DNA from: Chiloscyllium plagiosum
Taxonomy: Eukaryota
Assembly: GCF_004010195.1 (NCBI RefSeq)
Contig: NC_057718.1
Location: 49,377,239-49,441,238 of the forward strand
Direction: 5' to 3'
DNA: 64,000 bases
Part shown: positions 1 to 64,000 of the stretch, piece by piece
How positions within the stretch are numbered: the first letter of the stretch is position 1
Layout: every line of letters starts with the position of its first letter
Position numbers and translations under genes: made by a program
Notes under the pieces: generated by a model
The model's input: the letters and a program-made list of their open reading frames with translations, nothing else
What the model was told of the DNA's origin: nothing
The model's database searches: none

Positions 1-544
1 CAAAGAGAGGCACAAGGAGTCACAGAATCAATAAGTTATTTCCTGAAATAACCTTGTTGACTTTCAATCAGAGACTCTCAGCACCACTGTACGCTCTGTC
101 AACACCTCAGAAGACATTCAGTTTTCCACACCATGTCTGGTGACAATGACTTAGTTAGAAAGAGTACACTGATAGTCATGTCCCCATGTGCCACATGTTA
201 GTGAGACCAGAAACAGGAGGATAGTACAGCTTAATACGTGACTATGTGACTATAGAGCTGCTGGAGGAGGGAGGGATTCAGATATCTGGATCAATAGAAT
301 CACTTCCTGCTTTAAAAGGATAGAATGCACCTAAACTGGAGGAACACCAATATGCCACTCAGGAAGGTTTAAGCTAGTATGCCAGGGACTGGGAACCACA
401 GCAGCAGGTCAAGTAAAGGTAGAAATAAAGGTAAGGGCTCATAATATGAATGAAGCAATGCCAGTTTAATGGACAAGGTGGGACTATAAAAAGTGTATTA
501 AGTAAGACAGGAGGGAGAAATAATAAATAGATGCTGAAGGACAG

Positions 545-685
545 GGTAGAGTGTACAGCCAAAAGCAAAGAGTGTAAAGACCAAATTAAATGAGGTGCGG
601 GCACAGATTCAAATTGGAAACTAAGATATAGTAGCCGTTATGGAGGCATGGCTGCAGGATGCTGGGGTGGCAAAATAAATATTCT
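545..685 (+). mobile_element. Decayed CR1 LINE ORF2, start of APE endonuclease (interrupted, resumes at ~2580)
   Basis: Manual translation ~AKSVKTKLNEVRAQIQIGN*DIVAVMEAWLQD resembles the CR1 APE N-terminus (NARS..NK..EL...YDI.AITETWL). Confidence 0.75.
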
Positions 686-759
686 GTTTCCTTCTCTTTT
701 TTACGTCTCTTCCCCTCTGGTCTCTTGGTGAGTTTCAGCCTCATCTCCTGGCGGACTCC

Positions 760-1200
760 AGACTGTTCTCCCAGCAGCTCCTGGTGGGTCCTGGCCTGTT
801 CTCTCAGCAGGACCTGGCGGGCCCTGGCCTTTTCACTCAGCAGGCCCTGGTGGGCCCTGGCCTGTTCTCCCAGCAGCTCCTGGTGGGCTCCGGCCTGTTC
901 TCTCAGCAGGAACTGGCGGGCCCTGGCTTGTTCACTCTGCAGGCCCTGGTGGGCCCTGGCCTGTTCTCCTGGCAGCTCCTGGTGGGCCCTGGCCTGTTCT
1001 CTCAGCAGGTCTTGGCAGGCCCCCATCTGATTTCTTTGCACATGGTGGGTTCTGGCCTGGTTTCTTGGCACGTAGTAGGCCCGGCTTAGTCTCTTGGTAT
1101 GTGGTGGGCTTCGGCCTGTTCTCTCAGCAGGTCCTGACGTGCGCCGGCCTGTTCTCGTGGCAGCTGTTGGCAGGCCCCTGCCTGATCTCTTGGTACGTGG
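760..1200. repeat. Minisatellite, ~33-bp unit (ggtgggccctggcctgttctctcagcaggnnct), 3-unit/99-bp higher-order pattern in its first part
   Basis: Units directly visible; gives the 11-aa periodicity in ORFs 659-1030 and 784-1089. Confidence 0.9.
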
Positions 1201-1765
1201 TGAGCCCTGGCCTGGTTTCTCGGCACACGATAGACCCCAACCTTTTTCTCTCGGTATGTGGTGGTCCCCAGCTTGGTCTCTTAGCATGTGTCGGGCCCTG
1301 GTCTGGTCTCTCGGCATGTGTTGGGCCCCCGTCTGGTCTCTCGGCATGTAATGGGCTCCTGCCTCATCTCTCGGCACGTGGTGGGCCCCTGCCTGGTCTC
1401 TCGGCACACGATAGGCCCCAACCTTTTTCTCTCGGTACGTGGTGGGCCCCAGCCTGGTCTCTCAGCATGTGTCGGGCCCCAGTCTGGTCTCTCAGCACAT
1501 GTTGGACTCCCGTCTGGTCTCTCAGCATGTAATGGGCTCCTGCCTGGTTCCTCGGCATGTGGTGGGCCCCTGCCTGGTCTCTTGGCACACAATAGGCCCC
1601 ACCTTTTTCTCTCGGCACGTGGTGGGCCCCGGCCTGGTCTCTCAGCATGTGTCGGGCCCCGGTTTGGTCTCTTGGCACGTGTTGGGGCCCCGTCTGGTCT
1701 CTCGGCACGTAATGGGCTTCTGCCTGGTCTCTCGGCATATGTCAGACCAGCCTGGTCTCTCAAAA
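1200..1765. repeat. Minisatellite, ~30-bp unit (gggccccngcctggtctctcggcangtgnt) in a 181-bp six-monomer higher-order repeat
   Basis: Diagnostic monomer cacac(g/a)ata...cctttttctc recurs at 1224, 1405 and 1586 (period 181). Confidence 0.92.
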
Positions 1766-2214
1766 ACTCCTGGCCAACCCCGGACTAGTTTCTTGGCATC
1801 CTGGTCTCTCTGGGGCTTCTGGCAGTGTCATGGCTCAGACTGCCCATGGATCCTGCCTGGGCATGTTCCTGAGGCACTGAGGGAGATCAGAAAGGTAGCA
1901 GTTTCAGTGGCAGTGATGGTATCTGCGGCAGTGACATCAAGAATAGACAGCAGAACGAGATAAGTGGAGGACTCATCAAAGACTGTTGAACTTTTAATTT
2001 ATTCGTTTACTTTCATAGTTTAAACAATGAAAGACTTAAATGTAAATTATTACCTATTTCTTTATTTTTCTACTATTCTATGAAGTAATACTTAACTTTT
2101 TAACTCTTGTTTCTCTTGCTACATTGTATCTAAGCTTTTTCTGTACCTAGGTGCCTTGTGTGATGAAATTATACACTTTTCACTGTATTCCTGTACCTCT
2201 GTACTTGAGTACAT

Positions 2215-2511
2215 AGAGTCATAGAGATGTACAGCATGGAAACAGACCCTTTGGTCCAACTCGTCCATGCCGCCCAGATATCCCAACCCAATCTAGTCCC
2301 ACCTGCCAGCACCCGGCCCATATCCCTCCAAACCCTTACTATTCATTTACCCATCCAAATGCCTCTTAAATGTTGCAATTGTACCAGCCTCCACCACTTC
2401 CTCTGGCAGCTCATTCCATACACATACCACCTTCTGTTTAAAAACATTGCCTCTTAGGTCTCTTATATCTTTCTCCTCTCACCCTACACCTATGCCCTCT
2501 AGTTCTAGTTC
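2215..2511 (-). mobile_element. Young CR1 (HER1-like) 3' end, 5'-truncated
   Basis: Reverse complement matches the CR1 3' end at 47600-47917, including the ctctatga-type tail. Confidence 0.9.
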
Positions 2512-2579
2512 CATGTGACAATGAAATCTAAAATGTAAAAATCTAAATCTAAATCCACAATGTAAGGATTCTGATTCTA

Positions 2580-3800
2580 AATAAACATACCAGGTTATAA
2601 TGTTTACAGAAGCAATACAGAGTGGGGATAGAGTAGCATTGCTGATTAGAAACAGAATCACTTCTATGGTAAGGAAGGATGTAATGAGGGGAAACTACCC
2701 AGTAGAAAATGTATAGGTGGAACACAAGAACTGTAAAGGAACTAAAACCACAATAGGCTTCATATATTGACCAACAATAGCAGCGCGGAAGTGCAAGATT
2801 CTATAAATGCTAAAATTAGGCAACTATGTCACAAAAGCAGAGTCATATTAATGGGGGATTTTAATCTTAACATAGACTTGGAGAGACAAACAAAGTTGGA
2901 AAGTTGGTAATTTCTAGAGTGTCTCGGGGTAATTTGACATAGATGGGCAAGTGGCCAAGCAATATTGGAATTAGTGATGAGCATTGAGTCTGAGTTAATT
3001 GGTCAAATAATGATCATAACATAGTTGAGTTTCATGTAGCATTTGTAAGAGATAATCAAAGATTGGATATTAGAATTTTGGATTTAAGTAAGGCAGACTT
3101 TAATAGGATGAGGCAGAGATTGTTGACAGTAGGTAATACTTAACTGCTACTAGGTAAAACACCCAAGGAACAGTAGAGGATGTACAAAGAAACATTTAAT
3201 GCCATTCAGGTGCAGTTTGTATCCATGAAAATGAAAAGGTCCAACTCACGTAAAAAAAAAGTTGCAGATGTCTAGGGAGATAAAGGAAAGCATAAAGGAC
3301 TTGATGGTTTCCATCCATGGGTGTTAAAGAAGATAGGTGAGCACATTGCCGATGCCCTAGCCACAATCTTTCAGAATTCGCTGGATTCAGATTTTGCACC
3401 TCTAGATTAGAAATTTTCTCACATCACTCTACTCTTCAAGAACAGTGACAGAGAGAAACCAGGGAATTACAGAGCAGTGAGCCTAACATCTCTGGTGGAG
3501 TCTATAATCAAGGATAGAGTAACTGATCACTTCGAAAAATTTCAGCTGATCAGGGAGAGTTAGTATGTATTCATGAAATATAGGTCATACCTGACAAACA
3601 TCAGAGTTTTTTAAAGAGCTGACAAAGGTAGTGGACAGAGATAAGTCAATGGATGTTGTTTATATGGACTACCAGAAAATTTTTGAAAAGGTTCCACACA
3701 AGCGACTGTTAGGTAAGGTGGAAGCCCACAAAATCGAGGGCTAATTATTGACATGGATGGGAAGTACTCAAATTAGTAGGACATGACCAGTGAAAACCTC
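2580..3800 (+). mobile_element. Decayed CR1 ORF2 (rest of APE and first part of RT), internally deleted
   Basis: NIPGYNVYR, ILMGDFN, KPGNYRAVSLTS, MDVVYMDYQK.F.KVPHKRL motifs with stops and frameshifts. Confidence 0.85.
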
Positions 3801-3857
3801 ATTCCTGCACATATCTTCGAAAGGCATATTGCAGACTATTGTTGGACAGTTACTGAG

Positions 3858-3990
3858 GATTCCTGATGAAGGGCTTTTTCCCAAAAACGTCGATTTTCCT
3901 GCTTCTCGGATGCTGCCTGACCTGCTGTGCTTTTCCAGCACCTCACTCTCAACTCTAACCTCGAGCATCTGTAGTCCTCTCTTTCGTCTA
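3858..3990 (+). mobile_element. Penelope-derived short element with mutated hammerhead core
   Basis: ctgatga agggctttttccc aaaa acgtc (GAAA changed to AAAA), then the same body as copies at 25292 and 26361. Confidence 0.8.
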
Positions 3991-4019
3991 ATTATTGAGG
4001 TATGCTCAACATACTGAAC

Positions 4020-4560
4020 ATTGCAGTTAATGCATGTCAATAACCATTGTACAAGTGGTATCTCTGATTTGCCACACAAAAGGGAGCTGTATGAAATAAT
4101 TTGTAACCAAGGTGTATACGTATTGCTGGACATGGAAAATATCAATTGTAGTCTTCCACCATGGTTCACAGGAATCTTGTGTGAAAGCAAAGGTTCTCTT
4201 GATTATTGAAACCGTTTGAAACTTTTCACACAATTTGATTAACTGATCAATGGCCTTACTATTGCTAGGCCAATATATGGAAGCATGTACCAATCTCTTT
4301 TTTTTTCTGCATCCTTTGTGATGTTAATGTGAGCAATCTAACATGTTTTGATATGGACCTTGCAGAATTATGGCTTGTTTACCTTGAAAGAGTACAATCT
4401 TGGAGAGTTCCAGTTCATCTCTGCAGGATCACAAAGACTGTGCTTGCTTGGAAACCTGTTGGATGTGTTCAGGTCTCATTTTGATAATTAACTGTTAAAG
4501 CTGCTCATCATCTGATACAGCTTGCTGAATCTGCTCTGCTCGGCTGTGTCTAAAATGTGA
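4020..4560 (-). mobile_element. Gypsy LTR retrotransposon pol remnant (tether and integrase N-terminal/core start)
   Basis: Minus-strand translation EQIQQAVSDDEQL...SCRDELELSKIVLFQGKQAII...H*HH; SIYWPSNSKAIDQLIKLCEKFQ; LSHKIP; IDIFHVQ...LVTNYF. Confidence 0.8.
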
Positions 4561-5883
4561 GAGATCAATGTTTTAGTCATGAATCTTTAGTGATGCAACC
4601 GATGGATTTGTCACCTCATGGATCATAATAAAATGTAGATCCGTGCACTTTGGCAAATTGATGGTGGACAGTCTATCTTTTTGAAAAATGCAAAAGGTTT
4701 CAGGTGAACTCCTGAGCAGCTATATTAACACTCAAGATGGATAATGCCAATGCGAGGATTGTTGAACCGATCGTGAGCAGTTAGCTTATCTTGTTTGGAA
4801 GGTACCAGGCAGTGCTAGTTTGTGGAGCACATCTCATGTACGATGTGTGAATGGAAGATATTTGCACTGATACTAATGCCAATTTTGGCATATTCTACAC
4901 ATTGACCATTCCATTTTGAGCATATCACTGAGATAGAGGTAAAGGCTCCAGGTTTTCAGATGGTGTCCATGTGATTTGTTAAGTTTATGAGATGCACTGT
5001 CTGACTGGGGTCTGCAAATTCCAACCTCTTGGAGTTTGTTGTCATATTTTTATATCATTTGTGGCACTTTGGAAACTCCTTGAGCATTATTCCATTCTTG
5101 TTTCTTCTTCACATGCTGGTGTGGAACATTATATTGTGCTTTGGGTTTCTCTGGGCAATCGAACTTCATGTGAATTTCAGATCAATGTGTTCTTGTAAAA
5201 TGCAGCTTTGCATACATGAGAAAACACTAGATCCTGTCTTAGTGTGTGTCACAGGCTACATTTTATACAAGGTTTGGATGTTCCACTGATCCTGTAATAG
5301 TTATTCCCGGACTAATCAATTGAAGGTGCTGCTGACCTGCTACAGTTGGTTGGAATTTGCATTCTTCTGTGGGCAAAGGCTCAATGGTGCATATTTTGGG
5401 TTTGCCCAGAATTGATTTTCTGAAGGATGTCATAGAGTTGGAGACAACTGCCAGCATCTCAGCTTTGTTGGCTTCAAGGAAATCGCCATTCCTATCTTTA
5501 TGATCATGAGTGGGTCAATTGTTTCACTTGGCTGTTGTCAGTGTGACACGAACCCATTTACCTGTATACTGAAATCATCTCAAACAGTTGGTTGATCTTC
5601 TAAAATCTGAAAACAAAATCTATTTTAAGTTTCTTTGCAGAATCTCAAACTTGCAGGATTCTTTTAAATTTTTCACTGCTGTCATTCTTTGTCAGTTATT
5701 TGCTGATTCAAAAAGTAGTGATTGACACTTTACTTAAACAATTTGAATTCTGACAATGTCAATGGACTGCCAGTGCATAGTGAGCTGTTTGCTTTCCATC
5801 TATTTTGTATAACTTTGTGTTCTCTAAAGTTCCAGTGTAAGAACCTGTATTTCAGTGCTGTGTAGTGTGTTTCTTTTTTGAAT

Positions 5884-5980
5884 GAAAGCTAGTGTTTTCA
5901 AATAAATCTGTTGGACAATAATCTGGTGTTGTGTGACTCTTGACCTTGCCCACCTCAGTCTCACACCAGCACCTCCACAA
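5884..5980 (+). mobile_element. Fragment of Penelope pseudo-LTR (family of 22738-22927), hammerhead 3' half only
   Basis: gaaagctagtg...caaataaatctgttggacaataatctggtgttgtgtga...cacaccagcacctcca aligns by eye with 22833-22926. Confidence 0.8.
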
Positions 5981-7049
5981 CTGATTTTCATGTGTTTGGT
6001 ATCCCTTCTTTGTAGAATTATTATCTGTTGTTGTCCCTTTAAAAATTTTAGGCTTGTTTCTGTCAGTGTCATTCATGCCAAACAAGAAGCAGAAGTAAGT
6101 CACATGTGCCTCAATTAAAGTTTCTGGCCATTTCAAGAAATAAAACTGTCAACACGTGTAAGTCATTATTCGTACTGAAAACAATCTTTTGATGCTTGAT
6201 GTAGATACTAAATTCCAAAATCAGTTTCTTACATTAGAGCTGTCTTTCAGCACTTGTGAAATTGGTGTTTAGTTTTTAAAACAAAAACAGGTGGAGTGCA
6301 CATTATGTTTCATTACAGGTTTGCTTTTTTTAGTTTTGGTTGTAATTGCAAATGCGGTTCTGATTGCTGGATATCTATGACAAAAAACAAAAATCCACAA
6401 CTGAATGCTGCCGTCACCTTTTCATCCTTCAGTGTCCACTTACTGCCATAACTAGTTATTATGACTAGCTATTAGTATTCACTTGCTGCCACCATCATTG
6501 CCAGCATGATGTACATTATTGTTTTCTATAGGTTAACCTATGTAGCCTATCCAACCAAAAACTGGGTTCTTGTTGAAACAAGTATCTTGAATTGTTACTA
6601 ATGTTGCTGTGCATAACATAAAAAGAGCTGACTGACTGAGCACAATATATCACGAGAATCCGAAGACAAGGCAGTATCTTGGTTTTGGAACATTGCTGTA
6701 ATGTCATGTAATTGCCTTAAAAATATGAGCCTGTCTAATTTGGAATCTATGCCATAATACAACTGCTCACTTCAGTTTCTTGTTAATGGTAACTCAAAGG
6801 ATCTTGATAGTGTGGGAATCAGTAATAGTAATGTTATTGAATGCCAAGAGCAAGTGTTTACATTCTCTCTCTTGCTGCACGTGGCCATTTTTTAGCTAAA
6901 TGCTTCTTACCACTTATCAGTCTAAGCTTAAATGTTGTTGAGGTCTTGTTGCACATAGGCACAGTTCCTCAGGAAAAATTATATTAAATACTTACTAGTC
7001 TAACTCCAGAGTAACTATGAAAGAGACTCCATACCTAACTTGTACACCT

Positions 7050-7810
7050 CAATTGTGTGCCCCCCAGTCACCTTACTCCTCTTCCAGAGCCTGACCTCAC
7101 TCTCCTGGCACCTGAGTACCCTTTTATCCCTTCCTATACCCTGACCCAAATCTCACCCTCTGGAACCTGACCCCTTTGCTGCTGGACCCAACCAATATGT
7201 TCCCCTCCCTCTCCCTCTTCCTGCCCACAGCAAGAGGAGCTGATCAGAGTTTACTTGGGCTTAACCCCACCCTAACCCCGCCCTCCCACCAAAAGGATCT
7301 GATTCCCCCCCAACCTTACCCTTATCAGGACTCTACCAATATTCATGGCCATCAGACCCAACCAGCCCTCTTTTTCCATTGCCAGATTTGACCGGTTAGA
7401 TTTGACCTGGCACAACCTTCCTCCTCCAGCCAAGCCTAACACGATGTACCGTTCGCCCTCAGCTGGACATGACATCACCCCCTCAAACTTGACAAGAACT
7501 CACCCAATCTCATGACCAATCCCATTTCCCCCACCCTACTCCAATTTGCTTTCCATGCTGCATCTTTTTCCGAGTCCATCTCCATCTTTCACTCTGGACT
7601 CCTGCCACCCTACGCAGCTGGTACCCTACTCACCTGGCACCTTAATTACTTGGCAATGTATCCTGTCCTCTACCACTTGGCACCATACTTACTCCTCACC
7701 TTAGCATCTTACCCATTTAGCACCTGGGGCATATTATGAGCCACCCATTTGACAGACCTACTTTCCCAGCATCTTAATATCCCATTTACCTGAGAAATCC
7801 TTTTCACCAA
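7050..7810. repeat. C-rich, strand-skewed low-complexity tract with recurrent cacct/cctgacc motifs
   Basis: Composition shift visible; probably a decayed tandem repeat. Confidence 0.55.
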
Positions 7811-7879
7811 CCTGATCAGAGATGTCTGGAGCAGTGTGATATTGTCACTCCCCAGGAAACCTGGCCCAATTCATTGTAT

Positions 7880-8012
7880 ATTGAGAGTGTGATGCTGGAA
7901 AAGCACAGCAGGACAGGCAGCATCTGAGAAGCAGGAGAATCAACATTTCAAGCAGAAACCCCGATGAAGGGGCTTGACTCTGATCTCCAGCATCTGCAGT
8001 CCTCACTTCCTC
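7880..8012. mobile_element. Penelope-derived short element, rearranged (inverted halves), with ~14-bp TSD
   Basis: Body as 26234-26441; flanks ccaattcattgtat (7866-7879) and ccaatccattgtat (8013-8026). Confidence 0.8.
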
Positions 8013-8349
8013 CCAATCCATTGTATGTCAAGTATTAAAAAAGAAGGCTTGGTCAGTACATTTGTAGCAATGGAAATTGCCAGCGTCTATGGCAGGGGCT
8101 GCACAAAGATTTTGCTGAGTTAGGAATAAACAGCAATTCATTAAAATAATCAAAATGGGTGAGGGGTTTCTGGCGAATCAAACAACAATTAGCAAACCTC
8201 TGAATATTTTATAGAAATCGTTTGCTGCTTTTGGATTTTCCAGCGGAAATTGTGTCCAAAAACAGACTTAAGTTTTGTTTATGAGAAAATATGGCTCCAC
8301 CACATTACTCTGGAGCAGTAGAGTGTACAGTACAACTTGTTCATTGTTC

Positions 8350-9160
8350 CTTTCTCAAGGAAGCCAATCTGAAGAAGTGTCCACTTTAGTTGGATATAAT
8401 AGGTAAAATTTCTGTTTATTGATAATAACAGCTATCACAACACTACCAGCAGAGCACCAGCAGAATTGTTTCAGAGAATATGAGGTATATTTAGTAAAGT
8501 CAATAAAAGAGAAACTGTCAAAGCAGAATAAGAGTCATGATACAAGTGGACTAAGAGTCTGAGATTAAACTTGAAGGTCGGGTGAGGATTCATCATTATT
8601 AGTTTCTACCAGGAAGAATCATAAAAATGTATGGCTCATGCACATATGCTTATTGGTGGAAAGGTTAGGTTTATATATATGTCGTGTTGCATCTTAAGAG
8701 TTCATGAAAAAAGAGGGAATTAAAAAGAATGAACTGTGCCTAATTAATCTGATAGTTTGGATGCAAGTAGTGTACCAAGAGTTATTTCAACATACGTCAT
8801 GCCAGAAACCAAAACAACAGAAAGTCGAGATCAAATCTAATTCAGTCAGACGGGCAGGCAGTGCAGCATTAAATGAAAGGCCAAAATCAAAATCAGACTT
8901 TTTTGGAGAAGACTTTTACTCATGCTCAGGCCAAGATGGGTCAAGATCTTTCCACAAGTTTAGGTCAGAGAAGGAAGTATTCTCTTTGGAATAGAAAAAC
9001 ATTTGTTAAATTTGATTTATGAATAAAAGAAAACAAGGAAATGCTTTCAAATTCACTGGAAATTGAGAAAGGCTGAGACAAATTAAATTTTATATGTTAA
9101 TACAAAAAGATGTTAAGAAGACAATGGGGTTAATTGATTTGTTAGCTTTAAAGGGTGGAT
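8350..9160 (+). mobile_element. Very decayed Copia RT/RNase H-like region ending in a polypurine tract
   Basis: Weak motif echoes in the expected order (YEVYLVK, EDSSLL, AHAH..LIGG, LINLIVW, ELF...PK...NSVRR, GQDGS, KENKEML, LIDLLALKGG); purine-rich aaagggtgga at 9150-9159. Confidence 0.45.
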
Positions 9161-9161
9161 A

Positions 9162-9271
9162 TGTCAGGTTGGAGTGTGGAAGGAGCAATAGAACTGAATC
9201 GTTCATAAATTTTATCAACAAGGAAAGATCTCATGGTTTCCATTTTGCCAACTGGCTTGGTTCCAAATTCA
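9162..9271 (+). repeat. Putative short Copia LTR (TG...CA, 110 bp)
   Basis: Starts tg just after the PPT-like tract and ends ca 3 nt before the PBS. No second copy in the window. Confidence 0.45.
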
Positions 9272-9274
9272 TAT

Positions 9275-9292
9275 TGGTAGTAAAGGATGCTT
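9275..9292 (+). other. Primer-binding site complementary to initiator tRNA-Met 3' end
   Basis: tggtagtaaaggatgctt vs TGGTAGCAGAGGATGGTT (15/18), ~75 bp upstream of the gag ATG at 9366. Confidence 0.7.
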
Positions 9293-9365
9293 GAAAAAAA
9301 CCTTAAGATTGAGAACTAAGTGTTCTTTCTGACAGAAGATTATAATTGGTGTCACTTGGAAATGA

Positions 9366-11455
9366 ATGGCTGAAATCAAGTGCAAGTGTCAAGAAATGAT
9401 TTTTTACCAATGTTTTGTGAAGTCGAAATTGATGATCGTGGGCAAAATGAACTTTATGTGTGGACACACCCTATTTCGCTTCCAGGAAATAATGCGATGT
9501 AGGGGCTTGACATTATCACTTCCTGCTTGCGGGAAGATCAACTGTAAGGTATTCTAGAGATAGAGGTTCAACAATTGGATATTGAGAAAAGTTTGATAAT
9601 TCCATTACAATGGATGAATACATTTCTAACAAAGATGACTAAGTGCGTGTTACACTTGATTGGACATTGATAAACTTATAAAGCAGAATGGATATTCTAA
9701 AAAAAGAATATGTGATGAATTTTAACAGATTATGTGCAAGCTTGTAAAAATTCTACTTGGAGATTCCTAATTCAGTGCTTGCCTTTATTGGTCTGAATAG
9801 TGATAAATTGTTAAACATGAATAGACTTCTGCTATTAACTGGAATTAGATTTTCAGCAAAAAAAAGTGTGCATTTGGAACAGATATGAGAAGACTAGAAA
9901 AGGTTCCTGCCCAAAAAAAATCTAATGAACTTCATATTCAAATGGTACACTCAGCAATATTATAAAGAATGGAGGATGCAGTAGAAGCGGCAATGCAAGA
10001 CCACCCAGATTTAAACAAACAGTATCAATATATAAAGTGAATCTTAATAAAAAGAAATAAGGATAGAGAAACTCTGACAATTACAACACATGACAGGAGT
10101 TCAGGAACTGGAATAGCAGAATGAACACCAAGAATGCCCAGGGTATGGTCAATGGATATGTTAGATATGCCTCAAATATGAAAATGGGGGAATGAATTAT
10201 CCTAAAAGAAATAACAACATTTTCAAAATTACATACAATGAAGAATATTGAATTCCCATGCGGTGGGAACTATGATGCTTCAGCCGAAAAGCAACTGCTT
10301 TGATCACAGACTCATTTAATTGCACTGTGCTGGACAATGGATGTATATCCAGTGGGTGGAATGAATTGACTGAAATGTTACTTAGGTTCTTTAAGAAATA
10401 AGGACTGAAATAATGTTAAGGATTTCATGAGTTGTACCTGCTTGAGGTTCTGAAATGAATAACAAGAGTAGTGATTCCTTGTAACATTGTTGAGCTTATC
10501 AGCCCAAACTCAGTGTGCACTGAAATATCTTTACTGTTGAGCGGTTGTAAATGAAAAGTCTTCAAATGAAACTGGATCTGAAAAATGACAAGGCAATTTT
10601 TTTGAGAAGTCTGTGTATTTTAAGTTTCAATAATCTGGACATTATTGTATTCATTTGATAAGACCTAACTTCTCAAATCAAAATATTAGCAGTGTGTTAT
10701 TTGCATCAGAATATAGATGTTTAAATAAAATAAAAAGGCTGAATATCTTAGATCCATATAGGCAGTAAGCGATCCATCTTCTCACTGGTTAAAAATCCCA
10801 CTAAAGGATGCAGGAGTTAAGGCTGACGAATACACAAAATTTATGGAAGCGATCAGTGATAAATGAAAGCTATGTAAAAAATAGAGGAGGACATCATTAT
10901 GGTCCATAGTGAGTCCCCAATTAGCAGGATACTTTAACAAAATTGTAGCAATGCTCTTGAACATACGGGATCAGAAAAAAAACCAAAATTAATCTTGTAA
11001 TTCATTGACATGACATCTAGATTCAGTTAGTCTACAATTGCATGCAGTAAGGACAAAAAAGTAATAGTGGAAAAGGTAATCAGAAAATGGAAAGGACCAG
11101 ACTGGAGACATCAATTAAATTCTTGGCTGACAATAGGTAGGAATTTATCAGTGGTGAACTCAGGGACTTATGTGAAAATATAAACATTGTAGTAACAAAC
11201 ACATTTGTGCAGAGTCCTCTTTGCATTGGAGTGCGTGAATGAAATCACACAGTAAGACACAAGATGCATCATAAAAGTCTAGTGGATCAATCAAGTTGTA
11301 AATTAACATTTGCCTTGGCATGGGAAGAGCTCACTATCGATTGGCTGATACAATCTATGTCATTTGGTTTTTGGAAGAAATCCAAAAAAACAATTCCTTT
11401 AGTAATGACGAATCATCCCCCAACTTGGGAAGGGACTACAATTAACTATGCCAGC
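9366..11455 (+). mobile_element. Decayed Ty1/Copia (GalEa-like) gag-protease-integrase
   Basis: gag: LTLSLPACGKINCKVF, EYVMNFNRL...IPNSVLAF...RLLLLTGIRFS. PR: FNCTVLDNGC...KCYLGSL, EISLLLS...MKLDLKNDKAIF...SGHYCI. INT: LKDAGV...FNKIVAM...FIDMTSRFS...KFLADNR*EF...LCENINI...QSP...ALAW...LVFGRNP...PPTWEGTT. Integrase directly follows protease (Copia order). Confidence 0.85.
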
Positions 11456-11479
11456 AGTCTTTACCATCTGTAAGATGTG

Positions 11480-11835
11480 CTGCAGTAACTCACCAAATCT
11501 TACCTGACAGCTCCTTCCAAACTTGTCACATCTATTATCGAGAAGGACAAAAGCAACAGATGTGGGAGAAAACCATAAGCTCCCTAGAAGCCACACCATC
11601 TACAAGTTACACTCTGAGCCACATGCCAACCTGTCTTGCAACTGTATCACCACTCCTTCACTGGTGATGGAACAAACTCTCATTCTAACAACACTGTGGT
11701 TAACACTATCACCCTTCCATGGACTGCAACAGCCCAAGAAGGTAGTTTACCATAAACTTTTCATAATCAAATTAGTGATGGTTAATAAATGTTGGCCTAA
11801 TCAGCAATGCCCACATCCCATGAATGAATAAAAAA
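11480..11835 (+). mobile_element. 3' end of an old non-LTR retrotransposon (clade not assigned)
   Basis: Ends ...attagtgatggttaataaatgttggcc...cccacatcccatgaatgaataaaaaa, the same tail as SINEs at 31425-31790 and 57912-58212. Confidence 0.7.
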
Positions 11836-13624
11836 CATTTCAAGAAATCAGATTAAACTAATCTCCTTCACCCAATTTCTTCATTGCTCACAGAATGATG
11901 TGTCAGGAATGATATGATACATTTCAGGGACAGAGTAATGTATAACTGGAGGGGGATTTTCAGACATTTTCAAAGTCAAAGAGAGAATAGTTTCAGTGGT
12001 TCAGAGTACACATTTCTTCCTGAAATAGTAATTAGTCAGTGCTATTTATAGTTTATTTGTTACAGTTAAATACTAAAAACATGAACTTTAGGTGATCTAG
12101 TCAGTTACTGGAAAATTAAGTATCTTTTTATAGGTTATTGGTCTGTATGAAGACCATATTAGAGGTTCAATGCATTTTTGCTGAATGTCTTGCTGCTTTA
12201 TTCTTGGAAGCATCTAATGGTAATGTTTGGCTATGACAACGATAGTTAATTTCTGTTTTGTCACTGATCACCCTTTCTCCTTTTTGATTTTGCTGATCAG
12301 TTTTTTCTTTAACAGGTTGATTTTGTCTGATATTATTTTATTAACTTATAAAGAGTTTTCTAAGATCTATCTTTACTAATCCTTGGGATAATGTAATCTT
12401 AGCACTATGTTGTTAAAAGAATTCCCTATATTATCCAAAGAAATTTTCTTGAATGCTAATCTCATTCAATATGGCCTGGCCATTCCCTGGACTCTACTCA
12501 GACAGAGCTCCTGACCATGAACATCCAAGTGAACAGCTGACTGTGGCTAAGCTCCTGGAGAGTGTTCGCTGCGCAGGAAGGTAGCACATGTTGTGGGTGT
12601 TGGGTTGATGTTTCAATATGCCATTCATTACAATGTCCCCATACTATGACAGATCCCTACTGAAAGGCAGGACATGCAATCTGCCTTTGTCTACACTGAA
12701 GAGTAAGTCAGTAGGGCAGTAATGATGGTGCATTAGTGCTTCAGCCAGAGCCAAAGGACAACAGGGATGCCATGTCAAGGGAGTGCTGGCAAGGCAGGGA
12801 TGCTGTGAGCATCCATGTAGGCACTAAGTGAGCACAAACTAAGTGATCAACTGAACAATTCTGAGAGGCAGATTGGTCCAACCCATGAGCTAGTGTGCAT
12901 ATCCTTATGCATACAGGCTGCAGCCTTTTGATGCTAGTTGCTAGTTCTCCCTGCAATACAGGCCTATTCTTCCTAAGTGGTCTGCCCCTGTATCATAGAG
13001 GTAGCAAGATGGCCATGAGAGATTTGGCACTTGTTGAATGCTGATGCCTGTAGACAAGGGTTAGATGAGGCTGGAGCCTGTGAATCAGGCTCAGAGATGA
13101 TGTGGTTATACGCAACGCAGAGAAAGTGATGACCTGATTCCACTAGCTCCCTGTTCTGATTTCCACGTCAAATTTCCTTAGCATCTAACTTGCTTAGCAT
13201 ATTTGGTATGATAGACATTTGAATGTTAATGAGGTGAGTCAGACTATTAACAAGGTGCTTAACAAACAATAATCCCCTTATTTGGCAATTGCTGCTGCTG
13301 AGCTAGAAACCTGCCATGCCACTTGGCAAAAGGATAAACAATGGAGCAAGCTGCTCCTGATGTCGAGTTAGGCACCATCTGATTTCTTGTCTGATTCTGC
13401 TTCAAATATCACCAAAGCCAACATCACAAAGACCCCTAGAAGATTTAGTCCTTTGTTTTTCACTAGACAAAATTGGATGAACAAAATATATTATTCAGTT
13501 TTCTCTCAAGTGTTGCCTTATAGTGGATATATATAAAGCCCTCAGATAAAAGAAATGATTCATTTCTATTACGACAGGGAACATTTTCTGACTACTACTG
13601 GAGCATAAACTGTTACAGAATAAA

Positions 13625-13937
13625 AAAATCCCATAGTGTGGAAACAGGCTCTTTGGCCCAACAAGTCCACATTGACCCGCTGAAGAGTAACCCACCCAGA
13701 CTCATTCCCCTACTATCCTATGTTTACACCTGACTAATACACCTAACCTATACATCCCTGAACACTATGGGTGATTTAGCATGGCCAATTCACCTAACCT
13801 GCACATCTTTAGATTGTGGGAGGAAACCCATGCAGACATGGGGAGAATGTGTAAATTCACAAAGACAGTTGCGTGAGGCTGGAATCAAACTTGCGTCCAA
13901 AGATGTGCAGTGCTAACCACCATGTCACTGTGCCACC
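13625..13937 (-). mobile_element. HE1-type tRNA-derived SINE
   Basis: Reverse strand has a tRNA-like head (ggtggcacagtg...ggttagcactgc) and a CR1-like tail; similar to 61350-61672. Confidence 0.88.
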
Positions 13938-13949
13938 TTATAAAAGAGT

Positions 13950-14070
13950 GAACACAGTGAATGCTGGAAATCTAGAGGAAACTCAGAAAGTGCTGAAAAT
14001 TCTCGGCAGGTTTGGCAGCATCGATGGAGAAGGAAACAGAGCTAATACTTCTAGTATAAGCTGACTTCCC
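13950..14070 (-). mobile_element. Old Penelope-derived fragment
   Basis: tgctggaaatct...ctcggcaggtttggcagcatcgatggaga...aacagagcta, similar to 36467-36535. Confidence 0.6.
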
Positions 14071-15496
14071 AGAATATATATGAAATTTATGACAATAAGC
14101 TTCCAAAAATAACAAGGAATATGATCCATTTTGATTTACTTAAGTTGAATTTGGAGGCAGCTCTACAAGCTGTAATGTCAATGTTAATGAAAGAACAGGA
14201 GAGTACCTAGGTAAATGTAATGACAAAAAGTTTAGGAGAGTTGTGAAAATTGTGTTGCAATAAATGGAGCATAAAGACAGAAGATGACACATTTTAAACC
14301 ATTTTACTACAAGCATAATATTATGATGATGGAACCAAAGATATACTTTGGGAAATTTCAAGCTTAGCTGGGACTTGATATTTAGGATTTTAACATTTGA
14401 AACATCAATGAATAAGTAAACATATTAATCTTTCATTAGCATTTATTAAAATTTTGATGAATTTGTAAGGAGATTAGGTAACAAGTAGCCTCTTTATTGA
14501 AGAAACAGGTTAATTTATACATGCTTTAAGTAACACAGATATGGGGAGATTGTGGAAATTATTGTTTCTAACTATCTTCCTCAGAACCGCAAGCACTTCA
14601 GACACACTTAGTGAGTTGTGGGCGAAGTCTAATAAGAACAAGATAAATTATCTATGTGTTTAGTCCATTCTAAGGTATTCCAGATATATGATCTGAAAGC
14701 TGCTGAATTATAATGGGAATTCAAGTCAACCCAGTGTGATTAGAATCTTCATTGCTTTCTTGGAAAACAGTCATCATCACATTAATGAAATGAATGAGAA
14801 ACCATCAATAAGGAGTATGCAGAGCCAAACATTTGCTGCATTTTCTGTGCTTGAGAAAATGAGTGATATTTACATAGCAGCTGGCCAGCCTGTGCAGTTT
14901 GAAAGGAAATTCCAGCCAAACCTTCAAGGTACTTAATAAGGAGTAACACATCAAATGAAATTAATTTTTTGATACACACATCATGTCTTTTATCAATTGT
15001 ACCGCAGGCTGCGTCATAATGCTTGCAGCAGACTGGCTGTATAGTAACTGAATCACTTCTATTCAATCTCATAAAAGCATTTTCATATGACATGACATCA
15101 CCTGAGGCTTAATGAAGATATACTGTGCTGGGTTCAGAGTCTGAAAGCATAATGTAATTATGCTGCTTTTTCAGGTTTATTTTACAGACAGCAGTAATGC
15201 AAATCCAAAACTTCTGATGCTTCTCCTGTGTTAACTGCACAAAGGTAATGTAATGTGTTATTTTTTTTGTATGCAGGTTTGTCGTTAGTATTGGTAGATA
15301 CTATGTTGGGAATCAATTGAAAGGAAACAATTAACACGCAATGATAGGATAGTCTATAGAGATAGCTTGGTATTTTAATGATAGTTTCCTTCTTTGTTTG
15401 ATATCAGATATATTCTCTGTATAGCTGGAAAGTGATGCTATTGAAAATATAACTGATATTTAAAGATGAGCTCATAGTAACCAATCAGAATGATTC

Positions 15497-15732
15497 TGTA
15501 GTGATTGTAATGAGGTCAGCCAGGTGGATCCCGCAGAATATGAGTTCCCTGATTGGGGAAGTGAATCTGTTCAAATCAAGGGGTCCCGGCTAACAGATAT
15601 AAGCAAAATCATCAGGAGTTCTGCTCACTCTAGGAGCTGGCTCTATGCTGGCTGGGTCAGTGTTATGTACTATACACGTGTGAATAAAGGGTGACTTGGT
15701 GACGGGATACTGGCCTTCGTGGAGCTATTTCA
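15497..15732 (+). mobile_element. Solo LTR, 236 bp, 5-bp TSD gattc
   Basis: TG...CA termini; gattc at 15492-15496 and 15733-15737; TATA-like gatataag (~15596) and aataaa (~15683). Confidence 0.85.
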
Positions 15733-16059
15733 GATTCTGTCCAATTTTATTTTACTTCACTTCTCTATAAGGACATACCATGCAGTCACACAGCACAAAG
15801 ACCAATTTAGAGATCTGATATTCCTCTAATAAAGCAGTAAATTTTAGTTTGTTTTAAGAATATGGGAGATAAATACAGTTCACAACAATGCATAAACAAT
15901 GTTAAGATATTCCTGTGCATAAGAGTACTTTGATAATTTATAATCTGTGAAATTAAAGTGATTTCACTTGAGCATGTTAGATTTTATATTTTCATAACGA
16001 GAAAATTTCCCAACTATTCCACCACTAAAAGCCATCCTAATGTTAATTAAGGAAATTTT

Positions 16060-16910
16060 TAAAGGCGATTTAAAAAATGGTTAAAAATAAAATGACATTT
16101 GGAAAAGTATTGACTAATAGCTGGAAGTCTGCACAGATCATTTCAGAGGAAAATTATGTTTGATTAACATGGTTGAGTTCATGAACAAATTAATGGATAA
16201 GATGATTAGAGTTGCTAGTACAATTGATACCATGTGTATAGAGTCTGAAAAAAAAAAGCCAAATAAAGGCAAAATTAAAATGATTTCAGCACCACACATA
16301 CAAAATTGGCTAAGGGACAGAAAGCAATTTAATATAGAGAAGTATGAATTGATCCAATTTGGTGAAAATGATGAGGAATGGGAATACGTACTAAATGGTA
16401 CAATTTAAAGGGGATGCAGGAACATAGAGACTGAGAGATATGTTATCTACACAAATATTTGAAGGTGGCTGAATAAGTTGAGAAGCTTATTTTAAAAGCA
16501 GACAGGATTTTGGTTTTACTAGAAGGGGAATAAAGTACAGAAGCAAGGAAGCTTTGCTAAATATTTTTTTTAAAATTTAGTTAGCCACCAGTTGACATAT
16601 CTTGTTCACTGTAACAATTAGAAGGATGTTAAGATCTTGGAGGTGGTGAAAGAGAAAATTACCAGAAAGGCAGCAGTGCTAACCACTGTGCCACCGTGCC
16701 GCCCACTAAATTTTTAAATTTAGTTAGCCACCAGTTGGCATATCTTGTTCACTGTAACAATTAGAAGGATGTTAAGATCTTGGAGGTGGTGAAAGAGAAA
16801 ATTACCAGAATTTCAACTGCAATAATTTAGAGAAAGTAGAGAAATTGCTGAGATCAGACAAAAATAAAAGGTTTGATTAGAGATTTGATGGACGCATTCA
16901 AAATGTCAAA
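16060..16910 (+). mobile_element. Decayed CR1 RT/C-terminal region
   Basis: IQNWLRDRKQ, FNIEKYELIQFG...YVLNGTI, EHRDL-like motifs. Confidence 0.75.
16573..16810. repeat. 95-bp direct duplication (16573-16667, 16716-16810) flanking a 37-bp HE1 SINE head (minus strand, 16668-16704)
   Basis: Copies differ at one base (gttgacat/gttggcat); spacer aggcagcagtgctaaccactgtgccaccgtgccgccc. Confidence 0.92.
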
Positions 16911-17161
16911 ACAAGGGTTCCTCTGCATGCACGAAATACAGAGAATAAATAGTAAGATTGGAAAGTTACAGACATAAATTGCCAGCTGGGTTTATCATTT
17001 TGAGGCAATAATGGAACCTGGAATAAAAGTTCATGGTTACAAGGTGTTCAGATTACTTAAGGAATTGCACCTAAGTCACCAAACTCCTCCTGTTGCTAAA
17101 GATTTTGCATCACCTCAGCACATCCCAGTCAGAAAAACAAGGAAAGTCCTGAGCAAGTTAG

Positions 17162-17385
17162 AATCCCTACATTGTGGAAACAGGCCATTAGGCCCATTTA
17201 ATCCACACCAACCTTCTGAAGAGCATCCCACTCAGACCCACTGCCCCACCCTCTCCCTGCATTTCTCATGGCTAATCCACCTAACCTGCACATTTTCAGA
17301 CAGTGGGAGGAAACCTATGCAGACACAGGGAGAGTGTGCAAATTCCACAAAAACAGTTTCCCAATGTTGGAATCAAACCACTGAC
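17162..17385 (-). mobile_element. HE1-type SINE lacking head
   Basis: Similar to 61365-61615. Confidence 0.82.
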
Positions 17386-17389
17386 CTAC

Positions 17390-17535
17390 CATGTGGATTG
17401 GCCATGCCAAATTGCCCTGTAATGTACAGGGATGTTCAGGTTAGGTGGCTTAGCCATAATTAATATGGGCTACAGGGATAGCAGGGTGCAGGTGGTATGG
17501 TCCTGAGAGGGTCAGTGCAGACTCAATGGACTCAA
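17390..17535 (+). mobile_element. HE1-type SINE 3' half, opposite orientation to adjacent copy
   Basis: gtggattggccatgccaaattgccc...caggttaggtgg...gagagggtcagtgcagactcaatgg. Confidence 0.78.
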
Positions 17536-20307
17536 AAAAGAGAGAAAGGGGTATATTTTTGTTAAGGAGAGCACAGCACTATTGAAGACAAAGGATGTTT
17601 CAAAGGTTCATAGATAGAAACAATGTGACTTGAACTAAGGAATAAGAAGGATCAATTACATTGCTTGGTATAATCTATGGACACCTAACTAATGAAAAGA
17701 ATGTAAAGGAACAAATCTACAAGGAAGTTATGTACAGATGCAAAAATCAGAGCAATTACTCTTTAGAAACTGGGATTGTGGTCTTGTAGTGGACATCAAG
17801 GGGCAAGCACTCCTACTGTGTGTTCAGGAGATTTTGTGGCATCTGAATTCACAGATCAAATGCATGGGTGAGATAACCAAAAAGCCCAACATTCAAACAG
17901 GGCACCACATATTGTAGGTGAAAGATTACTTAAGGAATTGCACCTAAGTCACCCAAATTCTCCTGTTACTAAGGATTTTGTATCACCTCAGCACATTCCA
18001 ATCAGAAAACCTAGAAAATCTTGAGCAAGTTAGCAACAGCAGGATCAGCACATTCAATGGCCAGAGTTACAGTGTCTGTTACTTGTAGGAAAATCTGCTC
18101 CATTGAGTGGTTTAGTGATTATAAAATTGAGATTCTTTTCTCAGCATCACAATACATGCCTTGATAATCTGGAAAACAAACTTGTGCTGAAAGATAATCC
18201 TTATTCTATTTTATTGCTGCCAGCAATCTACGAGTTTCAAATAATCTAATTCTCTTTGGGAATTACTAGTTATGGGCTTTTAAAAAAAAAACTATTTACA
18301 CTCTCCTTAATGCAATACATGAATTAATGCCCCACTTGAAATCACTGGAATTTATATTAACATTAACTATTATTGTCAGTCCAGTCTTGACTCACACATC
18401 AAGTTACATATAACACTGATATTTATGAATTTTCAAATTGTAATGGAAGTGCCTCGCTTCAAAACCAACGCAGAAAATTCCTTTTCATCTCTAATAGAGA
18501 AATCACACTTTTTAGATACAGCACCTAAATTAATATTATAGATTTGCACTACTAACTGCCAGATGCAAATCAGGATTTCAGGAACTCCCTATCCCTTATG
18601 TACAAGTTTTTGGCTTATCAACTTGGTCAAGTAGAAGGCTAGATATTAAAAAATCTGATCTGTTTACTATTCATTTTGGATCAGGGTCCATGGTGGGTTT
18701 TGTAGCTTCTCAAAAGTATTCTGCACACGTTTATCCTGACATTATTCAGAATGTGGAAGATGTCAGAACAGTTGTAATATTAATGTAGAAAAGTAGGCAC
18801 AAGAGTCAATCTCACCTGCTGAGACTTTGTGCTCCTAATATTGTGCGCAGCATTAACTCTCCAACAGAATTCTTGCTGAGCAAGGGAAAACAAAACAAAC
18901 GGCTGTGTTGGAGCAAATTATTCTTTTGTAAATTTGCTGAAATGGTAAATATAAATTAACTTTAAGAATGGACATTGATTCACTGTTGTGAAATATTTTC
19001 TTTCGTCTGGATGGATAATGGAAATAAAAGAAACAGAAGAAAAACTTGTATGTTATGTGATTAGCATTAGCTTTATCAAGGATTTAGTTGTAACAGGCAA
19101 CAGGATGGTTAATTATTTATCACTTCAGCTGGTTAATTAGTTACTAACAAGCAAAAGTATCATGCAGATAGCAATGATAAAATATTTCATTTTCTTTCAA
19201 TAAGGTTGTGATTAGGCTCCTGACTAATATTACTCAGTAATAAGCAATGTGAGAACAACAATTTGAACAGTGCCTCTGTCATACTTGGCTGACACATTAG
19301 TGCGAACTAATGAGTAATTAAGTGATGTCACCCTTATTTTTAAGGGAGCAAAGTGGTGCCATGCAAAAGTGATGATAATGCCAGGCGACTAGGCAATTTT
19401 GAAAGGAAGGCTTTTTTTAAAAATAGCTGGGAGTGCTACTGATTGATTCGAAACATGAAGTGATGCTGGTGACAGTCACTGCTTCTGAGTCAGTGGATGA
19501 CATAAACCCACTATTTCATTGACAGGTTCTTCGACACAAGTGGCTTAGGCACGGGATCTGATTGTATTGCTATTAATGCCTTTATTCAGTGTCAAAGGAA
19601 GACAACAGCCAATTTTATTACTTGCAATCTAGTTCAATAGAACAAATGAATGATACAGTGTTGTATTCTGTTTAATATGGACTGGGAACATTAGGTTGAG
19701 ATTTGTGTCCTAATGCTGCCGCCATTTGATAACAATTTCTCACATTGATGGGTCTTAGCAATGCCAGGGAAGGTTTGTGGATGAACCTCTATCGCCAAGA
19801 AAGAGCCAACTGCTGAAGATATGGATCATTGCCAGCAGCTTCCAGGGAATAATTCTCTGCTTCCCTGGGGCATGAGCCACCCACTCAATTTCCTGCACTC
19901 GCCCTTCATCTTATTTCCTTTGTGTGACAGATAGCTCAGAGATATGCAAATACATGAACCCATGTTAGAATTAGGATGTAAATCATTAATGAAGTAGCTT
20001 TTCACCAATTTAACATCACCTAGCCCGAAACCAGGGCTAGAAATTGATAAGATTAAAAAAAGAACTGTGGATGCTGGAAATCGAAAACAAATCAAAAGTG
20101 TTGGAGAAACTCAATATCGATAGAATGAAATTGGTATGTCTCCCATCAATTCAACATGTATAATGAAGTGTTAAATGTATTATGTTGGCAAAGGAGCAGC
20201 CTATATTTAATCTGGCCCAGAAATTACGATCCACGAATATGATAATTAAGGACCGGTCAAATACTTACAGAATTGTCATTCAGAAATCTTCATTGGCTTC
20301 TGTTAAA

Positions 20308-21570
20308 CAGTCAGACAGTCATAGAGGCATACAGCATGGAAACAGACCCTTTGGCCCAACTTGTCCATGTCGAGCAGATTTTCTAAACTGAACTAGGCTC
20401 ATTTGCCTGCATTTGGCCCATATCCCTCTAAACCTTTCCTATCCATGCACCTGTCTAAATGTCTTTTAAATGTTACAATTTATTCAATTCTACAATTTCC
20501 CATGACAGCTCATTCCAAAGCCGCACCAACCGCTGCGTGAAAAAGCTGCTCCTCAGGTCCCTTTTAAATCTTTCCCTCTTACCTTAACCCTATGCTGTCT
20601 AGTTTTGGACTTCCCTATCTTATTGAAAAGATCTTGGCTATCCCCCTCACGATTTTATAAACCTCTGTGAGGTCACCCCTCAGCCTCCGATGCTCCAGAG
20701 AAAAATGTCTCAGCCTATCAAGCCTCTCCTTATAACAAACCCTCCAGTTTGGTTTCATCCTTATAAATGTTTTTTGCACCCTTTCCATTGTAATAACATC
20801 ATTTCTATAGCAGGGCGACCAGAATTGTACGCAGTACTCCAAATGCAGACTTACTGATGCTTTGCATGGCCGTGACATGACATCCCGAATTCTATACTCA
20901 GTGCTCTGACTGATGGAGGGAAGCATGCCAAATGCCTTCTTCACCAGCCTGTCTGCCTGCAATGCCACTTTCAACAACCATATATCTACATCCTTTGGTC
21001 TCTCTGCTCAACAACATTCCCAGGGTCCTACCATGAACTGTGCAAGCTCTGCCCTAGTTTGTCATAACAAAATGCAACACCTCACATTTTTCTGAATTAA
21101 ACTCTACCTGCCATTCCTTGGCCCACTGGCTCGGTTGATCAAGATTATGTTATACTCCATATAATCTTTTTCATTGTCCACTGTACCACCAATTCTGGTG
21201 GCATCCGCATGGTGGCTCAGTGGTTAGCACTGCTGCCTCACAGTGCCAAGGACTTGGGTTTGATTTCAGCCTTGGGCAACTGTCAGTGTAGAGTTTGCAC
21301 AGTCTGCTCGTGTGTTACCTCTGGGTGCTCTGGTTTTACTCCTACTGTCCAGAGATGTGCAGGTTCAGCGATATGTAGATTAGGTGCATTAGTCAGGTGT
21401 AAATATAGGGTAGGGAGAATGGGTCTGAGTGGGTTACTCTCCAGAGAGTCAGTGTGGATGTTTGGGTCGAAGGGCCTGTTCCCCACTGTAGCGATTCTAT
21501 AAAGATTTGAATGTACTAATCATGTCACCTATATTCTCATCCAAATTGTTTATATAAATGACTAACACTG
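20308..21570 (-). mobile_element. CR1 (HER1-like) 3' ~1 kb, interrupted by HE1 SINE at ~21205-21500
   Basis: ORF 20615-20977: LHLEYCVQFWSP...RRLRGDLTEVYKI; CR1 tail at the left end; RT resumes 21514-21570. Confidence 0.92.
21205..21500 (+). mobile_element. HE1-type tRNA-derived SINE
   Basis: A box tggctcagtgg, B-box-like ggtttgattt, CR1-like tail gggcctgttccc...gattcta. Confidence 0.9.
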
Positions 21571-22737
21571 ATAAGTTAATTTATAATTAATTAAAACTTT
21601 TCTGTGGAGACAGAATTATTAGGCTTTCCATAACTTCAACTTCATAATTATCCTTAGTCTTGCCTCTGACTCCAATGACCTCACTGCCCATATTCAATTC
21701 CATCTCCCTGTTTTAACTGCTCATGGCTAAAAATTTAAATCTGAAAAATAACTAGCTGCTTGTGGAGACACAGTTGGGAACATCAGATATTCCATATTAG
21801 ATAGGTAAGGATCAAGATTCCAGGTTGATATTAACCCCTTTTGGCTTGGGTTCGCTGAACTCACATAATGCAGAATCTAAGCCTAAGGAATGGATCAGAA
21901 TAATTTCTCCTACTTGCTGCTTAGTTCCAGCAACCTTCAGGCTCCATCCTCCTTTTTGATCTGTGGCAATACATAAAAATTAAGTTGCAAGAAAACTTCA
22001 AATTCCTATCCTATCTCTTATGACATTGAGTTCCACCTTCAACACATTACCTACTCCCCTCCCATACTGCTAAAACCCTTCATTATACCCAAATTATCTC
22101 CGACCATGATTTTCCAACATTATCAATCTACAGTGATCCACTCCATGTAAAATCCAATAGAAACAATGTTGTACTTTGCCCCTTGGGCAATACCGGAACA
22201 ATTTTCATTTGACTAATTTTAATTCAGTGAAAATCTCAGGTATTTTATAATCAGTATGTAATCCAGATTCTCTAAAATGCTGTCACCCACATTAAAACTT
22301 GCTCACCTCTGTTCTTTCAAATTCCAATTGAGATTACCTCAATGGATTGAATTTAATATTCCCACCTACATTTATAAATGCTTTGATTGTTGTGCTGCGA
22401 CTCCCTCTACAACCTCTTCCAACTACTTGTCGGCTTGGCCTTTTGCTGTTCTAACTTTTGCCTTCTTGTCATAAAGTAATTTGAATGCATTTCCTGCTAT
22501 GTCATGTCAACATAATGCCTCTAAATATATTTCAGGCCATTTACTGTTCTATGAATTCAGACTGTTGCTGAGCCAACTCTAAAAGTTAAAAGTGATTCGC
22601 AGATTGAATGTGGAAACAGTGATGAGTTGTTCAACCCGACTGAGGTCAATGGAAATGAAAATTGGAGATGTAAGGAAAGCTTCTGACTTGCTATCACTTT
22701 TCTCTCTCTTTCCATCTCTCTCACTTCATGTATAATG

Positions 22738-22927
22738 TTAAAAATCACACAACACCAGGTTATAGTCCAATAGGTTTATTTGGAAGCACTAGCTTTCAGG
22801 TGGACAACCACCTGATGAAGGAGCAATGCTCTGAAAGCTAGTGCTTCCAAATAAATCTATTTGACTATAACCTGGTGTTGTGTGATTTTTAACATTGTAC
22901 TCCCCAGTTCAACACCGGCACCTCCAA
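22738..22927 (+). mobile_element. Penelope-derived foldback element with 13-bp TSD
   Basis: 64-bp inverted arms 22736-22799 and 22831-22894 (2 mismatches); TSD ttcatgta(t/c)aatg at 22725-22737 and 22928-22940. Confidence 0.9.
22809..22843 (+). ncRNA. Minimal type I hammerhead ribozyme motif
   Basis: cac-CTGATGA-a-ggagc aat gctct-GAAA-gc-TA-gtg: stem I cac/gtg, 5-bp stem II, palindromic AGCT stem III, predicted cut after CUA (22840). Confidence 0.8.
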
Positions 22928-24189
22928 TTCATGTACAATGCTCTGAGAGAGTATGAACTTCCATTGGATTGGTGCAGGATTATGCTTGTCAAAGTACTGT
23001 ATTATAGCAAACCAGGAAACTCTTGCCATTAGGTGTATTTGGAAGGATTTACAGACTGAAAACCAAGTTGTTTGACCACGTTGTGAATGCACCTTCCTTG
23101 CCAATTCAATCCTCAACTGGTTCTTAAAATTGGGAGGTTCTAGCAGCAGTAAGGACACTATCACTGTGCTACAAAATTATCCCTGTCAAATTCAACACAA
23201 GTGATTTCTCACTTTCGGCAATGCAGAGAGCAAGGTGTTCTTTCCTCTTACAGGAGACAAATCGTGAAAACAAATATTTTGTTGCCCCGACTGAGATGAT
23301 ATGATGTACATTGAAGTACAGCGCAGGAACGAGAAGAACAATAAAAAATAGCTTACTTATAAAACAGATAAAGAGTGCAAAGAAGAAAGAAATACAAGTT
23401 TAATATATTTGACTTTTAATGAATGCTCATATTGTCTCCAGTCATACAGTACTATGACTCATAGTCAGCAACCCATTAGTTGCAAGATCAAAATTTCTTT
23501 CACCTCGATAGCCTTATATAACTATTAAGGATAAAGAAGTCACCCCCAATCTTGCCATCCTTCCAAACTTGACTCACTTGACCAACAGCAGAAAATACAA
23601 TAAATCAATTAATAACCACTAACCAATTAATCATATAATTTTAACAGTAATTTGATGGCCCAGTCCAATGTTACATTGCCAAGTTAATTCTAGAATGAAC
23701 TTTGTACTCTAAGCATTACAGAACAAATTTGCTAATATTGGTCCTGCAAAATAACACATTCTGCTGGCAGATCAAATGGAAACATTTTGCGGAAGCTATC
23801 ATGTGAGTAAGGGTGGGACTTGAATTTGCATAAGTTTCAGTGTGATCTAAGAACAGGCAAGATGACACACTGTCTTTTTTTAGATATTACCATTGTGACA
23901 GAAACAAAATGGGCTGACTTTCGGGCTGACTTTCATGCTCCTCAGACATGAAGGACTGAGAAAATTGTTGCCCGAGATTATGAAGTAAACCAGCATGATG
24001 GTTTACTGACCCAGTTTTTGGCATTCATTGTTTTGGCTGTTGCAAGTTTATGCCTGGGAAGGTTGTCTGCTCTTGCAAGGTAGACAGGCAATAAAACTCA
24101 TGCAGTGCCAAGTTGAGTATGGATTAAGAAGGCTAACTGGAATTTGATATAAAGCAACTTAAGGCTGCTTTTAGTTTCTCAGTTATTCT

Positions 24190-24300
24190 TCAATTCTGAA
24201 GAAAAGTATTGGATTCAAAATGTGAACTGTTTTCTCTCCATAGCTGAAGCCAGACCTGCTCAGTTTCAGAATCCAGCATCCACAGTTCTTTGGTCCATTT
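24190..24300 (+). mobile_element. Old Penelope-derived fragment with eroded hammerhead core
   Basis: ttctgaagaaaag...caaaatgtgaactgttttctctcca...ccagacctgct...ccagcatccacagttc. Confidence 0.6.
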
Positions 24301-24489
24301 TAATTAAGCCATAATTTGGTTACACTGGGTATGCATTTTAGTAATACAATTTCCAACTTATTGAAGAAAGAGGAGAGTGACAATTTTGTTTTGTTTGTTG
24401 TTTAGTTGAAGGGAATCAAACAAATCAATTAGCCATCTCAAAGTTATCATTGGATGTATATCACCAATTCAACCATTTGAAATCAGTAA

Positions 24490-24615
24490 AATTTCATTCA
24501 AAGGTATAAAGAGTTAAGGATAAATGATGGATAAATCGACTTGAGATACAGATCAGGTATTATTTAAATGAATGGTAGAACAGGAGCTGAATGGCTTTCT
24601 CCTCTTCTATGTCTG
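24490..24615 (+). mobile_element. Old CR1 3' tail
   Basis: gatacagatcagg...gaatggtagaacaggagctgaatggctttctcctcttctatgt resembles tails at 43500-43570 and 46000-46078. Confidence 0.6.
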
Positions 24616-25291
24616 ATAAACTTATGTTCAAATATGCCCCAAAAAGACACAAACATTTCCACTTAATTGCCAAATAAAGTTTTGACATTTCTAATTCTGC
24701 AGATCTTGTCACAATTGTGGAATTTGTGGATCCAAAGCCAGATATTACATTTCCTTACATTGTCATTCAGTAGCTTACTATTCATAAAAATTGACTGATC
24801 AGACAGAATTGTTTTTAATACAGATGTTTCCAAATAAGAGAATGCGTTTGCTTTCACTGAAAAATAATTAGCTGTAAAAGATTTGTTGTTATTCTAAATC
24901 AGATCTGTCTAGTTTGAATTATTCCAACAAAATTAAATCTCTAGTTAGAAACAAGCATTTAATGCCTTCTCCCGTATTACCAAAAATATTTACAGCACTA
25001 TATATCAAATGTGAAAGATCTTTGTTGCCACACTTAAAGAACCAAGTCATTTAACCTCTGCTATCAGTTCCCTGAACAATAATGCTTCTATATTATCACA
25101 ACAAAGTACGTCAATGGGGCATATTTTGTTTTTCTATTCAGGCCTCAGATCTGGTCATTTACTCAAATAATTTATCCTCTAGAAGCAAACTCAGATAAAT
25201 TCGTCTGTTGTCATTCTTTCCATGAATCTCCTTTTTCACAATGAAAAATTCCAGGTCTTTCTTCTCGAGAACAGATACTCAACAATCTCCC

Positions 25292-25390
25292 TTTATTCCT
25301 GATGAAGGGCTTTTGCCCGAAACGTCGATTTTGCCTGTCCTCGGATGCTGCCTGAATTGCTGTGCTCTTCCAGCACCACTGATCCAGAAG
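25292..25390 (+). mobile_element. Penelope-derived short element
   Basis: Same body as the right arm of 26234-26441; possible ctccct TSD. Confidence 0.82.
25295..25330 (+). ncRNA. Minimal hammerhead ribozyme motif
   Basis: attc-CTGATGA-a-gggc tttt gccc-GAAA-c-GTC-gatt: perfect 4-bp stem II, palindromic ACGT stem III, weak stem I. Confidence 0.72.
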
Positions 25391-26233
25391 CTCCCTAAAA
25401 GCCAAGTTAACCATGCATTTCATCTATGGATGAGATGCTACCTGTTCTAATCAAATTACTATGGAATGCCAAACTGAGATAAATCTTCCATCAATTTCCA
25501 GATGTGGAAAATTGGAAAAAGTGGAATGTATTTTTCTTGTACTTCAAACTCATTGAAAACCATCTACTGAAGAGATTGTTAGGTCAGACTCTCCCACCTT
25601 TTTGATGAAAGGGAAATGAATGAGTGTAGTTCTGCAAAAATAAAGGAAACTAGGAGAAAAATAAATATGTAATATAATAGAAACAACAGTTTTTGACCTG
25701 TTGTAATTTTTATTTCCTGCATACGGGATGCATAAATGCTAAATATTTGAAGTAGCAACAGATGACCAACTAGTTTTAGTCAAGCTGATGTAATCCCAAA
25801 GGAACAAACACCAAAACAGCCCTGACATGTGTAAATATGTAATTATACAGTTTATGTGCTTTACAGCCAGTATATAGAATAAGTATGTTAAATATGACCT
25901 TGAAGGATATTTGTGAAGTGTAGCCATTGAAAACAGAAGTATTTGGAAAGATTACATAGAAAAGTGATTTGTGGAAAGATTGGCTGTGAGAATAAGGATA
26001 TACAATGCTCCTTCATTTGCATGGGAATAAAAACAAATTGAATGCATAGAAACTGAAGGCAAAATCTAAATATGAAAGGCTGTTCCAAATTTAGGATCTG
26101 TTTTATATAATCTCTTAGACAGAATAGTGATGATTATCCTCTAAGTGGGCTAACCATCTTATTTCTGAGCTTAGGACTGTATGGCCCAGTATCTATCTCT
26201 GTTATAACAGAACCAGGGATATATCAAAACTAA

Positions 26234-26441
26234 CGAGGAGAAAGTGAGGACTGTAGATGCTGGAGATCAGAGCTGAAAATGTGTTGCTGGAAAAGCGCAG
26301 CAGGTCAGGCAGCATCCAAGGAACAGGAGAATCGACGTTTCGGGCATAAGCCTGAAGAAGGGCTTATACCCGAAACGTCGATTCTCCTGTTCCTTGGATG
26401 CTGCCTGACCTGCTGCGCTTTTCCAGCAACACATTTTCAGC
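26234..26441. mobile_element. Penelope-derived foldback element with perfect 15-bp TSD and hammerhead core at the apex
   Basis: 81-bp arms 26272-26352 and 26361-26441 (1 mismatch); TSD atatatcaaaactaa at 26219-26233 and 26442-26456; CTGAAGA 26352-26358, GAAAcGTC 26372-26379. Confidence 0.93.
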
Positions 26442-28309
26442 ATATATCAAAACTAAACCAACCTTTGTGATCTGAACTGGACAGTCGTTCCCACATAGTC
26501 TTGTATGAACTTTTATAATCAATCCAAAAGTAACAAAAACATTGGGCTGAATCTTATTTTTTTCCAGCTAGGTCCAAGTTGTTTTATATTCTTGTAAAGG
26601 TTTGTTGTTGTGAGAACTAATGAGTTCACTCACCACATCTGACCAAACTCATCACATTAATTGCCTACCTCATTCCTATGGTATCTCTTCCATCCAATTT
26701 TGCCACCATATTACCGCCCACTTTTCCCACAACAATTCACTACCATCTGGATAACCTCCAAAATTCCAGCACCCCTTGTGCCTGCCCCATCTTTGAAAGA
26801 CTACGTGCATCCAGATAAAGTGTTGACAATCTGGCATTGTCCCTCACCAATAAACACATGGCACATCATGAAGCCACACTGCCCATAACACATTGGAGGT
26901 CATGGCTGACACTTCCTCACATGTACACCTCACTCTCTCACCCTGGTTGAGCTGTACTGTTGAACTGGCATGTACACGTCTTTCCCTCTCCCAAGCTACA
27001 TTCTGTTTAAGTATCTTTTAAATTAGTGCTACTACAGGGACAGTGACCATTACTAAGCATGAAAGTGATCCCTCAGCTGTCAGCTGTGATTTAGGAATCA
27101 TGACTAAAAAAATGGAACAACCAATGGTTGTCCACTGCTCCCAAACTCCTCTTTTGAAAGTGGTTGTCAATGAGGTTCTATCTCGTATGTAGCACAGTCA
27201 TTAGGCATCATTAAGTGCTTAACTATAAATCAGTTTGGGACAATCTAAGATCTTATATAGCACGTGTAAATGCAAGTGCTGCTATTTTCTTTTACAGAAG
27301 TCAAAGTGTTTTCCACTTAGAACAATAGTTTAACACAAACCCATGGGAAAAATAATGAACAAATTGCACTACCCTTTTTGTGGTTTGATGTAATCATTTT
27401 TGGCAATATTTGCTGGCTATTTCTAACTGCAAGAGCTGACCTTGTAGTTTTAACCTCCATCTCACCCTGACCAAATGAATTGCATCATGTCACTCACAAT
27501 AAGTGTGAATGTTTGATAACTCATGATGAAATGACAAATTGCTTAATATTCCTGCTAATCTTGGACTTTAAGTTACATTCTCGAATTCTTGTATTCCGGT
27601 TAAAATGGATAAACATGCTTTACTTTAACATAAACTGTATGAATAACTCAATCTTGCAATCCTTTCTGCAAAGGAAAAAGCATTTTGAAACATCCAGAAA
27701 TGTTACAAAAATGTAAATTAAGAAAAAAAATGTTTCTCTAAAAAAATGTTAAATATTTATCTTGCAAGCACACATTCTTAAATTTTTGAGACTTTTACCA
27801 AACTCCATCAGACTTGTGTGTCAGGATTCCAGCATAACCCATTGGAAAAAGGCAAATATCATTGGTTCAAGGAGTTTTTTCCAGGCTTTTAAGGGATGTA
27901 AGCACTCAATGCTCCTTACAATGCTTAGCAATGGAACTGTTTGGATGGGACTTTACTATGTTGTAGTTTCAGCATCCTTTACATAGTTGGACTTAGCACT
28001 TGATTGGAGGTTAGTATTTTATGAGAAAATGTATGTCAGCCTCCAAATGAATGGCACCAAAGTGGTTTAAGATAGATATGTGATTGAGAAAAGAGCTTTT
28101 CAAACAATAAATTGAAATGGACTTTCCTTCCAAGAGATTATGGAAATGGATATTAAGTGAATGTTGGGAGGACTTGTATGATCTACCTTCAATGACATCA
28201 ACAGGGAGTATACCAGACTGCTTAAATAACAGCACCTCATTGTTTTTAGATTACTTTATATCAGGCCATTTTTTTCAAACCAACACAGTTTGATAAAACA
28301 GGGAAACAA

Positions 28310-28790
28310 GGCTAATAAAATCAGAAACACTTTAAATATTGAATAACTCAGGCAGCGAGTGAGAAAAGAAAATCAGTATGTTCTTCAGTTCAAAGTCCCT
28401 TCAACGTAACTGGGAAATGTTAAAACTGTAAGAGGCTTAATTAAATGAAAGGGTGGGTCGAACAAAAACAAAACAAAAGAGGAGGTCTGAGGTAACATGA
28501 AAGACAGGAACAATTAAATGAGGAACAAGTTTGTGATCCAAGATAAAGAGGGTAGTAATTGGACAAGTAATGATAAGTTGAAAGGAGGTGTGAATGGCAG
28601 AATGGTGAATGCTGCTGTCCAAAAGTAAAAACAACTTAACATTCCAGGCCATTACCTTTTAAGATCACCACAAAGATTCTTCTGATGCGTTGCTTACCTG
28701 TAATGCTAACATTGCCCATTCTGTGGAATTCCTGCAACTTTTGATTTTATTTCAGATTTCTTACATCTTAAGGTTATTGCTCATGTATTA
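28310..28790. mobile_element. Old rearranged Penelope-derived sequence
   Basis: Eroded matches to the 36467-36690 family at both ends, in opposite orientations. Confidence 0.4.
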
Positions 28791-30269
28791 AATTTTCTTT
28801 CCAAAAGTAATTCCTATTGGAAAGATAGGCCAGCTGTAATATTGCTGTCTGGTTAGGCACATTCTTATCCAAAGACCACCAAAAAGTTATTACTCTCATG
28901 AAATAGCACCTTACCATTCAGGGCAGTGTTGAATATTCCAGCTACATGGAGTGTGTGGGTTCTGTTCAGATGCTGACAACTGTGCCAGATTCTTTTTGAC
29001 TGCTTTCAGTCACCTCAGTTTATGAGGATGAAGCCTCGCAGGTGCCCTGTTTTTAATTAATGCCCCTTTTTCTTGTTGGTTTGTTTTCCAGCAGATGATG
29101 TAACTCCTGTGGAGTAGGAGCAGGGGGAGAGAGAAGGGGTGAGAGAAACTGAGCAAGAGTTTTGTCAAGATGCTCGGCTTTATGATTTGGGTCATCTTTC
29201 ATAGATCGGCTGGTCCTCTCCCGCCTCTGTGTTTTGTCTGTGAATTAGATGCCCTCACGCAGATCGTCCAAATACAGGCAGGATTAACACTTGAATGTAC
29301 CAAAACAGCACTGATTTTGCCCTCCAAGCGTTTGGGGGCAATACGTTTAACAAGGACTTTAAGAGTTTACTTGAATCAGATTTTAATATTTTATATTTTC
29401 ATGCTTTGGGATAGGAGTTTTTGAACAAAACAGAGACAATTTTATTAAATCACAAGTATATTGACGTTACTAAAAGCATTGTAATCCGAACCTTGTACAG
29501 GACATAATGTCTAATGTCATTGCCTAGACAAAGGCTATATTAATGTAAATGTAATAGATCACTTGTTTTTCTTGGCATTGAGATGCATGACCTCATCTGA
29601 TCCTAAAGTTCAATGGATAGCAGAGAGGAGGAAGCAGATGATGATTATATTTTTCCTTGAAGCTGTGCTAGCCTCACTTATTGTTCTTAAATGTATCCTT
29701 CAAATGTTTACACTCATAAGCTTTGAAAATATAGGTAAGATAAAATTCTAATTCGTTTTGTTTTCCAACTTTTCTTTCTCAAAGTTAGGCGTGAAGAAAA
29801 ATCAACTGTAAGTGCAGTTCAGTGTCTGGAACTCAGATGAAAATTTGGGTTTGGGTTCAGCAGTTCTGAAGCTGTGGTTTGCATCATGGTGCAGAAAAAA
29901 AATGAATTACCACAAACATGTTACATGCAACACATATTCTGAAATCAAACTGAAATAGAAAGGAAGCATGCCGTTTCCTTTACAAACAGTTTGGTTGTTG
30001 TGTCGGGTTTTGTACAGCTGCATGCTAAGGGTGTTGGCTTGCATGCCTTCAAAAATGAGATCATAGGCTGAGCCACAATTATAGAAATTAACCCTTCCAA
30101 AGCCAACATTTATTTCTGGCCTTTAGTTCTTTCTGTACTCTGCTAAACAGTCAAGACAATTCTTCTACGAACGAAAGATAAGTTGCAACATTACAATATC
30201 TTGCCACATCATTCTATAGCGTCTATGGTTTATGAAGATCAGAGCAGTTAACCTTTCTCTTCAAATTAA

Positions 30270-30555
30270 GTGCTCACAATTTATATAATGAATGACCATC
30301 CTGTCTGTCATTGGTGGTGGCATCGGATGAGTCAGATCAAGAGTGTTGACCAAGACGCCAATAGAATCCGTTGCTGCTCTTTCACTGATACCGTGGGATC
30401 TTTAATATTCAGTCCAACTGCTGGAACCTGCCCTCGGTTCAATCTCCTATTGGAATGGTAGCAGGTTGAACAAGCAACACTCCCCAATAGCATGTTGGAA
30501 TCTCAGTTCAGATTATACATTTTAAGTCCTTTGGTGAGGGTTAAGCCCACAGACC
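30270..30555 (-). mobile_element. Decayed Deu-domain SINE (SacSINE1/AmnSINE1-like)
   Basis: Reverse complement has gggagtgttgc...aaccgagggc...aagatcccacgg...aagagcagc...gtcttggtcaac as in the Deu core. Confidence 0.65.
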
Positions 30556-30611
30556 AACTAATGGATTTTGTTGTACATTGGGCTAAAATTGTTTTGTTGG
30601 AAAGTTGGATG

Positions 30612-30972
30612 AGGGTCTTAGAGATGTATAGCATGGAAACAGACTCTTCAATCCAACTCATTCATTCCGACCAAATATCCTAAGTAAATCAAGTCCCATT
30701 TGCCAGCATTTTGCCAATATCCTTCTAAACCCTTCCTATTCATATACCCCCTCCAGATGCCTTTTAAATGTTGCCTTTGTACCAGCCTCCACCACTTCCT
30801 TTGGCAGCTCATTCCATACACACACCACCCTCTGTGTAAAAAAGTTGCCCCTTACTTCCATTTAAATTTTTTTCCCTATGCTCTCTAGCTTTGGATTTCC
30901 TTACCCTGGGGAAAAGACTTTTGCTAATCACCCTATCCATACCCCTCATGATTTTATAAACCTCTATAAGAT
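30612..30972 (-). mobile_element. CR1 (HER1-like) 3' end
   Basis: LIEVYKIMRGMDRV..SLFPRV; similar to 2215-2511. Confidence 0.9.
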
Positions 30973-31424
30973 TAAATATATAAAGATCAACTCTTTGGAT
31001 AGCAAAATACAATGTGCAAAATTTAAGGGAGAACTTTCATCATACTGATATTATGAATACATGTCAACATAATGGAAGGTGCTAATTAATTATGTCAACA
31101 TCTATGAAATTTGAAAAATAAATATGTGAATAACATTCACAATCGGAAGTTAAGGCCACTACTAAGTGATTAGAAGGATGAATCCACCATAAACATTCAA
31201 ACTAATAAATCTGAAATAGCAAGATTATGCTGAAATCATGTCTTCTGAAAAACTCTGATCCAGAGTATGAGGAGTATGATTGTCTCGACATTAGATGGAG
31301 TAAAGCCATTATGAAATGGAGAGTTTTTCAATATTACACCATGCATGGCTTAAAAATGTATAATCTGAACTGAGATTCCAACATTATTTTAAAATTGTTC
31401 TAATCCTGTCAGTTGTACTAGAGA

Positions 31425-31790
31425 ATGGCACAGGAGGTGATAGACTAATGACATCACCTAAGATTATTAACCCAGAAACTCAGGTAATCTTCTAGGGACT
31501 CAACTTTGAATTCTGTCATGGCAGATGGTGGAATTTGAATTGAATAAGTATCAGGAATTTGGAATCTAATGATGACTATGCAATCATCTGTCAATTGTTG
31601 GAAAATCCCATCTGGTTCATCAATATCCTTTAGGGAAGGAAACTGGCATCTTTACCTGGTCTAGCCTACACATGACTCCAGACTCACAGCAATGTAGTTG
31701 ACACCTAACTGCCCTCTGGGAAATTAGTGATGGGCAATAAATGCTGGTCTGGCCAATGACACCCATATCCCATGAAGGAATTTTTAAAAA
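31425..31790 (+). mobile_element. tRNA-head SINE, second family (tail shared with 11480-11835)
   Basis: catggcagatggtggaatttgaatt...cctttagggaaggaaact...gggcaataaatgctgg...cccatatcccatgaaggaa; mirrors 57912-58212. Confidence 0.82.
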
Positions 31791-34477
31791 TTATGAAGCA
31801 CCTTTTTTTATAGCAACTCAATTCTAAATTATCTATGAAGTCTGCCTTACCAGATACACACAAAAAAAAAAATCCATGGTTCACTCTGAGGGTGATCAAA
31901 GGAATCCAACTGTCTAAGTTGACACTTATCCTTCAACATAACAAAATGAAAACAGATTTTCTGGTCAATTACCTCATTTATGAGAAAGAGCTGGGCTGAA
32001 TTTGTGTGAGAGGAGTGTTGTTCCCAATGCCAAGCAGAGGGCTACCCCACCTCAGCTCTTTGGGGGACTGCACTGAGGGAATTAACTGCCTGGTGCCAGA
32101 GACTCCATTGCTTTGAAGGACCGGGGCACATCTCCAATCTGAGGGCTGCAGCTCTTCTGTTGTAACAGCAACATCAGATCAGTCACCACTGCTGAAAGTG
32201 CAGCTAACAAAAATGTATGTCAGGGGATTCCCTTGAGCCATTGATGTAGGCTTTGCATAGGGTGGGTGAGGGGAAACAGTTGGTGAGAGTGGTGGGTACT
32301 TTTCAGTTTTGCTGCCAGCAGATCTGTCCTTGGATGACAAAGGGACTGAACCAGGAGTGCAAATCACCCAAGCCCACAGGAAGGCTACTAGATCACTCAG
32401 TGTAGTTCAGAGCCCACCAACAAGCGGTAAAATGCCAGCAGTGGCAGGAAGGATCCTTTAAGGTGATCCTAGTTGGCCATTTAACGATTTCAATTAGCTA
32501 TTGGATGGAAGATTATCTCCAATCTTTCTTGCCACTATAAATACAAATTTTATATCTGATGGCCTCTAGTAAAAGTGAGAAATGTTGCACTGTAGAACCT
32601 AATATGCATCCTATTGACTTCAAAGTTGACAATCACCTTCATCTATTTCTCAACACTATAAAGAGATAATTCAGTATTTAAATACAGATTAGAAATGAAT
32701 ATTTCAGATTGCTGCAGAGAATGTTGTATTCTCTGTAATTCTGACATCTCATTCTTAGGGAAACAAAAGCACTGAAGTTCAGGGCCAAATTGGGAGGGTG
32801 TAAGAAGAAGATTCAAAGAGAATGATTAGTCACAGATGAATTCCTGATCTTTGTGTGGTGAAACACCAAGTTGAGGCTAAGTGCAATCTCAAAAGGAGGA
32901 AATTCAGAAAAGAAAATCAGCATTCTCTGCTGTTTTTACAAATTTTAGTTTAGAGCAGAGTTCTGAGATGATTTTTAGGTGCACATTCAATACAAAACTA
33001 GAGGTAAGATATGGAGAGAAAAAAATTACTAAAGACTGTGGATATGAAACTGTTTGCAGCATGAAAAACATATGCAAATACATTAAACTGACATTTCCTC
33101 TTTTACATTGTTATATGCCCGATCTGTCTATGACATCTACTGCAGATGTAAATATTTCAACATGACGCAAATACAGTCTTTGTGGATCATTACTTATTGT
33201 TGAAAAGCATTTGGTGGCTCAATTGTGATTGTTGAAACACATGCAATTAATTAATTGATCTTAAAGCTGAAATATTGTTACATGAGCAGTAACAGCAGGA
33301 AGATTGAAATATGAATAAGCAGTTTGGCAGAACATTTTGATAATGAGAAATTATTGATAGCTATGCAATATTAGCATAAAGACCCTCATGAATAAGTTTG
33401 TTAAATTCTAACTGGTTACAGATTTATTTATTCGACATTAACTCTTGGTTAAATTTGTAGCCAGAAGAATTTTGCATATGAATGCTAAAATACCATTTTC
33501 TATTTCAGTTTAAATTTACCTGTGCACAATGAAAGATTCCAGTATATAAAAATCTGAAGTGAGGAGTGTAGCATAAGAACTACATTAATGCTAAATGGCT
33601 CACAGTCTAAATTTTAGATGGTTCACAATTGAATGTCAAAATAATATGAACCTCATTATTGAACCAATGCTGTTTGGGATAACAGGCCTGACTATGTGAC
33701 CTACTTTGGATTGCAATCTACCAGTAAGCCTAATTTTGTTTGGCATTTGTGCATTTTGAATTGTCCTCAGTTTGAGAATATTATCTTATTATGGGCAGCG
33801 GAGAGGAAAGGAGAGGGTGAAGCAAATCAGTCAAAAAGGCATGGGTGTGGAAATCATATTAATATCTGCTAACATATTGCAAAAAAGGAAATTTCATGGT
33901 TAGGCAATCTTATCATCCCTTGCTGAATTGGTTTGCTTTTGTTTGATCCAAACAGGTTGCCGTACTAATCAATAGAGACCTCTGCTGGCTCTGGCCCACA
34001 GATCATTCAAAGATTACTTAGTACAGTTTGTAGTTTTTTTATCATTAGCAAAAATGCTGGCTATGTAATGCTAAACTAGATGATTAAAAGCACCATGCTA
34101 GATTCTAAAAGGTGCAGCAATATTTTTCACTCTGAAATCTTGTCTAGTTTATTAGACAAACTGTTAATCTGGTACAATTGCCACCAAAATTTTATTTACT
34201 TTTTCTTCTTTGCAAAGAAAAAATAGAAGATGTAAGGGTGCAGAAGGACCATATTAATCTCTGTTAAATAGTTCTTTTGTGTTTCCATTGCACCAAGCAA
34301 TGATAACTCTTCATTTTGGGCATGCAGTGAATGAATACTAAATTGCAGAAATAAATTACATTATTTATGGAAATTGTCTGGAAATTGTTGAAGTCGACAG
34401 CTTTTGTGCATGGTGCAGGCTTATGAATGTTTCAGAATTTGCGCTTTATGAAGATGGAAATTCATTTTTCAGTATGA

Positions 34478-35389
34478 TACCCATGATGATGGCCTCAACC
34501 GGGATCCTGGGCTCAGAACACATGACAGGTGACCCCGCTACATTATACACTCACTCACATGGACACTACACATAGACTCTCTCACACAAACACACATACA
34601 CACTCACACAGACTCTCTCTCATACGCACAGGCTCACACTCTCTCACAGACATTTACTCCCTCACACTCGCACACACACTCTCTCAAGCACACACACTCA
34701 CGTGCATGCTCTCATAGACATATACTTCCTCACACTCACACACCCTCCATCTCAAACACACACACACTCCCTCAACAGTGTGCACATACACACAAACACA
34801 CACATACACACTAGCTCCCTCTCCTGCTGCATCTCTTGCCCCTCCCCACACACACATAAATATATGGGGTGAATTTGCATTCGCAGATATATTCTATTTT
34901 GTTCAAAAAGCACATAATCTATGTATAGCCAGACGATGTGGCAATTTATAGTTTCCTACCTTGAAAATAAAACCAGTCTGACTCCAGTTTCAGATACAAG
35001 TAGACTTGAAACATGGCCTCACATCTAAAATGCATTGTCTGACCTGAGGTGTTACCTTTATTCTGATAAAACTTGAAGTTACCTTGGGTCAGTGACTTGA
35101 AAAAAATGCTGGGATTAATAAATTAATCAAAGGAAATCTGCACCTCCATGCTAACTGATTGAAGACTTAATAGCCATTTAGGTTTGTTCAATACATTTGC
35201 ATAACCTGTATGACACTATGATATTTTACTTATAAGTTCTGTATCTGATGTATTTTCTCTCACTAGCTGCCTGAGGAAGGAGTGGGAGCTTTGAAAACTT
35301 GTGGTTCAAATAAACCTCTTGGACAATAACCCGGTGTCATTTGATTTTTGACTTCATCCACCCCACTCCAACACTGGCACTTCCATATC
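34478..35389 (+). mobile_element. 5'-truncated Penelope-like element: ORF C-terminus, CA-rich 3' UTR, pseudo-LTR with eroded hammerhead; 11-bp TSD
   Basis: Begins THDDGLNRDPGLRTHDR* (GLN motif ending GIY-YIG domains); ctgagga...gaaa at 35271-35296; TSD tttcagtatga at 34467-34477 and 35390-35400. Confidence 0.85.
34545..34860. repeat. Imperfect (CA)/(CT) microsatellite within the Penelope 3' UTR
   Basis: Directly visible. Confidence 0.9.
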
Positions 35390-35953
35390 TTTCAGTATGA
35401 CATTTGATTTATGCCTCAATCTATTGAGAAGAGAGCTTCTTTAGATGATTATTTCAGATCAATGGCACTTCATCAAAGATTAAGGAATGTACATTGACTT
35501 TAAGGAGGATATCCTTGTGCTGGTTGGTGCTGTCTCCTGCTCTATTTGGTAGTTATACTTCTTTCCATTACATTTTTAATAAAACATAAAAGTATGCTTT
35601 GAAGTGCCTGCAGTACTTCAGTTCCTGTTGCTTTTTCTGAGAATATAATTACATGCTTTGTGATCATCTATACTAATTCAGAAACTGGTGCAGAGCATAA
35701 TGTAGCTTTCAGATAGCAACAATCCCATTAGCTAAGCGTTCAGTCTCTTAAGATATGGTTGGACTGAGAAATGCCTGGAGGTAAACTGAGTGTGCAAAAA
35801 TGTGCATGAATATCATTTATAATTTGAATTATACAATTGAATGAAATAACAATGAATATTGAACCTGTAGTCAACTTATGGGAAGTATGAAAAGAAATTA
35901 TGGTTTACTGTACTGATCACCTCCAAAGTATAAACGTATATTTGATTTATTGT

Positions 35954-36950
35954 GGTCATGATCCCAGCTGATGTTATTACTGGACAAGTCAGATTCCAGA
36001 CTGAAATTCCATTTGAAAAAATCATGTTTTGTTCTGCTTTTATTTAGTGACATGTTCTTTCATTGATACACAAACATGCAATACTGCAGGTCTGTTTTAA
36101 CAATAAAACAAACATTTATTATACAAAAGAAATAAAGATAGAATAGAACAAACCGAGCTGCTTACATATAACACAAATTGAAAGATTTTGAAACGTTGCA
36201 AAAGTACAATATTCCATCTGTCGCAAAGCAAACCTTCACAGTACTCAAACATCAGAGAGAATTCCCTCCTCTATCACATGGAAATGTTTGACTTAGTTGC
36301 TGCTTTGAATTTCTGGACTTGGGAGTTTGATAGCTTTTTCCTTGAGTATTCATACAACTGAATTTATACTTTCTCAGATTCAAATAACCCCTTCAGGGCT
36401 GGAACTGAATGTTTCTGGTTTGGAACGTTTAAATTAAAAATCTTTTAATTTGGTTAACCTATTTCTAACAAAAATAGAAATTGCTGGAAAAACTCAGCAG
36501 GTCTGGCAGCATCAGTGGAGAGAAAACAGAGTTAAGGTTCTGGGTTCAATAATTCTTTATCAGAACTGTTCTGAAAAAAGGGTAACTGGACCAGAAACAT
36601 TAAATTTGTTTTCTCTTTGCTGCCAGACTTGCTGAATTTTTCCAGCGATTTCTGTTTTTGTTTCTGATTTCTAGCATCCATAATTCTTTTTAAACGTATT
36701 TTTAAGATTTTTGAACTAACTCCTTGTTCCTGGAGAACTGTTTCATATATCAAACTTCAGTCAAGACATCTGCAAACTGAAACCAAGAAGTACCAAGCTG
36801 TGGATGCTTTGTTCCCACAAGCAAATAAAAGTCAACTCATCTTTCCAATTGAAAATATGTTAATGCTCTTCAATGTTTATTCTGTTTGCTCTTAAACTCA
36901 CTCCATGAAAATTAATTCGCGTTAGCACTCCAGGAACTACCTCCGTCACA
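35954..36950 (-). mobile_element. Possible solo LTR (~770 bp plus nested insert)
   Basis: Ends gtcatga... and ...cgtcaca, flanks ttgt/ctgt, minus-strand aataaa ~85 bp from the left end. Confidence 0.35.
36467..36690. mobile_element. Older Penelope-derived foldback element with eroded hammerhead
   Basis: Inverted arms aaaaatagaaattgctggaaaaactcagcaggtctggcagca and tgctgccagacttgctgaatttttccagcgatttctgttttt; ctgaaaaa...gaaacatt at 36571-36601. Confidence 0.8.
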
Positions 36951-37114
36951 CTGTTTTCAAAAACACATGGCTCAAAGAAAAGGACACAAAATTAGTCATT
37001 ATCTCCTCTCCTATGCATATACCAAAATCCACATGCCACTTGTTCAAAATCCATACTCTAAAATATATTGATATTGAAATATGTATGAAACCCTCCCAAA
37101 CTTTAAATTTAATG

Positions 37115-37243
37115 TTGATCACACTCTCTGTGCCCCTTCTCTGCACCTGTAACATTGTATTCTTTACTCTGTTCTATTACCCTAATGCACTTTATATGAT
37201 ATGATTGCCTATACTGCACACAAAACAAAACGTTTCACTGTAC
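37115..37243 (+). mobile_element. LINE-type 3' tail, split by the CR1 insertion (completes at 40424-40460)
   Basis: ...aaaacgtttcactgtac joins ctcagtacttgtgacaataagaaatcaaataaaatca. Confidence 0.7.
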
Positions 37244-38754
37244 AATAGACAATAGACAATAGTTTCAGGGGTAGGCCATTCTGCCATTCGAGCCTGCACC
37301 ACCATTCATTATGATCACGGTTGATCATCCTCAATCAGTATCCTGTTCCTGCCTTACCTCCATAACCCTTGATTCCACTATCCTTGAGAGCTCTATCCAA
37401 CTCTTTCTTAAACAAATCCAGAGACTGGGCCTCCACTGCCTTCTGGGGCAGAGCATTCCAACAGCCACCACTCTCTGGGTGAAGAAGTTTCTCCTCATTT
37501 CTGTCCTAAATGGCCTACTCCTTATTTTTAAGCTGTGTCCTCTGGTTCGGCACTCACCCATCAGCAGAAACATGTTTCCTGTCTCCAGAGTGTCCAATCC
37601 TTTAATAATCTTATACGTCTCAATCAGATCCTCTCTCAGTCTTCTAAACTCAAGTCGCTCCAATCTTTCAGCATAAGGTAGTCCCGCCATTCCAGGAATT
37701 GACCTCGTGAACCTACACTGCACTCTCTCAATAGCCAGAATGTCTTTCTTCAAATTTGGTTTCCAGAACTGCACACAATATTCCAGGTGCAGTCTCACCA
37801 GGGCCCTGTACAGCTACAGAAGAACCTCTTTGCTTCTATACACAACCCCTCTTGTTATGAAGGCCAGCATGCTATTAGCCTTCTTCACTACCTGCTGTAC
37901 CTGCATGCTTGTCTTCATTGACTGATGTACGAGAACACCCAGATCTCTTTGTACTGCCCCTTTACCTAACTTGACTCCATTTAGGTAGTAATCTGCCTTC
38001 CTGTTCTTATCACCAAAGTGGATAACCACACATTTATCCACATTAAACTGCATCTGCCATGCAGCTGTCCACTCACCTAACCTGTCCAGGTCACCCTGTA
38101 ATCTCCTAACATCCTCCTCACATTTTACCCTGCCACCCAGCTTTGTATCATCAGCAAATTTGCTAATGTTCCTATTAATATACAATATATATATCATTAA
38201 TATATATTGTAAAAAGCTGCGGTCCCAGCACTGATCCCTGCGGTACCCCACTGGTCACCACCTGCCATTCCAAAAGGGAGCCGTTTATCACTACTCTTTG
38301 TTTCATGTCAGCCAACCAATTTTCAATCCAAGTCAGTACTTTGCCCCCAATACCATATGCCATAATTTTGCTCACTAACCTCCTATGTGGGACTTTATCA
38401 AAGGCTCTCTGAAAGTCCAGGTACACTACATCTACTGGATCTCCCTTGTCCATCTTCAGAGTTACATCCTCAAAAAATTCCAGAAGATTAGTCAAGCATG
38501 ATTTCCCCTTCATAAATCCATACTGACTATGACCTATCCTGTTAATGCTATCCAGATGTGTCATAATTTCATCCTTTATAATAGACTCAAGCATCTTTCC
38601 CACCACTGAGGTCAGACTAACTGGTCTATAATTTCCTGCTTTCTCTCTCCCACCTTTCTTAAAAAGTAGTATAACATTAGCCACCCTCCAATCCGCAGGA
38701 ACTGATCCTGAATCTATCGAACTCTGGAAAATAATCACCAACGCATCCACGATC
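37244..38754 (-). mobile_element. Young CR1 ORF2 RT to 3' tail
   Basis: ORFs 38175-38756, 37814-38251 and 37331-37798 (NYRPVSLTS, YLDFQRAFDKVPH, GVPQGSVLGP, KFADD, LEYCVQFW); (ctattgt)n tail. Confidence 0.97.
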
Positions 38755-39560
38755 AACTCTGTGGGAAGCTAGAAATGATTGCTGGGCCTCTTGTTGAGAT
38801 ATTTGTATCATCGATACTCACAGGTGACGTGCTGAAAGACTGGAGATTGGCTAACGTGGTGCCACTGTTTAAGAAGGGTGGTAAGGACAAGCCAGGGAAC
38901 TATAGACCGGTGAGCCTGGTGTTGGTGGTGGGCAAGTTGTTGGAGGGAATCCTGAGGCACAGGATGTACATGTATTTGGAAAGGTAAGGACTGATTAGGG
39001 ATAGTCAACATGGCTTTGCGCGTAGGAAATCACGTCTCACAAACTTGATTGAGTTTTTTTGAAGAAGAGGATTGATGAGGGCAGAGCGGTAAACTTCAGT
39101 AAAGGCATTCGACAAGGTTCCCCATGGGAGACTGATTAGCAGGGTTAGGTCTCTTGGAATACAGGGAAAACGAGCCATTTGGATATAGAACTGGCTCAAA
39201 AGGTAGAAGGGTGGTGGTGAAAAGTTATTTTTCAGACTGGAGGCCTGTGACCAGTGGAGTGCCACAAGGATTAGTGCTGGATTCACTGCTTTTTATCATT
39301 TATATAAATGATCTGGAGGTGAACAAAGGAGGTATAGATAGTAAGGTTGCAGATGACACCAAAATTGGAGGTGTAGTGGACAATGAAGGTTACCTCAGAT
39401 TACAATGGGATCTTGATCAGACAGTCCAATGAGCTGAGGAGTGGCAGATGGACATTAATTTAGATAAAATGCAAGGTCCTTCATTTTGGGAAAGCAAATT
39501 TTAGCAGGACTTATAGACTTAACGGTAAGGTCCAAGGAAGTGTTGCTGAAGAGAGACCTT
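38755..39560 (+). mobile_element. CR1 RT fragment of a different subfamily, opposite orientation
   Basis: IAGPLVEIF...NYRPVSL, GVPQGLVL...KVADDTKIGG; no 3' tail. Confidence 0.93.
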
Positions 39561-40423
39561 GTTCTTTAAAAGCTTCCCAGCCCTCCGTTTTCCCACTCAT
39601 CTTTGCTATGTTATACTTTTTCTCTTTTGGCTTTATATGTTTCTTAACTTCCCTCGTCAGCCACGGCTGCCCATGCCTCCTCATAGGATCTTTCTTCCTT
39701 TTTGGAATGAACTGATCCTGCATCTTCTGCATTATACCCAGAAATATCTGCCATTGTTCCTTCACTGTCATCCTTGCTAAGATATTGCACCATTGAACTT
39801 TGGCCAGCTCCTCCCTCATAGCTCCATAGTTCCCTTTATTCAACTGAAATATTGTCACTACCGATTGTACCCTCTCCCTTTCAAATTGCAGATTGAAGCT
39901 TATTGTATTATGGTCACTACCTTCTAATGGCTCCTTCACTTCGAGGTCCCTGATTTCTGGTTCGTTGCACAATACCAGATCCAGAATTGCCTTCTCCCTG
40001 GTAGGCTCCAGCACCAGCTGTTCCAAGAATCCATCTCAGAGGCACTCCACAAATTCTCTTTCTTGAGGTCCATCACCATCCTGATTCTCCCAGTCTACCT
40101 GCATGTTGAAATCCCCCATAACAACTGTAGTAACATCTTTGCGACAGGCCAATTTCAGCTCCTTATTCAACTTACACCCTATATCCATACTACTGTTTGG
40201 GGGCCTGTAGATAACTCCCAAGAGGGTCTTTCTACCCTTAAAATTCCTCAGCTCTATCCATACTGACTCTACATCCCCTGATTCTAGGTTCCCCCGTGCA
40301 AGGGACTGAATATCATCCCTGAACAACAGAGCCACCCCATCCCCTCTGCCCGTCAGTCTGTCCTTATGATAGTACGTATAGCCTTGAATATTCATTTCCC
40401 AGGCCCTGTCCACTTGAAGCCAC
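39561..40423 (-). mobile_element. Young CR1 ORF2 APE and linker (5' part of the 37244 element)
   Basis: ORFs 40036-40461 and 39511-40026 (GVIYRPP, VMGDFN, LDLVL, SDHN, PWLT). Confidence 0.96.
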
Positions 40424-40739
40424 CTCAGTACTTGTGACAATAAGAAATCAAATAAAATCACACAACTTACATCACATTGTTTTAAAGTGCTAAAAGTGTT
40501 ACTCGTTTTTGGGACCTCTGATTAAATGTTCTTAAGTACTTCTTGAATTAGTGAGTTTTGAGAAGATTTGCAGCTCAGGTTGAAGTTTTGATGTAGGTTT
40601 TGACTTTTTAATTTTATTGTACAAAAATTACAGTCCAAGACTAATATTCCAAATCAGAAATTTAAAAGTAGAATCCTAACTTGATGAATTGCAATTCACT
40701 CAAACTTTGTATGAATTGTCCAAAATCAGTGCAGTCATA

Positions 40740-43572
40740 AATAACTAAAGATAGAAGGTAAAGAGCTTTTGTGTTCATTTTAACCAACAGGACAGGAGGG
40801 ATGGGAAAAAAAAAGTGGTAGGGTGGCACTGTTAATAAGATCTGAGAGGACAACTGTGAGAAATGATCTAGATTTTAATGATGTAGAGTCCAGTTTAAAA
40901 TAGGTAAAAGAAGACATTAGTAGGAATAGTGCACAGACCCCCAAAGAGTATTGACTTTGTGGGAAAGGTTGTAAATCAACAAATAATAGGAATATGTAAA
41001 AAATAACAGGACAATGATTATGAGTGATTTTAATCTTTATGTTGATTAGGTTAATCAAATTGGAAATGATAGCTACGATAGCAAATTCATTGAGAGCTTT
41101 ACAGATAGTTTCCCAGAGTAATATGCCTGGAACCAACCAAGGAGAGGCTATCTTGGGTTTGGTGATAGGTAATGAGACAGGTTTAATAAATGAGTAAGAG
41201 ATGCCCAAGGAAGTAGTGACCATAACATGATAAAATTTTATATTCAGGTTCAAGAGGGAGAAACCTGGGTCAGAAACAACTGTGATTAACTTACATAAAG
41301 AGAATTACAATAAAATGAAGATAGAGCTAGCTAAACTGAGCTGGTTGGATAGATTAACAGGAATGGCGGGTAAGCAGGCAGTGGCAAACACTTAAAGAGA
41401 TTTTTCATGACTCTCAGCAAAAATACATCCCAGAAAGGAGGAAACATTCTAAGAAAGGGATAGACCAACCATGGCTAACCAAGTAAGTTAGGGACAATAT
41501 TATGTATTAAGAAAAAGCACATAAGGCGGCCAAAGTCAATGGTAGCCTCAAAGACTTGGATAAATTCAGAAACCAGCAAAGGAGGATGAAAAAGATAATC
41601 AAGAGTGGGAACATAAAGTATGAGAGAAAACTAGTGAGGAATGTAAAAGCTGACAATGAGCTTCTTTAAATCTATGAAACAGAAGTGAGAGGTCAAAGTT
41701 GACATAGGTCCCTTAGAAAATGAATCTGGGGAGACAGTTTTGGAAATGGCAGTGGAGATAAAGGGATATTTTGCATCAGTCTTTATGGTGAAAGATACTT
41801 CGCACATTCCATTAACTCTAATGAATACAGAGAAGGAATTAAATACCATCACTATCACTAAAGAAATAGCATTAGACATACTAAGGGGGCTAAAGGCAGT
41901 TAAGTTCCTTGGCTGTGATGGCTTGCATCCTAGGATTCTAGAAGAAGTAGCTACAGAGATAGTGGGTGCATTGGTTGCAATTTTCCAAGCTTTCTGGAGA
42001 AATCTCAGAGGATTGGAAAGCTGCTAATCTAACATCCCTAATCAAAAAGGGAATGAGGTAAAAGAGGGGTAAATTTAGGTTGATTAGCCTAATATCTATT
42101 ATTGGAAACAATTATTAAGGAAGTAATATTAGAACATTTGGAAAATCATGTTCTAATCAAACAGAGTCAGCTTGGCTTTATGGAAGGGAAATTATGTCGG
42201 ACAACTTATTTAGAGTTTTGAGCTGAAAATGTGTTGCTGGAAAAGCGCAGCATCCAAGGAGCAGGAGAATCGATGTTTCGAGCATGAGCCCTTCTATTAA
42301 TTAAAGTTTTTCAAGGAAGTCTCAATTAGAGTGGATGGATGGGAACCAGTAATTGTGTTGTACGTAGAATTCCATGAAGGCTTTTGTCAAAATACTATTC
42401 AAAGGTTAAGTCATTAGATAAGAGCCCACAATGTTAAAAGTAGTATATTGACATTGACAGGGAATTGGCTCTTGGGCAGGATAAGAATGGGTTAAGGGGT
42501 TCTTTTTCAAGTTGGCGACCTGTGACCAATAATGTTCCACAGGTATCAGTGTTGGGACTGAAATTGTTTACTGTATATATGAATGACTTGGAGGAAGGAG
42601 GTGAACGTACTGTAGCCTAATTTGCAGACTCCAGCCAAATATGTAGACAACACAAAACTTTGGTGGAAAGGCAGGTTGTCAGGGGGAGAAGACCAGTTTA
42701 CAGGGAGAATATTATTAGGTTAAGTGAGTGGGCAAAAAGTTGGCAAATGGAATATAACTTGGGAAACTACAATGTTGTTCATGTTTTTTAAGGGTGAACA
42801 AAAGAACATTATTATTTAAATGGAAAAAAAGATGCAGAAAGCTACAACACAAATGCACTTGGAGGTACGTCTGCACAAAACACAGAGCTGGAGATATGTA
42901 CACCATCTCATCAAGACGTCAAATGGAATGTTGGCCCTTATTTCAAGGGGGTTGGAGGGTAAGAGTAGGGAAGTCTCGCTGTATCTGTTCAAGGTGCTTG
43001 TGAGATCACATCTAGAGTACTGTGAGCAGTTTTGGTCCCCTTATTTGAGGAAAGATATCATTTCATTGGAAGCAGTTCAGATAATCTTCACCAGGATGAT
43101 CCCTGGAATGGGGGATTGTCTTAACAGCAAAGATTAAACAGGCTGGGATTCTACCCATTGGAGTTTAAAAGAATGAGAGCTAATTTTATTGAAATAAATT
43201 GAAAATGTCAGGGTCTTGACAGTACAAGTGCTGAGAGGATATTTCCCCTTGTAAGAGTTTGGAACCAGAAGGCATAGTCTCAGAATAAAGTGTTATCAAT
43301 TAAGTCAAGACATGAGGAAGAATTTCTTTTATGAGGGTTGAGCGTCTATGGAACTTCTTACCACAGACAGCTGTGGGGGCAGAGTCCTTGTGAATATTTA
43401 AGGATGAGACAAATAGATTCTTGATCTATAAGGGAATTAAGGGTTAAGGACAGGGCAGGAAAGTTGACATGAAGAATGTTGGATTGGCCATGATGCCCAT
43501 TAAAGGTAGAGCAGGCCTAAGGGGCTGAATGGCCTACTCCTGTTACTAATTGTTAAGGTCTTATGGTTTTAT
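40740..43572 (+). mobile_element. Decayed near-full-length CR1 ORF2 with 3' tail
   Basis: Ordered APE, PWLT, GCDGLHPRIL, VPQVSVLG, KFAD-like, LEYCEQFWSP; tail atggcctactcctg...cttatgg. Confidence 0.92.
42220..42295 (-). mobile_element. Penelope-derived fragment nested in CR1
   Basis: Matches the left arm of 26272-26352 with a deletion; imperfect tta(g/a)agtttt duplication. Confidence 0.82.
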
Positions 43573-43589
43573 AAATCTAAGCCATGACT

Positions 43590-44020
43590 CTCTTGGAGGT
43601 ATGTTCACCTCTAAGCTATAAGACTCTGAAATAAGTCTGATTCCAGGGCTTGAATGCAGAAAGCTAGATTGACTCTTCAGCTCAGTACTGAGACAGTGCT
43701 AAACTTTTGGAGATGTTGTCTTTCAGGTGAAGTGCAAAACCAAGTTAGCATCTGCCTGCTCAGATGAATATATGAAAGAGCAAAAGGCACTAAGTTTATG
43801 AAGAGCAGGAGAGTTATAATTGCTGTCTTGGTTAATATCTATTCCTCAATCAACATCACAAAATAATGAATTGTCATCATATTACTATTTGTGGGAGTTG
43901 GTTGTGTGCAAATTGCCTGTTTCCAATATCTCATCAAAAGTATTCATTCGCTGCAAAGTGATTTGAGATGTCTGCTGATCATGAAAATCTAATGTTTAAA
44001 TTATATTTCTTTCTTTTCAT
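43590..44020 (+). mobile_element. Deu-domain SINE (SacSINE1/AmnSINE1-like)
   Basis: cagtactgagacagtgct...gtctttcaggtga...gaagagcaggagagtt...tattcctcaatcaacatcac...tttgtgggagttggttgtgtgcaaattg, recalled as the Deu core. Confidence 0.8.
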
Positions 44021-44689
44021 TTTTATAAAAGTTATGCTCCTGTTGCAGCCAAATTTTAACTGAGCATTTCAAATAGGTTAGTTTTAATAATTAAAGGATA
44101 GATTCTGAGTTTGTACTATAATGTAAAACAGATGATAGTTACCTGATCATCTGTACCACCTTTCTCCCAATTTTTATTTCCATTGAATTCCCCATTTTAC
44201 ACTGTCACACAATAACAAGATTTACTTCGAAGGTTGTAACAATAATATATAGAAACAGTTATATGGTTCTACAGTCAAACTTTAGGGAGTTTGGTACAAA
44301 ATTAACAAGAAGGACCTCTATTTAGTAATTTCCAGATTGCTGTTAGTGTCTTGTCAAGTAAATGTGTATAAATATGAGGATAAAGCAGGTAAAAGTGTAG
44401 CTGATTTTGTTGAGACAGATTTTGATTTCCTGGGCATTGGAACTGAATGCAGGTATAGAAGGTCTGCAGTTACCTTCCATATGGTACCTGAACACAACTA
44501 AGAACAATGTCATTGAAAGGCAATTTATGAGTGTTATTGGGAACAGTTTAGAATAATTTGGCACAGTTTTGGACCAGAAGGTAATAACAGAGTAAGATAT
44601 TAGAAGAGGCAGCTAGCACTAAAATTGGAAACCTTGGGATATTAGCTTGTTTCAGATTAAAGGGGGAGCCAATAAAGTTTAAATTGTCT

Positions 44690-46078
44690 CCATCCTCTTG
44701 TCTAAAAGAGGGAGATAGACAAAAGGCAGATAACTCTCGGACCATTAGCGTAACTTCTGCAGCGGGGAAAATGCTTGAATCAGTAATCAAGGAAGAAATA
44801 GAGAGACATCTGGATAGAAATTGTCCCAATGGGCAGCCGCAGCATGGGTTCATGAAAGGCAAGTATAATTTACCAGAATTCTTTGAGGACATATGAGTCC
44901 AGTTGACAAAAGGGAACTAGTGGATATGATGTATGTGGATTTGCAGAAAGCATTTGACAAGGTGTCACACAAAAGGTTGCTCTGTAAGTTAAAGGTGCAA
45001 AGCATCATGGGTATAAAAGATTAGCTAACTAAAAGAAAACAAAGAGTGCCAATTAATCAGTGTTTTTCCGGTTGGTGATTAGTGGCTAGTGGTGTGCCTC
45101 AGGGATTGGTGTTGGGACCGCAATTGTTTACAATTTACATAGATGACTTAAAGTTGAGGACCAAATGTAGTGTGTCAAAGTTCACAGATGACACTGAGAT
45201 GAATGTTAGAGCAAAGTGTGCAGAGGATACTGAAAGTCTGCAGAGGGATGTAGAAAGGTTAAGTGAGTAGGCAATGGTCTGGCAGATGGATCACAATGTT
45301 GGCAAATGTGATGTCATCCATCTTGGTGGGAATACCTGCAAAATGGATGATTATTTAAATGGTGAAAAGTTGCAGCTTGCTGCTATGCAGAGGTATCTGG
45401 ATTCTATGTGCATGAATCACAAAGCATTGGCTTGCAGGAGCAGCAGATAATTAAGAAAACAAATGGAATATTGTCCTTCATTGCCAGTGTTTAGGTTGTG
45501 CTGCAGCTGGATAGGTGAGACCACACATGGAGTACTGCATGCAGTTATGGACTCCTTACTTGAAAAAGGATGCACTGGCATGGAGAAAGTGCAGAGGAGG
45601 TTCAACAGGTTGATTCCAGAGTTGAGAGGGTTAGATTATGAGGAGAGATTGAATAGACTGGGACTATACACATTGGAATTTAGGAGAATGGTGGGGGGGG
45701 TGGTCCTTATAGAAACATATTAAATTATGAAGTGAATAGATAAGATAGAAGCAGAGAAGTTGTTTCCACTGGCGGGTGAAACTAGAACTAGGGGGCATAG
45801 TCTCAAAATAAGGGGAAGCAGATTTAGGACTGAGGAACGTTTTCATTTAAAGAGTTGTCAATCTGGGGAATTCCCTACTCAATGAAACAGTTGAAGCTAC
45901 CTCATTAAATGTTTTTAAGGCAAAGTTAAATTTTTGAACAGTAAATGAATTAAGGATTATGGTGAGTGGGTGAGTGAATGGAGCTGAATCCACGAAAAGA
46001 TCAGCCATGATCAAATTGAACAGCAGAGCAGGCGTGAGGGTCCAGATGGCCTACTCCTGCTCTTATTTCTTATGTTCT
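44690..46078 (+). mobile_element. CR1 RT to 3' tail, decayed
   Basis: QHGFMKGK, SGVPQGLVLGPQLFTIYIDD, KFTDD, EKVQRRF; tail atggcctactcctgctcttatttcttatgttctt. Confidence 0.93.
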
Positions 46079-46079
46079 T

Positions 46080-46530
46080 AAATTAGTATTAGTGAGCATA
46101 CATCTGAATGGATGCAATATGGTAGATAAGATTGGTGAGTTACAGGCACAGATAGCCACGTCGGCATGTTATGATCATAATGGAGAACTGGCTCAAAGAA
46201 AGAGCATTGAAAATTGAATATTCCTGGATATATGATTCTCAGGAAAGATAAGAAAGGATGGAAAAGGGGAGGGATGGGAGCCCTGATTCTAAAGAACATC
46301 GTAGCACTGGAAAAAAAAAGTGGATGTCCCAGAGGGGCAAGGACAGAATCCATTTGGCTCAAGCTATGAAACAACAAAGGTGCAATTACATTGCTTGGTG
46401 TAGTCTATATACCACTAATCAGTGGGAAAGATGTAGAGGCACAATTTGGCAAGGTAATTACAGAGATCTTGAAGAATTACAGCAAGTTATGATGCAGAAC
46501 TTTTAATTATCTGAACAAAGACTGAGATAA
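46080..46530 (+). mobile_element. CR1 APE fragment
   Basis: YLNGCNMVDKIGELQAQIA, KLNIPGYMILRKD motifs. Confidence 0.78.
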
Positions 46531-47247
46531 TACTATACTGGTAGAACAAACTAAGCTTCTCAAGGCTCATTGATGGCACAGCTGGTACTTGAATGCATAT
46601 TCAAGTCCACATTCTTCCATCTGTTGCTTTTTAAGTAAGCAATACAGCTTTCTCATCCTTGGCCTCCTCCTGTTATCAAACCCTGACTAAAGGAGTGCTA
46701 CTCCCTCTGCATGTCCAATGTTACTCAGCTTCTTCTCATTTTCAATGGGTGACCATTACATACAGGAAGACATCCAAATGGTGCAAGACATTCATTTTTA
46801 GACACCAGCAAAAGCAATAAAAAAAACTGACAAAAGCTGTATTTGCTTCTATGAACAGACAGAGATTGTTCGGCTTTCCAGCACTGACAAGTTTATAGTC
46901 AATGATTAATCAATGTACCCAGCTCACGTTTACTGAAACCAGATGTTAATTAAGACCTGTCTGGCTTGTTATCCTTGACACAGCACTGAGCTATTATGCA
47001 GAAGGTAATGTTCCTTCTGCTCAATGTCATTCTATTCCTCAGAAGATTGATCCCTCACTCCTAGCTCTTCAGCTTCCATCACATCCCTTCTTGCCTTCCT
47101 CCACAGCATATAAGGCACACTCTGACTATACTGTGCTGCAAGGCAGAGTGACTCGAATGTTGGAATCTCATCTGCGGCAGATTTATCATCTCAGTCACCA
47201 AGGCCCTGGATGAAGAATGGGAAGCATTGTACATTGATAACACCTAG

Positions 47248-47917
47248 ATAGATAGGATAGTGAAGAAGGCGTTTGGTATGCTTTCCTTTATTGGTTAGAG
47301 TATAGAGTACAGGAGTGGGAAGATCATGTTGTGGCTGTACAGGACATTGGTTAGGCCACTTTTGGAATATTGCGTGCAATTCGGGTCTCCTTCCTATTGG
47401 AAAGATGTTGTGAAACTTGAAAGGGTCCAGAAAAGATTTACAAGGATGTTGCCAGGGTTGGAGGATCTGAGCTATAGGAGAGGTTGAATTGGATGGGGCT
47501 GTTTTTCCTGCAGCATCAGAGGCTGAGGGGTGACCTTATAGAGGTTTATAAAATCATGAGGGGCATGGATAGGATAAATAGACAAAGTCTTTTCCCTGGA
47601 GTAGGGGAGTCCAGAACTAGAGGGCATAGGTTTAGAGTCAGACGTGAAAGATATAAAAGAGGTTTAAGGGGCAACTTTTTCATGCAGAGGGTGGTACATG
47701 TATGGAATGAGCTGCCAGAGGATGTGGTGGAGGCTAGTACAATTGCAACATTTAAAAGGCATCTGGATGGGTTTATGAATAGGAAGGGTTTGGGAGGATA
47801 TGGGCCAAGTGATGGCAGGTAGGATCAGATTGGGTTGGGATAACTGATCAGCATGGACAAGTTGAACCGAAGCGTCTGTTTCTGTGCTGTACACTTCTAT
47901 GACTTTATGACTCTATG
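47248..47917 (+). mobile_element. Young CR1 (HER1-like) 3' 670 bp, 6-bp TSD acctag
   Basis: ORF 47484-47822 RLRGDLIEVYKIMRG...WNELP; ctatgact-type tail; acctag at 47242-47247 and 47918-47923. Confidence 0.95.
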
Positions 47918-48039
47918 ACCTAGTATCACCCAAGGCTTAGGATTATCATTGGTCCCAGGCAAGAGTAAATGATAATGGAGGGTTGTGATAGCAGAGGGGT
48001 GTCAAGGGGGTGGCTTTCAATAGGTACTGTTCTTCCTAA

Positions 48040-48345
48040 GGCAAGTGAGTGGGCTAGCAATTCAAAGGCTCTGGATAAAGATGAAGGAACATGAGTTCAT
48101 ATCCTACCCTGGAAGTTGGTTTGATCTAAATTCTATTAATGAATTCTGGAATTGAAAGCTTACAAATGAAGTGTCATAAAAAATTGTCATTGATTGTCAC
48201 ATACACCCATTTGGTTCACTGATATCATTCAGGGAAGGAAATATGCCATCTTTAACTGATGATATGATGTTAATGCTTCAGAATTGTTTCTGTTTCAAGT
48301 CAAATGGAATGATGATATGTTGCTAGTTTATGCCAGATGCTCATC
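48040..48345 (+). mobile_element. Decayed copy of second SINE family
   Basis: gagttcatatcctacc...ccatttggttcactgatatcattcagggaaggaaatatgccatc. Confidence 0.6.
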
Positions 48346-49732
48346 AGGGAAAAATGTGTATACTCATATGTTCTGATTTAATATTGAGTTACTGAAGCCA
48401 ACAGGAATTTAGGTCTCTGACTTTACAAAGATTAAAAATTAATGGGTGAAGTTTTCTCTGCAGAGCTTCAGGTGCAGACTTTTGCATGCTAGTAAGCTAC
48501 ATCGCAAGAGTTCAGATTTTTGATCCTGAATGATCCTCTATGATCCCCCATTTATTAAAGAGGAAAATCTACCCTAAAGCTTAAAAAGTTTTTAAGTCCT
48601 CTGGCTAAAGCAACAGTAAAGCAGCATGAAACCATTTCCTCACGGTGGTATCACACCTCTTGTCTATGTATGATTCATATAGTTCCACATATGAATTACA
48701 TTAAATAGCTTGTGCCAATATGTCCTCAAAAGGGCAGGTTGCAAACCCCTTGATAATCTGCACTATAAAGGAATGTTTTCTGTCATTTCTGTAATTCATT
48801 CTCAAATGGAGTAAGGGAAAATAGAAACGTACATTCAAATCTTGGAAGAAAACTTTGTGGAAATTTCTTCTACCACTGATACCAAATCTAAAACAACATC
48901 CTTTTGATTACACTAACAGAACATAAAGGTACTCAAATTCCTTCCTACTGCTGAGACATCAGTACAGCATGTCTCCATATTTGGAAATAAAAAACAAGAG
49001 AACATTTTGAAAGCATTCAGCTGGTCAGTCAGATTTAAAAAGAGCATGACTGAAAATGTCAATCCCCTGCCCTTTCAATCGATACTGTCTGGCAATCATT
49101 TAAGCAGGAATTCCGCAGAGATTACACCAATTTCCTAATGCTACTGCAGCAATAATTCAGGAGAGTAAGAACAATTGGCTGCTTATAGCTACTGTCAGAG
49201 GTTTCTGTTGGGATTCAGCTTGAAACTTACGGAAACTACAACAGAAAATGCAGACGATTGTATGTGCATTACTTTCTTACCCTGTTCAACCATGCAGAAA
49301 TTCACAAAAGGGATGTAAATGGGATAGTAGGGCAAGAAATAAAGGAAAACTATCCTGGAAGTATGGAATAGTAACACTTGGAAATAATCGGTTTGAATTA
49401 GTCAACTGGAAAAAAAGAAGAGTTGTACAACTGACATCTAGGTTTTCTGAAAATTCCATATTATTCAATTTTTCATCCAGGAATACTCCTTTTTAAGTTG
49501 CAAAAACATTCCTGGAATCATTACTTGCATTGAAACTTTTGTATTAAAGTAAGTTTCTATACTTAAACCTATCTAATATCGGGGGATGTGTTCTCAGTGT
49601 GCTAGCATAAACATAGTTATTTTTGGTCCTAACATAAGCCTTATTGATAAGCCATGAATAAAGAACACGCAAAACACAATGTGCAAAAGAAACCAACACT
49701 CTCCATCACTGAGGTGGGAAGGGGTTAGAAAA

Positions 49733-49935
49733 AGAAACAGAAACATATTAACAAGAGTCGGTCATTTAGCTACTTGAGCCTGCTCCACTATTCAAAAGGA
49801 TCATGATTGGTCATCCAACTTAATTCCCTGCTCTAGCTTTCTGTTCGTACACTTTGATACCTTTAGCCCTAAGAACTATATCTATCTTCTTCGTGAAATC
49901 ATTCAATGTTTTGAGCTCAACTATTTTCTGTGGCA
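49733..49935 (-). mobile_element. Older CR1 3' end
   Basis: Similar to 37260-37450. Confidence 0.75.
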
Positions 49936-52689
49936 ATGGGAGATGGAGTTTCCTTTTCTACTTTGTGATAACGGAACAGCTTAAAAATTTTGGTGAATTG
50001 TAGGTTGAAAGGATGTTAAAATAATTGTTTCATTTTTGTTTGTAAAACTTCCTGTAGTTGCACCCACTAATTTCTCTACTGCCTTCAAATTTCTTTCCAA
50101 AGAAGGGTCTCCTTTTTAAGGTTTTCAGTGCTCCTTCACTGAGATTGAAAGCCCCTTATGTGTTACAATATTAGTTGTTTACTTTATGTTTCTTATTATT
50201 TGTCAACATCTTCACTCTTGTTCAACATACATCAGCTCTTCATTAGTCAGTACTTCAGAGCCCTCTCAGCTTTATTTCGGTCTTTTTCAGACAATCCTAG
50301 CCTGTTGACCATAGGACTATGGGTTGGAATTAATCTAGCCTGTTCTGGTGAGTTACATGGCAGACCAGGTCCACTTAATTAAGAGCAGGATTCCGTGTCA
50401 GGGTCTAGCAGTGGCAAACAATCCCCTCATTAACTTTGCCCAATCAAGAGACAGGAATTAGTCACAAAAAGCCAACCTGATGTCTTTCCATCTGACTACC
50501 CTCATCTTCCAAATCCTCTGGACCCTATTCTGATCAGATGGGTGCATTACCACCAGCAACCACTGCTTCCTCTGGCACTGTCACATTGATGAACTTCCTA
50601 AAACTGGCTGCCAAATTTTCAGCCAATAGCCCTTCACTACTGGAAACCTCAGTCACAGGGAAGACCCTCCAAGAGTCACTCAAGTGTTTGAGTGTTTTTG
50701 ATTCTGTCAGTCTCCACTACACGTCAAATGGGATTTCCCCCCAGTTTTCAGACCAGTGGGTGAGATCCCATTGATCTGATGAAATTCTAGTCCATGTCTT
50801 CGTAAGTAGATTTGATTGTCTTATTGAAGCCATGGAAATCAATGTGTTTAGAGATATGTTTTTTGGGTCTATGGCTGAGCACTTCATGAGAAAGAATGTA
50901 AATTTCAAGTTTATTTCTTTATTTTTCTGCCTTTATATTCCATGTTTTGGCTTATTTATCTGTTTCAAGATGGTGCCAGATCTGGCAAAGTACATGTGAC
51001 GATAAATAAATCAAATCATATGATCCACACACTCAATAACCATTCCATATTTTCTAACATGCTGCACCTCGTAAGTCTCATCCTTGTGCCACTTAGAGGA
51101 ATGAAACTTTATCCACCAGCCTTTATCTTATCTTGGTTATTCTTAATGATCTCCACAATCATTGTGGTAGAAGCCCAAGTTAACTTGCAATGCTGCTGTC
51201 TTTTCACCAGTGTTATCACATTGTTACGTTGCTATTCCAAAATAATAGTTTGCTTCTTACTTTTCGGAAAAATGAATCCTTTGTCACTTAATGCATTTTT
51301 GATAACAATTTTGTAGACTTCACTAGGGGTAGAAGAAGTAAGAAAACCAAGCAATGCCAGCTAATGTGTGTACCAGCTAATGGGCCTCACTGTGTAGAAT
51401 CTTACTAGTTGAATTGAACGTTATACATATTTAACAGTAAATCCAATACTTACTCAAGCACTCTGCACAAAGTTCAGGATCTATTTTAAAATTGTCTATT
51501 CTAGGGATAGATGTTGATAATTTTAGCCAAATAGTTTATAACATGTTAAACAGTAAATGCAACAAATAATTTGCTAGCTGCTTAATAACAAAACTATGGA
51601 ACTTGTGTATCCTGAAATGGAATGTAAGTATATTTCTCCAGGTGTCCTACTTACTTACTCATATACCTTTAAATCTTTATAATGATGTGATGTTTCTCTC
51701 CATTACTTCATTGAGGTTACATGTATTCTTTCATTTATGAGTCTTATCTGGATTTGTCTATTTTTCATATATATTTCCTACTGCCTCTTTACCAAATTAA
51801 ATGAAATAGCTTTTGTAACACTGATTGTTCAGCTTTGAAGAAAGGTCTGCATTTGAGTACCATATCTATTCTACATTTTTATTTCCTACATGAAAACGCT
51901 TCATAAAGACTACATGTCTGGTGGTCATGAAAAGTGCTCTTTAAATACAAGGTTTCCATTATCTGGCATATTTTATTTGTTGCTGTAAAAATTACAACAT
52001 TCAGAGGTTAAACTGATGGAAATAATAGCAGTTCTGTACTGATATGTCTGGTAAAAGTGGTAAGTGACTTCATGTCTTCACTACCAAGGTTAGATCGTGG
52101 TAAGAATATTTAACTTCTTCAAAATTGAGCTTTTCATATTTGTGGTGAAGTTGTTTAAAACAGTTTGTACAATCTTTCTATTTTCTGATTCTAATAAACA
52201 ATCTGATAAAAGACAGCAAACATGCTAATACCTCAACAAATGGCAAGCTGGTATAAATTACATTGCTAGATTTTAATTTTAATCTCCAAAATAGAACACA
52301 TGATGAACATAACCAAAGCATGCAAATCATTAAAAGGTTTTCTTTTCCATTTCTTTTCAGTACATCAGAAGAAAAGTCTGCAACATTTTCACCACAAGAC
52401 GCAAAACAAATGACATAATACATTTTAACATGCCTGCTATTATTGGGCTGAACATATTTTTGCAAGGAAAGTACCTTTATAAGCTTTGGCATGCTGTATT
52501 GTCTAAATTTTCAGACAGAGGGATTGTATGTAGACATGTAGAATCCTCAATTATATCTCCAGGAAACAGAAGGACTGAAAATAAAGTTAGAATTAAGTCC
52601 ATGAATATCTAAATAATGATTGGAGTCAAAATAATGCTTTGCTTCTTTGTTCATCCTTGATGAATCTTTTGCAAGATCTGCTGTTAATG

Positions 52690-53010
52690 CTAAGGATGGT
52701 TGCCCCTTTGGAACATTTTACATCTTTGAGACTGATGATGTGAATCAGGTTTTCATTTACTGTTAGTCTTATTAGGACTACTGCATCATTCCCTCAAAAA
52801 TAGCAGAATATTATCTATTTCTAAATTCCATCAGAACCCACAATACCAAGAAACAATTAACTGATCATTAATCTCATTTGCTATTTGTGGACCTTTATGT
52901 GGACCTGCTCACATGCCACCAGTGATTACCAATCAAAAGCAATTTATTAAATGCTTTGGGGTATTTTGAGGTCATGATAAGACATTCTGTTAGTCCTTGT
53001 TCTTTTCTTT
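52690..53010 (+). mobile_element. Very decayed Deu-domain SINE
   Basis: ctgatcattaatctcatttgctatttgtgg...cagtgattac...tgctttggggtattttgaggtcatga. Confidence 0.5.
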
Positions 53011-54579
53011 ATCAACGTCTCTTCCTAGTTTATTTAGGTTGGCATTGTCAATACAGGAATTGTTAGTAACGACAGAAGAGAGCTTAGTCATTTCAAACTC
53101 AAACGAAAGACACCTAACTAAAATCAGTCGACATTTTTAATCACCAGGCTATTATTGGTTAATATCAAACATATGACTTCCAAATATTTTCCTCTTTGCC
53201 TATTATTTCAGCATACTCCTTTCCTGTCAAAACATTCTAACCATTGAGCAGAAAGATGATTATAAAGAAGCCTATTGTGAGTGCGCTTGTTCTTTTCCTT
53301 GGTACCTATTACCTAATACGTGAGGAGTTAACTATAACAACACAAGTTTCTATAGCATGCTGAACATATAGAAAAATGTTTTACAGTACTATACTGAAAT
53401 GGTGAATGATAGCATATGGTTGCATACTCAACAGAATGAGTGTAATATATATTTCCCATTTTAAGAGTGGCTTGTTTTTTTTTATTAAAGAAAGATATAT
53501 GCATGGTGTCACATTGAATATCTGCACAGCTAGAAGACAGCTGAAGATTACTTCATATTCAAGTTGGTCATAAGAATCTTCTACATTGCCAATTCTGTTG
53601 GCAAAGCTCCCTGTAAACAAAGATGAATTGTTGCATTTTTAGTCATGAAGACACCAACATAAAACACTGATATAAAAATGAGTGGTTTTGACAAATCTTT
53701 TCTCATTGAAATAGATATAGTTTTCATTAGCTTCAGTAAGGTGCATGATCTTTCAAACCTCAATTGGCTTTTATGATGATACAATGATAAAACCGTGGTG
53801 TGAAATGAAATATCTCATTGGTTTGTAAACCTTCCAATGCTGTAAAGACAGTAATGAATATTTCCATGTGGCATAATCAACCCAATACGTAGACAAGAAC
53901 AAATTTAAATGATGTCTTACGTCGTTTAAAATAACCTCCAAATGTGGTGATGTGATGTGCATGTATCTTTAATGGGATGTATCTTAGTCTATTGTCAATC
54001 AATATATACAGGATATGATACTGGCCCAATGCCTGATGGTCAGTCTATGAGCAACAGTAGCCAAGCCACAGACAGATGTATGTATTGTAGTCTCCAAGTT
54101 AAATGTAGCTGCATGTAGTCTTGTCTCAAAATTAAGAACTGACATTGTTGTTTCTTATCTAGTTGCATGGTTGGTGTGCATACATTAAAAAGAAAGGAGA
54201 ACATAACATCAGGTCTGTTACAACATCTGTATATACTGCTAAGAGGAGGAAACTGATATCAGTTTAAATATGTAATACCAGACCCCAAGTTTCTACTATT
54301 TCACTATATTGCTTTACCATTTTTGTGCATTTGAAAACCAGCACCTTAAAATGGTGTGGTTTGGTGAAATTGATGTTTGTGTTGTTCTTTGTGACATCCA
54401 CTTCACGTTACGGCTCATAAACTAGATACAGAAATGACTAATATCCTGAGATAGAATACATAAGAATATGTTTTGTAGCCAAGAATAAATCAAGCAGATG
54501 TGTGTGAGTTCATCTGAACTGTTGAGCAGCAATGGAAAAATATCTCTAAAGGTCAGCAGCATAGACAGATTCTATCAAT

Positions 54580-56600
54580 AAGAAAAACGTGCAATTCTTT
54601 GGTATATTTACGATAGAAAAACATCCCAAGGTGTTTCAAGATTAGTCAAAATAGTTGCTAAATCAAAGAGGAGAATGTTATAAGCAGTGATCTGAAGCTT
54701 AGTTAAAGGAATAAGCTTTAGACCATAAGACCATAAGACATAGGAGCGGAAGTAAGGCCATTCGGCCCATCGAGTCCACTCCGCCATTCAATCATGGCTG
54801 ATGGGCATTTCAACTCCACTTACCCGCATTCTCCCCGTAGCCCTTAATTCCTTTATAATGCATCTGAAGTGCAGAGGCGGATATGGGGCTGAGAAATCTA
54901 AGGAGGAAGTTTCAGAGCATGAGGATGATATCAAGGCAGCTAATCATATGACCCAGTGAGCAGACATTGTACAAAATGGTAGAATTCGAGGAATACAAAG
55001 TTCTATGGGGAAGGGAAGGATTATGTCATTAGGAGAGGTTTCAGTAATATAAATTTGCAAGGCACCTAAACTGAAGGATGAAACCTTTACTTCGAACACT
55101 TTGGAGAACTGTGAGCAAAGGTAGGTCAGGAAGATCGAAATTAGCGAGTGTGTGGGATTTGTCTATGAAGGAGTAGGATGTGACACAATCAGAAGAGCAT
55201 GAACAAAGTTGAGTCTGGAGATGAGGCAAAAGGGCTGAACTAACAGGAAAAAGGAATAGAAACAATTGTTGGAGATCTCTCTGCAGGTGGGTAGGCAATC
55301 ATTGAAGGAAAACAAAATAGGTGGAACATGTTAAAGGTTGCAAAGAGATGCAGTCAAATAATGCATAAAGATCGCAGTCAAAGAGAAAGTCATTTGCAAC
55401 GTTGATTCTGGCTCCTACACTAATGTAGCAAGGACAGAAATCCAAATAGAATGATCCAAACATAAAAAACATGGGGATGGATTTGAAAGGCAAAAAAACC
55501 CACTCTAGAACTTTGAAGATGCAAGGGAGCTGGGCAATAAGCTAATAGTTTGTGAGGATGGAGAGATGAGTGCAGATGTTTTGAGGAGAGGGAGTGTTGA
55601 TGTTAATTTTGAAGGGGAGGATGATGGTACCTAAAAGAAGGGAACTATTTGCAATGCCAGGTAGTCTAGGGGCCATGAATGAACAACTGAGTGTTTAACT
55701 CTTTTGTGGGAATGTGATCAAAGCTATGAGAAGTTGGATCCATGTACAACATATGTTTGGAATTTACATTAAGGGAAATGAGAGAGATAATACAGGGATA
55801 TAGTTTCAGGAAAGGAGGGGGAGATCCTGAAGAATACTTGCTAGCCAAAGGAAATGCTTAAATAAGCAGAATAGCTGGACGATAGTCTTGGTTACAGTAT
55901 GCCGAAGTTAATGAGCTATTCTCATTTATTATTGGGTGTGAGAGTGGAGAAGATGTGTAAGAGGTATTTAATATGGAGATGAGAAGTTAATTTCGTCTTT
56001 ACAGTTCAAGAAATAACAGGCAGGTTTATAAATGTGAGACCCAGTAACTTTGATGCAGTCTAGCTACATCTGGTGATGGATGACCAGACCAATTGTGCTA
56101 GATATGCTTACACACAAGTTGCATTTTATGCAGTGTATGTTTATGGTCATTTCAAGGGAAATGGCCAGGATGGATGAGAATATACATTTAGTTGGAGGTA
56201 AAGGCAGAGAAGAAGTAATTGAGCAAATTGAAATATACCATATAATTAAGGTAAATGGTGAGTTGTGGGTTGAAAGCAAGCTAAAATGTATCCATGCCAA
56301 TCTCTGACATGGATAAATAAGGACTGTTAGTAGCAGAAAGGACATTGACTGTATAACTGATCATCAAATCCAAATGTTGGTTGATATGAATGGAGTTGAA
56401 AAGGTGACCAGTGTTGACCTTGTGGCAAACCCTGTAATGTGGTAAAAAAATTAAAAGAGAAAGATATTGAGTCTTAGGGTGGATATTTTTCTGCTTTGAA
56501 GTACAATTATAAGTGGCTGTGGGAGTGACCTTTTTACCCATAGAGACTGGAGTAATTGATAATGGAAGGAGATTGGAGGCTGTCGGTGGTGACAAACACA
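54580..56600 (-). mobile_element. Decayed L2 LINE ORF2 with 3' tail
   Basis: ORFs 55666-55848 (MDPTSHSFDHIPTKELNTQL) and 55299-55493 (FCPCYIS...INVANDFLFDCD) resemble L2 RT. Confidence 0.75.
54719..54851 (-). mobile_element. Very young CR1 3' tail nested in L2
   Basis: (agaccata)n tail, CpG-rich body, flanked by cttta on both sides. Confidence 0.88.
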
Positions 56601-57320
56601 GTGTTTGACTATTGTGGACCGTATGGAAATCTACCCTGAACCAGTAGAGTCCTTTTTAAATATGCAGATCTAATTTCCATGACCTTACTGGGGCCCACCC
56701 TGTTATTGTAGGTGGAGGCCTGTATGGGGCAGCACTGAAAACTGCCAGAAGGTAGATCATGGGCCAGAACTTCAGGCCTCATCCATTTGGCTTTTCTGGG
56801 TTAATACCAGCCTAAACAGTGCAGTTGCAGTTAATGTGGATGAGCCTCTGAGATAAGCTGTGTTGTTACTGTGTACTCAGTAATCCTGCATCCGTTTTCT
56901 GCCAGAAGGTTGGAGCTCCTTTGGAGCCTTGGCAGCATTATTAAACATGGGCGAAAGGTAATCATGAAGTCTAACCTGAACATGCATGAAGAACCAAAAA
57001 ACTCACGTGAGAACATTTTAGCAGCAGTAGAGAGAGCAACTTAAATTAGACTGTGCTTTTCTGAGAGGAAACTGAACAACCACAAAGCAAGATTGAATGG
57101 CCATGAACTAAGGTTGTGGAATCACTAGACATTGTCAGAAGACTCACCGAATACAGAATCTTGAATCTATCCAAGTGATGCAAATAGTTGAAGACTTATC
57201 TGAAATGAAGAATACTCCAAAGTGGTATGTCTGCACCAGCTGAGTAGTCCTGTCCTTTCCAAATTAATTTGATCCCGTTGAAGGACCATTGCAGGCACTT
57301 AGATCACTGAGTCGTGATCT

Positions 57321-57380
57321 AATTCCACAGTTTTAGAAACAATTCCACAGAGATAGAAACAATTCCACAGATATAGAAAA
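57321..57380. repeat. Three tandem 20-bp units aattccacagnnntagaaac
   Basis: Directly visible. Confidence 0.9.
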
Positions 57381-57911
57381 GCCTCCACTTGAAGCAGCAA
57401 CAGTCCCACGTTAGCACTAATATGCAGTGGATCCGCTACTGTTGATCAATCCTCAGTTAATATTCAGTCAGTCTGTGAAGCTCTTATGTTTTTATGCCCC
57501 CAGAACTTTGTAATTCAATGCAACCCATCCAATCCAGTGTCTTAGAAGCCAGCGGTCTTGCTACATTCCATTGAGGACTTATATTGTGTTGCTAATGCTA
57601 TGACATTGAGGGATGAGCTTATGTGAATTCTCCCTGATGTATTGTTGCTTGAAAAAAGATGGATTTTTGAACAGGCAATTCAGCATACATGATAGGCCAG
57701 GGTAAGGGTAGATTTGACACAAGTCTGAAACTCAGTTTGAGCTTGTAAGTAGGTCATGTCCAACCGTGGCTGCCCCACCTTATCAGAAGTGCACCAAACA
57801 TCCAAAATATTCAGGAAGCATAACTTTGAAGTGTTGGTGCTGTGGTGAAAGGAGGCATTGCAAATGGCAAGTTTGGGTGCCGTCTTCTGGACAATGTACA
57901 CTGTGTTAGAG

Positions 57912-58212
57912 TTTCTTTTTATTCATTCATGGGATTAGGATGTCACTGGCTAACCCAGCATTTATTGCCCATCCCTAATTGCCCAGAGGGCAGTTAAGAA
58001 TCAACCACATTCTGTGGGTCTGGAGTCATATGTAGGCCAGACCAGGTAAGGTTGGCAGTTTCCTTCCTTAAAGGACATTAGTGAACCAGGTGGGTTTTTC
58101 CAACAATCGACAATGGATTCATGGTCATCATTAGACCCTTAATTCCAATTTTTTTTGTTGAATTCAAATTCCACTATCTGCCATGGTGGGATTTGAACCC
58201 GGGTCCCCAAGA
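57912..58212 (-). mobile_element. Second-family tRNA-head SINE, well preserved, head truncated
   Basis: Reverse strand: gggacccgggttcaaatccc (B box) ... gggcaataaatgctgg...cccatgaatgaataaaaagaa. Confidence 0.88.
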
Positions 58213-58399
58213 AGAGGAAAGCAGCAACAAGGAAGTACACATTTTCTTGGTCAAGTGGATAATGTTGGTCCCACATGAGAAGATGATGATGGATTTGTGT
58301 AACATTAAAAGGAAAGAAAAGACTATTGTTTTCTTGATTTAGGATCAACTATTACTGTCCATTCTGATAATCTTGAATGGCTTCATGCTATATGCCTTC

Positions 58400-59400
58400 A
58401 TCAATTATAAATCAATTTCAAGGGTCTGGGAGGCCATATCCTTTCAGTTAAACGTTATTTTCAAGCAACATTTACCAACAATGGTGATGTTATTAAGCAG
58501 TCTATTTGCATCTTACAGAATCAGAACAATCTTTGGTTAATTTGCAAGCATGTATCCAACATGGCTTTTACAATGGCCACCACACATTCCAGTCCAGATA
58601 ACAGACTCTGCATGACTATGCTCTATTTTGTTAGCTACTACCACAGCCTCTTCAGGGTAAAAACATTTGGCTAAAGAACATTAGACAACATTTTGTGAAG
58701 ATTTCCCACTGCTTTCTCTGCCTGTTGATGTTTCAAATCAAGAAGATTGGATGACCTTTTGTGAAAAACTTATTAAGCTTACCCAAGAGTTCAATCAGCT
58801 TTATGATCCTTCTCCAACTGTGTTAGAAGAGGATTGTAGAAACATAGAATCCTTAAACTATGGAAGCAGGCCATTTAACCTATCAAGTTCATACTGACCC
58901 TCCAAAGAGCATTCCACACAAGCCCACACCCACTACCCTATCCCTGAAACCCTGCATTTCATCTGACTATTCCATCTAAATGATCTTCTTTCTTCAGAAG
59001 TTCCCGATAGCAGGTTGAGTGTGAAAATATGTTTCTATCGGCTCCAGTTTCACCAATTTGGGAAGAAGATACTGTGGCACCTGACTGACCAGTTTTTGAT
59101 GTAATACTTTAAGATCTCTCTGATGTTCTTCCAGATCTGAGTAAACAGAAATCTTCACCTACTCCTATAATGAAGAAATACTACATGTGTCACATGAAGG
59201 TGTGATGGAAATTCCAGTACTTTCAGTGTCACATTATGCTAGTTGTTATATCTCAAATGATAGCATTTAGACTGTACCGAATGAAATTGTCCATAAGTAC
59301 AAAAAACAAGAAACTCATAATATGCAGGAAATTCTTCAACCATACTGAATTATGAAAATGATTATCTGCTTTTGTATGAGAATCCTACAGATATTGTCTC
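58400..59400 (+). mobile_element. Very decayed Gypsy-like pol remnant
   Basis: GLGGHILSVKRYFQATF...IKQSICILQNQ (protease end), CEDFPLL, EILQPY...NDYLLLYE (tether). Confidence 0.45.
58842..58980 (-). mobile_element. HE1-type SINE 3' fragment
   Basis: Similar to 17162-17285. Confidence 0.75.
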
Positions 59401-61349
59401 AACTGTTCTGACTGAACGTCTTCCTGTGCAAGCAGTATTCCCTAATGAGATTGTTGTTGATTCTTTGTAATCTTTGTGAAAATCTTATGAAGAAGTGCAT
59501 CCATTCCCAACAATATTTCCAATGAATTGGTCCTGGTTTTTTCCTAAATTTCTGAAATGGTGCAAAGCCTTAAGATGCTATTATATTGTTGTCGCAGTTG
59601 AACAGAGAAACTTCTTTGCTCTTTTTCAATTGTGTAATTTCACCATTTACAAGTCTTCCATTGTCAGGTATCCTTTTTTATTAGAAGCTATCAGGAAATA
59701 GATAAAACTAATTGGTGTATAGTTGAGTAAAAGTGGTACCCGCTTCATGGTATCCTTTTACCTGCTTTCTTCCTAATGTGGCAGCTCACTGGCAAACAGT
59801 TCCTTCAGTGCTATGAGCTTTGGGGTACTGCTACTCATTCTACTTTTCTCATTTAATTGTTGAAAATACAATTCCACACCAACCTTCATGCCATTGCCAT
59901 CCTGTGCCATATTTTATGACCAGCTCAAGCAGAATTGTAGGATCTCCACAATTTTCTGAATCTGTGCACAATGGACTTTGTAAAGAGATTGTTGGGTGAA
60001 AATACAATCAGTTAAAGGGAATTTAAAATGCTTCAGCCAATAATGCTAAGGAAATACTTTAAGTTTATAATGTTCACAAGTCTGAAAATACTGGGAATGA
60101 GGGTGGTGGTGTAGAGATAGAATTTAATGAGTACACATAGATAAATCCCTGAGGTGCACTCTAATATCACTATAAACTTAATAGTCATGTGTTAGCATTC
60201 AGCCGGAAGGTTGGAATTTGTACAGCACCGAGCACCTTGCTCTGTATAGCCTTATCACTCTGTATCGACTGTTAGTAAACTTTGTTTCCAAGTGATCTAG
60301 AAGTATGGCCTGAGCTTATATGAAGAAACCAAATAATGTATTAAAACATTTGGAAACTGATGAGAAAAGTCTTCTAGTTTTCACTTATCTTGATGTAAAT
60401 CCAGGAGAAGCAGGTCAACACAACCAGTTCCAAGCATCTTTTAGTGGGCTGGGGATCAGATAATTTACACTAGAATGAAAAAAAAACAGGGTCTGCCCAG
60501 CTGGCAATTCAGGTTAAATGCATGTGATCAGTAAAGCATCAACTCTCTGGTACAATTGCAAAAGGTTAATAACTTCTAATACCAATTAACCTTCTAATAA
60601 CTATGACTAAAATGACCTTCACTTCAAATCTTTTATTTTTATTTAAGAAAATTGAACTTTTCAGCACCAATGAATTTTAATATTTTACTTCAGTCTCATT
60701 TCCAGCAGCATGCATCAATACAACAAATGATCTTGCTCATCTAACACTCGTGTGCATCACTTTCTCAGGATGAAGGTGAGGGAATTGGATATAAGTTCTC
60801 TCCTGCCATGGATGTCATGATATCCTGGTGCGGGCAGCACTTTGTCACTTTAAATAAGCATTTAAGTTTGATGTTAATAATTTAAGAGTCCTTCTTTTGT
60901 CACTTCTGTGGGTTTATGAGAAGAAGAAACACAAAGTGAGTGCATATGAGAGGTGCTGCTTAGCTATTTCGGGTTGGAAGCAGTACAGAGGAATCACCAG
61001 TAATCTCTTCAGAGCTGCAGCAAGCTAAGTTTTAAATTTATTTTAGACTTGCAGGAAAAAAACGAAGCAAGAGAGGCCTGAAGGTCAACTCTGACAGCAG
61101 CAAAAACCTGCTGGGATTGCCAGCCTCTGGCTATATATGTACTTAACCTACCCTGTTGAATCTGGCCTGACTACCCACTCACAGATGGCATTCTCGGCAA
61201 GCAAAATGACCTACTCATAGAAATGACTTGAATACAGAAATCAAACCTAGTTTCGGTATATTTAAGTTGTATTGTACTAACTCGGGGTATAATGAGTAAA
61301 TCTGGCCCTTGACTTTGGGCCTCTCCTGCTTAATCAGAAGTTTGATTTT

Positions 61350-61672
61350 TATTAGATTAGATTAGATTCCCTACAGTGTGGAAACAGGCCCTTTGGCCCA
61401 ACAAGTCCACACCGACCCTCCGAAGTGTAACCCACCCAGACCCATTTGCCTCTGACTAATGCACCTATCGCTATGGGCAATTTAGCATGGCCAATTCACC
61501 TAACCTACACATCTTTGGACTGTGGAAGGAAACCGGAGCACCCGGAGGAAATCCACGCAAACACGGGGAGAACGTGCAAACTTCACACAGACAGTCTCCC
61601 GAGACTGGAATCAAACCTGGGACCCTAGTGCTGTGAGGCAGCAGTGCTAACCACTGAGCCACCATGCCGCCC
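61350..61672 (-). mobile_element. Full-length young HE1-type SINE
   Basis: Reverse strand gggcggcatggtggctcagtggttagcactgc... (A box), ggtttgattcc (B box), CR1-like tail with (ctaat)n. Confidence 0.95.
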
Positions 61673-62879
61673 TAAATTTGAATTTCAAAATTCAAACTTG
61701 CAGGTAAGGAGCAACAATTACTTTCTTTGCTGTGACTTTAACAGGCTGTTTTTCCAGCTTCCACCAGACATATCGGCTAAAAACTGTCTTTCAAGTTCCT
61801 GCTTCTGATCCAGTTGGAGATGTACCTGCCTCTCATATTGATTTTAGATAGCTTGATATTGTATAGTTTTTCAAGCCAACAGACAATATATCAAAACTGC
61901 CATCTAAATCACTTCAATAATTTCACATATTAAAGGGATTGTTGTCATAGCACAGATTCCAGACCAGACAGTGTACTTTTAACACAGTTACACAACATGT
62001 GATATTCCAGGTATGTAGTATCCACCTTACCTGTACACACTTTCTCTCATTTCAATGGATTCAGTGCAGTGCAGTTAGTTAGTCAGTTATGTGTATGCAA
62101 TGCACAGAAACATCAATAAGCATCAAACACAGATTATGCATAAATCTGTGATATTGTAGTAATGTAAATAGTCAGTGGTGTTAATAAACTTTGAGACATC
62201 AACTAGAAGCTGATTTTTGTGGAATATACACAACCATATCATTTTGCTGATGATATTTGGCCCAAGAAACCATATGAAGTATAGTCACAGAAAGCAATTT
62301 CTAGGTCACTTATTGCATGGTTTTAATGGGTAATTCAGGTCAATAATTTTATTGGTAGGAAAATAGGGCAAACAGAACGCACATCATCTCTCAACCTGAC
62401 TTATTATAACACATACATATTGTGACAAATATATCAATATGTGTTCTCTACTTCGGACAGTATTTTCACCGAGGGGTACTGTTAGCAATCCGGAAGTTCA
62501 GGCAAATGGGCCAGAAACTTGAGGTCAAATCTCATAACAAGGAGTTGGTGAATTTAGTTTCGCTTAATGACATATATGTGGAATAAAACACTAGTCCTTT
62601 AATAAGAATCATGAACCTCGTGGAGTGTCATTTTAAAAATTCTATATGGTCCTTCAAATTTGGCATTCTTACCTGAAATAGCCATTTCATGATGATGGAT
62701 CAGAACCTCACAGTACTTTGGACATTTTTATGGACTTGCAATTCCAGAATGTGTTTTTAAAAGAGGACTGATGCAGACAAAAGGGAACAAGGACTGTGAA
62801 TGCAAATTCAATGCTGACTGGTAATGCCCTCTGTGGGACGAATGGAATGTCACATCATCAATGGTGTCAAGGAAACACA

Positions 62880-63440
62880 TGGGCGATGCTATGTACCAAA
62901 AGTCTAGTCAAACAAGTGGCATCTAAAAAATGAAAAGCATTTTTGAGATCTAGGAAGCTATAGGGAAGAAATTCCAGAGATTGAGGTGTAGACAACTGAA
63001 GCTACAGCCGTAAATCGTGGAGTAATTAAAACTGGGAATGCTCAAGAGAGCCAGAATTAGACATGCATAAATATCTCTGGGTGGTGGAACTGGAGGAAAT
63101 TATGGAAAAGGGAAGGGGCAAGAAAATGAGGAATTGGAAAACAAGGATGAGAATTTTAATATTAGATTGTAGCTTGACTGGGAACCATCATGGGTCAGAA
63201 AGCAAACAGGTGGCAATAGAGCAGAGTTTTAGATGATTTCATATTTATGCAGAAGACCACCATCGAGCAGCAGTATGTTAAAGTGTAGAGGTAACAAGAG
63301 CCTGACTGAAAGCAGATGAACTGACACAGAGGTAAAGTCACTGCTGTGGGGATAGAAATAGGCTGTCTTAATGGTGGCAGAAAAATGAGATTGGAAACTC
63401 ATTTCAGGCTGCAAACAGACTGGAAATTAAAATCGGTCCA
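62880..63440 (-). mobile_element. Decayed L2 LINE 3' part
   Basis: ORF 63229-63414 PEMSFQSHF...KTAYFY...LHKYEII resembles the L2 ORF2 C-terminus. Confidence 0.75.
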
Positions 63441-64000
63441 TGATCCGTGACTGTTTCTGCTTTCAATGGCAACAGTGCTGGGTGGCTTTAAGCATCAGGT
63501 TCCACTGCTGTTGTGCAGTGATTCTATATAAGCTAAATACATCCATGAAGAGACTGACTGCATGCATGCCAAGGCTGATGTCACATTTTTCCCAAGTTAT
63601 ACAAATAATTAGTGACCTAATCTGCTGGGATTTTGGCCAGTCATTTTTAAACAAGCCTGACTTGTTTAAATCTCAGATTTGTTTTGCTTTCTTTGAATAG
63701 CTATCGCAATGACGCAGTATACTTTATTCAAAGGAGAAAGCTAAAGCTGATGCCACCCACTGCACTCATTCCACAGTCAGGTTACTGCAGATCCAACTCC
63801 CAGGATACATTCACACATTATGGCACAGTGGATGGTCACCATTATATCTCAATGCAAGGAAAAATAGAAGAGGTTGTATTAAATTGAAAGAATTATACTT
63901 TGGATGAGTCATGAAATGTTCTAATCCGAGTCCCAGCCTCACTTGTCTCACTCAGTAATGGAATTGGGTAGCAATGAATTTCATTGTTGTTGATAAGTAT

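Follow-up and report, generated by a model that had tools for sequence, protein, structure and literature searches.

A 190-bp head-to-head insertion in Chiloscyllium plagiosum, likely a truncated Penelope-type element end, with a hammerhead motif predicted to be locked

Introduction

At positions 22738–22927 of the 64,000-nt stretch of Chiloscyllium plagiosum DNA analysed here (the window, to which all coordinates refer), a short inverted repeat carries a hammerhead ribozyme motif together with an antisense copy of part of itself. The question raised by this locus is whether such an arrangement works as a device or is a by-product of insertion. A sequence-only reading had described two exclusive folds, a long hairpin and a ribozyme, and had proposed that the inverted arm could neutralise the cleavage of host transcripts or act as a switch.

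Insertions of Penelope-type elements (PLEs) often bear an inverted 5′-truncated copy and a 30–40-bp tail (PMC8557442, PMC3846280, PMC2377424, PMC8969392). The junction palindromes were interpreted as self-priming by Arkhipova et al. (PMC3846280), and the way in which PLE inverted ends form was called undefined by Craig et al. (PMC8557442). In the case of Poseidon of Anolis (PAc; Frangieh et al. 2024, PMC11167929), the protein cuts and extends both target strands, and the spacing between the two starts of reverse transcription (RT) equals the tail.

With a probability of about 0.87, we consider 22738–22927 to be an old 190-bp head-to-head insertion of a high-copy repeat, likely a 5′-truncated PLE end, in which the hammerhead is predicted to be locked and is likely inert. 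The single locus is of little weight, as its insertion type has been published and the copy is decayed. It is a clean specimen for the question of how PLE inverted ends form, because the target-site duplication (TSD), the tail, the arm end and the centre are all readable.

Materials and Methods

One RNA run (X21) and three DNA runs (X5 from organism A, X9 from organism B and X18 from organism C), four of the 24 listed runs, were searched at a likeness of 85. RNA folding was assessed by enforcing the hammerhead helices and comparing the resulting ensemble energy with that of the free ensemble; tertiary contacts and proteins are ignored by this procedure. The census of related stubs relied on profile searches seeded from the copies in the window. 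Pfam scans covered 279 open reading frames (ORFs) in all: 150 in one scan (149 of the 168 with at least 50 aa starting in 8–37 kb, plus one) and 129 of the 218 with at least 52 aa outside 10.7–37.2 kb.

Results and Discussion

Architecture of the element

The 190-nt element lies between two TSD copies, at 22725–22737 and 22928–22940. The 13-bp TSD claimed by the sequence-only reading is present, but its match is imperfect (12/13). The final 8 nt of the left copy double as a continuation of the inverted arm. The TSD sequence itself is nearly palindromic, and the target site is surrounded by a short inverted repeat, CT-rich at 22713–22721 and GA-rich at 22944–22951.

Based on the minimum free energy fold, the true palindrome axis is a 4-nt loop at 22804–22807. 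The family sequence upstream of 22804 is unlike the window in 258, 313 and 306 contigs and in 497 reads; therefore, the sense copy has its 5′ end there. To the left of the axis, the alignment places an inverted partial copy of the element end on the minus strand (22738–22803), which begins at the equivalent of 22808, lacks 19 nt and finishes at the usual arm end of the family. When the two halves are aligned about the axis, the left arm mirrors the right arm except for exactly these 19 nt, which are the antisense of most of the hammerhead core and of stem II. The gap junction (22796–22799) is inside a 4-nt repeat, the sense-arm CTGA copies of which lie at 22812–22815 and 22831–22834.

The inverted arms extend over 70 nt with 96% identity (22730–22799 and 22831–22900). 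They had been given as 64 bp long; the arms stand, but between the TSD copies they measure 62 nt, 2 of them mismatched, and the 8 nt that overlap the left TSD copy come in addition. The RNA of the element folds at −121 kcal/mol (z = −17.8), and none of 200 shuffles folded as well. On the plus strand, a tail of 35 nt (22893–22927) is found on one arm only and matches the 30–40-bp PLE tail described in PMC8557442 and PMC11167929. The element is reduced to the last 124 nt and contains no ORF.

The earlier interpretation of the locus as an inverted partial pLTR, a product of Penelope insertion, is borne out by this arrangement, since the head-to-head arms, the 35-nt tail and the TSD fit the published architecture. 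On the same grounds we infer membership of the Penelope type. The inverted-pLTR insertions of endonuclease-bearing PLEs (PMC3846280, PMC8557442) likewise show a head-to-head inverted 5′-truncated copy with a junction palindrome, a 30–40-bp tail at one end, a TSD of variable length and microhomology-bounded deletions. In contrast to them, the present locus retains only the last 124 nt, without an ORF, and shows 8/8 homology between the target and the arm end.

The hammerhead motif

A minimal type I hammerhead motif is located on the plus strand at 22809–22843. Stem I has 3 bp (CAC at 22809–22811 with GTG at 22841–22843). The core CTGATGA (22812–22818) is followed by a bulged A22819 and by stem II, GGAGC/AAT/GCTCT (22820–22832), which has 5 bp and is closed by a G-U pair. 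Next comes GAAA (22833–22836), and stem III is formed by the palindromic AGCT (22836–22839); cleavage is predicted after A22840. The motif keeps the type I order CUGANGA ... GAAA ... UH. The minus strand of the element contains no CTGANGA core. A longer stem I (22801–22804 with 22846–22849) was considered as a family feature and dropped because 22801–22803 belong only to the inverted arm of this copy.

A minimal-hammerhead descriptor modelled on PMC4209133, and composed after the motif was seen, matched at two places in the window, 22812 and 35271; both belong to the family of this element, and only the former has a palindromic stem III. In 200 dinucleotide shuffles, no match with a palindromic stem III was obtained, and loci of any type averaged 0.005. 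The full core with stems I and II and a palindromic loop-less stem III, as reported from the sequence, is accordingly present and goes far beyond the shuffle expectation. In the proposed hammerhead search, the descriptor matched; an Rfam scan of the window returned five matches at E ≤ 1, none of them a hammerhead.

The word "complete" holds for the letters of the motif, but not for its helices: stem I has only the 3 bp given above, and at 10.1–11.1 G22820 pairs with T22832 (G-U) in place of the conserved G10.1-C11.1. Other family copies carry G-C at this position, as seen at loose contig ends at 22796/22797. Antisense family sequence continues through stem II at 22797 (247 and 300 contigs) and at 22796 (203, 308 and 313 contigs), with C at 11.1; the 19-nt gap and the G-U pair therefore belong to this copy.

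In its type I fold, its extra nucleotide between 9 and 10.1 (the bulged A22819), its short stem I and its palindromic loop-less stem III (AGCT), the motif agrees with the minimal PLE hammerheads of PMC4209133, which also occur mostly as solo copies of truncated PLEs, and the earlier assignment to the dimer-type minimal hammerheads is supported. Dual motifs on opposite strands are known for these hammerheads as well (PMC4209133). It differs from them in the G-U pair, the 3-bp stem I, the 5-bp stem II and the covering by its own antisense. The letters of CTGATGA, of GAAA and of the cut triplet are all preserved, though the insertion is common to three species; chance permits this, but selection would have the same outcome.

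Family copies and age of the insertion

The family is very high-copy, with 41,766, 57,165 and 55,236 matching contigs in the three DNA runs and the depth concentrated on 22707–22965. Arm ends pile up at 22737 (790, 1489 and 1518 contigs) and 22738 (234, 465 and 461); the one-sided tail of 35 nt is thus a property of the family. Foldback centres vary between copies, since 391 family joints were counted and many different centres occur among the 15 listed. Among the contigs of organisms B and C, four (records 2, 3, 4 and 18) span the centre with only 3–7 gap letters and 7–13 other letters, and similar foldback centres may therefore recur. A scan of metagenomes with a 23-nt stretch of the element gave 0 matches.

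The right junction is bridged at single-copy depth by contigs of organism B (record 23, 22864–23098) and organism C (record 8, 22864–23280); therefore, the insertion predates these species splits. At the left junction, the contigs of B and C have only 19 and 26 bases inside the element, below the 31-base rule, and in run X5 (organism A) neither junction was bridged among the pieces listed. No empty target site was seen in organisms B and C, because both also carry the insertion. The flanks differ at 15/454 positions in organism B and at 17/451 and 23/390 in organism C, and the two arms differ from each other at 2/62, too few sites for a strong conservation test. At the level of the sequences compared, these data show the insertion in three species and, on few sites, no extra conservation.

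RNA evidence and host context

In 13 million records of X21 (about 2% of the run, a poly(A) single-cell library that is weak for cleavage and intronic read-through), 2439 reads matched, and the depth exceeded zero in 7 of 30 bins, every one of them on the element. Only 11 of the 2439 reads were at least 99% alike to this copy. In this subset the flanks had no RNA depth, and no pile of RNA starts or ends was seen at any place, the library being an unfair test of cleavage. The suggested check for A-to-I editing gave no support: the A>G and T>C places of the RNA run occur in the DNA runs too and are differences between the family and this copy.

On the plus strand, AATAAA (22850–22855) is followed by a GT-rich stretch, and family RNA has poly(A) at the equivalent of 22870. 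Poly(A) behind 22870 was found in 243 reads and poly(T) before the mirror place 22760 in 269, both at the level of the family and not specific to the locus; poly(A) begins 15 nt downstream of the AATAAA in the arm, and internal priming is possible. The source loci of the poly(A) lie elsewhere, as follows from the 11 reads close to this copy. A subfamily represented by 349 RNA reads has ATTAAA instead of AATAAA. Stubs of this kind may supply host transcripts with poly(A) sites. Among the matches listed in a literature search, which left subscription papers mostly outside its coverage, none reported PLE poly(A) sites, and the accessible part of PMC2377424 does not contain "polyadenyl".

As for the surroundings, the Pfam scan of 279 window ORFs returned no host exon, although short or poorly conserved exons would escape it, and no PLE domain (telomerase-like RT or GIY-YIG). 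The only matches passing the curated cut-offs were a LINE-type RT (38178–38768) and an endonuclease (40039–40521).

Masking of the motif and alternative explanations

The true axis at 22804–22807 entails that the ribozyme is masked on both sides. In the predicted fold, 22798–22803 pairs with 22808–22813 and covers the 5′ strand of stem I and the first core bases, while 22831–22892 pairs with the long arm, so that only GAUGA and stem II are left free. The claim that the left arm pairs with GAAA and the cleavage site is supported by this predicted fold. "Half-masked" is right in that respect, but the masking also takes in the 5′ strand of stem I and the first bases of the core. The partial character of the masking looks accidental from the alignments: the inverted arm lacks exactly the 19 nt between the CTGA repeats, and other copies run through this segment.

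Could the hairpin and the ribozyme be the two states of a conformational switch, flipped by a helicase, by editing or by antisense RNA? Stem II and GAUGA do stay outside the long helix, and removal of the arm lowers the cost of the hammerhead-compatible fold to only 2.7 kcal/mol. In the whole element, however, this fold costs 27.6 kcal/mol relative to the free ensemble, a gap that is too large for a switch of the riboswitch kind with two near-equal folds. The gap is 10.7 kcal/mol for the earliest co-transcriptional form (22738–22843), 21.8 for a transcript ending at 22850 and 10.5 when the small central hairpin alone is kept. The outer arms are paired in both kinds of fold, and the idea of two exclusive folds is not upheld. 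For the motif without its arm, a double hammerhead would lie 4.3 kcal/mol above two monomers; for whole elements it would lie 55.3 kcal/mol above two hairpins. There is also no nearby partner, since the closest copies of the family lie at distances of 12.5 and 16.8 kb, one of them without the core and the other with changed letters. The missing pile of RNA ends also speaks against a switch, in a library ill-suited to show one. A literature search, with subscription papers mostly outside its coverage, found no report of a masked-hammerhead switch. Taken together, we regard a switch as hardly credible. The folding model predicts instead that the hammerhead is locked permanently in the hairpin, and the palindrome is likely an ordinary inert by-product.

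Selection might still act on the lock itself. Foldbacks made by the PLE mechanism could be preferentially retained in host transcripts if silencing of the hammerhead, and perhaps also of the poly(A) signal, by the antisense arm protected the pre-mRNA. The masking is predicted to be complete, introns and exons of Xenopus show a depletion of non-LTR retrozymes (10.64898/2026.07.22.740005), and the poly(A) site used by the family RNA would be buried in the hairpin. On the other hand, single minimal hammerhead motifs showed no cleavage in PMC4209133, and dimers were weakly active; the hammerhead of the Anolis PLE cleaved only with the PLE protein and was dispensable for insertion, and no RNA-seq reads ended at its cut site (PMC11167929). 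Furthermore, 6 of the 10 stubs in the window are armless, including the one at 25299 with CTGATGA and GAAA intact, Pfam revealed no host gene on the window ORFs, the flanks lack RNA depth, and the arms are conserved no better than the flanks. The proposal that the inverted arm neutralises cleavage keeps its predicted masking, but the inactivity of published monomers and the armless stubs give no sign that it is needed or selected. If true, foldbacks selected as silencers of ribozymes and poly(A) sites would be a new truce between host and element; nothing here indicates so, and we hold it to be very unlikely. A non-autonomous unit moving as a 190-bp palindrome, like a MITE or a retrozyme, is a shade less likely still. 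It would account for the short, terminal-looking inverted arms, the TSD, the huge copy number and the four contigs spanning the centre with small gaps. Nevertheless, MITEs have terminal inverted repeats and uniform copies; here the arms are not terminal, the tail is one-sided, both further family copies of the window have a single arm, the centres and gaps vary among copies, and the TSDs of 13–15 bp differ in sequence among insertions. Non-LTR retrozymes are also small non-coding PLE-derived units with type I hammerheads, but they are tandem with at least two motifs (10.64898/2026.07.22.740005), whereas the present insertion is inverted and dispersed, with a single motif. A link to the Eulor/UCON hairpin repeats was considered and rejected; in the accessible text of PMC5753468, only UCON13 is given as a Penelope relic. 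Based on its sequence, 22738–22927 would behave like a dead-on-arrival PLE end: it has the architecture of a PLE insertion and lacks the marks of a retrozyme, a MITE or a switch. Its hammerhead motif is presumably inert.

Proposed course of insertion

For this Penelope-type insertion, we suggest the following course, the order of the steps being presumed. The element endonuclease would cut the target with a 13-nt stagger. The cDNA from the family RNA would start at the tail end (22927) and stop at 22804, 5 nt upstream of stem I. In the same event, a mirror copy of the same template would be made, from 22892 back to the equivalent of 22808; finally, the mirror arm would lose the 19 nt between the CTGA repeats, either at the joining step or afterwards. 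Both arms carry the same non-family letter (22771 and 22859), the family letter making up 92% and 94% of the X5 depth at these positions; both arms therefore derive from one template. As reported for PAc (PMC11167929), the template would be uncleaved RNA, the copy here running through the cut site.

What primed the mirror arm is less clear. Priming by the other cut strand has, in our estimate, close to an even chance, and priming by the cDNA folding back on itself is a reasonable candidate at rather below even odds. Positions 22933–22940 of the right TSD copy are complementary to 22893–22900 at 8/8 letters (p ~1.7 × 10⁻⁵ at a fixed place). Contigs of organisms B and C span this junction. When the family letters are used instead, the homology amounts to 8/9 over 22893–22901. 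In addition, contigs from other loci track the window to 22931–22934, 4–7 nt into the right TSD copy. These matches suggest that homology may have assisted priming or capture at both ends.

It is even conceivable, though doubtful, that both 3′ overhangs of the 13-nt staggered cut primed RT at two fixed sites 35 nt apart, aided by microhomology. This would account for the arm, the tail and the TSD at once, and the family copies of these genomes, tens of thousands in number, would allow it to be tested. It would also be unlike the homology-free initiation seen in vitro, PAc initiation being reported as non-homologous to the cut DNA (PMC11167929), in contrast to the 8/8 homology at the short-arm junction here. 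Against it, a fold-back strand captured by an overhang would leave an identical trace, and a second foldback in the window (26219–26456) shows no homology between its TSD and the arm continuation. No report of Penelope twin priming was found in a literature search that left subscription papers mostly outside its coverage. In L1 twin priming, reportedly described by Ostertag and Kazazian in 2001, the second target strand is said to prime on the RNA via microhomology, which gives an inverted 5′ piece. That piece is said to be a different part of the RNA, whereas here the same part is duplicated and a palindrome results.

Related stubs and other features of the window

The census found 10 stubs of three hammerhead-type families in the window. 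Four of them are foldbacks or their remnants (22738, 26234, 36466 and 7880), which makes the foldback a common outcome in this window; a one-sided internal loss is seen in two of the four. The six single-armed stubs of the same three families are at 3855–3990, 5883–5977, 13946–14057, 25295–25380, 35267–35385 and 42211–42294.

The foldback at 26219–26456 is young and belongs to the second hammerhead family. It has 81-nt arms with 1 mismatch, a 35–38-nt tail and a perfect 15-bp TSD; its core at 26352 (+) lacks the 5′ strand of stem I and is mostly paired. A remnant of a foldback of the same family occupies 7865–8026, with a TSD of 14/15; about 70 nt are missing from its sense arm, GAAA and the cut site among them. 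Right at the target of this insertion, the segment 7834–7878 aligns, with gaps, to the tail and the TSD of the element at 22738 (the local score is 34, the 99th percentile of 2130 tiles being 23), and it is perhaps a decayed family stub that was used as a target. The foldback at 36466–36680 is symmetric, old and decayed; it represents a third, related family and has no convincing TSD.

GC-rich tandem arrays with 33-nt and 30-nt units and long open frames are located at 709–1774; no Pfam match was obtained for them, and an open frame of 291 aa lies in this region on the minus strand (589–1461). LINE-type fragments that include RT and endonuclease domains are clustered over 37300–47900. Finally, direct duplications were found at 16568–16810 (100 nt, 98%, spacing of 143 nt) and at 17050–18033 (about 110 nt, 88%, spacing of 873 nt).
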